Assembly: GCF_008065095.1 (NCBI RefSeq)
Contig: NZ_CP042911.1
Span: 5,700,001-5,732,000, forward strand
Direction: 5' to 3'
Length of the DNA: 32,000 nucleotides
DNA from: Gemmata obscuriglobus
GTDB taxonomy: Bacteria; Planctomycetota; Planctomycetia; Gemmatales; Gemmataceae
In this document: piece after piece, positions 1 to 32,000 of the stretch
Layout of the letters: every line of letters starts with the position of its first letter
Numbering within the stretch: the first letter of the stretch is position 1
Program-made: the position numbers and the translations under genes
The notes under the pieces: model-generated
The model's database searches: none
Told to the model about the DNA's origin: nothing
The model's input: only the letters and a program-made list of their open reading frames with translations

Positions 1-869
1 TACGCCAGCGCAAGCTGCTCGCACTTCTGCATACAGTCGTAGAGGCGCCCGGCGCGGAAGTCGTCCCGGGCCACAGCGAGTATGTCCCGCGCGATCCGGA
101 GCCGACGCTGTTGAACGACACCGGGCTTATCGGCGAGGTCCGCCAGTGCCACCGCCGCGTCCGCAGCGGTCTGCGTGCCGGCGTAGGTGCGAACGGCCTC
201 GGCCAGGGCGTCCATCGCCTCGGCGGTCTGCCCGAGTTGTTCGAGTTGCTTCGCGCCCGCCAACTTACCGGCGGCGACCCGCTCCACCTCGGTCAGCAGT
301 TGCTTCGCCTTCACCCCCACCGGCTTATCGCCAGCGTCCTTTGTGATGCCCTTCAGGAGCGTCACCGCCCGGGGGTAGTCGCTGGCCGCAAGCGCCTTCG
401 ACGCCTCGTTGAAGTCCCGCGCCGCCCAGTCCGTCGTACTCACCGCGGTCAGCGTGCGTTTCATCTGCTCGGCGAGCCGCGCGGTCTCAATGTAACCTTC
501 AATAAAGGCGTGGATTTTGCCGTCGGGTGCGGCCAACACGGTCGTGGGGTAAAGCTGAACTTTCAGGGCTTTCGCGAGTTCGGGCGATTTGGCGGCGTCG
601 AGTTTCAGCGGAACGAAGCCGGACGCGAGCAGCGGCGCGAGGGCCGGGTCCTTGAGCGGCCCGGACTCGAGCTTGCGGCAGTAGAAACAGTTCTCCGTTC
701 CGAAGACGATGAGCAGCGGCAGTCCCTTGTCCTGCGCCTCCTTGCGGGCGGTGTTGTAATCCGTCCACCACGTAATTTGAGGCTGCGCGGCGGGCCTGGC
801 CGGCTGCGCGACCGCCGGAAGTGCGGGCCACAGCGCCGCGGCGGTCACGAGCGGGAACAGGACGCGCAT
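1..869 (-). CDS. Thioredoxin-fold CxxC protein with signal-like N-terminus and helical (TPR-like) C-terminal region; its 3' end runs off the window start
   Basis: Absent from the ORF track because there is no stop in the window. My minus-strand translation from the ATG at 869-867 reads MRVLFPLVTAAALWPALPAVAQP...KEAQDKGLPLLIVFGTENCFYCRKLESGPLKD...LKVQLYPTTVLAAPDGKIHAF. This has a CFYC redox motif in a thioredoxin-like context, and the frame stays open to position 3. Confidence 0.7.
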   Translation of the reverse strand, partial: MRVLFPLVTAAALWPALPAVAQPARPAAQPQITWWTDYNTARKEAQDKGLPLLIVFGTENCFYCRKLESGPLKDPALAPLLASGFVPLKLDAAKSPELAKALKVQLYPTTVLAAPDGKIHAFIEGYIETARLAEQMKRTLTAVSTTDWAARDFNEASKALAASDYPRAVTLLKGITKDAGDKPVGVKAKQLLTEVERVAAGKLAGAKQLEQLGQTAEAMDALAEAVRTYAGTQTAADAAVALADLADKPGVVQQRRLRIARDILAVARDDFRAGRLYDCMQKCEQLALA

Positions 870-998
870 GCGCGTGTCGGGACAATACATGAAGCGAACC
901 CCTGGTGCGTAACGGCACTGCACAAACGCTCCACCGCCGACCGCCGGGCTGGTGCGGGCGCGGCTCATTCAACCGGAAGGGCGTCCTCCCACCCGCGT

Positions 999-1904
999 TC
1001 ATGCGCGCGGGTGGGCCTTCTGGTAACTCTGCTGGAGGCGCTGAGTGGTCACGTGCGTGTAAACTTGTGTCGTCGCCAAACTCTTATGGCCGAGGAGTTC
1101 TTGCACCCCGCGGATGTCGGCCCCGGCATCGAGCATATGTGTTGCGAAGCTGTGCCTCAACGTGTGCGGGCTGGTCCGCGGGTCGAGGCCCGCGACCTTC
1201 AGGTGGTGCGACAACAGGCGGCCGACGCTGCGAGTCGTCAGCCGGCCGCCCTTGTTGTTCAAAAACACAGCCTCAGTTTCTTGGCCGGTTCGCGCCAGCA
1301 GCGCGGAGCGGTCCTCGTACCAGAGGGTGATCGCCTTCACCGCGTCCGGACCGAGCAACGCGAGCCGCTCCTTCTTTCCCTTGCCGCGAACCGTGATAAC
1401 ACCATCGTTCAAGTCAACGGCCAGAAGGTCCAGCCCGACCAGCTCAGAAACCCGAATGCCGGACGCGTAGAGCGTCTCCAGAACGGCGCGATCGCGCCGC
1501 CCCGCCCAATCGGTCGCCGGGGGCGCCGTCAGCAGTTTCTGCACATCCGCCAGCGTCAAAAAGTGGGGGAGCTTCTTGTCCTGCTTCGGGCCGCGGAGGG
1601 CCAGCGCCGGGTTCACATCAAGCACGCCCGCGCGGCACAGGTACTTGCTGAACGACCGCACCGCGGCGAGGCGCCGGGCGATCGTACTCTTGGCGTACCC
1701 CTGCTCGTGCAGCCAGGAAACGAACGAGCGCACGGTCCGCGTGGTCCAGTCGCCCACCGCGACGTGCCCCTTCTTGGTCCGGTCGCGCACGAACCCCAGC
1801 GCCTGGGTGAGGTCCTCGCGGTAAGACTTGACCGTTTTGTCGGAGGAGTTCTTTTCCAGCCCGAGGTGTGTGAGAAAGTCTGCGAGCCCCTGTTCGAGCG
1901 TCAT
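999..1904 (-). CDS. xerC: Tyrosine site-specific recombinase, XerC/XerD family
   Basis: 301 aa. N-terminal SAM-like core-binding region (SDKTVKSYREDL). C-terminal catalytic motifs LYASGIRVSELVGL, HTLRHSFATHML, GADIRGVQELLGHKSLATTQVYTHV (R..HxxR..H..Y). XerC and XerD cannot be told apart by eye. Confidence 0.9.
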   Translation of the reverse strand: MTLEQGLADFLTHLGLEKNSSDKTVKSYREDLTQALGFVRDRTKKGHVAVGDWTTRTVRSFVSWLHEQGYAKSTIARRLAAVRSFSKYLCRAGVLDVNPALALRGPKQDKKLPHFLTLADVQKLLTAPPATDWAGRRDRAVLETLYASGIRVSELVGLDLLAVDLNDGVITVRGKGKKERLALLGPDAVKAITLWYEDRSALLARTGQETEAVFLNNKGGRLTTRSVGRLLSHHLKVAGLDPRTSPHTLRHSFATHMLDAGADIRGVQELLGHKSLATTQVYTHVTTQRLQQSYQKAHPRA

Positions 1905-2004
1905 CGGTCGGGCCTCCGGGGTGCCGCGGCGCGTGTGATTCCAACGCGAGCCGCAGCGCGATTGTCCGGTCGGGGCCGCCGTGCTCCAACAGCAAACGCC
2001 AATA

Positions 2005-2220
2005 TCATTCGTCCAGCAGGTCCGCGGGGTCGGGTTCGGCGGCGGGGTTGCGCACGCGCTCGGTGAGCACCGAAGCGTCGAACCAGTTCAGCGCCACGGC
2101 CGGGTCGGCCGCCTTGTCGCGGATGTCGTCGATCAGCTCGTCTTTGCTGTAATCGTCGTAAACGAATATGAACCGCTCGGTCCCTTTGATCAAGGCCAGC
2201 ACGTTGAGCTCCTGCGTCAC
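2005..2220 (-). CDS. Small acidic hypothetical protein (about 71 aa)
   Basis: The ORF 2005..2337 is open. A GTG at 2220 is preceded by GGAGGA 8-9 nt upstream. The sequence downstream of it (VTQELNVLALIKGTERFIFVYDDYSKDELIDDIRDKAADP...) looks protein-like, whereas the N-terminal 39 aa of the long ORF do not. No family recognised. Confidence 0.5.
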   Translation of the reverse strand: MTQELNVLALIKGTERFIFVYDDYSKDELIDDIRDKAADPAVALNWFDASVLTERVRNPAAEPDPADLLDE

Positions 2221-2475
2221 GCGACCGTCCTCCGCGCGGTACTTCGCACCGGAGCAACATCGGCCGTAGCCGCAGCCGAACTCAAACCAAATTTGCGCAG
2301 CGAGCGCGAAGCCCCGTCTCGTACCGGGACAACCCATACATCCCGCATCATCCGCCCTGCCCCGTCGCAGCCGGTCCGCTGGCCTTTCCTGATCTCGTGT
2401 ACCTTGTCTTCAAACCTCGTCCGCGGTAAAATCATCTCGGTATTACGACGTTATCCCTCTCGACGGAGGCTCGCA

Positions 2476-3471
2476 ATGAACCGCGTGCTCCTGCTGAAGG
2501 CGACCGGCCTGGTGACGGCGATCGCAGCGATCACGCTGCTCGTGCCCGGGTGCTCGGGCACGCCGGACGGAAAGCGGCAAAACGACTGGCCCGCCGACCA
2601 CGCCGGGCCGAAGGTGGTGGTGTCGTTCGCGCCCCTGTACAGCTTCGCGGCGAGCGTCGCGGGGGACGACGCGATCGTCAAGAACGTGATGACCTCGAAA
2701 GGGCCGCACGATTTCGACCCGACGGCCGACGACATCGCGCTCGTGACCCAGGCCGACCTCTTCTTCGTCGTGGGCCTGGGGCTCGACGAGAAGAAGGCGG
2801 AGGTGATGCGAACCAGGTCCGGCAACAAGAACATGAAGATCATCGAGCTGGGCGAGCAGCTCGACAAGAAGGACCTGTGCGAAGGGTTTTGCACGCACGC
2901 CGATCACGGCGCGGACCACAAGCACGACACGGACCCGCACGTCTGGCTCAGCCCGACGCACGCGGCGAAGCTGGTCGGGTTCATCCGCGACGAGCTGAAA
3001 TCCAAGGACCCGGCGCACGCCGCCGGTTACGACGCCCGCGCGGCGGCGTACATTGAGAAGCTCAACGCGGTGAAGGCGTACGGCACCGAGAAGTTCAAAG
3101 ACAAGCAGGACAAGAAGCTGGTTTCGTTCCACGACTCGCTGGCCTACTTCGAGGAGTGCTTCCAGCTCAACGTCCGCGGGGTGCTGACGAAGAAGCCCGG
3201 CCAGGACGTGAGCAACAAGGAAATGACGGAGCTGATCCGGATCTGCACCAAGAAAACCTCTCCGGTTCGGGTGATCCTGACCGAACCGCAGTATTCGACC
3301 AGTTCTCAGGGTGAGATTCTGCGAAAAGAACTCGTAAACAGCGGAGTCACGGACCCGGTGCTCGTCGAGTTCGACACGCTCGAAACGGTTCGCCCCGACG
3401 AACTGACCCCGGACTGGTACGAAAAGAAGATGCGCGACAACATCGACCGGCTCGCCGAGAAGATGAAATGA
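2476..3471 (+). CDS. znuA: Zinc/manganese ABC transporter substrate-binding lipoprotein (ZnuA/TroA family)
   Basis: I trimmed the 496-aa ORF to the in-frame MNRVLLLKATGLVTAIAAITLLVPGCSG (lipobox LVPGC). It has a His/Asp-rich loop CTHADHGADHKHDTDPHVWLSP typical of ZnuA, plus FHDSLAYF and TEPQYS cluster-9 SBP motifs. Confidence 0.85.
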   Translation: MNRVLLLKATGLVTAIAAITLLVPGCSGTPDGKRQNDWPADHAGPKVVVSFAPLYSFAASVAGDDAIVKNVMTSKGPHDFDPTADDIALVTQADLFFVVGLGLDEKKAEVMRTRSGNKNMKIIELGEQLDKKDLCEGFCTHADHGADHKHDTDPHVWLSPTHAAKLVGFIRDELKSKDPAHAAGYDARAAAYIEKLNAVKAYGTEKFKDKQDKKLVSFHDSLAYFEECFQLNVRGVLTKKPGQDVSNKEMTELIRICTKKTSPVRVILTEPQYSTSSQGEILRKELVNSGVTDPVLVEFDTLETVRPDELTPDWYEKKMRDNIDRLAEKMK

Positions 3472-4235
3472 TCAAGCCCGAAGCGCCGGCGCCGCCGCTG
3501 GTGTCGCTCCGCAACCTGAGCGTCGAGTTGGGCGGGCGGCCGATCCTCCGGAACGTGACCGCGGACATCAAGCGCGGCACGATCACGGCACTGATCGGAC
3601 TGAACGGGTCCGGCAAGACGACTCTCCTGCGTGCGCTGGTCAACGAGTACCCGCACAAGGGCGAGATCAAGTTCCACTGCGGGCACGACCACTCCAAGCC
3701 GTACCCGGAGGCGATCGGGTACGTGCCCCAGCGCCTCACACTCGACGCCCGGCTCCCGCTAACCGTCGGGGACTTCCTGGCGCTGACGCTGTCGCGGCGC
3801 CCGCTGTTCTTCGGCATCTCGAAGCGGACCGCGGCCAAAAGCCTGGAGATGCTGAAACGCGTCGATGTGGACAACTGCCTGAACCGACCGGTCGAGGGGC
3901 TGTCGGGCGGGCAACTCCAGCGCGTCCTTCTGGCGCTGGCGCTGGAACCGCAACCCGAGTTGCTGCTCCTGGACGAACCGGCGGCGGGCATCGACTTCGG
4001 CGGGCTGAAAAAGTTCTACGACCTGATCGCGACCATTAACCGCGAGACCGGCGTTACTGTGCTGCTCGTGTCGCACGACCTGAACATGGTTCAAGCACAT
4101 GCGCACGACGTGCTGTGCTTGCGGGGCGGCGCGATTCAGTGCCAGGGACCGCCGGGAGAAGTTCTTACGCCGATCAACATGTCACTCGTGTTCGGCGCCG
4201 AAATGAGCCTGTTCCCGCACCGCTTCAGTAGCTGA
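3468..4235 (+). CDS. znuC: Metal ABC transporter ATP-binding protein (ZnuC-like)
   Basis: Walker A GLNGSGKTTL, signature LSGGQLQRVLLALAL, Walker B LLLLDEPAAGID, H-loop VSHD. The start overlaps the znuA stop (ATGA at 3468-3471). Confidence 0.9.
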   Translation: MIKPEAPAPPLVSLRNLSVELGGRPILRNVTADIKRGTITALIGLNGSGKTTLLRALVNEYPHKGEIKFHCGHDHSKPYPEAIGYVPQRLTLDARLPLTVGDFLALTLSRRPLFFGISKRTAAKSLEMLKRVDVDNCLNRPVEGLSGGQLQRVLLALALEPQPELLLLDEPAAGIDFGGLKKFYDLIATINRETGVTVLLVSHDLNMVQAHAHDVLCLRGGAIQCQGPPGEVLTPINMSLVFGAEMSLFPHRFSS

Positions 4236-4243
4236 CGCACGCG

Positions 4244-4330
4244 GCCTGCGTATGGAATCCAGAGGGCCGAGGGCCGCGGAAGCGACTGGTGCTTCCGCGG
4301 CCCTCGGCCCTCTGGATTCCATACGCAGGC
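4244..4330. terminator. 40-bp perfect-stem hairpin (7-nt loop) between convergent genes; candidate bidirectional terminator or palindromic repeat element
   Basis: The left arm 4245-4283 CCTGCGTATGGAATCCAGAGGGCCGAGGGCCGCGGAAGC is the exact reverse complement of 4291-4329, and 4244 G pairs with 4330 C. The loop is GACTGGT. It lies 9 nt after the znuC stop and 5 nt before the stop of the minus-strand gene at 4335. Confidence 0.7.
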
Positions 4331-4334
4331 GAAC

Positions 4335-4529
4335 TCATGCCAGCGGCGGCCAATCCTTCGCAACCCCTTCCCGCTCGATCAGTTCCAGTTGTTCCTTCGT
4401 GATGTGGTACTGCGACGCCACCTGCTTTTTGGACTCCGCGATCGTCAAGGTCTTGGAGTCCTGTACCTCGACGAGGGCGTGGAAAATCGATTTGCGCTGC
4501 TGGACTGTTAGAGTTTTGGCGGACATCAT
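4335..4529 (-). CDS. Small hypothetical protein (64 aa)
   Basis: I trimmed ORF 4335..4574 to MMSAKTLTVQQRKSIFHALVEVQDSKTLTIAESKKQVASQYHITKEQLELIEREGVAKDWPPLA. A strong GGAGAGGAG lies just upstream of the ATGATG at 4529-4524. No family recognised. Confidence 0.55.
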   Translation of the reverse strand: MMSAKTLTVQQRKSIFHALVEVQDSKTLTIAESKKQVASQYHITKEQLELIEREGVAKDWPPLA

Positions 4530-4666
4530 GGCGCTCCTCTCCTTGTGACCCGAAACACAGAGTGTCTCATCCACTTTACGTTCGCCAAGTGGCCTTGAAC
4601 CCCGAAATCCACCCGTTTCGCGCGCCAGCGACCGTGCGACTCACTCCCGACCCGAAAGGCCCCACC

Positions 4667-6067
4667 ATGCCCCACCGTCCGCTCGCCACGCTCGCCGCAC
4701 TCCTCTCGGTGCTGACCGTTTCCGGCCTCGAACCACAACCGACCTCCACCCCACAACCGGCGCAACCGGTTCCGAAATCACCCCCCGCAGCACCGGAGTG
4801 GGTCCAAGCCCGGCTCGCCGCCGTGGACAAGAAACTGGACGGCGAGATCAGGCAGCTCGTGGCCCTTTACCAGCACATTCACACGCATCCCGAACTATCG
4901 CTCATGGAAGTGAATACCGCAAAGCGTCTCGCAGACGAGATGCGGAAAACCGGCTGTGATGTTACCGAAAAGGTAGGAGGAAACGGCGTGGTCGCGGTGC
5001 TGAAGAATGGCCCCGGGCCGGTCGTACTGATTCGCACGGACATGGACGCGTTACCGATCACAGAACAAACGGGACTGCCCTACGCCAGCAAGGTTCGCGT
5101 GAAAAACCGCGACGGCGTCGAGGTGGGGGTGATGCACGCTTGCGGGCACGACATTCACATGGCGAGCTGGATCGGAACGGCTCGCGTCCTTGCGGCGTTG
5201 AAAGACCAGTGGAGCGGCACCGTGGTGTTCATCGGCCAACCGGCTGAGGAGATCGTCGCCGGCGCGAAGCAGATGCTCGACGCCGGGCTCTACACCAAGT
5301 TTCCGAAACCCGATTATGCCCTCGCGCTACACTCCGACCCGCTTTATCCGGTGGGCACCCTTGGTTACTCCGAGGGACTCGCAATGGCCAACTCCGATAC
5401 CGTCGACATTTTGGTGAAAGGGAAGGGAGGGCACGGTGCGTCCCCGCACGTGACGATTGATCCAATTGTTCTTGCCGCGCGGATTGTTTTGGATTTACAG
5501 ACGATTGTAAGTCGTGAGACGGATCCGCTCGACCCCGTTGTAGTGACCGTGGGTTCGATCCACGGCGGCACCAAGCACAACATCATCCCCAACGAGGTGA
5601 AGCTCCAGCTTACCGTGCGGACCACGACCACCGCCACGCGGGACCGCGTGTTGAAGGCCATCGACCGCATCGCCAAAGCCGCCGCTCTCGGCGCGAACGC
5701 GCCCGCCCCGGAAGTGAAGGTGAGCCTCGATGAGTTCACGCCCGCGACTTACAACGACATCGATTTGGCGAAGAAGTGCGGCGGTCTGTTCCGCGAGATT
5801 CTGGGCGCAGAGAGCGTTCGCGGCAACCGCAAGCCGGTGATGGGGGCGGAAGACTTCAGCCGTTATTCGGAGGGCAAAACGCCGATCTTCATTTACTTCA
5901 TCGGCACTATTTCAAAGGAGAAGTACGACGCGGCCCAAAAGCCCGAAGCGCCGCGCCTACCGGGAATGCACACCGATGCTTACGCTCCGGTCCCGGAGCC
6001 CAGCATCCGCACGGGTGTACGGACGATGAGCCTCGCTGCCATGAAGTTGCTGCCGAAAGAGAAGTAA
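4667..6067 (+). CDS. Secreted M20-family amidohydrolase (M20D, hippurate hydrolase/aminoacylase-like)
   Basis: I trimmed it to MPHRPLATLAALLSVLTVSG (signal-like). Motifs IHTHPELS, IRTDMDALPI, HACGHDIHMA, FIGQPAEE, GGHGASPH and GSIHGGTKHNIIP are characteristic of M20D amidohydrolases. Confidence 0.85.
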   Translation: MPHRPLATLAALLSVLTVSGLEPQPTSTPQPAQPVPKSPPAAPEWVQARLAAVDKKLDGEIRQLVALYQHIHTHPELSLMEVNTAKRLADEMRKTGCDVTEKVGGNGVVAVLKNGPGPVVLIRTDMDALPITEQTGLPYASKVRVKNRDGVEVGVMHACGHDIHMASWIGTARVLAALKDQWSGTVVFIGQPAEEIVAGAKQMLDAGLYTKFPKPDYALALHSDPLYPVGTLGYSEGLAMANSDTVDILVKGKGGHGASPHVTIDPIVLAARIVLDLQTIVSRETDPLDPVVVTVGSIHGGTKHNIIPNEVKLQLTVRTTTTATRDRVLKAIDRIAKAAALGANAPAPEVKVSLDEFTPATYNDIDLAKKCGGLFREILGAESVRGNRKPVMGAEDFSRYSEGKTPIFIYFIGTISKEKYDAAQKPEAPRLPGMHTDAYAPVPEPSIRTGVRTMSLAAMKLLPKEK

Positions 6068-6097
6068 CGGGATACGGTCGAACTGCCCGCGTGCGAC

Positions 6098-7312
6098 TCA
6101 GCCGAGCCGCACCCGCAGGATCTTCCGCCCGAGGCGTATGACTAGTCCGTCAGTGACCGGGACCGTCGCCTTCACGTCGGCGGGCTTGGTGCGGCCGGGA
6201 CCGTAGTTGAACGCCCCCTCCTCGATCTTCCGCCGCGCCTCACTTTTACTTGCTGTCAGCTTCGTTTCGGCGATCAGGTCGACGGCCAGCATCGCGCCGT
6301 CTTTAATCTTGTCGGCAGGTATGCTGATGTCGTCAATGTTAACGGGGTCAATGTTCTTCGCCGCGTTATCCCAGTCGGCGCGCGTCGCGGACGCAACCTC
6401 TTCACCGTGGTAGAAGCGCACGATGTCTGCCGCCAGCGTTTTCTTGGCTTCCAGCGGTGTCGTGAGGAGTCGGGTTACGTCCTCGTGCGACCGGTCCGTA
6501 AGTAAGGCGTACCACTCGGTGAGCAGTTCATCGTGAATCCGCATCGTCTTGCCGAACATGTCCTTGGCAGGTTCGTTCAGCCCGATGTAGTTCCCGACGC
6601 TCTTGCCCATCTTCTTCTCGCCGTCCGTGCCGCGAAGGATCGGCATCGTGAGGCAAATCTGCGGCTCTTGGCCGGCGGCCCGCTGAAGGTCGCGGCCCAC
6701 CATCAGGTTGTAAAGCTGTTCGGTGCCGCCGAGTTCCACGTCCGCGCGGATCTCGACGGAGTCGTGCCCCTGCATCAGCGGGTACAGGCACTCGTGCAGG
6801 TAGATCGCGGCCCCGGCCTTGATGCGCTTCGTGAAGTCGTCGCGCTCGATCATCCGCTGCATCGTCGTGTGCCCGAGCAGTTTCAGCATGTCGGCGAAGG
6901 TGAACTTCGAGAACCATTCGCCGTTGGGCCGCACCTCGGCCTTGCTGACATCGACCACCTTCGCGATCTGCGTAAGGTACGTCTGAGCGTTTTTGTCGAT
7001 CTGCTCGGTTGTTAAGCCCTGCCGGCTCGCGTCGCGCCCGGATGGGTCGCCCACCGCCGCGGTCGCGGTGCCGATGATGAGAACGGCGGTGTGACCGAAC
7101 TCCTGAAATTGGCGCAACTTGCGGAGCGGCACCGTGTGCCCGAGGTGAACGTCGAACCCGGTCGGGTCGATGCCGTACTTCACCCGGAGCGGCTTGCCGC
7201 TGGTGAAGCTCTTTTCGAGCTTCTTCTTCAGTTCCTCGCGCATCGACCCATCGAACTGCGCCGCGCCGCGCGTCAGAACTGCGAGTTGCTCGTCAACCGG
7301 GGGGAACGACAT
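6098..7312 (-). CDS. tyrS: Tyrosine--tRNA ligase
   Basis: Class I motifs HLGH (HIGH) and KMGKS (KMSKS), plus GDPSGRD, ELGGTEQ and a C-terminal S4-like domain. I trimmed the 460-aa ORF to MSFPPVDEQLAVL because the upstream 56 codons read through a palindromic intergenic element. Confidence 0.9.
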   Translation of the reverse strand: MSFPPVDEQLAVLTRGAAQFDGSMREELKKKLEKSFTSGKPLRVKYGIDPTGFDVHLGHTVPLRKLRQFQEFGHTAVLIIGTATAAVGDPSGRDASRQGLTTEQIDKNAQTYLTQIAKVVDVSKAEVRPNGEWFSKFTFADMLKLLGHTTMQRMIERDDFTKRIKAGAAIYLHECLYPLMQGHDSVEIRADVELGGTEQLYNLMVGRDLQRAAGQEPQICLTMPILRGTDGEKKMGKSVGNYIGLNEPAKDMFGKTMRIHDELLTEWYALLTDRSHEDVTRLLTTPLEAKKTLAADIVRFYHGEEVASATRADWDNAAKNIDPVNIDDISIPADKIKDGAMLAVDLIAETKLTASKSEARRKIEEGAFNYGPGRTKPADVKATVPVTDGLVIRLGRKILRVRLG

Positions 7313-7325
7313 CACTGGCTCCGCA

Positions 7326-7437
7326 AAACCGATTTCACCACCGAGGGCACGAGATGGCACAGAGAGAAAGAATGAGCAATACTCTCTCTTCTCTTCTTCT
7401 CTGCGTTCTCTCGTGCCCTCTGCGGTGAAATCGGTTT
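7326..7437. repeat. About 112-nt imperfect palindrome (long hairpin) between the yraN stop and the tyrS start
   Basis: The outer arm 7326-7354 AAACCGATTTCACCACCGAGGGCACGAGA pairs with 7409-7437 (reverse complement AAACCGATTTCACCGCAGAGGGCACGAGA), with 2 mismatches in 29. Purine-rich 7358-7372 pairs imperfectly with pyrimidine-rich 7388-7405. It starts 2 nt after the yraN stop. Confidence 0.75.
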
Positions 7438-7439
7438 GT

Positions 7440-7907
7440 TTAAGTAAAGAATTGGAAGCGGCCGGTGGACTCGAAAGCATGACGGATGTGCCGGACGGCG
7501 GGTTCGCGGGCGTGCTCCGGCCAAGCGATCACAAGCACGTCGTACCGAACGGCGATCCGACCCAGCAGGCGTCGGCGGCCCAGGAAACGCGACGTCGCCT
7601 CGGTGATCTTCCGCTGCTTGCGGAGGTCCACCGAGGCGGCGGTTTGTTCGATCGCGTCGGGGCGGGCACTGGAAGTTGAGCGGACCTCAACGATGACGAG
7701 CGTTTCGCCATCAATCGCCAGTAAGTCGAGTTCACCGTCCCGATCGTTCACGTTCGCCGCCAGCAAGCGGTAACGGAGCCCGCGGAGGTAGTTCGCGGCG
7801 GCACGCTCGCTGCGGCGGCCGAACCACCGTTTCCACCACCGCCAGCGGGAAAAGCCGCCCGGGGGCGGCTTTTCGTCGTCGGCAGGTGCAGATGCGGTGC
7901 CGGGCAC
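7440..7907 (-). CDS. YraN-family (UPF0102) endonuclease-like protein
   Basis: ERAAANYLRGLRYRLLAANVNDRDGELDLLAIDGETLVIVEVRSTSS...VRYDVLVIAW matches the YraN/UPF0102 PD-(D/E)xK-like pattern. The start lies 3 nt after the rplS stop. Confidence 0.8.
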   Translation of the reverse strand: MPGTASAPADDEKPPPGGFSRWRWWKRWFGRRSERAAANYLRGLRYRLLAANVNDRDGELDLLAIDGETLVIVEVRSTSSARPDAIEQTAASVDLRKQRKITEATSRFLGRRRLLGRIAVRYDVLVIAWPEHAREPAVRHIRHAFESTGRFQFFT

Positions 7908-7910
7908 GGC

Positions 7911-8417
7911 TTACTTCTTCTTGGCGGCCTCGGCTTCCTTGCGGGCGCGCTTCTTCGCGGCCGACTTGCTCTCGCCGCCGGTGGCCTTCTGGGCCTCGGC
8001 CGCCTCGCGGGCCGCCTTCGCCGCAACTTCCGCCGCGACCTTCAGATCCTGGTCGATCTTCGCCTGCCGCTTGACGTCGTCGCGGATCTTGGTCGCCTTG
8101 CCCACGCGGTCGCGGAGGTAGTACAGCTTGGCGCGACGGACCAAGCCGGCCTTGATGACCACGATCTTGGCGATGCGCGGCGAGTGGATCGGGAAGATAC
8201 GCTCCACGCCCTCGCCCTGGACCAACCGGCGAACGGTCACGCTCTCCCGCGCGCCGCCGTGGTTCAGACCGATCACGTCCCCCTCGAACACCTGGACGCG
8301 TTCTTTGGCGCCATCCAGGATCTTCTGGTGAACTTCGATGCGGTCGCCGACCTGGAACGTCGGGATGTCGTTTTTAACGGTCCCGGTTTCGATCAGTTGC
8401 ATGAGGGGCGAGATCAT
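7911..8417 (-). CDS. rplS: 50S ribosomal protein L19 with a Lys/Ala-rich C-terminal extension
   Basis: FQVGDRIEVHQKILDGAKERVQVFEGDVIGLNHGGARESVTVRR...GVERIFPIHSPRIAKIVV is canonical L19. About 50 extra K/A/E-rich residues follow at the C-terminus. Confidence 0.95.
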   Translation of the reverse strand: MISPLMQLIETGTVKNDIPTFQVGDRIEVHQKILDGAKERVQVFEGDVIGLNHGGARESVTVRRLVQGEGVERIFPIHSPRIAKIVVIKAGLVRRAKLYYLRDRVGKATKIRDDVKRQAKIDQDLKVAAEVAAKAAREAAEAQKATGGESKSAAKKRARKEAEAAKKK

Positions 8418-8468
8418 ACCCCACCTTTCCCTTTCCGCGGCGCGTGCCGGCCGCGCGTCACATTGAAC

Positions 8469-9185
8469 TTAGCTGTCGGACCCGGGCGGCGCAATGGCGT
8501 CGCCCGGTTTGTTTCGCTCGCGGCTCCGCAGTTCGCTCTGCTCGCGCCGCCACTTTGCGACCGCTTGATGGTTCCCGCTCAGTAGGATGTCGGGAACGGC
8601 CAATCCTTCGTACACCCGCGGTCGCGTGTATTGCGGGTACTCCAACCTTCCGTCTTCGCTGTGCGACTCATCCGCGGCGCTCTGTTCATCGCCCAGCACC
8701 CCGGGCATCAGCCTGATGACGGTGTCGATCAGGACCATCGCGGGGACTTCGCCGCCGTTGCACACGAAGTCGCCGACCGAAATTTCGGTCGGGTTCAACA
8801 ACTGTCGGATGCGGTCGTCGAACCCTTCGTAGCGCCCGCACAGCAACAGCAACCGCGGCTCTCCGGCCAACCGCTCGACCACCCGCTGCGTGAGGCGTTC
8901 GCCCGCGGGGGTGAGCATCACCACTTTGCCGGGCGGCTCCGCCTTGGCCCGCACGGCCGCCACACAGTCCACGACCGGTTGCACGCTCAGCACCATCCCG
9001 GGGCCGCCGCCGAACGGCCGGTCGTCCACACGCTGGTGCTTGTTCTGGGTCCAGTCGCGGATGTTCCAGGCATGGACCTGAACGATCCCGGCCTGAATCG
9101 CATCCTCAAGGAGGCTCTGACGCACGTACCCGTCAAATATGCCGGGAAACAACGTCAGAACGTCAAACCTGATGGTGCGGTTCAT
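8469..9185 (-). CDS. trmD: tRNA (guanine37-N1)-methyltransferase
   Basis: FDVLTLFPGIFDGY, RVDDRPFGGGPGMVL, LLCGRYEGFDDRI and SVGDFVCNGGEVPAMVLIDTVIRLMPGVLG are canonical TrmD motifs. Confidence 0.95.
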   Translation of the reverse strand: MNRTIRFDVLTLFPGIFDGYVRQSLLEDAIQAGIVQVHAWNIRDWTQNKHQRVDDRPFGGGPGMVLSVQPVVDCVAAVRAKAEPPGKVVMLTPAGERLTQRVVERLAGEPRLLLLCGRYEGFDDRIRQLLNPTEISVGDFVCNGGEVPAMVLIDTVIRLMPGVLGDEQSAADESHSEDGRLEYPQYTRPRVYEGLAVPDILLSGNHQAVAKWRREQSELRSRERNKPGDAIAPPGSDS

Positions 9186-9196
9186 CGGGACTCAGC

Positions 9197-9529
9197 TCAG
9201 CCGGTCGGCGTGCTGGCTTCCGCGGCCTTCTTGGCGGCGTCTTCCGCCGCCTTGGCGGCAGCCGATGCCTCGATCTCTTCCCACTTCTTCATGAAGTTCT
9301 TGAAGATCGCGGCGCAGTGCTCGGACGCCTGCGCGCCCACGCTCTGCCAGTACTTGATGCGGGCGGGCTTCAGCGTCACGCGGTCGCCCTTCTCCTTGAC
9401 GTGCGGGTCGTAGGTGCCCAGCTCCTCGATCACCTTGCCGTCGCGCGGCTGGCGGTGGTCGATGGCCACGATGCGGTAGTAGTGCCGGTGGGTACGGCCC
9501 ATCTGTTTCATCCGGATGCGAACTGCCAC
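9197..9529 (-). CDS. rpsP: 30S ribosomal protein S16 (GTG start) with an Ala/Lys-rich C-terminal tail
   Basis: (M)AVRIRMKQMGRTHRHYYRIVAIDHRQPRDGKVIEELGTYDP...ARIKYWQSVGAQ is canonical S16. AGGGGA lies 9 nt upstream of the GTG at 9529-9527. Confidence 0.95.
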   Translation of the reverse strand: MAVRIRMKQMGRTHRHYYRIVAIDHRQPRDGKVIEELGTYDPHVKEKGDRVTLKPARIKYWQSVGAQASEHCAAIFKNFMKKWEEIEASAAAKAAEDAAKKAAEASTPTG

Positions 9530-9580
9530 TGTCGATATCCCCTACGATGCCGTCATTCTGCCCAGAACAGGAATCTTAGT

Positions 9581-9661
9581 AAGTCGTCGAAAGTCGTAAA
9601 GTCCCAAGTCGTAAAGTCGAAGGCCGGAGCGGCCCCTGGGATCGACTTTACGACTTGGGAC
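9581..9661. repeat. Direct repeats of an AAGTCGTAAAGTC-type motif plus a 20-bp perfect-stem hairpin in the ffh-rpsP spacer
   Basis: 9581 AAGTCGTCGA, 9591 AAGTCGTAAAGTC and 9606 AAGTCGTAAAGTC are direct copies. The stem 9601-9620 (GTCCCAAGTCGTAAAGTCGA) is the exact reverse complement of 9642-9661. The 21-nt loop contains GGCC-GGAGC-GGCC. Confidence 0.75.
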
Positions 9662-9683
9662 GGACGGCTTTCGGTGCTGTGAG

Positions 9684-11129
9684 CTATTTTCGCTTCTTTT
9701 TCTTCTTCCGGTCTTCGGCCCGCTCCTTGGCGCTCTTGCGATGCCCGGTGTCGCCCTTGGTCTTGATCTGGTCCATCCCGCCGGGCAGGAAGGCCCCCAT
9801 TTTACCCATCCCGGTGACCATCTTCAGCCGCTGCCAGAGCGACATCGACGCCATCTGCTTCATCAGTACCCGGACCTGTCCGAACTGCTTGAGGAACTGG
9901 TTCACCTCGTGCGGCTCGACGCCGGCCCCCTTCGCGATGCGGCGCCGCCGCGGGGTGTCGATGATGTCGGGGTCGGCGCGCTCCTTCTTGGTCATCGAGT
10001 CGATCATCCCCTGGACGCGTTTCAGCGCGACCTCGGGGTCCTCGCCCTCGGGGATCATCTCGGACATCCCCGGCATCCGGGAGATCATGTCCTTCATGCC
10101 CATCTTGGCGATCTGCTCGAACTGCTTGCGGAAGTCGTCGATCGTGAACTCGCCCTTTTTGATCTTCTCCTGCTGGGCGGCGAGCTCCTCCTGCGACATC
10201 TGCTGCTGGATGCTCGCGATCTTTTCGACCACGCCCATCATGTCGCCCTGGCCGAGGATGCGCCCCGCCATGCGTTCGGGGACGAAGTCCTCGAGTTTGT
10301 CGACCTTTTCCCCCATCCCGACGAACTTGATCGGCACCCCGGTGACGCCCTTGATCGACAGCGCCGCGCCGCCGCGGGCGTCGCCGTCGAGCTTGGTCAG
10401 GATGCAGGCGTTCAGCTCCAGGGCGTCGTTGAACGTCTTGGCGACGTTGGCCGCTTCCTGCCCGATCATCGCGTCCACGACGAGGTAGCACTCGTCGGGC
10501 TTCACGAGCTTGTCGATGCGCTTCAGCTCGTCCATCAGAGCGTCGTCGATCTGCAGCCGCCCCGCGGTGTCGAGGATGACGCAGTCGCACAGCGTCTTCT
10601 TCGCCTGGGCCACGGCGTTGCGGCACACGTCGACCGGGTTGGTCGCCTCGCTGTAAACGGGCACGCCGATCTGCTCGCCCAGGGTGCGGAGCTGCTCGAC
10701 CGCCCCGGGCCGCTGGAGGTCGGCCGCCGCCAGCATCGGCTTGCGGTTCTGGCCCTTGAGTGTGAGCGCCAATTTGGCCGCGGTGGTGGTCTTACCGGCC
10801 CCCTGGAGCCCGCAGAGCATCAGCACGACGGGCCGGTCGGCGCGCTGGGGGATCTTGTGGTCCACCGGCCCCATGAGGGCGACGAGTTCTTCGTAAACGT
10901 TCTTGACGATCTGCTCGGACGGGTCCACCCGGGCCAGCACGTCCTGCCCCAGCGACTTCGCCTCCACGCGCGCGATGAAGTCGGTCGCGACGGTAAAGTT
11001 GACGTCCGCCTCGAGGAACGCGCGGCGGACCTCGCGGAGGCCGTCCTTCACGTTCTCGGCGGTCAACCGCCCGCGCCCGCGGAGCTTCTTGAGCGCGTCG
11101 CCGAGCGATTTGGTGATGCCTTCGAACAT
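9684..11129 (-). CDS. ffh: Signal recognition particle protein Ffh
   Basis: N domain MFEGITKSLGDALKKLRGRGRLTAENV. G domain LCGLQGAGKTTTAAKLA, DTAGR, TKLDGDARGGAALS. Met-rich M domain, and a poly-Lys C-terminus. Confidence 0.95.
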   Translation of the reverse strand: MFEGITKSLGDALKKLRGRGRLTAENVKDGLREVRRAFLEADVNFTVATDFIARVEAKSLGQDVLARVDPSEQIVKNVYEELVALMGPVDHKIPQRADRPVVLMLCGLQGAGKTTTAAKLALTLKGQNRKPMLAAADLQRPGAVEQLRTLGEQIGVPVYSEATNPVDVCRNAVAQAKKTLCDCVILDTAGRLQIDDALMDELKRIDKLVKPDECYLVVDAMIGQEAANVAKTFNDALELNACILTKLDGDARGGAALSIKGVTGVPIKFVGMGEKVDKLEDFVPERMAGRILGQGDMMGVVEKIASIQQQMSQEELAAQQEKIKKGEFTIDDFRKQFEQIAKMGMKDMISRMPGMSEMIPEGEDPEVALKRVQGMIDSMTKKERADPDIIDTPRRRRIAKGAGVEPHEVNQFLKQFGQVRVLMKQMASMSLWQRLKMVTGMGKMGAFLPGGMDQIKTKGDTGHRKSAKERAEDRKKKKKRK

Positions 11130-11422
11130 GTGGTTCTGCCTGACGGGGCTCGTAAGTGTGCTGGCGGCCGCGGGGCCGACAGCTTACTTTAAGACAACGC
11201 CGAGTCGGCTTCAACGGGACCGAAAGCCGGGCCGTTCTCGCGGGTATAAAGACTCGAACGCGGCCACAGGTTGTTACAGAAAACGCAGATCAGAACCGAA
11301 ACGGTTCGCGTCCGGACCAGGACCGACACGGGACCGCTCCGGTCGAACGTGAGCGGTCACTGGTCCGTGCCTTCCACGTTCGCCCGTGGCCGCCGGTATC
11401 CCGCTTTCGCACCGGAGACGTT

Positions 11423-12808
11423 ATGCGTGTGTTGCTGACCGTTGTCGCGTTCGGTGTGTGTGCCGGGGCGGTGGGCGCCGAGGACTGGCCGCAGTGGCTC
11501 GGGCCGAAGCGCGACGGCACCTGGCGCGAGGACGGGCTGGTCGAGAAGTTCCCGGCCAGCGGTCCCAAGATCGCGTGGAAAGCCGACATCGGCGTCGGGT
11601 ACGCCGGGCCGGCGGTCGCGAGCGGCAAGGTGTTCGTCATCGACCTCGTGCCGGCCGAAAAGGCGAAAGTGCCCAGCGACGGGTTCGCGAAGGGTGCCCG
11701 GGTGCCGGGCAAGGAGCGCGTGCAGTGCCTTGATGCCGCCACCGGCAAGCCGGTGTGGTCCACGGATTACCCGGTCGATTACACGATCAGCTACGCCGCC
11801 GGGCCGCGCTGCACCCCCACCGTTGACGGGGACATGGTGTACACGCTCGGCGCGATGGGGGACCTGAAAGCCGTCACGGTCGCCGACGGCAAAGTGGCCT
11901 GGTCGAAGAACTTCATGAAGGACTACGACGCCGGCCTCCCGGTGTGGGGCTTCTCGTCGCACCCGCTCGTCGATGGGGACAAGCTGATCTGCCTCGTCGG
12001 CGGGACGAATGACCGCCTGGTGATCGCGTTCGACAAGAAGACCGGAAAGGAACTCTGGACCTCACAGAACTGCCAGGGCGATTTCGGCTACAGCCCGCCG
12101 ATGATTTACGAGTTCGGCGGCAAGCGCCAGCTCATCGTCTGGCACACCCGGGCGGTGGTCGGGTTGGAGCCCGACACCGGTAAGCTCCTGTGGCGCGTGC
12201 CGTTCGAGGTGAAGTACGCGCTGACCGCCCCGACGCCGCGCAAGGTGGGCGAGGACAAGCTGTTCGTAACCTCGTTCTACAACGGCTCGCTGCTTCTCAA
12301 GGTCGGTGCGGACAAGGCCAGCGTGGTGTGGAAGAGCAAGGCCCGCGGCGAAACCCCGGACCTCACCACCGACCTGAGTTCGATCATGGCGACGCCCGTC
12401 GTGGTGGGCGAGCACATTTACGGCGTGTGCAGCTACGGGCAGCTCCGGTGCATCGAGACTGGCACCGGCAAGCGGGTGTGGGAGTCCATGCGGGCCACGC
12501 GCGGCGCCCGCACCCCGAAAGCGATCGCCGAAAACGACGAACCGAGCGACAAGGAGCGCTGGGGGCTCGCGTTCCTGATCCCGCAGGGGGACCGCTACTT
12601 CCTGTTCAACGAGCAGGGCGACCTCATCATTGCGAAACTCACTCCGAAGGGGTACGAAGAGTTGGACCGGGCGCACCTCATCGACCCGACCAACACGATG
12701 GCAGGCCGCGGCCGGCTGGTGGTGTGGATGCACCCTGCGTTCGCCAACAAGTGCGTGTTCGTGCGCAACGACAAGGAGCTGATCTGCTACTCGCTCGCGA
12801 AAGAGTAG
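11423..12808 (+). CDS. Secreted PQQ-like (BamB-like) beta-propeller repeat protein
   Basis: I trimmed the 550-aa ORF to [32 protein letters not shown], a signal peptide followed by the DWPQW(L/R)GP start typical of this family. Repeated G.(V/I)(Y/F)..(D/S)..G.L.(A/C) blades run through the rest of the protein. Confidence 0.8.
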
Positions 12809-12838
12809 CATACGGTGAGCCCGCGGCAGTTCGGCCCG

Positions 12839-14227
12839 TCACCGCGACGGACCGAACGCAACGCCTGCGTCCACCAGGGCCGCCTCGTCCCGGCCGGCGA
12901 GTGCGAGCTTGCTGCCGTCCGGGCTGAACGCGAAGACCGCTTCGGGCAGAGCGTAGTCGCTGGGCTGGAACTGCCCCACCAGTTTGAACGAGCTGAGGTC
13001 GTACATCTGGAGTATCGTCCTCGGCGGCGCAGCACCGTCGAGCCCACCGGTAGCCGCGACCACGAGCCGCCCGCCGACGAGCCAGCATGCCTTCGGTCGG
13101 TGAGAATGCAGTTCCCAGGAGAACAACTGCCGACCGCTCTCGATGTCCCAGACTTTTACGGAAGCCCCGTCCAGCACCGCCGCCCGGTGACCGTCGTTGG
13201 AAACGACCGGTCGCGACGGTGCCGGGGGCGTGACCGAGTCCACCGGAGCCGCCGCGACTGGTTTCAGGGTGCCGTCCGTGAGCAGCGAGTACAGCCCCGG
13301 CGGACGGTCGCTCCCTGCCGTGGTCGGGAAGTGGAGCAACATTTTATTCTTGCGCGGGAACAGGAGATCTGCACGGAGTACGTCCGCCCCCTGGACGAGG
13401 CGCCGGGTCGGTTCGGGCTGGCCGGTCGTGGGTGAAATGGTGTCGAACGAGCAGCCGCCCTCCGCCCCGATGCCAACCGTCAGCTCGTGTGTTGTGGAGT
13501 GAAACCCGACGGGGCCAAACCCCCGCGCCCGTTCGGCGCCCGGCTCCCACACGCCGACGCGCTTGCCGGTTGCGTCACAGGTCTCCAGGCTCCACCCGGG
13601 CTTCCCCTCGTGAACAAAGTACATCCGCGCTCCGTTCGGAGCGACCAACGCTGCGCGCGAGTCCTTCGGCCGAACCCGCACGACCGCCGGGTCCCCCAGT
13701 GTCCACACATTAACCGCACCCGCGGTCTGCACCAGAACCCGGAAGCCCGCGTTGTCGACCGCAACGCTCTCGGGCAAATCTCCGGTCCGCTCTGCGCTCG
13801 CGTCGGCTGACACGCGCACCCCCCACAGGGCGAGCAGAGGGCCTTTGCGCACGGCGGGCGCATCGACTTTCGCGTCGCGCGGCTTGTCGGCCTTCGCCTT
13901 CACACTCGGATCGGATTTCGCGTCTTTGCGAGTTTCACCGGAAACCGCGGCCGGAGCAGGAGTGGCGGCCGCGGCCGCACCACTGCCACCACTACTGCTT
14001 ACACCGCCAGCGCTGCCTCCTTTGCCCGAGCCGGCTTCACCGTCCGACTTCCCCCCTCCGCCCGGTTTCTCCGGCGCGTCCGGGTAGTCACGTTCGCCGC
14101 CGCGGCTCTGCCCGCCCCCGCCCAGCAGCGCTTGAAACTCGGCTTCAAACCGAGTGACAAGGAACGCCCCGCCGACAAGCAGACACGCCATGAAGACGGC
14201 AGCCATGGTAACCTGTCTGTCTGTCAT
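12839..14227 (-). CDS. Membrane-anchored protein: N-terminal TM helix, Gly/Ser/Ala/Lys low-complexity linker, WD40-like beta-propeller
   Basis: MTDRQVTMAAVFMACLLVGGAFLV is the TM helix. About 110 aa of G/S/A/K-rich linker follow. WD40-like strands include ASVKVWDIESGRQLFSWE and AFSPDGSKLALAGRDEAALVD. Confidence 0.65.
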   Translation of the reverse strand: MTDRQVTMAAVFMACLLVGGAFLVTRFEAEFQALLGGGGQSRGGERDYPDAPEKPGGGGKSDGEAGSGKGGSAGGVSSSGGSGAAAAATPAPAAVSGETRKDAKSDPSVKAKADKPRDAKVDAPAVRKGPLLALWGVRVSADASAERTGDLPESVAVDNAGFRVLVQTAGAVNVWTLGDPAVVRVRPKDSRAALVAPNGARMYFVHEGKPGWSLETCDATGKRVGVWEPGAERARGFGPVGFHSTTHELTVGIGAEGGCSFDTISPTTGQPEPTRRLVQGADVLRADLLFPRKNKMLLHFPTTAGSDRPPGLYSLLTDGTLKPVAAAPVDSVTPPAPSRPVVSNDGHRAAVLDGASVKVWDIESGRQLFSWELHSHRPKACWLVGGRLVVAATGGLDGAAPPRTILQMYDLSSFKLVGQFQPSDYALPEAVFAFSPDGSKLALAGRDEAALVDAGVAFGPSR

Positions 14228-14550
14228 GCGCGCGCCTCCGGGGGTTCAGCCGAACCCTAGAGCGCGTTTCCCGGCTCGGTGCAAAAGGTTACCGCTGCGG
14301 CAAGTGGTGCCTCACCACCCCGCGCCGCCCCACAACTTCAGAAACGATTTGAGTCCGAATCCAACAACAACGGCACGCACAGTGTGCGTCTCCATTATGA
14401 ACTGGGCGTGAGGACCGACACTGTGAGGACTGCACCAAACGAAGTGGTTACCTTTTACTGGACCGATACAACGGCGGCTGGTCCGCCTTCAAACCGGCTG
14501 CCGCGGCCGCGTGCAGGGGAAATGAAGGACCCGTTTGCGAAGTGAGCCGC

Positions 14551-14584
14551 GTGGCGGCGGGCCGATCGGCGATCCCGCCGCCAC
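14551..14584 (-). terminator. GC-rich hairpin 12 nt downstream of the pilT stop
   Basis: GTGGCGGCGGG (14551-14561) and CCCGCCGCCAC (14574-14584) form a perfect 11-bp stem with a 12-nt loop. There is no clear U-tract. Confidence 0.45.
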
Positions 14585-14596
14585 ATGCGAACGACA

Positions 14597-15787
14597 TCAC
14601 ACGAGACCGCTGGCCGCGACCTTGATGCCCTTCAGGGCCATCCGGAGTTGTTCGGGGTTCGGCGAGAACTCCAGCGCGGTCGCCTTATCGATACGCCCGC
14701 CGAGGCACAAGTCTTCCAGGTTCTTGTTGAAGTCCATCATCCCTTCGTTGTAAAATGCCCGGATCGCGTCCAGCAGCTTCGCGTCCTGGCCCTTCAGGAT
14801 GATGTCCCGGATCGTCGGGTTGACGATCATGATCTCGTTCGTCGGCACCCGCTGCACGCCCGGGATGCACGACGGCACCAGTTTCTGCGCCACCACGGCG
14901 CGGAGGTTGAACACCAGCGACTGACGGACCGCCCCGTGCTGGCTGGGCGGGAACAGCCCCAGGATGCGGTCGACGGTGCTGTACGCGTTCGAGGCGTGGA
15001 TCGTCCCGAACACGACGTGCCCGGTTTCTGCGGCGTGAACCGCGGCCTCAAACGTCTCCGAGTCGCGCATTTCGCCCACGAGGATCACGTCCGGGTCTTC
15101 GCGCACCGCGTGCTTCAGCGCCGTGTGCCAGTCGCACACGTCCAGGTACACCTCGCGCTGGTTCACCACGCTCATCTTGTCCGTGAACACGAACTCGATC
15201 GGGTCCTCAATGGTGAGGATGTGCAGCGCCTCGTTCATGTTCATGTAGTCCAGCATCGACGCGATCGTCGTCGACTTGCCGGACCCGGTCACACCCGCCA
15301 GCAGCACCATCCCCTGCTCGAAGTGGCACAACTTCTCGATGGTCGCCGGAAGGCCGAGCTTCTCGAACGACGGGATCGACTGGTTCACCAGCCGCGCCAC
15401 CATCGCGAACTTGCCGCGCTGCTTGAGCAGGTTCACGCGGTAACGGGCCTCGTCGTTCCCGATGACGTGCGCGAAGTCCGCGCCGCCGGTCTCGTCGAGG
15501 ATCTTCTTGTCTTTCTCGCGCAGGATCGGGTAGATCAGCTTTTCCAGCGTTTCCTGCGTCAGCACCGGCGTGTTCATCTTCTGGATGACGCCGCGGAGCC
15601 GCATCATCCCGGGCAGCCCAGCCTTCAGGTGCAGGTCCGAGCCTTTGTGCAGCATCACCGTGCGGAACAGTTGGTTGATCTGCGGCTCGCCGGGCACGCT
15701 GGTGGCGACTTTCAGCCCCGGCTCCGGGGAGTTGATCGGGATCGGTACGTAGGGCGCGGGGGGCGGGGGCGGCGAAGCGGGGGGCAT
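14597..15787 (-). CDS. pilT: Type IV pilus retraction ATPase PilT (twitching motility)
   Basis: Walker A GVTGSGKSTT, Asp box ILTIEDPIEF, Walker B DPDVILVGEMRD, His box GHVVFGTIHA, and an AIRNLIRE-like motif IRDIILKG. I trimmed the start to MPPASPPPPP (GAGGAG upstream) because the longer ORF would overlap hisF. Confidence 0.9.
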   Translation of the reverse strand: MPPASPPPPPAPYVPIPINSPEPGLKVATSVPGEPQINQLFRTVMLHKGSDLHLKAGLPGMMRLRGVIQKMNTPVLTQETLEKLIYPILREKDKKILDETGGADFAHVIGNDEARYRVNLLKQRGKFAMVARLVNQSIPSFEKLGLPATIEKLCHFEQGMVLLAGVTGSGKSTTIASMLDYMNMNEALHILTIEDPIEFVFTDKMSVVNQREVYLDVCDWHTALKHAVREDPDVILVGEMRDSETFEAAVHAAETGHVVFGTIHASNAYSTVDRILGLFPPSQHGAVRQSLVFNLRAVVAQKLVPSCIPGVQRVPTNEIMIVNPTIRDIILKGQDAKLLDAIRAFYNEGMMDFNKNLEDLCLGGRIDKATALEFSPNPEQLRMALKGIKVAASGLV

Positions 15788-15848
15788 CGGTGGCTCCTCG
15801 GCGAACGAGAATGAGATGACGCGATCAGTTCCGCGGCCGCGCGGCGGG

Positions 15849-16676
15849 CTACACGCGCACGGGCACGCCCTTCGAGGCGAGGTACGCTTTGGTGTCCGGA
15901 ATCGAGTACTCGTTGTAGTGGAAGATGCTGGCGGCCAGCGCCGCGTCCGCACCGGCCTCGAACGCGAGGCGCAGGTGCTCGGGGCTCCCGGCCCCGCCGC
16001 TCGCGACCACCGGCACGTTCACAGCACGGCTCACCGCCGCCAGCATCGGGAGGTCGTACCCGCTCTTGGTGCCGTCGGCGTCCATCGACGTGAGGACGAT
16101 TTCGCCGGCCCCCAGTTCGACCACCCGCCGCGCCCACCACACGGCCTCTAAGCCCGTGGGGACCCGACCGCCGTTGACGTGAACCTCCCAGACCGATTCT
16201 TCGGACGCGTCCGCGGCCACCGGAGTAAACGCCGCTCCGAGCTTCTCATTCCGCGCGAGGAACTCCCCGCGCGGGACGCGCTTCGGATCGATGTTCACCA
16301 CCGTGGCGCAGTTGCCGAACTTTCGGCTCACCTGCTCGATCAGTTCGGGGGTGCGCACGGCCGCGGAGTTCAGGCTCACCTTTTCCGCGCCGGCCTGGAT
16401 GAGTTGGGTCGCGTCGCCGATGGTGCGGATGCCGCCGCCGACGGTGAAGGGCATGAAGATCTGCTCCGCGACGCGGCGCACCATCTCCAGCATGATCGCC
16501 CGACCCTCGTGGCTGGCCGAGATGTCGAGGAACACGAGTTCGTCGGCGCCCTGTTCGTCGTACCGCCGGGCCACCTCGACCGGGTCGCCGGCGTCGCGGA
16601 GTCCGACGAAATTCGTACCCTTCACCACGCGCCCGCGATCCACATCGAGGCACGGAATGATGCGCTTGGTGAACAT
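15849..16676 (-). CDS. hisF: Imidazole glycerol phosphate synthase cyclase subunit HisF
   Basis: [44 protein letters not shown] and VASGGAG are canonical HisF. I trimmed 90 N-terminal codons from the 365-aa ORF. Confidence 0.95.
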
Positions 16677-16810
16677 CGAACCTTTGGTTTCGTCGCGTGG
16701 GCGGGTTGAGAAGAGTCTGATGTGATCGTACCGGGCGGCGCCCGTGCGGTCAATCGGCCCCCGCGCACACCGCAACACGAACCGGGGCGGGCGGCCCGCG
16801 GCGGGGCCGG

Positions 16811-16963
16811 TCAGTCGATCCGGTTGGCGGCGACCCAGAGCATGTAGGCGACGCGGTCGTTGAGCTGCTGGCGCTTGCGGTGCTGGAGGTAAACGTCGCG
16901 GTACCCGTAATACAGACAGGCGATGGTCAGGCAGGCGATGTTGCACGCGAGTAACTGGAACAC
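16811..16963 (-). CDS. Possible small membrane protein (50 aa, GTG start)
   Basis: [50 protein letters not shown] has one hydrophobic helix followed by a basic segment. GGGGAGA lies about 5 nt upstream of the GTG at 16963. No family recognised. Confidence 0.35.
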
Positions 16964-17193
16964 GGGTGGTCTCCCCAATCGAACGGAAAGCGACTTTAAG
17001 GTTCGGGGCGTTCGCGGGCGAGCGGCCCGGAGGTGCCAGAACCGTAGGTCACTTGCCGACCGGGGCAACCGGCGCGGGGGGAAAAACCGATGCGTGAAAA
17101 GCCCGGAAGTGAAGGGTTTTTCTGCACTGTTAACGCGACCGCTGAAACCGGCATCGCCGGATCGGTCGGGTGTTCAGGGAAGTTGACGGCGTG

Positions 17194-17877
17194 CTAGGGA
17201 GCTTCAGACGGGGCCGCAATTACCTCGCCTCGCAGCCCGTCCAACCCCTCGCTCCCGAGGCGGATGAGGCGTCCGCCCACTTCGACCTCGAACAGGTCGT
17301 CGAGTTCCTGGTACGAGAGCACGTGAACGCTGGCCCCGGGCGTGAGCCCCTGCTGCTGCCAGCGGCGGAGCCGGTCGGGGTTGTCGTCCTGGGCCTCGCG
17401 CACGACTACCATGTCTCCCGCCCGGAACTCGGACAGTCGCTTCAAGTTCCGCGCCTGGAGCACCCCGGAGCTGGACGGAATCAGGTGCCCGTGCGGGTCC
17501 TCGTGCGGCTCGCCAAGGTAATCGGCGATCGCCTGCTCGAGCCGCGGCGAGATGGCGTGCTCCAGCGCTTCCGCTTCGGCGTCCACCTCGCTCCAGTCGA
17601 GCTTCAGGGCCTTGGTGAGAAACAGCTCCACGAGCCGGTGCCGCCGGATCACCCGGAGCGCCTCGGTCCGCCCGCCCGGCGACAGTTTCGCGCCCTCGCC
17701 GGCGGAATATTCGATCCAGCCGGCGTCCGCGAGCCGCTTCAACATTCCGGTGACGGAGGGTGCCTTCACCCCCAGCGCGCTGGCAATCTTCCCGGACGGC
17801 ACGCCCTCATCGGCGCCACCGAGCATGTGAATAGCTTTCAGATAGTCTTGAACGGCTGGCGACAATTGTTCGGCCAT
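17194..17877 (-). CDS. DtxR/MntR-family metal-dependent transcriptional regulator with a FeoA/SH3-like C-terminal domain
   Basis: MAEQLSPAVQDYLKAIHML...IASALGVKAPSVTGMLKRLADAGWI (wHTH), RRHRLVELFL and DWSEVDAEAEALEHAISP (metal and dimerisation region). The C-terminal part FRAGDMVVVREAQDD...VHVLSY is FeoA-like. Confidence 0.85.
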   Translation of the reverse strand: MAEQLSPAVQDYLKAIHMLGGADEGVPSGKIASALGVKAPSVTGMLKRLADAGWIEYSAGEGAKLSPGGRTEALRVIRRHRLVELFLTKALKLDWSEVDAEAEALEHAISPRLEQAIADYLGEPHEDPHGHLIPSSSGVLQARNLKRLSEFRAGDMVVVREAQDDNPDRLRRWQQQGLTPGASVHVLSYQELDDLFEVEVGGRLIRLGSEGLDGLRGEVIAAPSEAP

Positions 17878-17967
17878 GCCGGGGACTCCGAATCCGTGAG
17901 GTGTGCCACCACTTATCATAACGAACGGACAAGGAAAGGCGGTGATGAGTTCGTGAATCGGGCCGGT

Positions 17968-19110
17968 TCACGCAGCGCGAACCGCGGCCGGTGCCGTTTT
18001 CCCGATGAGGAACGCGGCAGCGCGGTCGCACGCGCCCGGAACCGCGGCCCGGGACCGTAGTGCGATCAGGCGATCGACAACTGCCTGACGCCGAGCGGGG
18101 TCATTGAGCCAGCCCACGATTTCGCCCGCCATTTCGGCCGAGCGGTCGTGCCAGGTGGGGTACTCAGGGTACAGCGGCTCGTTGAGCAGCAAGTTGACGA
18201 GGGACATGTACTTAACGTTGATGAGCTGTTTCAGCACCCATCCCTCGACCCGTCCGACGCAGTACATCACAACGGTCGGCTTCGCCCGGTACATCAACTC
18301 CAAGCTGACCGAACCAGATACGGAGAGGCACGCGTCGGCGAGTTCAATCACTTCTGGCGTGCGCCCGACGTGGATCTCGACCGGCAACCCAGTGGGCAGG
18401 AGCGCGCGGACCGCTTCGGCTTGGGTCGCGTTGAACGCCCCGATTAAGAACCGCACGTCCGGTCGGGCCACATGGATCTTCTGCGCGGTTGCGAGCATTG
18501 TGCGCGCGTTGGCGGCAATCTCGCTGTTGCGCGAACCCGGCAGCAGTGTCACCCGCACGCCCGGCTTCGCCCGCTCTTGCACCAAGAAATCGGGGTCGAG
18601 GCGCTGCCGCGCGAGTTCGTCGAAATACGGGTGGCCGATGTAGTGCGTCTGCACCCCGCGCTTCCGATACCATTCGTCCTCGAACGGCAGCGCCGTGAGT
18701 ACGCCCGTGAAGCACTTCCGCACGGTGCGGACGCGCCCGGATCGCCACGCCCAAATCTGCGGGGGAACGAAGAAGTATGTGGGTACGCCGAAGTCGCGGA
18801 TGCGTTTGGCGAGTTCGAGGTGGAAGCCCGGGTAGTCGATCATGACCACCGCATCGGGCCGCTGCGTGCGGATGTGATGAATCGCAAGGTTGCCGATGCG
18901 AAATAGTGCGGGCAGCGCCTGGACAACACCGCGCAGCCCCATCACGGCGAACTTGGGGAGCGGGAACAGAATGTCCGCGCCGGCGGCTCGCATCCCATCG
19001 CCGCCGAAGGCGGTGACGTGCGTGTCAGGAGAATGAGCGCGAAGAGCGCGAACGAGATTCGCGCCGTGCAGATCCCCGCTCGGCTCACCGGCGCTGACGA
19101 AAACCTTCAT
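17968..19110 (-). CDS. lpxB: Lipid-A-disaccharide synthase
   Basis: MKVFVSAGEPSGDLHGANLVRAL, VVMIDYPGFHLELAKR, YFVPPQIWAWRSGR, LLPGSRNSEI and SGSVSLELM are canonical LpxB. Confidence 0.9.
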   Translation of the reverse strand: MKVFVSAGEPSGDLHGANLVRALRAHSPDTHVTAFGGDGMRAAGADILFPLPKFAVMGLRGVVQALPALFRIGNLAIHHIRTQRPDAVVMIDYPGFHLELAKRIRDFGVPTYFFVPPQIWAWRSGRVRTVRKCFTGVLTALPFEDEWYRKRGVQTHYIGHPYFDELARQRLDPDFLVQERAKPGVRVTLLPGSRNSEIAANARTMLATAQKIHVARPDVRFLIGAFNATQAEAVRALLPTGLPVEIHVGRTPEVIELADACLSVSGSVSLELMYRAKPTVVMYCVGRVEGWVLKQLINVKYMSLVNLLLNEPLYPEYPTWHDRSAEMAGEIVGWLNDPARRQAVVDRLIALRSRAAVPGACDRAAAFLIGKTAPAAVRAA

Positions 19111-19156
19111 GATGCGGCATCCTTGCCAGCAAGCAGTTGACCCGAGGGGCGCGACC

Positions 19157-19576
19157 TCACCCCTTGGCGGGAGGCGGAGTCAGCGCGGAAGCGTCCACGC
19201 CTGCAACGCCATTCCCGGCCCCGCGACCAGGCAGTTCGGTCGTCTCGGCGACACGACGGTACCCGAGCGAGCGAAGAACTTCAAGCACTTCGCTCCACGT
19301 CGGGAACGGGCGCCGGTTCTCGCGCTTGTACCGGTCCATTGCCTTCATGAACTCGGTCTCGTCGTCGGAGTAGTCGCGCTCACAGGTGGTCGGGTCGATC
19401 AGCCTGCGCCGCTCACTACTCTTCCGCTTGGCAGCGGCGTTCTCCGCGCGACGACGGTCCGTCGCAACGGGAATGTTGCGCTTGCGGCGGTCGGCGGGAA
19501 AGGGCGTAGTTCCGGACTTGGAACCGTTTGTAGGTTCAACGGCCGCGGGTTGCGGGGCGTTTACTGGGTTCGACAT
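19157..19576 (-). CDS. Hypothetical protein with a basic, disordered N-terminal half and a compact C-terminal module
   Basis: I trimmed it to [16 protein letters not shown] basic stretch [29 protein letters not shown] is followed by [42 protein letters not shown]. No family name recalled. Confidence 0.55.
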
Positions 19577-19949
19577 CTGCGGTGCCTCACAGCCAATAGT
19601 GGGGGGCGGCTGGAGCCAAGCATCCGCGGCCGTCCTGGCCAATCGCGTTTATCGCGATCCTCGGGGATGAACGGGTGTTTCTAAACCTACCCGACGGATG
19701 GGATGTGTCAACCGGAATTCACATACCAACCAAAATCGGGCAACATTTACTGCGGCAGCTTTTGAGGATTAGCACGCGGCGCGAAACGAGGCGATTTATG
19801 CGCCCGCCTTGACTCCAGTAGCCGATCGCAATTCGTAACAAGTTCCGTGCCGAATACCCGCCTGTTCTGCAGAAAGTGGCTGCAATGTTCCACGCAATCG
19901 CGTGATGAATTTTCGGAAGTGACGGATTGTGTGGAACTACGCGACTGTA

Positions 19950-19983
19950 GGGGTTCGGCTTATTAACATGGATGCCGATCCCC
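19950..19983 (-). terminator. Hairpin about 50 nt downstream of the OMP gene stop
   Basis: GGGGTTCGGC (19950-19959) pairs with GCCGATCCCC (19974-19983) at 9 of 10 positions, with a 14-nt AT-rich loop. There is no U-tract. Confidence 0.3.
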
Positions 19984-20035
19984 ATAACCAGTCGCGTGGC
20001 GTTCTCGACGAGGTAAATTGGCCTCGGTTCCCCGA

Positions 20036-21457
20036 TCAGAAGTTGTAGTTGAAGAACGTCATCGCTTCAAACGCCCATGGGCGCGGGCCAGCCACCGGGA
20101 TGCACATGGACGCGCTGAGCGTCGCCCGGTTGAAGCGGAAGTGCAGCCCGCTGGTAATGTTCACCTGGTCCTGGAGGTACACCAGGCCGGCCGGGTTGCG
20201 GCCCGACAGCGGCGTTCGGACGTGGAACTCGACCATCGGCGCGATGCTCGTCAGCCACGCGTCCGGCGCGCGGTAGAGGTAGTACCCCATACCGACGCTG
20301 TTGTTGAAAAGCGTCGGGTCGCGTCCGTCCGTCGGCACAACGAGGCTCGTGATCCCCTGGAAGAACGCGCGGTCCATCACCCGCACGAACCCGAGCCAGG
20401 GTTGGAACAGCACCGAGTGCGGGGCCTGCGATCCGTCTGCCAGGATCACGTCGCCGCTCCCGGTCGGAACCGTCAGCGCCAGCCCGGCCGACACCACGTT
20501 CCCGGTCTGCGCGTCGTTCACGAACGCGTACTTGAAGAGGAGCGTCAGGTCCCCAATGGTGTGTGAACTGCCTAACTCAGACGGGCCGTACTGCTGCTGG
20601 AACGGGAGCCGCATACCGAACGAAGCGTCCCCTCCCAGGAACACCTTTTCGAACCCCACGAGTTGGCGCTGCAGGTCGACCTGCCCCAGCCCGGGGTTCA
20701 GCTTTCCGCCGATGTCGTCGTAGAAGTTGAACCCGCCGTAGAACCGGTCCTGCGGACGCGGGTTGTCATTGTCCGTGATCAGGACGCCGCTGTAGCGTGA
20801 GGCCAGCGTCAGCCGCACGAGGCGTGTCTGCGCCACACGATCACTGACGATCACCGGGTCGTTCACGATCACCGGGGTGAGTGTCGTGGTGTTCGTGATG
20901 GTGGTCGTTGTCGTGCGCCCGCCCTGGGGGTCGGTTGTGGTTCCCGTGGTGGTGGTGCTTGTTGTCGTCGGCGTGAACCCGGTGACCCGCTGGGTGAACC
21001 CAACGACCCGGGGAACGGTGGTGAACCCGGTAGTGATACGGCGCGAGTAGTACACACCGCCGAAGTCGCCGTCGAAGTTCTCGTTAAACGTGCGCGGCGC
21101 GAGCCCCCCCGCCTCGGTCGCCTGCGCGAACGGGTCCACGAGCCGCCGTTCCAGCGGGTTCGGCGGCGACGGGTACGGCATCACCGGAGGGCGGTCTGGT
21201 GGCAGGCTCGGCATCCCCCCGGGCGGTGCGACCGGCGGGTCCATCTGCGGCACCGGCTCGGACGGTGCGGTCGGGATACTCGGGGCCCCGGGCGTCAGCG
21301 GCCCGACGCCCAGAGGCGGGCACGGCACCGTCGCCGGGCGCGAGTGTTTGAACGGACCGCCGGCCGCGATCACCGAAGGGACGACGCGCTCCTGGGCGAG
21401 CGACGATGCGGTCGCAACCCCGATCCCGGCAAGAGCGGAGAGAAGCACCCGGCGCAT
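20036..21457 (-). CDS. Outer-membrane beta-barrel protein (porin/transporter-like) with Pro-rich and poly-Thr N-terminal linkers
   Basis: I trimmed it to MRRVLLSALAGIGVATASSLAQE (signal peptide). A Pro-rich segment is followed by TPTTTSTTTTGTTTDPQGGRTTTTTITNTTT. The C-terminal half has alternating amphipathic strands and ends in the beta-barrel signature ...AMTFFNYNF (terminal Phe). Confidence 0.75.
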   Translation of the reverse strand: MRRVLLSALAGIGVATASSLAQERVVPSVIAAGGPFKHSRPATVPCPPLGVGPLTPGAPSIPTAPSEPVPQMDPPVAPPGGMPSLPPDRPPVMPYPSPPNPLERRLVDPFAQATEAGGLAPRTFNENFDGDFGGVYYSRRITTGFTTVPRVVGFTQRVTGFTPTTTSTTTTGTTTDPQGGRTTTTTITNTTTLTPVIVNDPVIVSDRVAQTRLVRLTLASRYSGVLITDNDNPRPQDRFYGGFNFYDDIGGKLNPGLGQVDLQRQLVGFEKVFLGGDASFGMRLPFQQQYGPSELGSSHTIGDLTLLFKYAFVNDAQTGNVVSAGLALTVPTGSGDVILADGSQAPHSVLFQPWLGFVRVMDRAFFQGITSLVVPTDGRDPTLFNNSVGMGYYLYRAPDAWLTSIAPMVEFHVRTPLSGRNPAGLVYLQDQVNITSGLHFRFNRATLSASMCIPVAGPRPWAFEAMTFFNYNF

Positions 21458-21580
21458 GGGAACGCTCCGTGACCGAGGGACGATGGAACCCCGAGAACGC
21501 GACGCGCCTGCTTTATCGGCACGACACATATTCCCGGTTCAATCGTTCCTTCTCGCGTCTGCGAATACGCCGGTCCCTTC

Positions 21581-23101
21581 CTATTCCCGCGCGACGTGGA
21601 TCGGGACCACCTTTCGAACGACCTTGTTCGGCTCGAACGGGAACCGCTCGGTCGGCTCCATACTGAAACGCCAGACGTAGCGAGACCCGTGCTTACTGCG
21701 TACGATCGTCGGAGCAGGGAGTTCCGTTTCCGAAACGAAAAGAACGAAGTGTTCAACCGCCGTCTTACCGCCACCGTTGATCCCCCCAATGACGAAGGAC
21801 TTTCCATTGGGTGGCAACAGCCTCTGCGCCTGTCCGGGTTTAAGGACATTCCCGCCCAGCACCTCCTGAACGCGCACTTCGCCGTCGGCCTGTACCATGA
21901 GCAGCGTGAAATACACCTTCTGCTCGCACCGCACCTCCAGCGTAAACGGCTCGTCGACCTTGACCTGCGTGACCGGCTTCGCGCCGACGATGAGATCGAC
22001 CTTGAGCTTGAGCGGCGATTCTCGGGGCACCACGTCACCCGCGTACCAAGCCGACAGAGGCGGGATCGGCATGCGCCCCGGGCCCGCACTCGGAACAGAA
22101 ACCGGCTTCAACCCGGCAAACGGCCGTGCCACTGGCCCGTCCGGTGCCATGTCAGTGGGTTCTAAGCGCTGCAACGCGCTCAACGCAAACAGATCTGCGG
22201 CGAGCGGCGAGCGCGGCCCCCACCCGAACACGGCTTTCGGCGCCCAAGCCGGCGCCAGCAGCGACGACGAGAGCCAGTCGCCCCGCAGGTACGGGACCGG
22301 GACCACCGCCCCCCGAAGGCCTGGGAGTTCCTTTAACCGCGCCGCCGGCAGTTCGTCCGGCCGAAGCGCGGTGGCGTGTGGGTTCTCTCGTTCGATCAAC
22401 ACGTCGAGATGGGTCGGGGCGGCGTTCCGGGTCGGCCTGCGCCCTTCCATCAACTCGAACACGTAACCGCCCCGCCATTGCTGTTCGACGAGATCGAACC
22501 GGAACACGGTGCCCGCCTCGTCAACCGGTTCGAGCGCGGCGCCGGTTCGTGCAGACGAACTGAGCGCCAGCGCGATACGGAGATCGCGCTCCGCCGCGCC
22601 GAGGTCCGGGTGGGGCTCTCCGTCCCGCACGAGGTGCGCGAACGAGACGTACTGCTTCGTCTTCGACAGGTCGGGGTTGTTTTTGAACTGGTCGGCGATG
22701 GTGCCGAGGACGTAATCCTCGTCGAACGCGAGCGGGTACCCCGGCGCGCTCGCGTCGATCCATTTCTTGAGGACCGCAACCTCAGCCGGGGTGGGCGCCG
22801 CCCGGTTGCCGGGCGGCATCGAGCCGTCCGCGAGTAACTCGAGGAGGAGCGAGCGTTCCCCCGCAGCAGCGAGCGGGATCGGCTTCTTCTTCTCGCCGAC
22901 CACCTGCGCGTGGTCGAGCAGATTCGTGCGGCTCTTCCCGGGGGCTGCGCTGCCGGTGTGGCACTCGGCGCAATGCCGCTTGAGGATGTCCCGCGCTTTG
23001 ATCGCGAGATCGCCGCGCCCCCGGTGGTCAAGCGGTTCGGCCCCGCGCGCGCCCGCGGAAGCGAGAAGCACTAACGCGACGGCACCAGCAATCGAGCGCA
23101 T
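21581..23101 (-). CDS. Secreted haem-c (CxxCH, PSCyt1-like) protein with a C-terminal DUF4384-like domain
   Basis: Signal peptide MRSIAGAVALVLLASAGARGAEP. ILKRHCAECHTG (Cys codons at 22970-22972 and 22961-22963, His at 22958-22960) followed by GSMPPGN...LKKWIDASAP resembles the planctomycete cytochrome c domain. The C-terminal VKVDEPFTLEVRCEQKVYFTLLMVQADGEVRVQ...HFVLFVSETELP (about 21716-22015) resembles DUF4384. Confidence 0.75.
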   Translation of the reverse strand: MRSIAGAVALVLLASAGARGAEPLDHRGRGDLAIKARDILKRHCAECHTGSAAPGKSRTNLLDHAQVVGEKKKPIPLAAAGERSLLLELLADGSMPPGNRAAPTPAEVAVLKKWIDASAPGYPLAFDEDYVLGTIADQFKNNPDLSKTKQYVSFAHLVRDGEPHPDLGAAERDLRIALALSSSARTGAALEPVDEAGTVFRFDLVEQQWRGGYVFELMEGRRPTRNAAPTHLDVLIERENPHATALRPDELPAARLKELPGLRGAVVPVPYLRGDWLSSSLLAPAWAPKAVFGWGPRSPLAADLFALSALQRLEPTDMAPDGPVARPFAGLKPVSVPSAGPGRMPIPPLSAWYAGDVVPRESPLKLKVDLIVGAKPVTQVKVDEPFTLEVRCEQKVYFTLLMVQADGEVRVQEVLGGNVLKPGQAQRLLPPNGKSFVIGGINGGGKTAVEHFVLFVSETELPAPTIVRSKHGSRYVWRFSMEPTERFPFEPNKVVRKVVPIHVARE

Positions 23102-23119
23102 CGGATCACCTCGCCAGGT

Positions 23120-26100
23120 TCAGCGCTTGATGAGCGGGTCTTTCGGCAGGTCGCGCGGGAACGACGCGGGCGTTTGCGGCCCGCTCAGTCCCGCGCCCCG
23201 GAGCAGCGCGGGGAGTTCCGCGGAGACGTAATCGAACAGTTCGTCGGCCGACACGACCCCGTTGTTGTCGAAGTCCGCTTTGCGGTAGTCCCTGTCCTTG
23301 TCGAGCGCGTTGAGTACAGCCCGCGTGAACAGCCCGTGCTGGTACTTCGCGTGTTCGTAGGACCGCTGACCCTCGTCGCACGCGGCGATAATGAGCGGCC
23401 CCTGCCCGTTGGGCACGCACCGGCGGAGCATGTTTGTGGTCGCGAGTCGGCCCGAGTGGCAGGCGTCAAGAAGCACCACCTTCCGACAGTTAACCTTGGC
23501 CAGCGCCGCGAACAACTCGTCCGCCGCGACCGCCGTTTCTGTCGGTTTCGCGGGCGAGTAGTTCGGCGTGCACAACACGAACGCGCCCTTGTCGCCCGGC
23601 AACCCCGGTCCCACTGTGGGAACCGGCCCGTCGTTCGGCATAAGTACGTCACCGTGGCCCGCGAAGAACACCACCAGCGTGTCGTCCGGCTGAACCTGAT
23701 CGGCGACCGCGCGCAGGGCGTCGAGGAGTTTGCCCCGTTTGGGGTCCAGGTGCGTGTCGGCGCTGGCCGTTTCGTAAAGGAGGTTACCGCCGGCGCATTG
23801 CTTCAGCAGCTTGCCGAGTTCGGTCGCGTCGTTGCGGGCGTGAAGAAGGTCGCCGAAGTTCCGCGCGCCCGCGTTCATCTGGCGGGTGCCGGAGTAGTCG
23901 TTCACACCGACGAGCACCGCGAACAGTCGCGCCGCCGGCGAAGACCGGGGGTTGGGCACCCACTGCACCTCTTCGACCCGGCCGCCTGCCGAGTTGACCG
24001 CAACCACCGTCAAACGATTCGGGCCGGCACGGAACCGGTTCGCCGGAATCGGGTATCGCTCCTCGAATGGCTTCCGCGGGTCCAGTTGCCGCCCCGCACG
24101 GGGCCATTCTTCGATGAGGAAGTCGTTGAGCCACAGCTCGACGCGCTCGGGCAATAGGTCGGGGTTGGTGCCGCGCGCCCGGACGGTGATCGTGACGGGC
24201 AGCCCGGCGTTCGTGACCTCGTGGTGCCCCAGGCCCAATCGCACCGGCGCGGGCTCGGACTTGTTGAACAGGTCGCGGGTCGGGTGCTCATTGCGGGCGG
24301 TTAGGAGCGCCGCCGCCACACCGGCGTCCACCAGGGTCTCCATCACGTCGGGCCGATGGAACAGCCGTTCAAACTGCTGGAGTTGGTAGAACTCCGGGCG
24401 CCCGCCCGGGTCCGGGGCGTTGACGTGCCACCCTACGAGCCGGTCCCCGTTGACCGTTTTGGTGTGGTAGTACGACCCGTGCCACATCCATACGACCCAG
24501 TCGTTCATGCGGCCGGCGCTGTCGAACGCCGGAAACCACTTCCAGGTCGGGCGCTGCCGGACGGTGGTGAGCGTCTCGCGGCGCGGCGTCTTCTCTCCGG
24601 CCGCAATTCCGAAATACAGCTCGATTCTGGGTTTCGGGGCCTTGAGCGCCGCGAGGGCGTCTTGCGGGGTGCCGACCGCCTTCAGCTTCACCGTCCGGTC
24701 GAACACTGTGACCCGGTCCACGGCCAGGAGGTCGAGCACGTCACCCTTCCGCAGGCCGGCCTCCCACGCGGGCGAGCCGGTTTCGAGGGTCACAACCCGC
24801 ACCGCCCCGTTGTGCTCCTCGAACGTCGCGCCGAGGTTCGGCGCGTCCTTCCAATCTTCCAGGGACCACGCCGCGACCGTCTGGTCGGTCCCCCCGGTGA
24901 CGAACCAGGTCTGACTCCTCGCCGCCACGACCGATGTCACCTCGCCCGCGTGGCCGGTGTACACCTTCGTTCCGACGAACCCGCCACGGACCGCGCGCTC
25001 GGGAACCAGTTCGAACAGCGTGCAGCCGTAATAGTGCCCCACGATCACGCGGGTGGGCCGCTTCTCGGACGCGGGGAGGAACGTGTAGCAAGTCGGGGCC
25101 AGATCGCGGAACCGGTCGAGTTCGAGTCGGAACCTCTGCCTCTCGCCCATCTGGGTGCGTTCGACGAACCACTCGTACCGGTTATCCGAGTTCGGCACCA
25201 CTTCCCACCCGTCGGCACTCCGGACCGGTCCGACCCACTTTTGGCCCTCGTCGGAACTCTCCTTCAGGCGCGACAGATCGAACCGGCTCCACGGGCCGCT
25301 GCCCCGCTTATTGGGGTCGAGCGAGCGGGCGTCCCGCGCGGTTTGAATGCCGACCATCTTTCCGTTTTCGGACAGATTAACCGCCCACGGGCGCCGCCCG
25401 CCGCCGCGCACCACCTGCGGCTTCTCGTCGGGTTTGTCGAGTTTTCGCACCGTGATCTCATCGGCATCGCCACCTGCAATCGCGAGGCGCGCGTCTGTCG
25501 GGTGAAAAGCGAGCGCCTCGGCCCGCCCGGTGTGGGTGATGACGTCCGGTTCCGCACCGGGCTTCGCGAGCGGGTCGGCGTAGATCCGAACCTCGTCGTT
25601 CCCCTCGGCGAAGAAGCGCGGCCCCTCCCCCTCCGGCGCGAGGGCGCGACCGACCCCCACCGCCAGCGCGCGCGTCTTCGGGTGCCAGGCGAGGCTGCGC
25701 GGGAACCGGTCCTTGCCGAGTTCGAGGCGCACCGTCTGTTTGCCGTCGGCGCGGCACAGCAGCACCTTGGAGTCCGCACTGGCGACCGCGATCCACCGCC
25801 CGCCGTCGATCCGCTCGACGCGATACACCCGCGCGTCCACGGGTTCGGCGGCGTTCACGTTGAACAGTTCTTTCCCCGGCGGCGGCCGTTCCGGGGTATC
25901 GGCAGCGGTGTCGTCGAACGCGCAGGCATACACCTGACCGCTTTGAGCGACTGAAACCAGGGTGCCGTTCTCGGAGAACCAGATCAGCCGCGGCCGGTTG
26001 AACGGCTCCGACCCGACCGTTCGTTTCGGTAAGTCGTGCTTGCCGACGCGAACCGGCGGCGCCGCGGTGCGCCCGTCCTGGTCCGGCTCGGGAAGCGGCT

Positions 26101-26629
26101 TCGGGTTCCAGAGCCAGAGGCTGCCGTCCGCGGTGCCGAACCCGACCCGACCGTCCGCGTGAAACGCGACCGCCGTGACGATGTTAAAGTTCGCGTCCCC
26201 TTTGCGCACGAGCGGCCACGTGAGTGCGACCGTTTCGCCGGTCGCCCGGTCGAGCACCGCGACCGTGCTGGGTTTCATTCCGTACCCGCCCACCACGACG
26301 TTCTTGCCGTCGGAGGAAATGTCGAGGGCCTGGATGCCGCCGCGCTGCTCGCGCCACGCCCGCCAGCGCAAGACCTGCGCCTTCGCGCGCTCCGTTTCCA
26401 GGCCGCTGCTGGTGTACGGCCAGACCCGCACCACCTTGTCGTCACCCGCGGCGAACAGTAACCGCCCGTCGCCCGAGAACCGCAGAACGTCACAGGCGCC
26501 GAACCGCCCGCCCGCCTCGACCACGATCTCGGGCTCTTCGCGGGACCGGCGGTCGAACTGCTGCCCGCCCGCATCGGGCGCCGTCAGGACGAGAGCGAAA
26601 CCGACCAGTGTGGTAAGAAGGTTGGCCAT
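23120..26629 (-). CDS. Giant multidomain caspase-family (peptidase C14) protein: N-terminal hydrophobic anchor or signal, WD40/beta-propeller region, PDZ, caspase His-Cys domain, C-terminal EF-hand loop
   Basis: The start is probably MANLLTTLVGFALVLTA (26629); the ORF is open to 26710. WD40-like strands: RFSGDGRLLFAAGDDKVVRVWPY, VTGGTDQTVAAWSLEDW. PDZ: GAVRVVTLETGSPAWEAGLRKGDVL (about 24566-24832). Caspase: RLFAVLVGVNDY, VVFFAGHGD (His codon 23654-23656), VVLLDACHSG (Cys codon 23459-23461). Canonical EF-hand loop DFDNNGVVSADE (23240-23275). Confidence 0.85.
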   Translation of the reverse strand: MANLLTTLVGFALVLTAPDAGGQQFDRRSREEPEIVVEAGGRFGACDVLRFSGDGRLLFAAGDDKVVRVWPYTSSGLETERAKAQVLRWRAWREQRGGIQALDISSDGKNVVVGGYGMKPSTVAVLDRATGETVALTWPLVRKGDANFNIVTAVAFHADGRVGFGTADGSLWLWNPKPLPEPDQDGRTAAPPVRVGKHDLPKRTVGSEPFNRPRLIWFSENGTLVSVAQSGQVYACAFDDTAADTPERPPPGKELFNVNAAEPVDARVYRVERIDGGRWIAVASADSKVLLCRADGKQTVRLELGKDRFPRSLAWHPKTRALAVGVGRALAPEGEGPRFFAEGNDEVRIYADPLAKPGAEPDVITHTGRAEALAFHPTDARLAIAGGDADEITVRKLDKPDEKPQVVRGGGRRPWAVNLSENGKMVGIQTARDARSLDPNKRGSGPWSRFDLSRLKESSDEGQKWVGPVRSADGWEVVPNSDNRYEWFVERTQMGERQRFRLELDRFRDLAPTCYTFLPASEKRPTRVIVGHYYGCTLFELVPERAVRGGFVGTKVYTGHAGEVTSVVAARSQTWFVTGGTDQTVAAWSLEDWKDAPNLGATFEEHNGAVRVVTLETGSPAWEAGLRKGDVLDLLAVDRVTVFDRTVKLKAVGTPQDALAALKAPKPRIELYFGIAAGEKTPRRETLTTVRQRPTWKWFPAFDSAGRMNDWVVWMWHGSYYHTKTVNGDRLVGWHVNAPDPGGRPEFYQLQQFERLFHRPDVMETLVDAGVAAALLTARNEHPTRDLFNKSEPAPVRLGLGHHEVTNAGLPVTITVRARGTNPDLLPERVELWLNDFLIEEWPRAGRQLDPRKPFEERYPIPANRFRAGPNRLTVVAVNSAGGRVEEVQWVPNPRSSPAARLFAVLVGVNDYSGTRQMNAGARNFGDLLHARNDATELGKLLKQCAGGNLLYETASADTHLDPKRGKLLDALRAVADQVQPDDTLVVFFAGHGDVLMPNDGPVPTVGPGLPGDKGAFVLCTPNYSPAKPTETAVAADELFAALAKVNCRKVVLLDACHSGRLATTNMLRRCVPNGQGPLIIAACDEGQRSYEHAKYQHGLFTRAVLNALDKDRDYRKADFDNNGVVSADELFDYVSAELPALLRGAGLSGPQTPASFPRDLPKDPLIKR

Positions 26630-26730
26630 AGAGCCCCCGGAGCCACAGGCGGGACCAGGATACCATACACGGACGGGCGGGGTGAGATTCGTGTACACTG
26701 GCGGAACCATTCCTGACCGGGACCGGGCCG
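26630..26730. promoter_or_regulatory. Divergent intergenic region between the caspase gene and the kinase gene; contains short palindromes
   Basis: 101 bp if the caspase gene starts at 26629. TACACG (26666-26671) and CGTGTA (26690-26695) are inverted repeats. GTGTACAC (26691-26698) is an 8-bp perfect palindrome. I did not recognise a promoter consensus. Confidence 0.3.
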
Positions 26731-28593
26731 ATGTCCGACACGCTACCCAACGACGACCGGAACCGACTCACGGCCCGCGCCGACCGGTTCCAGCACGCGC
26801 TTGTAAACGGCGGTGTGACCGACTTCGCGGAATTTCTGGACGGATTGGTCGGCGGGGAGCGGTTGAAGTTGCTGACCGAACTGGTCGCGCGCGAGCTACG
26901 GCACCGCTGGGCCGGCGGAGAACGGCCGCGGATCGAGGAGTACCTCGCCCGGTTTCCCGAACTCGCGCCCGGCGGGGCGGCGCCGCCTGCGCTGATCATT
27001 GAAGAGTACCGCTGTCGAATTCAGGCCGGCGAGCCCCCCGACCCGCTCCAGTTCCGTGACCGGTTCCCGGACCAGTTCGCCGCCGTCCAGGCGGACTTCG
27101 ACGCGGTGACGGCGTCGGGCACGGTGAAAGCGGCGTCGGCGCCGCACCTGCCCCCGACCGCCCGCGGGATGGTGGAGGTGGCGCAGCAGTACGAACTGAT
27201 CCGCGAGCTGGGCCGCGGGATGTTCGGCGAGGTGTGGCTCGCGCGGAAGAAGCCGAGCGGCATCGAGCGCGCGATCAAGATCCTCCACCAGGCCGCGGAC
27301 CGCGAGGCCGGGCAGCGCGAGCTGGTGTCGCTCGAACTGATCAAGAACCTGCGGCACCCGTACATCCTGGCGACCGAAGACTTCTGGGTGACGGAGAACC
27401 GGCTCCACATCGTCATGGAGCTGGCCGAGGGCACGCTCCGCGGGCGGCTGAAGCAGTGCCTCACCGAGGGCCACCCCGGGGTGCCCGCTGGGGAACTGTT
27501 CCGGTACATCGCTGAGGCCGCCGAGGGGCTGGACTTCCTGCACGAGCAACACATCGTTCACCGCGACGTCAAGCCGGACAACATCCTCATTCTGCACGGC
27601 CACGCGAAGGTCGCGGACTTCGGTTTAGCCCGCGCGCAGGCGCAAGGGGTCGAGTCCATGAGCCTCGCGGGGACGCCCGCGTACATGGCCCCGGAAATCT
27701 GGGGCGGCGAGGGCGGCGCGGCCAGCGACCTTTACAGCCTCGCCTTTGCCTACGTCGAACTGCGACAGGGGCACTCGCCGCTCAAGCCGTGTCCGTTCGG
27801 CGAGTTGATGCTCGCGCACTACGAGGGCCGGTACGAGTTCAGCGAGGTTGTGACCGAACCCGAGCGCGCGGTGTTGCGTCAAGCGCTGGCGGCAAAACCG
27901 CACGAGCGCTACCGGTGCTGCACGGACTTCGTCGCGGCGCTGTCGGTCGCACTCGGAATACCGTTCGCCGCTACGGGGCGGCACTCCGCCACCACACCGC
28001 CGCTCCCGCCCCCGCCGCTCAACGGCGGTTCGGTAGCCGCGTTCGCCAGCGGCAGCCGGCCCGCCATCGACACGGCCACAGCGGGCGGTACGGTCGTCAT
28101 CGATTCGCTGCCAAAGAAGCCGCGCCCCAAGGCCGTTCCCGATCCCGTGGAACCGGAGCCTCCGGAGCCCGAACTCTTCGGAGAGCCGGAACCGGATGCC
28201 GCTACCCGCCGGTTCGGACCGCTGGTCGTGGCCGCCACTCTGGCGCTGGTCACGCTGGTAGCGGTCGGTGCCTGGGCACTGTTCAACCGCCCCGGTGGTG
28301 TGCCAACATCCGTCACAGAAGCCCCACCGCCCCCCCCCCACACACACCCAAGGATGACACCCTCGCACCGCCCCCCCGGCGGGTCGATCCGCGCCCGCCA
28401 GAACCGCCAGGTCCGAAATGGGTGTTCCCGGTGGGCACAACGCCAGAGGCCGGAGCGAAAGAAATTGCGCTCGTCGGGAAAATGGTCCCGGAGTGGGTCA
28501 CCGCCCAGCACAACGGCAAAGCGGTACGGTTCCGACTCATCAGCGGACCGCCAGGGCCGTCGGTCGCGTTTTACATCTCCGAAACGAAGGTGA
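26731..28593 (+). CDS. Membrane Ser/Thr protein kinase (Hanks type); the reading frame after the poly-C tract at 28330 is probably not the native one
   Basis: GRGMFGEVWLA (G-loop), AIKIL (Lys codon 27277-27279), HRDVKPDNIL (27559-27582), DFG (27616-27624), GTPAYMAPE, a Pro-rich linker, and the TM helix LVVAATLALVTLVAVGAWALF (28219-28284). Residues after APPPPP are Arg/Ser-rich and look like nonsense. Confidence 0.85.
   Translation: MSDTLPNDDRNRLTARADRFQHALVNGGVTDFAEFLDGLVGGERLKLLTELVARELRHRWAGGERPRIEEYLARFPELAPGGAAPPALIIEEYRCRIQAGEPPDPLQFRDRFPDQFAAVQADFDAVTASGTVKAASAPHLPPTARGMVEVAQQYELIRELGRGMFGEVWLARKKPSGIERAIKILHQAADREAGQRELVSLELIKNLRHPYILATEDFWVTENRLHIVMELAEGTLRGRLKQCLTEGHPGVPAGELFRYIAEAAEGLDFLHEQHIVHRDVKPDNILILHGHAKVADFGLARAQAQGVESMSLAGTPAYMAPEIWGGEGGAASDLYSLAFAYVELRQGHSPLKPCPFGELMLAHYEGRYEFSEVVTEPERAVLRQALAAKPHERYRCCTDFVAALSVALGIPFAATGRHSATTPPLPPPPLNGGSVAAFASGSRPAIDTATAGGTVVIDSLPKKPRPKAVPDPVEPEPPEPELFGEPEPDAATRRFGPLVVAATLALVTLVAVGAWALFNRPGGVPTSVTEAPPPPPHTHPRMTPSHRPPGGSIRARQNRQVRNGCSRWAQRQRPERKKLRSSGKWSRSGSPPSTTAKRYGSDSSADRQGRRSRFTSPKRR
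28330..28339 (+). repeat. C10 homopolymer at the frame break of the kinase gene; a second C7 run lies at 28371-28377
   Basis: Counted directly: position 28330 plus 28331-28339 are all C. The upstream sensible frame has codon starts at 1 mod 3 and the downstream sensible frame at 0 mod 3. Confidence 0.9.
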
Positions 28594-29096
28594 CGAACGC
28601 CGAGTACCGGGCCGGTGGCGACGATGCTCCAGTCGTGAACGTCACCGCGACCGACGCGCAGGCGTTCGCGCGGTCCGCCTACAACGGCTCGCTACCGACC
28701 GCCGAGGAGTGGGACCACGCGGCCGGCTTCCACGACCAGCAGGGGCAGGAAGGACCGAGCCGACGGTCGGGGACCCCGTGGGTCAACCGGGCGGCGGCCG
28801 GTCCCGTCCGACGCCCGGGCGGAGCGGACATCAGCTACTTCGAGTTGCTAGATATGTCGGGTAACGGACGTGAATGGACGCGCACAATTCTCAACGACGG
28901 AAGCGGAAACGACGTGCGCGACGTGGCATCCCCAACGGGCACCGAAAAGGTGGTACTACGCGGCCGCAACTTCGCACTGGATCGGCCGCTCACGTTCAAA
29001 ATGCTGGAAGCGGAACGAAACATCCAGCCCCTGACAGCGCCCGCGAACCGTCCGAGCCCGTTCACGGGCTTCCGTGTGGTACTCAAAGTGCCCTGA
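28422..29096 (+). CDS. FGE-sulfatase (SUMF1/EgtB/PvdO-like) domain segment, most likely the displaced extracytoplasmic C-terminus of the kinase gene
   Basis: The frame is open from 27789, but it only makes sense after 28329: PPPHTPKDDTLAPPPRRVDPRPPEPPGPKWVFPVG. FGE-type motifs: FYISETKVTNAEY, VNVTATDAQAFA, LPTAEEWDHAAG, DMSGNGREWTRT, VLRGRNF, TGFRVVL. Possible independent starts are GTG 28422/28431 and ATG 28482. Confidence 0.7.
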   Translation: MFPVGTTPEAGAKEIALVGKMVPEWVTAQHNGKAVRFRLISGPPGPSVAFYISETKVTNAEYRAGGDDAPVVNVTATDAQAFARSAYNGSLPTAEEWDHAAGFHDQQGQEGPSRRSGTPWVNRAAAGPVRRPGGADISYFELLDMSGNGREWTRTILNDGSGNDVRDVASPTGTEKVVLRGRNFALDRPLTFKMLEAERNIQPLTAPANRPSPFTGFRVVLKVP

Positions 29097-29105
29097 CCGC
29101 GGCTC

Positions 29106-30110
29106 TCACGCCCGGTTCTTGCGCTCACGCCACCGGTTCAGGCTCACGTTCGCGACCAGCAGCGCCCCGATGAGCACATACTGCATTTCGACCGGAACGT
29201 TGAACAGGCTCACGCCGTTCTTGATAAGGATGAGGATCGCGACCCCGAGCATCGCCCCGACCACCCCGCCCTTCCCGCCCGACAGGCTCGCCCCGCCGAT
29301 CACAACCGCGGTAATCACGTCGAGTTCGAGTTGCTCGCCGAGCGTCGGGTTGCCGCTGTTGCTGTGGGCGAACATGATCACCCCGGCCCAGCCGGTGAGC
29401 AGCCCTGCGAGGGTGTATACGAGCACCTTGGTACGGGTGACGTTCACCCCGCACAGCCGTGCCGTCGCCTCGTTCGACCCGACGGCGTACAGGTGGCGCC
29501 CGAATACCGTGAGCCGCAACAGCACGACCGTCAGGAGTGCGAGTGCAACAAGTGACCACAGCCCCGGGTTGGTGAGCGACACACGGCCGACGGTGTTCAC
29601 CCATTCGGGAGTGCCGTTGAGCGGGAACGGGAGGGTAGCGCGTCCGGCGAGCCACACGGCGGCCCCACGTGCGATTCCGAGCATCCCCAGCGTGGCGACG
29701 AACGGCGGTAGCTGGAGTTTCGTCACGAGCAACCCGTTTACGAAACCCACGAGCCCGCCGGCGAGCACCCCGCACACGCACGCCACAACCGAACTCGTGG
29801 GTGACGGGTCGGACGCGGTGTACATCGCAGTGTAGACGCGCATCGTAACAACCGTCACAAGGGCGACGGTAGCACCGACGGACAGGTCGATGCCGCCGCT
29901 GATGAGTACGAGCAGCATCCCCAGCGCGACAACCGCCGGTATCGTCCCCTCATGCAGCAGCACGCGCAGGTTCCCGAGGCTCAGGAACGTGCCCAGGTCG
30001 CCCTTGATGCCGATGAGCGCGGTGAACAGCGCCAGCACAGCGGCGAAGCCGATCCACGGTCCCGCCGGGAGCTTGAACGCGGTGGAAGCAGGCGCAGGAG
30101 AGGTTGCCAT
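29106..30110 (-). CDS. Sugar ABC transporter permease (CUT2, RbsC/AraH-like)
   Basis: I trimmed it to MATSPAPAST. Motifs GGIDLSVGATVAL, FVATLGMLGIARG, YAVGSNEATARLCGVNV and VITAVVIGGASLSGGKGG are typical of the BPD_transp_2 family. The 32 extra N-terminal codons of the listed ORF lie inside the IS element. Confidence 0.85.
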   Translation of the reverse strand: MATSPAPASTAFKLPAGPWIGFAAVLALFTALIGIKGDLGTFLSLGNLRVLLHEGTIPAVVALGMLLVLISGGIDLSVGATVALVTVVTMRVYTAMYTASDPSPTSSVVACVCGVLAGGLVGFVNGLLVTKLQLPPFVATLGMLGIARGAAVWLAGRATLPFPLNGTPEWVNTVGRVSLTNPGLWSLVALALLTVVLLRLTVFGRHLYAVGSNEATARLCGVNVTRTKVLVYTLAGLLTGWAGVIMFAHSNSGNPTLGEQLELDVITAVVIGGASLSGGKGGVVGAMLGVAILILIKNGVSLFNVPVEMQYVLIGALLVANVSLNRWRERKNRA

Positions 30111-30118
30111 CGGTACTT

Positions 30119-30135
30119 CAGTAGTTTCAAGTTGG
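30119..30135. repeat. IS terminal inverted repeat (permease-proximal end)
   Basis: CAGTAGTTTCAAGTTGG. Similarity extends a few more bases if a 1-nt indel is allowed. Confidence 0.85.
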
Positions 30136-31335
30136 CGGCTTGGTTTTGTTGGCCGATCGTGCAGTAGTAATGGACTTATTTTCGCCATCTGTAGGTGCCA
30201 GCCCATCGGCCAACAGTATCAGGCATACCGCCGCCAGTGTCCACCCGAGGCCGCGGGCTGAGCGGGACCACAACCAGGCGTTACGCAGGATCAGCCCGAC
30301 GGCGACCCACAGGAGTCGCACGACCCCATCGGTGGTCGAGGTCCGGGGCCGAACCTGCCCCAACTGGCGGTAGCTGCTCTCGATCCCGAATCGGGTCCGG
30401 TACAGGTCCCGAATCGCCACCGGGCTCCCGCTCACCCGCCACGCCGCGTACAGTAACTTCTTGCTCCGCCGGCCCCCGGTCCGCCGGTACCGGTAGCTCT
30501 TGTGAGCGATCACCACGTGCACCCGCACCGAGGTGCCCCGATCCGCGTGGGTGTACGCATATCGACCCGCGCCCCGCCGCCGCACGGCCCGCAACCCGAC
30601 CCCCTTCACCCCGGGCCGGGGCTTGCGGCCCCGGACCACGGCCGGGATCACGAACGGCACACCCCGCGCCTGGAGCAACCGCATCACCGCGATCGAGAAG
30701 AACGCCTTGTCCAGCAGCGCGACCCGGACCGTAACCCGTGCCGCCGTCACCTGATCCAACAGCCGGGTGAGCACCGCGGTCATCGGCTCCTTCTCGCCCA
30801 CGGCCGTCAACCCGAGCGTGTACCGGTCCGGTCCCCCGACGAGGCACGCGGTGGCGTACGTGTGGAACGTGTGGGTGCCGCCGGCCCCCTTGGACCGGGT
30901 GGTGTCCCGGTTCGGCGTCCCGAAGTACCCGATCCGGTGGTAGTCGATCGCGACCCGAGCCGCCCGCTTCCGCTTGCCGAGCGGGGCGTGGAGGGCCGGC
31001 CGCAACCGCCGCTCGAGGGTGCGGCGCCGCTTGGGCAGCGTGAGGTACAAGCAATCCCAGATGGCCTGCCCGGACGGGGCGTCGGCGATCGCGGCACAGG
31101 CCGCGGCCACCGAGCGGGCGAACGCCGCGGCGAACAGCACCACCCGCCACACCACCTCGGGTGTACAGGTGCGGCGACGCTTGGGCAGTTGGACCGCACG
31201 GCCGAGCCAGTCGGTCAGGACCGGACGGAGGTGCCGGGTGGCGTGGGCCGGGGTGGCTCGGATAGACTGACGTTTGGGTCGCATGGGGGCTCCGACAGTG
31301 GAGGCGTGGTAACCACCATTGACCGGTAAACCCAT
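30127..31335 (-). CDS. DDE transposase (IS4-superfamily-like)
   Basis: 402 aa, or 385 aa from the MRPKRQS start at 31284 (GGAG upstream). Candidate DDE residues are in VAIDYH, ALLDKAF and YRTRFGIESSYRQL (Y-x2-R-x3-E signature). The stop falls inside the terminal IR. The IS family is not assignable by eye. Confidence 0.8.
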   Translation of the reverse strand: MGLPVNGGYHASTVGAPMRPKRQSIRATPAHATRHLRPVLTDWLGRAVQLPKRRRTCTPEVVWRVVLFAAAFARSVAAACAAIADAPSGQAIWDCLYLTLPKRRRTLERRLRPALHAPLGKRKRAARVAIDYHRIGYFGTPNRDTTRSKGAGGTHTFHTYATACLVGGPDRYTLGLTAVGEKEPMTAVLTRLLDQVTAARVTVRVALLDKAFFSIAVMRLLQARGVPFVIPAVVRGRKPRPGVKGVGLRAVRRRGAGRYAYTHADRGTSVRVHVVIAHKSYRYRRTGGRRSKKLLYAAWRVSGSPVAIRDLYRTRFGIESSYRQLGQVRPRTSTTDGVVRLLWVAVGLILRNAWLWSRSARGLGWTLAAVCLILLADGLAPTDGENKSITTARSANKTKPPT

Positions 31336-31358
31336 GCGGCCCGCTACTCATAAATCGC

Positions 31359-31375
31359 CCAACTTGAAACTACTG
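31359..31375. repeat. IS terminal inverted repeat (ATPase-proximal end)
   Basis: CCAACTTGAAACTACTG, the exact reverse complement of 30119-30135. Confidence 0.85.
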
Positions 31376-31396
31376 TACTTCGTTTGAGAGAACGCG

Positions 31397-32000
31397 TTAC
31401 GGGTTCCCGGTCGCGGTCGCGATGACCGCTTCCGGTGTCCATTCGGAAACGGGGCGCACGGCCGAGAGCCGGCCGCGGGTCATCACCGCGAGGGTGTCAC
31501 ACACGCCGAACAGTTCCGGCAGGTAGCTGCTCACCACCAGAACCGCCTTGCCACTCGCCGCGGCCTCGCCGATGAGGCGGTAAATGTCGGACTTGCTGCC
31601 GACATCCACGCCCTTCGTTGGCTCGTCGAGCAGCAGTACGTCGGCACGCTGGTGGAACAGCCGAGCCAGCGCGACCTTCTGCTGGTTCCCGCCGCTCAAT
31701 TCACCGACCGGCTGCCCCGCATCGCGGAACTTCACCCCGAACCGGTTCAGTACCTCACCGACCGCCGCACTCAGACGCGACCGCGACAGGAAGCCGGCGC
31801 GGGCGCCTTCGTCGAGCCGACTGAGAGCGACGTTGTCCGCGATCGGTAGCTCCAGCGCCAGGCCCTCCGTCTTGCGGTCCTCGCTGACGAACCCGAGCCC
31901 CTGCCGAATACGATCGCGCGGCGTCGCCTGCCCTCCGCCGAAGGCACCAATTCTGACGCGCCCGGAGCGAACCGGATCGAGCCCGTACACCGCCCGAAGG
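31397..32000 (-). CDS. Sugar ABC transporter ATP-binding protein (CUT2, RbsA/MglA-like); only the C-terminal half is present and the 5' end lies beyond the window
   Basis: GFVSEDRKTEGL, LSGGNQQKVALARLF, LLLDEPTKGVDVGSK and VLVVSSYLPELFGVCD are typical of the second nucleotide-binding domain of dual-domain CUT2 ATPases. The frame is open to the window end. Confidence 0.85.
   Translation of the reverse strand, partial: LRAVYGLDPVRSGRVRIGAFGGGQATPRDRIRQGLGFVSEDRKTEGLALELPIADNVALSRLDEGARAGFLSRSRLSAAVGEVLNRFGVKFRDAGQPVGELSGGNQQKVALARLFHQRADVLLLDEPTKGVDVGSKSDIYRLIGEAAASGKAVLVVSSYLPELFGVCDTLAVMTRGRLSAVRPVSEWTPEAVIATATGNP

Follow-up and report, generated by a model that had tools for sequence, protein, structure and literature searches.

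Caspase-fold (C14) proteases of bacteria, the multidomain orthocaspases, are documented in fusions of C14 with FGE-sulfatase and of C14 with WD40, and kinases are found fused to FGE-sulfatase or DUF4384 (PMC3501461; bioRxiv 10.1101/2025.01.12.632604; PMC6426788). WD40 is the commonest companion of prokaryotic metacaspases (10.9%), FGE-sulfatase accompanies 4.9% of them (Asplund-Samuelsson 2012, PMC3501461; Klemencic 2019, PMC6426788), and EF-hand motifs and DUF4384 have also been reported with caspase homologues (PMC3501461; PMC6426788). The same vocabulary recurs in predicted counter-invader systems (Kaur/Aravind; PMC8195603), which are intracellular and combine STAND or MoxR-type NTPases with effector-associated domains, often together with diversity-generating retroelements. 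In the Pseudomonas Fap operon, the periplasmic cysteine protease FapD is needed for secretion through the outer-membrane barrel FapF (PMC5557850), while in the type III-E CRISPR Craspase the caspase-like Csx29 cleaves Csx30 (bioRxiv 10.1101/2022.08.17.504292). Craspase is cytoplasmic and RNA-guided, and its protease is of the CHAT type. Tricorn and the tail-specific proteases Prc/CtpA place propellers or PDZ domains before the protease domain, and are periplasmic and sometimes associated with envelope adaptor lipoproteins.

The window, a stretch of 32,000 nt of the Gemmata obscuriglobus chromosome, contains four genuine cluster genes, three on the minus strand and one, divergent, on the plus strand. 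ORF analysis bore out the minus-strand coordinates and the spacers of 101, 18 and 123 nt given in an earlier note on this DNA. A literature search found no paper describing the four-gene arrangement, in agreement with that note, which knew of no characterised system so organised. The features are as follows:

20036 to 21457, minus strand: outer-membrane beta-barrel protein, 473 aa, predicted from the AF2 model and Foldseek
21581 to 23101, minus strand: exported haem-c/DUF4384 protein, 506 aa, from invariant haem motifs, Pfam and AF2
23120 to 26629, minus strand: exported protease, 1169 aa, with signal peptide, WD40 propeller region, PDZ, beta-rich linker domains and C14 caspase-fold domain
23237 to 23275, minus strand: EF-hand-like loop DFDNNGVVSADEL, residues 1119-1131 of the protease, PROSITE PS00018
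23288 to 23923, minus strand: Peptidase_C14 domain (PF00656), residues ~903-1114 of the 1169 aa
24695 to 24841, minus strand: PDZ-like domain, residues ~597-645, PDZ_6 and PDZ_2 sub-threshold
26630 to 26730: divergent intergenic region of 101 nt separating the kinase gene from the protease operon
26731 to 29096, plus strand: bitopic Hanks-type Ser/Thr kinase gene, interrupted by a frameshift in the window
~27190 to 27909, plus strand: kinase domain (Pkinase, E 1e-42, 146.8 bits, Pfam)
28210 to 28287, plus strand: single TM helix, residues 494-519
28330 to 28339, plus strand: C10 homopolymer, followed by (AC)4, where a 1-nt length difference breaks the kinase/FGE frame
~28608 to 29081, plus strand: periplasmic FGE-fold domain (FGE-sulfatase, E 1.6e-16, 61.2 bits, Pfam)
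30119 to 31375: insertion sequence (IS) of 1.26 kb among the housekeeping flank genes

The three minus-strand genes form one predicted operon encoding exported proteins. N-terminal hydrophobic signal-like segments, called by eye and from hydrophobicity, were present on all three products. These three signal peptides, the single TM helix of the kinase and the predicted outer-membrane barrel uphold the envelope association that had been proposed.

The protease is 100% identical to the NCBI entry 'Caspase domain protein [Gemmata obscuriglobus]'. In the profile-HMM check of the proposed WD40-PDZ-C14 architecture, Peptidase_C14 (52.8 bits, cut-off 21.4) and WD40 (58.5 bits, cut-off 27) scored above the Pfam cut-offs, whereas PDZ_6 (22.1 bits) and PDZ_2 (20.2 bits) fell below theirs (27); a precomputed PF17820 match is present on many homologues. 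The catalytic codons were read directly at the positions proposed earlier, CAC for His at 23654-23656 and TGC for Cys at 23459-23461. The His992/Cys1057 dyad is intact, and both residues are invariant in 20 homologues. The claim of an EF-hand stood in part: the PS00018 pattern starts at residue 1119 and is kept at the equivalent alignment position in 17 of the 20 homologues, but the window protease had no Pfam EF-hand match. The closest NCBIfam model for the C14 domain was caspase_w_EACC1 (84.5 bits, under the cut-off of 140). Homologues numbered 167, full length in most cases; the C-terminal half alone retrieved 183 representatives at E<=1e-30, and among the best 150 of these most have ~1100-1240 aa with the match in the same position. 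The family, which was seen almost only in Gemmataceae, shares an AxA-Q junction followed by a conserved mature N-terminus, QQxDRRSRDEPE. The C14 fold and the His-Cys dyad are common to this protein and the multidomain orthocaspases, but the Gemmata protease is exported whole, carries WD40 at the N-terminal side and PDZ between propellers and protease, and has FGE and DUF4384 on neighbouring proteins, unfused. No member of the family is known to have been studied.

The haem protein comprises, from N- to C-terminus, a planctomycete-type mono-haem cytochrome c, an unassigned central domain and a DUF4384-like beta-sandwich. The CxxCH (C44, C47, H48) and DGSMPP (D92-G93-x-M95-P96-P97) motifs are invariant in its 30 homologues, within which Pfam detected Cytochrome_CBB3 in 19/30, PSCyt1 in 9/30 and DUF4384 in 7/30. 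The proposed CxxCH/DUF4384 identity was sustained for the haem motifs, while DUF4384 in the window protein (E 4.6e-4, 20.7 bits) was below the Pfam cut-off of 27. The AF2 model (pLDDT 85.3) gave only weak matches in a PDB fold search (E > 0.001), chiefly to beta-sandwich and Ig-like domains. As in Craspase, a caspase-fold protease gene adjoins the gene of a DUF4384 protein, and in some systems the DUF4384 protein is the substrate; the analogy suggests that DUF4384 is a protease-docking module. The Gemmata partner differs in its haem c domain and signal peptide, and no CRISPR/Cas genes were seen among the genes scanned here.

In the barrel protein the signal peptide is followed by ~100 disordered, Pro-rich residues of the N-terminal part, then by a long Thr-rich beta-hairpin and the barrel itself, which is predicted to be FapF/COG4313-like. 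In the AF2 model (mean pLDDT 76.9, about 82-95 in the barrel region), a short helix precedes the barrel after a long disordered periplasmic linker, and 12 barrel strands were counted on the DSSP strand list. Foldseek matched the model to FapF (5o65/5o67/5o68, E ~1e-8) and to the COG4313 channel 4rl8 (E 2e-7) with probability 1.0 and moderate TM-scores (0.55-0.66 on target), which backs the earlier call of an outer-membrane beta-barrel. The protein has a PTG motif at residue 331 and a C-terminal Phe; T329, P331 and T332 are invariant among homologues and F473 nearly so, the PTG motif of FapF and COG4313 channels thus being invariant in this family too. All of the 143 homologues that bear an organism name belong to Gemmataceae or Planctomycetes, and none of the 143 carries a Pfam domain. 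COG4313 channels are importers, and transport through this barrel could run in either direction.

The kinase lacks a signal peptide and crosses the membrane once, through a strong TM helix; the predicted topology puts the kinase domain in the cytoplasm and the FGE-like domain, which follows a Pro-rich linker, outside the membrane. Pkinase, FGE-sulfatase and the TM helix proposed for 26731-29096 were all recovered, but these 2366 nt do not form a single ORF in this window: the Pkinase and FGE-sulfatase matches fall in two different frames, the kinase frame stopping at 28593 and the FGE part occupying another (27789-29096). This frameshift is most likely an assembly error, because other assemblies have C11 (L073, CP025958.1, and L074) in place of the C10 of the window, with 0 mismatches and 1 gap over the remaining 18.9 kb compared, and an intact kinase ORF of 788 aa is present in CP025958 and in an Illumina-based assembly of the same strain, as well as in G. 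algarum. Contig L075 terminates within the C homopolymer, and no record of the truncated 620-aa product was found anywhere. Reading the sequence by eye revealed zero Cys downstream of the TM helix. FGE catalysis is therefore excluded and the domain is a binding domain; its reading as a catalytic enzyme was rejected. The earlier note had overlooked the frameshift, the cysteine-free FGE-like domain and a fifth partner gene of relatives.

Linkage was surveyed at 72 Gemmatales loci, each count being taken over the informative ones. The DUF4384 protein and/or this fifth partner, gene X, a further secreted protein that adjoins the protease in many relatives and is absent from the window, directly followed the protease in 38 of the 48 loci with sufficient downstream flank, and neither did in the other 10. 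The orthologous kinase lay divergently upstream in 15 of 43 loci, and the barrel was present in 12 of 28. No cluster partner was found at L011, L013, L014, L038 and L050, which have long flanks on both sides; since partners are missing at some loci, adjacency is not obligatory. In 9-10 genomes the full set of orthologous kinase, protease, DUF4384 protein and barrel is retained, over a range of protease identity that extends from 96% to 34-36%. LpxB, HisF and ABC genes neighbour the cluster only within genus Gemmata, and the persistence of the cluster where these housekeeping flanks are lost favours the functional unit claimed earlier. In a paralogue clade (L057, L058, L060 and L072) the barrel lies divergently upstream of the protease, a second and independent way of pairing the two genes. 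The flanks are ordinary housekeeping genes, as had been stated, except for the IS. The G+C of the cluster resembles the remainder of the window, no mobile context was found for it, and its inheritance looks vertical.

These data are best read, tentatively and with slightly less than even confidence, as a vertically inherited envelope module, almost confined to Gemmataceae, for regulated periplasmic proteolysis at an outer-membrane channel. The protease would be active on the periplasmic side, at the barrel or close to it, its propellers and PDZ domain would choose substrates, and the conserved EF-hand-like loop may confer Ca2+-dependent activity. The DUF4384 domain of the neighbouring protein might dock onto the caspase fold, as partner or substrate, and cleavage could mature or gate something passing the barrel, or cut the long Pro-rich periplasmic tether of the barrel itself. 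The lectin-like domain of the kinase would sense this same ligand, complex or cleavage product in the periplasm, and the kinase would pass the periplasmic state to the cytoplasm via phosphorylation, so that information would travel from the envelope to the kinase rather than from kinase to protease. Against this reading, only about one third of informative loci pair the protease with the kinase, and the cluster contains no amyloid-type or other obvious cargo gene.

The switch proposed in the earlier note would act proteolytically in programmed cell death or abortive infection, with a kinase-controlled caspase and, as further and conjectural inputs, Ca2+ and redox. It is implausible that the kinase phosphorylates and so controls the mature protease directly, because the two lie in different compartments, the kinase domain in the cytoplasm and the protease outside it. 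Caspase, FGE-fold ('FGS') and Ser/Thr kinase domains do recur in predicted counter-invader systems, the FGE fold being taken as a lectin-like binding domain in both cases (PMC8195603); among curated caspase models the conflict-system type 'caspase, EACC1-associated' comes closest, and the EF-hand-like loop is conserved. However, the EACC1 score is below its cut-off, the Pfam search of the cluster genes was negative for STAND NTPases, effector-associated domains, TIR and nucleases, MoxR-type NTPases and retroelements are also lacking, and PADLOC matched generic caspase and kinase domains only. The chromosomal setting is a stable housekeeping one, the G+C is window-like, and conserved full-length homologues occur across the family without the patchiness of an island; such a switch is very improbable. 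The conserved grouping speaks instead for an envelope unit, as yet uncharacterised, that cuts proteins and signals, and not for an intracellular suicide switch. Alternatively, the genes might share no function and owe their proximity to descent alone, the genome being rich in kinases, WD40 proteins and planctomycete cytochromes. The loci lacking both downstream partners (10/48) or the kinase (28/43) fit this, as do the unrelated kinases that many loci carry less than 10 kb from the protease, a sign of high background kinase density. Yet orthologous partners remain adjacent where every other flanking gene has changed, the protease and DUF4384 genes are 18 nt apart here, at most tens of nt lie between the protease match and the next ORF in most relatives, and the barrel reappears beside a paralogous protease in another orientation; neighbourhood by descent alone is very improbable.

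A Fap-like machine for export or surface assembly, a sub-case of the envelope module, would have the barrel export a polypeptide while the protease matures a secreted substrate (the DUF4384 protein, gene X in relatives or unlinked cargo) or opens the channel. In both operons a Sec-exported cysteine protease, essential for secretion in the case of FapD (PMC5557850), goes with a 12-stranded outer-membrane barrel whose periplasmic linker is disordered; the short helix before the barrel, the PTG motif and the top structural matches, which are FapF chains, are likewise shared, and the barrel and protease are linked in two different gene arrangements. Export of this kind is nevertheless rather unlikely: the Gemmata protease is C14 and not C39, no FapA-E homologue, amyloid repeat or repeat-rich cargo is encoded in the cluster, and its kinase and haem protein have no Fap counterpart. 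Moreover, no coiled coil is predicted at the barrel N-terminus, the FapF/COG4313 Pfam family gave no significant sequence match (1/36 members, E 0.04), and the second-best structural match, COG4313, is an importer. That COG4313/FadL-like fold would suit nutrient acquisition, in which the barrel imports peptides, proteins or hydrophobic compounds, a propeller-gated PDZ protease degrades these inside the periplasm, which is enlarged in planctomycetes, and supply is sensed by the kinase. G. obscuriglobus reportedly takes up and degrades proteins, and propellers, PDZ and protease resemble tricorn-type and tail-specific degradative proteases. The likeness to these, judged by domain order alone, is one of architectural logic: the catalytic domain is a caspase fold and not an S41 serine protease, and there is no sequence relationship. 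Caspase-fold enzymes are usually limited, site-specific proteases and not bulk degraders, the haem protein would have no obvious role, and no peptide transporters are linked, the neighbouring ABC genes being of BPD_transp_2 type and lost from the neighbourhood outside genus Gemmata; nutrient acquisition is very improbable.

A scan of the 101-nt intergenic region gave no match to the sigma-70 consensus. The region carries a promoter-like motif, TGTAC ... GTATG(C/G)TAT, which is common to the window and to L001, L002, L004, L007 and L052, and is kept within genus Gemmata.

The ORF listing reproduced the three minus-strand reading frames and the spacers of the earlier note, and placed the start of the plus-strand kinase gene as follows.

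20036-21457, minus strand: barrel ORF (locus tag GobsT_48660), 473 aa counted from the Met chosen in the earlier note
21581-23101, minus strand: haem-c/DUF4384 ORF, 506 aa
23120-26629, minus strand: protease ORF, 1169 aa
start at 26731, plus strand: kinase gene

The spacers measure 101 nt (divergent), 18 nt and 123 nt, and the starts of the cluster genes were the same in the gene calls of another assembly of the same organism. A promoter and terminator scan of 19000-29500 found no sigma-70-like site, and its terminator-like sites were at chance level, so that the scan was uninformative on operon structure. A promoter-like motif, TGTAC...N...GTATG(C/G)TAT, which was missed by the sigma-70 consensus scan, lies in the divergent spacer (26630-26730) facing the protease operon and is conserved within the genus Gemmata (the window and loci L001, L002, L004, L007 and L052, fetched around protease homologues). 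The tRNA scan found no tRNA.

Profile searches bore out the peptidase C14 assignment of the protease, with a PF00656 match of 52.8 bits against a gathering score of 21.4 (E 5.8e-14) and an intact His-Cys dyad. The dyad motifs are FFAGHGD (His992) and LDACHSG (Cys1057), where (S/A)GHG and DxCHSG are expected; both residues were invariant in 20 homologues, and direct reading of the codons, CAC at 23654-23656 and TGC at 23459-23461, agreed with the earlier note. Orthocaspases and metacaspases are told apart by the criteria of cleavage after Arg/Lys and the absence of a p10 domain. In a PDB sequence search, the C14 domain alone matched solved structures only at E>0.1, and the S1 pocket was not alignable. 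Among the curated models of NCBIfam, the nearest was that for caspases of the EACC1-associated type, whose cut-off of 140 bits was not reached (84.5 bits). The WD40 region was likewise confirmed (PF00400, 58.5 bits against 27), several propeller-family models spanning residues about 40-620; the best PDB sequence matches were designed and natural WD40 structures, and the full-length query matched WD40 only. PDZ matches were below the cut-off of 27 bits in the window protease (PDZ_6, 22.1 bits; PDZ_2, 20.2 bits), and precomputed PDZ matches (PF17820 or PF13180) were present in many homologues. As for the proposed EF-hand, the PS00018 pattern is matched by DFDNNGVVSADEL, but no EF-hand profile of Pfam matched; the pattern recurs at the same position in 17 of 20 homologues as one loop, not a pair, and this EF-hand-like loop may bind Ca2+.

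NCBI has a G. obscuriglobus protein with exactly the sequence of the protease (100% identity). The 167 homologues of the protease were mostly full length, with 39-66% identity, all those named being Gemmataceae or Planctomycetes. A search with the C-terminal half alone gave 183 cluster representatives at E<=1e-30; of the best 150 among these 183, most were about 1100-1240 aa long and matched at the same position, and the protease architecture is therefore fixed. A distant homologue of 1126 aa (30% identity) was observed in a Pirellulaceae MAG contig (L076, 4533-11381; JABDKS010000598.1), directly after a 1129-aa gene without a Pfam match. It adjoins genes for T2SSE and a prepilin peptidase, and the partner genes known from Gemmata were not found beside it on this contig.

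The 506-aa protein matched DUF4384 (PF14326) at 20.7 bits against 27 (E 4.6e-4), the match covering nearly the whole model (positions 2-80 of 81). Of 30 family members, seven matched this domain at E<0.01, and a 95%-identical protein of Gemmata algarum is named 'DUF4384 domain-containing' by NCBI. The CxxCH and DGSMPP motifs were invariant across 30 homologues, of which 9 matched PSCyt1 (best E 6.8e-9) and 19 Cytochrome_CBB3, the window protein itself having no match to the cytochrome profiles at E<0.01. The family thus combines the haem site, distal Met and profile match of planctomycete or class I cytochromes c, and haem attachment is predicted. The AF2 model was confident (pLDDT 85); a PDB fold search with it returned no analogue of the whole protein, and its weak matches (E above 0.001) were mostly beta-sandwich and Ig-like. 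All those of the 40 homologues that carried an organism name were Gemmataceae or Planctomycetes.

The 473-aa protein had no Pfam, NCBIfam or PADLOC match, and the Phenol_MetA_deg profile (PF13557) matched only one of 36 homologues (E 0.04) and not the window barrel. In its AF2 model, the signal peptide is followed by about 100 disordered, Pro-rich residues, then by a short helix, a long hairpin rich in Thr and finally the barrel, in which pLDDT was about 82-95 and 12 strands were counted from the DSSP strand list. Foldseek comparison of the model revealed similarity to FapF (E about 1e-8, best 9e-9) and the COG4313 channel (2e-7) with probability 1.0, autotransporter barrels ranking lower. FapF and COG4313 have a PTG motif in common (PMC5557850); the motif was invariant in the barrel family, and the C-terminal Phe nearly so. 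Both the fold predicted by the model and the PTG motif are thus those of FapF/COG4313. The barrel had 143 homologues, those with organism names all being Gemmataceae or Planctomycetes. A Thr-rich low-complexity tract, TTSTTTTGTTTDPQGGRTTTTTITNTTT (20840-20960, minus strand; barrel residues about 165-205), lies inside the predicted beta-hairpin, whose strands (136-175 and 181-217) have about 37-40 residues each, and could be a glycosylated or surface-exposed region.

The kinase/FGE gene had been read as a single ORF, 26731-29096, a span of 2366 nt that is no multiple of three. In the window it occupies two frames: the kinase frame (26731-28593) decays past the transmembrane helix into an Arg-rich out-of-frame tail, while the FGE-like domain is encoded in a different frame (ORF 27789-29096), the two frames swapping in the Pro-rich linker, where a run of ten C (C10; 28330-28339) precedes (AC)4. 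The run is C11, and the 788-aa kinase-TM-FGE gene intact, in two other G. obscuriglobus sequences: the PacBio-era genome CP025958.1 (L073) and L074, an Illumina-based assembly from Logan, built from one public sequencing run and representing seven similar places. A third contig stops inside the C run. The remaining 18.9 kb shared by the window and CP025958.1 was identical, with 0 mismatches and 1 gap. In G. algarum, whose proteins are 92-96% identical, there is no such run and kinase/FGE is one ORF, and an exact look-up found no record of the 620-aa truncated product, leaving the C10 allele without independent support. On this evidence, the break is probably a homopolymer error of the assembly, at most a strain variant, and the gene was treated as a single 788-aa protein. 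Phase variation at the C run was not adopted, given C11 in both the PacBio-era and Illumina-based assemblies and the run-free G. algarum gene, and the same evidence gave no support to a programmed frameshift or transcriptional slippage. A C9 run occurs at a similar place in the kinase gene of L007, and the kinase gene of Gemmata sp. IIL30 (L002) is also frame-broken, but not at a long run; such features are probably sequencing errors in GC-rich runs.

The repaired protein is a Hanks-type Ser/Thr kinase, as had been proposed, with a Pkinase match (PF00069, 146.8 bits, E 1e-42) and the full set of catalytic motifs seen in the sequence: GRGMFGEV (G-loop), AIK (beta3 Lys), HRDVKPDN, DFG and APE. 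A single strong transmembrane helix (residues 494-519) precedes the region matching FGE-sulfatase (PF03781, 61.2 bits against 23.3; model positions 85-254 of 255). The fold assignment of the earlier note therefore stands on a match above cut-off, but the catalytic, copper-binding cysteine pair is missing: residues 520-788, read by eye, are devoid of cysteine, and therefore the ectodomain cannot be a formylglycine-generating enzyme. It is read as an FGE-fold, C-type-lectin-like binding domain, and 'FGS' domains elsewhere have likewise been argued to be lectin-like binding domains (PMC8195603).

To examine the conservation of the cluster, 72 loci containing a protease homologue were taken from species-representative genomes, and the partners were sought in them by tblastn and with HMMs of the partner families. 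Downstream partners followed the protease immediately and in the same orientation, and the gap between the protease match and the next ORF was usually no more than tens of nt. Where at least 2 kb of downstream sequence was available (n=48), 38 loci had the haem-c/DUF4384 gene, a further partner termed gene X, or both (haem-c/DUF4384 in 26, gene X in 22, both in 10). Of the 43 loci that extend 3 kb or more upstream, 15 had the orthologous kinase-FGE gene there in divergent orientation, and the barrel was present in 12 of the 28 with at least 5 kb on either side. The full set of kinase, protease, haem protein and barrel occurred in L001, L002, L004, L007, L010, L015, L018, L042 and L064, and in L070 with a split ORF, over a range of protease identity from 96% down to 34-36%. 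Outside the genus Gemmata, the window's neighbours LpxB, HisF, permease and ABC ATPase were not found; the loci that retain them are L001, L002, L007 and L017. A paralogue clade of low identity (28-34%; L057, L058, L060 and L072) shows the same partners in a second and independent layout, with the barrel gene upstream of the protease in divergent orientation and gene X downstream. Ten loci with enough downstream flank lacked both gene X and the DUF4384 gene, and no partner gene was found in several loci with long flanking sequence on either side; the partners therefore need not be adjacent. Taken together, the comparison provides good evidence that the cluster genes are functionally linked, strongest for the protease with gene X or the DUF4384 gene, then for the barrel, and weakest for the kinase.

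Gene X, absent from the window, follows the protease directly at these places:

L019, 4702-6108: gene X
L042, 13434-15002: gene X
L058, 13529-15160: gene X
about 25 other loci: gene X

It encodes a conserved secreted protein of about 450 aa, found in many Gemmatales genomes including the paralogue clade, with an N-terminal motif region VGVLKFLV...LN..LA..LE and a C-terminal beta domain. It had no Pfam family and no PDB sequence match, and profile-profile comparison with the DUF4384 protein gave a weak match between the C-terminal beta domains (E 0.0038, probability 9%), which makes a relationship putative at most. In two related MAGs (L010, about 7380-8160; L034, about 8055-8845), an insert of ~0.8 kb between the kinase and protease genes contains two small overlapping ORFs which, by eye, resemble an antitoxin/PIN-toxin pair.

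The genes around the cluster are ordinary housekeeping ones, as the earlier note had it, with the families ZnuA, ABC transporter, M20 peptidase, class I aaRS, TrmD, Ffh, PQQ propeller, T2SSE, HisF, DtxR-like regulator and LpxB. The G+C content of the cluster resembles that of the remainder of the window, and the cluster looks vertically inherited in a stable housekeeping context.

A hydrophobic, signal-like segment opens the protease, the haem protein and the barrel. Among protease homologues its sequence varies and ends in an AxA-Q-type junction, after which the mature N-terminus, QQxDRRSRDEPE, is strongly conserved. The kinase lacks a signal peptide, and therefore its catalytic domain is placed in the cytoplasm and its FGE-fold domain in the periplasm. 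The predicted topology would make the periplasm or outer membrane common to everything except the kinase domain. Phospho-control of the caspase by the kinase, as suggested earlier, misfits this topology, since an exported protease and a cytoplasmic kinase domain are in different compartments; any communication between them would pass through the ectodomain, probably in the direction from envelope to kinase.

Regulated, limited proteolysis at an outer-membrane channel is the preferred reading, a tentative hypothesis on mechanism to which we give somewhat less than an even chance. The protease would act in the periplasm at the channel, its substrates being chosen by the propellers and the PDZ domain, with Ca2+ dependence possibly conferred by the conserved EF-hand-like loop, and the DUF4384 beta-sandwich of its neighbour would dock on the caspase fold as partner or substrate. 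A precedent that makes this reading reasonable is FapD, a cysteine protease exported by Sec, which secretion through FapF requires and which may cut the FapF linker (PMC5557850). Fusions of C14 with FGE-sulfatase, of C14 with WD40, and of kinases with FGE-sulfatase or DUF4384 are documented (PMC3501461, PMC6426788, bioRxiv 10.1101/2025.01.12.632604) and fit a set of co-working domains. A more elaborate proposal, which we consider possible but doubtful, is a new trans-envelope proteolytic signalling system, in which an exported orthocaspase would be retained at a FapF-like translocon of the outer membrane, DUF4384 would serve caspase-fold proteases in general as a docking or substrate module, as in Craspase-Csx30, cleavage would open or mature the channel or what passes through it, and the Hanks kinase would provide the readout via its lectin-like FGE-fold ectodomain. 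A specifically Fap-like export role is unlikely; the Pfam families of the Fap amyloid partners (FapA-E, with amyloid repeat subunits and a C39 protease) were found in none of the cluster genes.

A role in cell death or defence has little probability. The earlier note had considered programmed cell death or abortive infection, but PADLOC-DB 2.0 gave only generic caspase (36 bits) and kinase-domain matches, with no system-specific model and no match for the barrel or haem protein, and the Pfam search of cluster genes and flanks found no NTPase, effector-associated domain, TIR or nuclease. The score for the EACC1-type caspase, below cut-off, and the stable context with apparent vertical inheritance also argue against it. 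A nutrient uptake and digestion role is judged improbable to a similar degree. That the genes have no joint function is equally hard to credit: the claim that they form a unit holds insofar as the neighbourhood comparison keeps the partners together beyond the housekeeping flanks, although not as an obligatory adjacency.

Bacterial caspase homologues are widespread and are usually discussed as intracellular effectors of cell death or defence; to our knowledge, very few of them have a known role. A full-text literature search for the cluster returned domain surveys and unrelated work, in which the arrangement was not found described. The conserved arrangement, the exported WD40-PDZ-caspase and the link to a FapF-like barrel appear undescribed, while the families to which the parts of the cluster belong are already known. 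A large exported WD40-PDZ-caspase family, conserved throughout a bacterial family and with fixed partners (the haem-c/DUF4384 protein, the FapF-like channel and the sensor kinase with its lectin-like ectodomain), offers a concrete, testable case of a periplasmic caspase fold, and could explain the frequent fusions among C14, FGE-fold, DUF4384 and kinase domains in other phyla. If trans-envelope signalling were true, bacterial caspase homologues would have a conserved envelope role without cell death.

Other features of the window were observed outside the cluster. Two long ORFs, 12839-14227 (minus strand) and 111-2066 (plus strand), had no confident family, the former with a weak propeller match. 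A 139-aa ORF downstream of the barrel gene (19157-19576, minus strand) had no Pfam match. It is annotated as a gene in CP025958, its conservation stops at the genus Gemmata (L002, L007 and L017), and it is probably outside the cluster. An insertion sequence separates the ABC ATPase gene (31397-31990) from the permease gene (29106-30206):

30119-31375: insertion sequence, 1257 bp, with perfect 17-bp terminal inverted repeats CAGTAGTTTCAAGTTGG
30127-31335, minus strand: DDE_Tnp_1 transposase ORF inside the insertion sequence

In G. algarum, which is without the insertion sequence, the ABC ATPase and permease genes abut, and the overlap in the alignment suggests a target duplication of about 7 bp. 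CP025958 carries the same insertion as the window.

What the first reader, a model, noticed from the sequence alone, without database searches (positions are those of the whole stretch)
23120..26629. Unusual single-chain architecture: hydrophobic N-terminus, beta-propeller, PDZ, caspase dyad and canonical EF-hand loop
Directly readable in the translation:
- About 560 aa of WD40-like blades.
- A PDZ motif (GSPAWEAGLRKGDVL).
- A conserved-looking W/Y-rich module (WKWFPAFDSAGRMNDWVVWMWHGSYYHTKTVNGDRLVGWHVNA...FYQLQQFERLFHRPDV).
- A C14 domain with an intact His (FFAGHGD) and Cys (DACHSG).
- A textbook 12-residue EF-hand loop, DFDNNGVVSADE (D1, D3, N5, G6, V8, E12), 60 aa after the catalytic Cys.

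Eukaryotic metacaspases are Ca2+-dependent, so an appended EF-hand loop suggests Ca2+ gating through a different structural route.

PDZ and EF-hand/dockerin-like modules are typical of extracytoplasmic proteins. However, the N-terminal hydrophobic segment (MANLLTTLVGFALVLTA) has no basic n-region and is followed by RRSR. Topology is therefore ambiguous: it could be a secreted protein or an N-terminal anchor with the bulk in the cytoplasm.
Basis: partly seen in the sequence, partly recalled or inferred. Interest (0 to 1): 0.7.

Follow-up and report, generated by a model that had tools for sequence, protein, structure and literature searches.

The report
Exported WD40–PDZ caspase-like protease of Gemmata

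Summary
ORF 23120–26629 (−) encodes a 1,169-aa protein identical to the NCBI "Caspase domain protein" of Gemmata obscuriglobus. From N to C it has:
- a signal peptide;
- about 560 aa of WD40 propeller;
- a PDZ domain;
- a W/Y-rich element that follows WD40 blades in about 2,000 protein clusters;
- an FN3/Ig-like β-sandwich;
- a caspase-fold (C14) domain with invariant His992/Cys1057 and both acidic S1-pocket aspartates, which predicts Arg/Lys specificity.

The EF-hand-type loop (1119–1131) matches PROSITE PS00018 and is conserved in the family.

- The architecture is shared by at least 120 clusters and 31 species representatives, all those classified to order being Gemmatales.
- The loop is not appended. 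It lies inside the caspase fold between two helices, and distant bacterial caspase domains of other architectures carry it, or a degenerate relic, at the same position.
- The topology question resolves to a cleavable Sec signal peptide: a hydrophobic core followed by AxA↓QQxDRRSRDEPE across the family.
- The acidic cluster at the position of the metacaspase p20 Ca2+ site is absent.

Ca2+ binding by the loop is likely. Its role, whether stabilising or licensing activity after export, is inferred and untested. Substrates are unknown. Interest is modest.

The parts
23120..26629 (-). Complete CDS, 1,169 aa plus stop: exported WD40–PDZ–β-sandwich–caspase (C14) protein
   Evidence: ORF. 100% identical to P0001, the NCBI 'Caspase domain protein [Gemmata obscuriglobus]', 1,169 aa. 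Start at 26629 is supported by the N-termini of more than 100 homologs and by loss of the upstream ATG 26710 in G. algarum, where the ATG 26629 context is identical.
26564..26629 (-). Predicted cleavable Sec signal peptide, aa 1–22 (MANLLTTLVGFALVLTAPDAGG↓QQ)
   Evidence: Of 103 homologs carrying the DRRxR landmark, all 103 have a hydrophobic core, 85 have a basic n-region residue, and 73 fit the −3/−1 rule at a fixed offset. The alignment shows AxA↓QQ. Heuristic only; no dedicated predictor was available.
26525..26563 (-). Conserved N-terminus of the mature protein, QQxDRRSRDEPE (aa 23–35); R27, R28 and P33 are invariant
   Evidence: Function unknown: possibly the first propeller strand, or an Arg-Arg autoprocessing or pseudosubstrate site (speculation).
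24836..26524 (-). WD40 β-propeller region, about aa 36–598; blade count not determined
   Evidence: Pfam WD40 and several propeller families. The family profile matches WD40 structures across positions 31–598; best is 2YMU at 7e-46.
24569..24835 (-). PDZ domain, about aa 599–687; the conserved L599-G600-A601 may be the carboxylate-binding loop
   Evidence: Pfam PDZ_6 at 22.2 bits, below cutoff. Model pLDDT is 71–87 over this stretch. Foldseek matches the PDZ domains of CtpA, CtpB, DegP and DegQ at probability 1.0. G600 is invariant; L599 and A601 are at least 90% conserved.
24335..24553 (-). W/Y-rich element, aa 693–765: a propeller-associated terminal module with no Pfam model
   Evidence: W696, W714, W716, G728, D729, G733, W734 and N737 are invariant. 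The profile hits 2,090 cluster representatives. In other proteins it always abuts or overlaps the last WD40 blades. It is β-stranded, but pLDDT is below 50 when modelled without the propeller.
23948..24247 (-). FN3/Ig-like β-sandwich, about aa 795–894
   Evidence: Model pLDDT is about 75–95 with seven strands. Foldseek matches the CbhA FN3-like module 3PE9, SoxYZ and Sas6 at probability 1.0.
23135..23932 (-). Caspase–hemoglobinase fold (peptidase C14, metacaspase-like) catalytic domain, about aa 900–1165
   Evidence: Pfam PF00656 at 52.8 bits, above the 21.4 cutoff. Model pTM 0.84. Foldseek: 3BIJ, MALT1, metacaspases, CED-3 and caspases at E 5e-11 to 1e-7. The A3 profile hits Yca1 at 2.8e-20.
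23654..23656 (-). Catalytic His992 (FFAGHGD)
   Evidence: Invariant in 35 homologs and in 33 distant caspase domains.
23459..23461 (-). Catalytic Cys1057 (DACHSG)
   Evidence: Invariant.
23828..23830 (-). Asp934, S1-pocket acid; aligns with the Asp of metacaspase 'C-[IV]-N-D'
   Evidence: Invariant. Alignment to Yca1 and AtMC4.
23465..23467 (-). Asp1055, S1-pocket acid two residues before the catalytic Cys, as in metacaspase D-S-C-H-S-G
   Evidence: Invariant. Alignment.
23240..23275 (-). EF-hand-type DxDxDG loop DFDNNGVVSADE, aa 1119–1130, inside the caspase fold between two helices
   Evidence: Single PS00018 match; 0.33% of shuffles gave any match. Family consensus D-x-[DN]-x-D-G-x-[LV]-x-x-x-E. 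The family profile hits calcineurin B and calmodulin EF-hands at E about 5e-4. Model: helix 1100–1109, loop with a β-bridge at 1125–1127, helix 1128–1145. The same position in distant caspase domains carries the same loop.

Best explanation
The gene encodes an exported, multidomain cysteine protease of the caspase-fold (C14, metacaspase-like) class, probably periplasmic, that is conserved in Gemmatales.

Proposed mechanism:
1. A short Sec signal peptide is removed at AGG↓QQ.
2. The mature protein presents a large WD40 propeller platform with a PDZ domain placed before the propeller's terminal W/Y element. These domains most likely recruit or select protein substrates. The PDZ probably binds C-terminal tails, as in the periplasmic proteases Ctp and DegP that it most resembles.
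3. An FN3/Ig-like β-sandwich links this platform to the C-terminal catalytic domain.
4. The catalytic domain uses His992/Cys1057 and an acidic S1 pocket (Asp934, Asp1055) to cut after Arg or Lys.
5. The EF-hand-type loop is an integral, ancestral element of this clade of bacterial caspase domains. It connects two late helices that I take to be the equivalents of caspase α4 and α5. It most likely binds one Ca2+ ion that staples these helices.

The enzyme would therefore be stabilised, and possibly made competent, only in the Ca2+-richer extracytoplasmic compartment.

Shown here: the domain identities, the fold, conservation of the catalytic and S1 residues, conservation and distribution of the loop, and the signal-peptide pattern.

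Inferred: export, Ca2+ binding, Arg/Lys specificity, and the roles of the WD40 and PDZ domains.

Unknown: the substrates.
For: - Domains: Pfam WD40 and C14 score above their cutoffs. Foldseek on a pTM 0.84 model gives caspase-fold proteins only. The PDZ and β-sandwich are supported by model and Foldseek.
- Catalysis: H992, C1057, D934 and D1055 are invariant in 35 family members and in 33 distant domains. They align with the metacaspase C-I-N-D and D-S-C-H-S-G motifs. Characterised metacaspases and orthocaspases cut after Arg/Lys because of an acidic pocket (PMC5756287).
- Export: the signal-peptide pattern holds in 103 homologs and ends AxA↓QQ. The h-region is only about 14 residues. The first 18 mature residues have a net charge of −2, read directly from the sequence.
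- Loop: the PS00018 match is rare by chance. The Asp at loop position 1, Gly at position 6 and Glu at position 12 are each at least 90% conserved. The profile hits EF-hands in PDB. The loop sits helix–loop–helix inside the fold and recurs at the same position, 57–74 aa after the Cys, in unrelated architectures.
- Ca2+ site: the acidic cluster that follows GHG in metacaspases is absent.
- Export correlation: canonical loops occur in proteins with signal peptides or the WD40/W-Y layout; degenerate loops occur mostly in proteins with no N-terminal hydrophobic segment, including the PF19962/PF19960-associated ones.
- Lineage: 31 loci, each on a different contig; all those classified to order are Gemmatales.
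Against: - No dedicated signal-peptide or topology predictor was run, and the query itself lacks the basic n-region residue.
- The loop region has low model confidence: pLDDT is below 50 at aa 1117–1120, and the block mean is 53.
- The Pfam EF-hand score is below its cutoff.
- Loop position 5 is Asn in the query where the family has Asp.
- The only biochemically characterised orthocaspase, MaOC1, activates without Ca2+ (PMC5756287 and PMC7475262).
- No conserved operon partner or substrate clue exists outside the genus.
- The correlation between a canonical loop and export rests on few complete sequences.
Confidence: 0.65

Rival explanations
1. Ca2+-gated switch. Ca2+ binding to the EF-type loop allosterically turns the protease on, as Ca2+ does for eukaryotic metacaspases but through a different site.
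For: The loop is canonical and conserved. The acidic cluster that follows GHG in metacaspases is missing, so another site would be needed if the enzyme depends on Ca2+. The helix leaving the loop (aa 1128–1145) leads into the last strands of the fold; in caspases the loop after that helix borders the substrate groove (established caspase topology, from my own knowledge).
Against: By fold topology the loop should lie on the side of the domain opposite the active site (inference). The same loop position is degenerate in many active-looking bacterial caspases with an intact dyad, so it is not generally required for catalysis. The characterised orthocaspase MaOC1 is Ca2+-independent. No assay has been done.
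Confidence: 0.25
2. The DxDxNG loop is a structural turn or evolutionary relic that no longer binds metal in this protein.
For: The Pfam EF-hand score is below its cutoff. There is a single loop, not a paired EF-hand domain. Position 5 is Asn in the query. Many relatives have degenerate versions. The model is uncertain at the start of the loop.
Against: Asn at position 5 is allowed by PROSITE PS00018, which the query matches in full. The Asp at position 1, Gly at position 6 and the bidentate Glu at position 12 are each at least 90% conserved in a family that has diverged to 39% identity, which implies selection on the liganding residues.
Confidence: 0.12
3. The N-terminal hydrophobic segment is an uncleaved anchor and the WD40–caspase body is cytoplasmic, so the protein acts like the cytoplasmic WD40/STAND-type caspase effectors of conflict or cell-death systems.
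For: The query has no basic n-region residue, and Arg-Arg-Ser-Arg follows the hydrophobic stretch. Many bacterial WD40–caspase proteins are cytoplasmic (PMC3501461). The best NCBIfam hit is the EACC1-associated caspase model.
Against: The h-region is only about 14 residues and ends in an AxA-type site in most homologs, and 85 of 103 have a basic n-region. The flank after the site is net acidic. There is no NTPase/NACHT domain and no defence-system hit beyond a generic caspase model. The NCBIfam score is below its cutoff (84.5 against 140). The PDZ most resembles those of periplasmic proteases. The gene sits on a different contig in each of 31 species representatives, all those classified to order being Gemmatales, unlike mobile defence genes.
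Confidence: 0.07
4. The protein is a non-catalytic scaffold: a pseudo-protease that uses the caspase fold only for binding.
For: Pseudo-orthocaspases are common in bacteria. Only 64% of Planctomycetes metacaspase homologs keep the dyad in one survey (PMC3501461).
Against: His, Cys and both S1 aspartates are invariant here. 114 of 115 full-length family members keep the Cys motif and 111 of 115 keep the His motif.
Confidence: 0.04

Closest known systems
Bacterial metacaspase-like proteases / orthocaspases (MEROPS C14B), for example MaOC1 of Microcystis aeruginosa
   Same: Caspase–hemoglobinase fold, His–Cys dyad, acidic S1 pocket predicting Arg/Lys specificity, and fusion to protein-interaction domains. 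WD40 is the commonest partner (PMC3501461).
   Different: This family carries a signal peptide and is probably extracytoplasmic. The caspase domain is C-terminal to the WD40–PDZ–β-sandwich part, not N-terminal. It has a canonical EF-hand-type loop. MaOC1 is reported to be Ca2+-independent, and orthocaspases are described as lacking p10 (PMC5756287). Here the strands and helices equivalent to the small subunit are present in the model.
Eukaryotic type I metacaspases (Yca1, TbMCA2, Candida glabrata MCA1)
   Same: Best sequence-profile matches in PDB (E 1e-20 to 1e-16 with profile A3). They share the C-x-N-D and D-x-C-H-S-G S1 motifs, and the large and small subunit regions are contiguous.
   Different: The acidic cluster after GHG in metacaspases is absent. 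A different site, the EF-type loop between two late helices, is present instead. There is no N-terminal pro-domain of the metacaspase type. The protein is exported and carries large accessory domains.
Periplasmic PDZ proteases (CtpA/CtpB, DegP/DegQ) and propeller-plus-PDZ proteases such as Tricorn
   Same: Extracytoplasmic location. The PDZ domain is structurally closest to theirs. The design logic is the same: propeller and/or PDZ domains select substrates for a tethered protease domain.
   Different: Those enzymes are serine proteases of unrelated folds, so this is an analogy of architecture and not homology of the catalytic domain.
Gingipains and other secreted clan CD proteases (C25)
   Same: Secreted caspase-fold cysteine proteases with Arg/Lys specificity, an adjacent Ig-like domain and structural Ca2+ sites (from my own knowledge; not tested here).
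   Different: A different family (C25, not C14). They have no WD40 or PDZ domains, use another secretion signal, and their Ca2+ sites are not EF-type loops at this position.
EF-hand proteins (calmodulin, calcineurin B)
   Same: The 13-residue loop fits PROSITE PS00018 and the flanking helices score against EF-hands.
   Different: A single loop embedded in an α/β protease fold, not a paired EF-hand domain. It scores below the Pfam cutoff.

Membership tests
Peptidase C14 (caspase/metacaspase; Pfam PF00656) | Sequence match above the curated cutoff | tested here: met
   52.8 bits against a cutoff of 21.4, aa 903–1114.
Peptidase C14 (caspase/metacaspase; Pfam PF00656) | Caspase–hemoglobinase α/β fold | tested here: met
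   Model pTM 0.84. All top Foldseek hits are clan CD: 3BIJ, MALT1, metacaspases, CED-3 and caspases at E 5e-11 to 1e-7.
Peptidase C14 (caspase/metacaspase; Pfam PF00656) | Catalytic His–Cys dyad | tested here: met
   H992 and C1057 are invariant.
Metacaspase-type specificity (Arg/Lys at P1) | Acidic S1 pocket: the Asp of C-x-N-D and the Asp two residues before the catalytic Cys | tested here: met
   D934 and D1055 are invariant and align with these motifs in Yca1 and AtMC4. Activity itself was not tested.
Eukaryote-type metacaspase | Acidic cluster following GHG in the p20 region (from my own knowledge, the high-affinity Ca2+ site) | tested here: not met
   The Yca1 segment EDLDGDEEDGMDD has no counterpart in the bacterial profile or in the query.
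Orthocaspase (as defined by Klemenčič and colleagues) | Prokaryotic C14 protein lacking a p10 domain | tested here: inconclusive
   Strand, helix, helix and strands follow the catalytic Cys in the model, so a small-subunit-like part exists. Its sequence match to the metacaspase p10 region is not significant (domain score −0.5).
EF-hand | Canonical 12-residue Ca2+ loop (PROSITE PS00018) | tested here: met
   A single exact match at 1119–1131. 87 of 115 family members match at the same place.
EF-hand | Pfam EF-hand domain score above cutoff, and paired EF-hand motifs | tested here: not met
   EF-hand_1 scores 13.2 bits against 25.4. Only one loop is present in the protein.
EF-hand | Ca2+ binding | not testable with these tools
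   Needs ITC, Tb3+ luminescence or a structure with the ion.
PDZ | Sequence match above cutoff | tested here: not met
   PDZ_6 scores 22.2 and PDZ_2 scores 20.3 against a cutoff of 27. Many homologs carry precomputed PF17820 hits.
PDZ | PDZ fold | tested here: met
   Model pLDDT is 71–87 over aa 600–687. Foldseek matches the CtpA, CtpB, DegP and DegQ PDZ domains at probability 1.0 and E about 1e-3. The L599-G600-A601 motif is conserved.
WD40 β-propeller | WD40 repeats above cutoff across the region | tested here: met
   58.8 bits against 27. Matches span profile positions 31–598. Blade number was not determined.
EACC1-associated caspase (NCBIfam NF047832) | Score above the curated cutoff | tested here: not met
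   84.5 bits against a cutoff of 140, and no EACC1-type domain was found. It is a related domain, not a member.
Sec-exported protein | N-terminal signal peptide: n-region, h-region of about 10–15 residues, and a −3/−1 small-residue site | tested here: met
   Heuristic analysis of 103 homologs and the alignment. The query lacks the basic residue. No SignalP-type predictor or experiment was available.
Anti-phage defence system (PADLOC) | Match to a defined system component, with partner genes | tested here: not met
   Only a generic 'caspase' model hit at 9e-10; the neighbouring genes gave none. There is no conserved neighbourhood.

The most novel reading that the evidence does not exclude
The EF-hand-type loop is a compartment sensor shared by a large clade of exported bacterial caspase homologs. 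The protease domain stays unfolded or inactive at cytoplasmic Ca2+ levels and becomes competent only after export. Cytoplasmic relatives would have replaced the ion with a Lys/Arg side chain at loop position 5. This would overturn the current statement that prokaryotic orthocaspases are Ca2+-independent. It would also define a second, structurally distinct Ca2+ control site in the C14 family. In Gemmata the enzyme might process proteins in the enlarged periplasm.
Probability: 0.2. Interest if true: 0.55.

Novelty: new member of a known kind. Interest (0 to 1): 0.3.

Why it matters
Bacterial caspase homologs are numerous, but only one, MaOC1, is described as biochemically characterised in the reviews I read. 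Those reviews call the prokaryotic enzymes p10-less and Ca2+-independent.

This family is conserved across Gemmatales, is probably exported, and has an intact active site. It also has a canonical Ca2+-type loop inside the fold. I found that loop in no solved C14 structure (by sequence search) and in no paper I could search. It would be a convenient system for asking two questions: do some bacterial caspase-fold proteases use Ca2+, and what do such proteases do outside the cytoplasm?

The practical gains are modest:
- a corrected domain map;
- a settled start codon and topology call;
- two unannotated sequence elements (the propeller-terminal W/Y module and the intradomain Ca-loop) that could be added to family databases.

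Tried and rejected
- A single-sequence PDB search of the C-terminal 306 aa gave only insignificant hits. Profiles were needed.
- I looked for a conserved operon partner to obtain a functional clue. The downstream gene (signal peptide, CxxCH, DUF4384-like) is conserved only in G. palustris. It is absent from three more distant loci, so gene context says nothing about the family.
- PADLOC gave no defence-system assignment.
- The promoter and terminator scan of the locus was uninformative: 0 promoter-like sites, and terminator-like sites at the level expected by chance.
- The W/Y module modelled without the propeller was low-confidence, so Foldseek could not classify it. I classified it by its distribution instead.
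- The search for related loci with the diverse caspase alignment A3 failed because it had no conserved stretch. With A2 it returned only the Gemmatales family, so a larger test of 'canonical loop versus export' on complete genes could not be run.
- Literature: the Dx[DN]xDG survey (PMC3123361) does not mention caspases. Searches for DxDxDG with metacaspase, and for Peptidase_C14 with EF-hand, found nothing on an intradomain loop. One survey notes an 'EF-hand motif' in 7 archaeal orthocaspases.
- A Tat signal was rejected because the Arg-Arg pair lies after the hydrophobic stretch, not before it.
- A lipoprotein signal was rejected because there is no lipobox Cys.

Full report
**1. The observation**

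The minus-strand ORF 23120..26710 is open. From ATG 26629 it gives 1,169 aa, 100% identical to an NCBI/UniRef entry named "Caspase domain protein [Gemmata obscuriglobus]" (P0001). The window is 61–69% G+C throughout.

**2. Start codon and N-terminus**

The N-termini of more than 100 homologs align with the Met at 26629. In the closest relative, G. algarum (L005), the upstream ATG 26710 is replaced by GTT. The ATG 26629 and the 20 bases before it are identical in both species. I therefore take 26629 as the start.

Of 103 full-length homologs that carry the DRRxR landmark:
- all 103 have a hydrophobic core (best 10-residue Kyte–Doolittle mean above 1.6);
- 85 have a basic residue before the core;
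- 73 satisfy the −3/−1 rule at a fixed offset, and most of the others fit when shifted by one or two residues.

The segments are 17–36 residues long, mostly about 20, and end A-x-A directly before the conserved QQxDRRSRDEPE. The query's h-region (LLTTLVGFALVLTA) is about 14 residues, which is too short for a stable anchor. The first 18 residues after the site carry a net charge of −2 (read from the sequence). The missing basic residue is shared mainly with the closest relatives (P0002, P0004–P0008).

This is the pattern of a cleavable Sec signal peptide. It is not Tat, because the Arg-Arg pair follows the hydrophobic core. It is not a lipoprotein signal, because there is no lipobox Cys. Export is an inference; no dedicated predictor or experiment was available.

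**3. Domain map**

- WD40. Pfam WD40 scores above its cutoff, and several propeller families match. A profile of 35 homologs (A1) matches WD40 structures from position 31 to 598. The best is the 577-residue WD-40 repeat protein 2YMU at 7e-46.
- PDZ. The query scores below the Pfam cutoff (22.2 against 27). In the AlphaFold2 model of aa 545–900 the stretch aa 600–687 is confident (pLDDT 71–87). Foldseek matches the PDZ domains of the periplasmic proteases CtpA, CtpB, DegP and DegQ at probability 1.0 and E about 1e-3. L599-G600-A601, a candidate carboxylate-binding loop, is conserved, with G600 invariant.
- W/Y-rich module (aa 693–765). It is strongly conserved, with W696, W714, W716, G728, D729, G733, W734 and N737 invariant. 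It has no Pfam model. A profile of it finds 2,090 cluster representatives at E ≤ 1e-3. In those I scanned, it abuts or overlaps the last WD40 blades. It occurs with or without a PDZ before it, and in kinase–WD40 proteins as well as caspase proteins. Modelled without the propeller it is β-stranded but low-confidence. I read it as a terminal element of the propeller, with the PDZ inserted before it. That reading is an inference.
- β-sandwich (aa 795–894). A confident seven-strand sandwich (pLDDT about 75–95) that resembles FN3/Ig-like modules (3PE9, SoxYZ, Sas6).

**4. The catalytic domain**

- Pfam Peptidase_C14 scores 52.8 bits against a cutoff of 21.4.
- The model of aa 895–1169 has pTM 0.84. 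Foldseek returns only caspase-fold proteins: GSU0716 (3BIJ) at 5e-11, then MALT1, metacaspases, CED-3 and caspases.
- H992 and C1057 are invariant in the family and in 33 distant domains.
- A profile of the distant domains hits Yca1 at 2.8e-20, and also AtMC4, TbMCA2 and MALT1. In those alignments D934 matches the Asp of metacaspase C-I-N-D, and D1055 matches the Asp of D-S-C-H-S-G. Both are invariant. Together with the reviews' statement that an acidic pocket gives Arg/Lys specificity (PMC5756287), this predicts cleavage after basic residues.
- The acidic cluster that follows GHG in metacaspases (EDLDGDEEDGMDD in Yca1) has no counterpart here. From my own knowledge, that is the region of the high-affinity Ca2+ site.

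**5. The EF-hand-type loop**

- The query matches PROSITE PS00018 once, at 1119–1131. Only 666 of 200,000 shuffles of the protein contain any match.
- The family consensus is A-D-x-[DN]-x-D-G-x-[LV]-[ST]-x-x-E-L. 87 of 115 full-length members match PS00018 59–66 residues after the catalytic Cys.
- The family profile of this stretch hits calcineurin B and calmodulin EF-hands in PDB at E about 5e-4.
- In the model the loop lies between a helix at aa 1100–1109 and a helix at aa 1128–1145, with a short β-bridge at 1125–1127, and is followed by the last strands. It is therefore inside the fold.
- The NCBIfam caspase model NF047832 runs through it to residue 1140.
- The decisive point is its distribution. 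In 32 caspase domains of other architectures (26–33% identity), the same position, 57–74 residues after the Cys, carries a canonical loop in 10. Most of the others carry a recognisable degenerate version, such as ADRDEKGFVTVQD.

The loop is therefore an ancestral, integral element of this clade of bacterial C14 domains. It is not a module appended to this protein.

By the known caspase topology, the connection between helices α4 and α5 lies on the side away from the active site. This comes from my own knowledge, and I could not measure it in the model. That position favours a stabilising role over direct gating.

Among sequences with a complete N-terminus, canonical loops occur with signal peptides (P0152, P0159 and this family). 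Degenerate loops occur mostly in proteins with no N-terminal hydrophobic segment, including the PF19962/PF19960-associated ones. The sample is small, so this is only suggestive.

**6. Distribution and context**

- At least 120 clusters at 90% identity share the full architecture at 39–66% identity, with lengths mostly 1,130–1,230 aa.
- A scan of one genome per species found 31 loci, each on a different contig. The named ones are Gemmata, Frigoriglobus, Urbifossiella, Zavarzinella and Fimbriiglobus, plus unnamed Gemmataceae/Gemmatales; five are labelled only at higher rank.
- In the window the gene is followed after 18 bp by a gene for a protein with a signal peptide, a CAECH motif and a weak DUF4384 match. 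It is preceded divergently by a Ser/Thr kinase gene.
- This neighbourhood is kept in G. palustris but not in three more distant loci. No family-wide partner exists.
- There is no defence-system signature.

**7. Comparison with what is known**

WD40 is the commonest partner of bacterial caspase domains, and about 15% of such proteins have predicted N-terminal helices or signal peptides (PMC3501461). One survey noted an "EF-hand motif" in 7 archaeal orthocaspases (PMC6426788). Reviews state that orthocaspases lack p10 and activate without Ca2+, on the basis of MaOC1 alone (PMC5756287 and PMC7475262).

I found no paper that describes the loop as part of the C14 fold. I found no solved C14 structure that contains it, judging by sequence search.

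The protein is a member of the bacterial metacaspase-like proteases. It is not a member of the EACC1-associated subfamily (84.5 bits against 140). It is not a eukaryote-type metacaspase with respect to the acidic cluster after GHG. In architecture it resembles periplasmic PDZ proteases and propeller-plus-PDZ proteases by analogy only.

**8. Verdict**

The architecture is a conserved lineage family, not an oddity. The loop is intrinsic and widespread. The topology question resolves in favour of export.

The most likely function is an exported Arg/Lys-specific cysteine protease whose propeller and PDZ select substrates, and whose catalytic domain is stabilised by Ca2+. Substrates and Ca2+ dependence remain to be tested. 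Interest is modest.

Noticed in passing
window 26731–29093 (+), break near 28389–28416: The divergent Ser/Thr kinase gene appears frameshifted. The G. palustris ortholog is one 807-aa kinase–FGE-sulfatase protein. It aligns to the window in two frames: residues 1–548 at 26731–28389 and residues 583–807 at 28416–29093. A run of seven C lies at about 28372–28380. This could be a pseudogene, a sequencing error or slippage.
   Followed up: partly
window 21581–23101 (−); CAECH motif at 22958–22972: The gene 18 bp downstream encodes a 506-aa protein with a signal peptide, a heme-c-type CAECH motif (aa 44–48) and a weak DUF4384 match at aa 380–459. It is conserved downstream of the caspase gene in G. 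palustris (50% identity) but not in more distant relatives.
   Followed up: partly
window 26525–26563 (−), aa 23–35: An invariant motif, QQxD-R-R-S-R-D-E-P-E, lies directly after the predicted signal-peptidase site. The one characterised orthocaspase prefers Arg-Arg substrates and autoprocesses after Arg (PMC7475262). This could be an autoprocessing or pseudosubstrate site, or simply the first propeller strand.
   Followed up: no
window 24335–24553 (−), aa 693–765; also P0187–P0329: The W/Y-rich element has no Pfam model, yet it matches 2,090 cluster representatives and always sits next to WD40 blades, in caspase, kinase and C13-like proteins. It is a candidate for a new family entry.
   Followed up: partly
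P0148–P0155, P0171–P0177 (distant caspase domains): In caspase proteins with no N-terminal hydrophobic segment, several carrying PF19962 or PF19960, the loop position is degenerate, often with Lys or Arg at loop position 5 (for example ADRDEKGFVTVQD). A side-chain amine may replace the Ca2+ ion.
   Followed up: no
PDB 6W8S (AtMC4), residues about 373–387: HMMER aligns the family's loop with the AtMC4 segment ILEETDGEISNREMV. The domain score of −0.4 is not significant. It might be a relic of the same loop in a eukaryotic metacaspase.
   Followed up: no
window 30127–31335 (−): An ORF with a modest DDE transposase match (PF01609, 32 bits) lies next to an ABC-transporter permease ORF at 29106–30206. 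In G. palustris the transporter genes sit directly beside the kinase gene, with no transposase between them.
   Followed up: no

What the first reader, a model, noticed from the sequence alone, without database searches (positions are those of the whole stretch)
28285..28421. Frame break at a C10 (and nearby C7) homopolymer separates the kinase/TM part from its FGE-sulfatase sensor domain
The kinase frame (codon starts at 1 mod 3) is meaningful through the TM helix and ...TSVTEAPPPPP. It then degenerates into Arg/Ser-rich nonsense until the stop at 28593.

The frame with codon starts at 0 mod 3 becomes meaningful exactly after the C10 run at 28330-28339 (PPPHTPKDDTLAPPP...KWVFPVG). It continues as an FGE-sulfatase-like domain to 29096. 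The third frame has a stop at about 28355.

One extra C (C11), two fewer (C8), or a -1 slip would fuse the two parts into the well-known STK-TM-FGE architecture of about 788 aa. There are three explanations:
1. A homopolymer indel error in the assembly, which is the most mundane.
2. A genuine frameshift pseudogene.
3. Slipped-strand phase variation, or transcriptional/ribosomal slippage on the C run. This would switch the kinase between sensor-bearing and sensor-less forms.

Option 3 would be notable because this kinase sits next to the caspase module.
Basis: seen in the sequence. Interest (0 to 1): 0.65.

Follow-up and report, generated by a model that had tools for sequence, protein, structure and literature searches.

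The report
One-base homopolymer miscount splits kinase gene
The apparent break in this Gemmata obscuriglobus kinase gene is one missing C in an 11-C run, seen only in this assembly and in no other assembly of the same strain, so it is almost certainly a sequencing or assembly slip, not a biological switch.

Summary
C10 lies at 28330-28339 and C7 at 28371-28377. The kinase frame (26731..28593) turns into an Arg/Ser-rich tail after the C10. The FGE-sulfatase-like domain continues in the -1 frame to 29096.

The break is specific to this assembly. The product predicted for C11 (788 aa) is, residue for residue, an existing Gemmata obscuriglobus protein (AWM37192.1 / WP_010041392.1). It is encoded on the complete genome CP025958.1 and in five assemblies of SRA runs.

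Across all 32,000 bases, the window is 100% identical to those independent assemblies except for this single C. It is the only homopolymer longer than 7 in the window. Products of C7, C8, C9, C12, C13 or C14 alleles do not exist in a 15-billion-protein collection. The split products (620 and 168 aa) occur only in the 9,032,617-bp assembly that the window comes from.

All orthologues are single kinase-TM-FGE genes. The closest one (G. algarum, 91%) has no homopolymer there.

Four of nine SRA-run assemblies break at the tract, so it is a hard spot to sequence.

Best reading is a homopolymer undercall (about 0.8). A real 1-nt deletion in that culture is the main rival. Phase variation or recoding has no support. 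Interest is low.

The parts
26731..28339 (+). 5' part of the single kinase-TM-FGE gene, in the frame with starts at 1 mod 3. It holds the N-terminal region, the kinase domain, a Pro-rich spacer, the TM helix and the start of the outer linker, up to the end of the C tract.
   Evidence: ORF list. Pfam Pkinase at residues 154-352, E=1e-42. Identical to residues 1-536 of P0121 (WP_010041392.1).
27190..27909 (+). Hanks-type Ser/Thr kinase catalytic domain (residues 154-393).
   Evidence: Pfam PF00069 and PF07714. Motifs GRGMFG 161, AIK 181, HRDVKPDN 277, DFG 296 and APE 320 are all present.
28213..28287 (+). Single transmembrane helix (residues 495-519, FGPLVVAATLALVTLVAVGAWALF).
   Evidence: The one sustained Kyte-Doolittle peak (19-residue mean up to 2.33; windows starting at 494-501, plus one isolated window at residue 396).
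28330..28339 (+). C10 homopolymer and site of the frame break. It is C11 in every other assembly of this strain. It encodes part of a poly-Pro stretch in the Pro-rich linker.
   Evidence: C11 in L002 (CP025958.1), L003 (SRR5887510) and L004 (SRR5887567), with no locus having C10. L060 ends in C11+ACAC and L061 ends at the 11th C.
28371..28377 (+). C7 homopolymer in the same linker. It is not involved in the break.
   Evidence: Same length in CP025958.1, where the gene has C runs at position 1600 (11) and 1642 (7). No difference from the window apart from the C10/C11 tract.
28340..29096 (+). 3' part of the same gene, in the frame with starts at 0 mod 3. It holds the rest of the Pro-rich linker and the extracytoplasmic FGE-sulfatase-like domain (Pfam match at 28614-29081). 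The stop is at 29094-29096.
   Evidence: Pfam PF03781 at 63.8 bits, E=2.5e-17. Identical to residues 537-788 of P0121. 91% identical to the G. algarum orthologue across the junction.
28340..28593 (+). Out-of-frame 84-aa Arg/Ser-rich tail of the 620-aa ORF. It is a consequence of the missing C and is not real coding sequence.
   Evidence: Composition R19, S14 of 84. The 620-aa product (P0002) occurs only on the 9,032,617-bp assembly.
28590..29096 (+). The 168-aa ORF (GTG start) recorded as a separate protein (P0122) for this assembly. It starts in the middle of the FGE-like domain and has no signal peptide or TM segment.
   Evidence: Start list. Exact look-up shows P0122 only on the 9,032,617-bp contig. 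The Pfam match begins only at profile position 87 of 255.

Best explanation
The window comes from a 9,032,617-bp assembly of Gemmata obscuriglobus in which an 11-C homopolymer was recorded as 10 C. The real gene is a single 788-aa membrane receptor kinase. It has a cytoplasmic N-terminal region and a Hanks-type Ser/Thr kinase, a Pro-rich spacer, one TM helix, a 45-aa Pro-rich linker, and an extracytoplasmic FGE-sulfatase-fold domain without the catalytic cysteines, which I infer to be a ligand- or sensor-type domain.

The tract is simply CCC/CCA proline codons in that low-complexity linker. The one-base undercall moves the reading frame. Gene callers then produce a 620-aa kinase with a nonsense tail and a 168-aa FGE fragment.

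Shown:
- the tract and the frame break;
- exact identity of the C11 product to an existing G. obscuriglobus protein;
- the single-base difference in 32 kb;
- intact orthologues.

Inferred: that C10 is an error of sequencing or consensus calling and not a real mutation in the culture that was sequenced.
For: 1. The C11 fusion (788 aa) is present exactly in the protein collection as AWM37192.1 / WP_010041392.1 / UPI00016C4E0D, from G. obscuriglobus. The 620-aa and 168-aa products occur only on the 9,032,617-bp contig.
2. The intact gene is on CP025958.1 and on five Logan assemblies of SRA runs. L002, L003 and L004 all have C11 and none has C10.
3. Window 1-16067 equals CP025958.1 at 100%. Window 16731-32000 equals CP025958.1 with 0 mismatches and 1 gap, the tract. 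Window 7683-24227 equals a Logan contig at 100%. So there is one difference in 32,000 bases, and it sits at the only homopolymer longer than 7.
4. Products of C7, C8, C9, C12, C13 and C14 alleles are not in the collection.
5. Four of nine SRA-run assemblies end within 4 nt of the tract. Where those ends include the tract, they show 11 C. The site is therefore technically difficult.
6. All 119 listed hits other than the window's own 620-aa product carry Pkinase and FGE-sulfatase in one protein. The G. algarum orthologue (91%, syntenic) is intact at 786 aa, and the C11 version has the same linker length (45 aa).
7. From general knowledge, not tested here: residual consensus errors in long-read assemblies concentrate in long G/C homopolymers, usually as undercalls.
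Against: - No raw reads of the window's own assembly could be inspected, so a real 1-nt deletion in the culture used for that assembly is not excluded.
- The sequencing platform and polishing of that assembly could not be established.
- All named C11 SRA runs are SRR5887xxx; three were not named. They may come from the same laboratory stock as CP025958.1. Independent support for C11 then rests on that stock plus the older WP_/UPI record.
- A slippage mutation would also be expected to hit exactly this tract.
Confidence: 0.8

Rival explanations
1. There is a real 1-nt deletion (C11 to C10) fixed in the particular laboratory or collection culture that was sequenced. That stock would carry a truncated kinase (kinase plus TM plus nonsense tail) lacking its outer domain, that is, a recent pseudogene or loss-of-sensor allele without regulatory meaning.
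For: An 11-C run is the most slippage-prone site in the window. The difference is the only one in 32 kb, as expected for very recently separated stocks. The split products were deposited as they stand in the assembly's annotation.
Against: Every other data set for the strain has C11. From general knowledge, a fixed slippage event at one given tract over the few generations separating stocks of one type strain is much less likely a priori than a consensus error at such a tract. The site demonstrably troubles sequencing.
Confidence: 0.14
2. The C tract is a contingency locus. Slipped-strand mispairing toggles the kinase between a sensor-bearing form (C11, ON) and a sensor-less form (C10, OFF) at a useful frequency. 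The window captured the OFF state.
For: There is a long homopolymer inside an ORF, at a domain boundary, in a genome region otherwise depleted of homopolymers. Two lengths (10 and 11) exist among the assemblies. SRA-run contigs break at the tract in 4 of 9 runs, which could reflect mixed lengths in reads.
Against: - Five SRA-run assemblies and one complete genome give C11, and none gives C10.
- No products of other tract lengths are on record.
- The tract is absent from the 91%-identical G. algarum orthologue, which has ACACATCAGCCCC there. It lies in a linker that varies from 18 to 69 aa among close orthologues, so it is not a conserved device.
- Contig breaks at a poly-C run are what short-read noise and coverage loss produce anyway.
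Confidence: 0.04
3. C10 is real and is rescued by recoding. Either RNA polymerase slips on the C run and adds one C, or the ribosome makes a -1 shift on C CCC CCC. Both a 620-aa and a 788-aa product would then be made from one allele.
For: A run of 10 identical bases allows re-pairing without mismatch in the -1 frame (seen in the sequence). From general knowledge, transcriptional slippage on long homopolymers is known in bacteria.
Against: The 101 nt downstream fold no better than shuffles (z = -1.06, with 29 of 200 shuffles as good). No orthologue needs a frameshift at this position. The other assemblies of the same strain encode the fusion directly.
Confidence: 0.01
4. These are two genuinely separate genes, a kinase and an independent FGE-domain protein.
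For: The assembly's annotation lists two proteins, of 620 and 168 aa.
Against: - The 168-aa ORF starts inside the FGE domain and overlaps the kinase stop (GTGA at 28590-28593).
- In-frame starts upstream of the domain have no signal peptide.
- The 84-aa tail of the 620-aa ORF is compositional nonsense.
- All listed homologues are fusions.
Confidence: 0.01

Closest known systems
WP_010041392.1 / AWM37192.1, 'bifunctional serine/threonine-protein kinase/formylglycine-generating enzyme family protein' of Gemmata obscuriglobus (CP025958.1)
   Same: Identical in all 788 residues to the window's gene once the tract is read as C11. The surrounding DNA is identical over the whole 32 kb.
   Different: One C fewer in the window (C10 against C11).
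Gemmata algarum JC673 orthologue (P0001, 786 aa, JAXBLV010000174.1)
   Same: 91% identity over the full length. It has the same neighbours (a divergent WD40-caspase gene and an ABC permease downstream), the same domain order and the same 45-aa linker length.
   Different: It has no homopolymer at the site (CCG ACA CAT CAG CCC CTC in place of CCG CCC CCC CCC CCA CAC). It also has no IS element next to the permease.
Residual homopolymer indel errors in genome assemblies (general knowledge)
   Same: A single-base length difference confined to the longest G/C homopolymer, with all other bases identical. It splits a conserved ORF into two annotated pieces.
   Different: The platform and reads of this assembly were not available, so this attribution is an inference.
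Homopolymer-driven phase-variable (contingency) genes of Neisseria, Haemophilus and Campylobacter (general knowledge)
   Same: A poly-G/C tract of about 10 inside an ORF whose length sets the reading frame.
   Different: There is no tract-length polymorphism beyond one outlying assembly and no conservation of the tract in the sister species. The tract sits in a fast-evolving Pro-rich linker and not near the 5' end of a surface-structure gene.

Membership tests
Hanks-type Ser/Thr protein kinase (Pfam PF00069) | Profile match above the curated cut-off | tested here: met
   146.8 bits against a cut-off of 31.7, residues 154-352.
Hanks-type Ser/Thr protein kinase (Pfam PF00069) | Catalytic motifs: Gly-rich loop, VAIK Lys, HRD..K..N, DFG and APE | tested here: met
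   GRGMFG 161, AIK 181, HRDVKPDN 277, DFG 296 and APE 320.
FGE-sulfatase domain (Pfam PF03781) | Profile match above the curated cut-off | tested here: met
   63.8 bits against a cut-off of 23.3, but only profile positions 87-254 of 255. Weak PDB sequence matches to the FGE-fold protein CalU17, E=8e-4.
Formylglycine-generating enzyme (catalytic FGE/SUMF1) | Pair of active-site cysteines near the C-terminus (Cys336/Cys341 in human FGE; established knowledge) | tested here: not met
   The protein's cysteines are at 95, 243, 354, 396 and 397 only, and none lies in residues 520-788. It has an FGE fold but should not be filed as an FGE enzyme.
Kinase-TM-FGE fusion family of Planctomycetes | Pkinase and FGE-sulfatase in one polypeptide, with a TM helix between them | tested here: met
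   This holds with C11. There were 3118 hits at E<=1e-10, and all 119 listed hits other than the window's own truncated product carry both domains. There is a single TM helix at 495-519. The C11 product is an exact match to WP_010041392.1.
Phase-variable contingency locus | Simple-sequence tract within the ORF or promoter whose length sets expression | tested here: met
   The C10/C11 run lies inside the ORF.
Phase-variable contingency locus | Tract-length polymorphism among independent samples of the strain or species | tested here: not met
   C11 is in one complete genome and five SRA-run assemblies. C10 is only in the window's assembly. No products of C7-C9 or C12-C14 are on record. Read-level data were not available.
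Phase-variable contingency locus | Tract maintained in related lineages | tested here: not met
   Absent in G. algarum. One MAG orthologue has an in-frame C9 elsewhere in the linker. The linker varies from 18 to 69 aa.
Programmed -1 frameshift or transcriptional slippage gene | Frameshift requirement conserved in orthologues | tested here: not met
   The orthologues examined at DNA level read through this position in one frame. The one draft with a break (L009) breaks about 110 codons upstream.
Programmed -1 frameshift or transcriptional slippage gene | Stimulatory RNA structure downstream of the slippery run | tested here: not met
   MFE of -39.2 against a shuffle mean of -35.8, z = -1.06.

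The most novel reading that the evidence does not exclude
The 10/11-C difference is real biological heterogeneity. Under this reading the tract is a hypermutable switch in G. obscuriglobus that removes or restores the extracytoplasmic FGE-fold sensor domain of a receptor kinase encoded next to a WD40-PDZ-caspase gene. The window's assembly would have captured the sensor-less state. This would be a first contingency locus in Planctomycetes.
Probability: 0.04. Interest if true: 0.5.

Novelty: not a real feature. Interest (0 to 1): 0.08.

Why it matters
The main value is housekeeping. The break has put two spurious proteins into public databases: a 620-aa kinase with an 84-aa nonsense tail, and a 168-aa FGE fragment. 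The correct 788-aa protein is already known.

The case shows that a frame break at the longest homopolymer of a region should first be checked against other assemblies of the same strain.

Only if reads of the source culture truly showed C10, or mixed lengths, would there be a biological story. That story would be loss or switching of a receptor kinase's outer domain.

Tried and rejected
- Look-up of the 620-aa product's contigs found nothing on record, so the window's own assembly is not retrievable. A look-up of an ORF with a wrongly guessed start also failed.
- The genome-contig scan returned orthologues from other species but not G. obscuriglobus itself. The window's assembly could therefore not be named.
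- From memory the window's assembly may be CP042911. A paper confirms only that this accession is a G. obscuriglobus genome, not its size or sequencing method.
- Literature searches for CP025958, for the SRA run numbers and for PacBio details of the G. obscuriglobus genomes gave nothing usable.
- Long et al. 2018 (PMC6855595), cited elsewhere for a mutation rate for G. obscuriglobus, is not held. My guess that the SRR5887xxx runs are its mutation-accumulation lines is unverified.
- Two metagenome scans with conserved flanks of the tract found no natural relatives. Population-level tract variation could not be examined.
- An independent downstream gene is rejected. In-frame starts at 28422, 28431 and 28482 give no signal peptide and are not on record as proteins. 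The recorded 168-aa ORF starts mid-domain.
- A C8 allele is rejected, because its 787-aa product is not on record.
- The C7 tract is rejected as the site of the break, because it is identical in all assemblies.

Full report
**1. The observation**

The window has 65.8% G+C. It has C10 at 28330-28339 and C7 at 28371-28377.

The ORF 26731..28593 (codon starts at 1 mod 3, 620 aa) carries a protein-kinase domain (Pfam PF00069, E=1e-42). All catalytic motifs are present, and there is a single transmembrane helix at residues 495-519. The ORF then reads ...TSVTEAPPPPP, followed by an 84-aa tail dominated by Arg and Ser.

The frame with starts at 0 mod 3 reads sensibly from the tract onwards (PPPHTPKDDTLAPPP...KWVFPVG). 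It matches Pfam FGE-sulfatase (63.8 bits against a cut-off of 23.3) down to the stop at 29094-29096. The third frame has TGA at 28355-28357.

One extra C gives a 788-aa fusion, and two fewer give 787 aa. The tract is the only homopolymer longer than 7 in 32 kb. G/C runs are otherwise depleted relative to shuffles.

**2. What it is**

A search with the C11 fusion returned 3118 relatives at E<=1e-10. All 119 listed hits other than the window's own 620-aa product carry kinase and FGE-sulfatase domains in one protein. The best is a 786-aa protein of Gemmata algarum JC673, at 91% identity and 100% coverage.

That orthologue sits in the same gene neighbourhood. A WD40-caspase gene is divergent upstream, and an ABC permease is convergent downstream. 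A DNA alignment of the two genes (91% identity) shows a 6-nt gap elsewhere and one 1-nt gap, which lies exactly at the tract. G. algarum has ACACATCAGCCCC where the window has CCCCCCCCCCACA.

**3. The decisive result**

An exact-sequence look-up shows that the hypothetical C11 product already exists. It is AWM37192.1 / WP_010041392.1 / UPI00016C4E0D of Gemmata obscuriglobus. The window's 620-aa product and a 168-aa ORF (GTG at 28590) exist only on a 9,032,617-bp contig.

The intact gene is encoded on CP025958.1 (8,998,893 bp) and on five Logan assemblies of SRA runs. The three retrieved loci all have C11, and none has C10.

The window was compared with independent assemblies over its whole length:
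- Window 1-16067 is 100% identical to CP025958.1.
- Window 7683-24227 is 100% identical to a Logan contig.
- Window 16731-32000 equals CP025958.1 with 0 mismatches and a single 1-nt gap, the tract.

So the window is the same strain, and the only difference in 32,000 bases is the length of its longest homopolymer. Products expected from C7, C8, C9, C12, C13 and C14 alleles are absent from the 15-billion-protein collection.

**4. Is the site technically difficult?**

Yes. Of nine SRA-run assemblies that reach the kinase gene, five run through the tract with C11. This count combines, and not every run is named in the outputs. The other four end at it:
- One ends 4 nt after an 11-C run.
- One ends exactly at the 11th C.
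- One ends 1 nt before the tract.
- One was not displayed.

This is what short-read noise or coverage loss at a long poly-C run produces. It also shows how a consensus or polishing step could settle on the wrong length. None of these ends shows C10.

**5. Context of the tract**

The tract encodes proline codons in a 45-aa, 40%-Pro linker between the TM helix and the outer domain. Among the close orthologues this linker varies from 18 to 69 aa and is 25-33% Pro. One MAG orthologue has an in-frame C9 run elsewhere in the linker. The draft of Gemmata sp. IIL30 has a frame break at a different Pro-rich C4/C6 stretch, at about residue 425.

Poly-C runs are thus a recurrent by-product of Pro-rich linkers in these high-G+C genomes. 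They are also a recurrent source of frame breaks in assemblies. They are not a conserved device.

**6. How the gene works (inferred)**

This is a single-pass receptor kinase. It has a cytoplasmic N-terminal region and an active Hanks-type kinase, a TM helix, a flexible Pro-rich stalk, and an extracytoplasmic FGE-fold domain.

The outer domain has no cysteine at all. It therefore lacks the active-site cysteine pair that defines catalytic formylglycine-generating enzymes (established knowledge). It is best regarded as a binding or sensor domain, despite the 'bifunctional' database name. This part is ordinary and already annotated.

**7. Explanations weighed**

- **Assembly or consensus undercall of C11 as C10.** This fits all data and prior experience with long G/C homopolymers. 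About 0.8.
- **A real 1-nt deletion in the sequenced culture.** This cannot be excluded without reads, but it is a priori much rarer. About 0.14.
- **Phase variation.** It is not supported. There is no length polymorphism apart from the one assembly, no conservation of the tract, and all SRA-run assemblies that cross it agree. About 0.04.
- **Recoding.** It is not supported. The downstream RNA folds no better than shuffles (z = -1.06), and no orthologue requires a shift. About 0.01.
- **Two separate genes.** This is refuted. The 168-aa ORF starts mid-domain and overlaps the kinase stop, and all homologues are fusions.

**8. Limits**

I could not name the window's assembly or its sequencing method.

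All named SRA runs with C11 are from the SRR5887xxx series; three were not named. They may share a laboratory stock with CP025958.1. Whether they are the mutation-accumulation lines of Long et al. 2018 is my guess, and that paper was not available.

That WP_010041392.1 / UPI00016C4E0D derives from an older, independent draft genome is inferred from accession numbering only.

No natural relatives were found in metagenome contigs.

**9. Verdict**

The break is almost certainly not a feature of the organism. The gene is known and ordinary. Interest is low.

Noticed in passing
window 30119-31375: A 1257-bp insertion sequence with perfect 17-nt terminal inverted repeats (30119-30135 and 31359-31375). 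It carries a DDE_Tnp_1 transposase ORF (30127..31335, minus strand). It sits between the ABC-transporter permease and ATPase genes, which are adjacent in G. algarum. All SRA-run contigs stop at window 30146, as expected for a multi-copy repeat. The 366-aa permease ORF runs into the IS, so its true start is probably further downstream.
   Followed up: partly
window 20036-26629 (minus strand): A 1169-aa WD40/PDZ/caspase (Peptidase_C14) protein is divergently transcribed from the kinase. Downstream of it on the minus strand lie 506-aa (weak DUF4384 match) and 473-aa proteins without clear domains. The same gene order is kept in G. algarum. Any functional link between the kinase and the caspase was not examined.
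   Followed up: partly
L060:1-60, L061:1-60, L062:1-60 (Logan contigs of SRR5887639, SRR5887597, SRR5887613): SRA-run assemblies of the same strain break within 4 nt of the C tract in 4 of 9 runs. Two contig ends contain 11 C. Read-level tract-length noise or coverage loss was not resolved.
   Followed up: partly
L009:4275-4299 (Gemmata sp. IIL30, HG799468.1): The orthologous kinase-FGE gene in this draft genome has its own frame break at a different Pro-rich stretch (ccacccctccccccg, about residue 425). The near-identical protein of Gemmata sp. SH-PL17 (P0007) is intact there, so this is probably another assembly error.
   Followed up: partly
L007:4590-4598 (MAG SXID01000253.1): An in-frame C9 run encodes PPP in the same TM-to-FGE linker of a 56%-identical orthologue. 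This shows that long C runs arise repeatedly in this linker.
   Followed up: no
window 26731-28593 and 28590-29096: The two products of the broken gene (P0002 of 620 aa and P0122 of 168 aa) are present in NCBI nr and UniRef as separate proteins. They are likely spurious database entries.
   Followed up: yes
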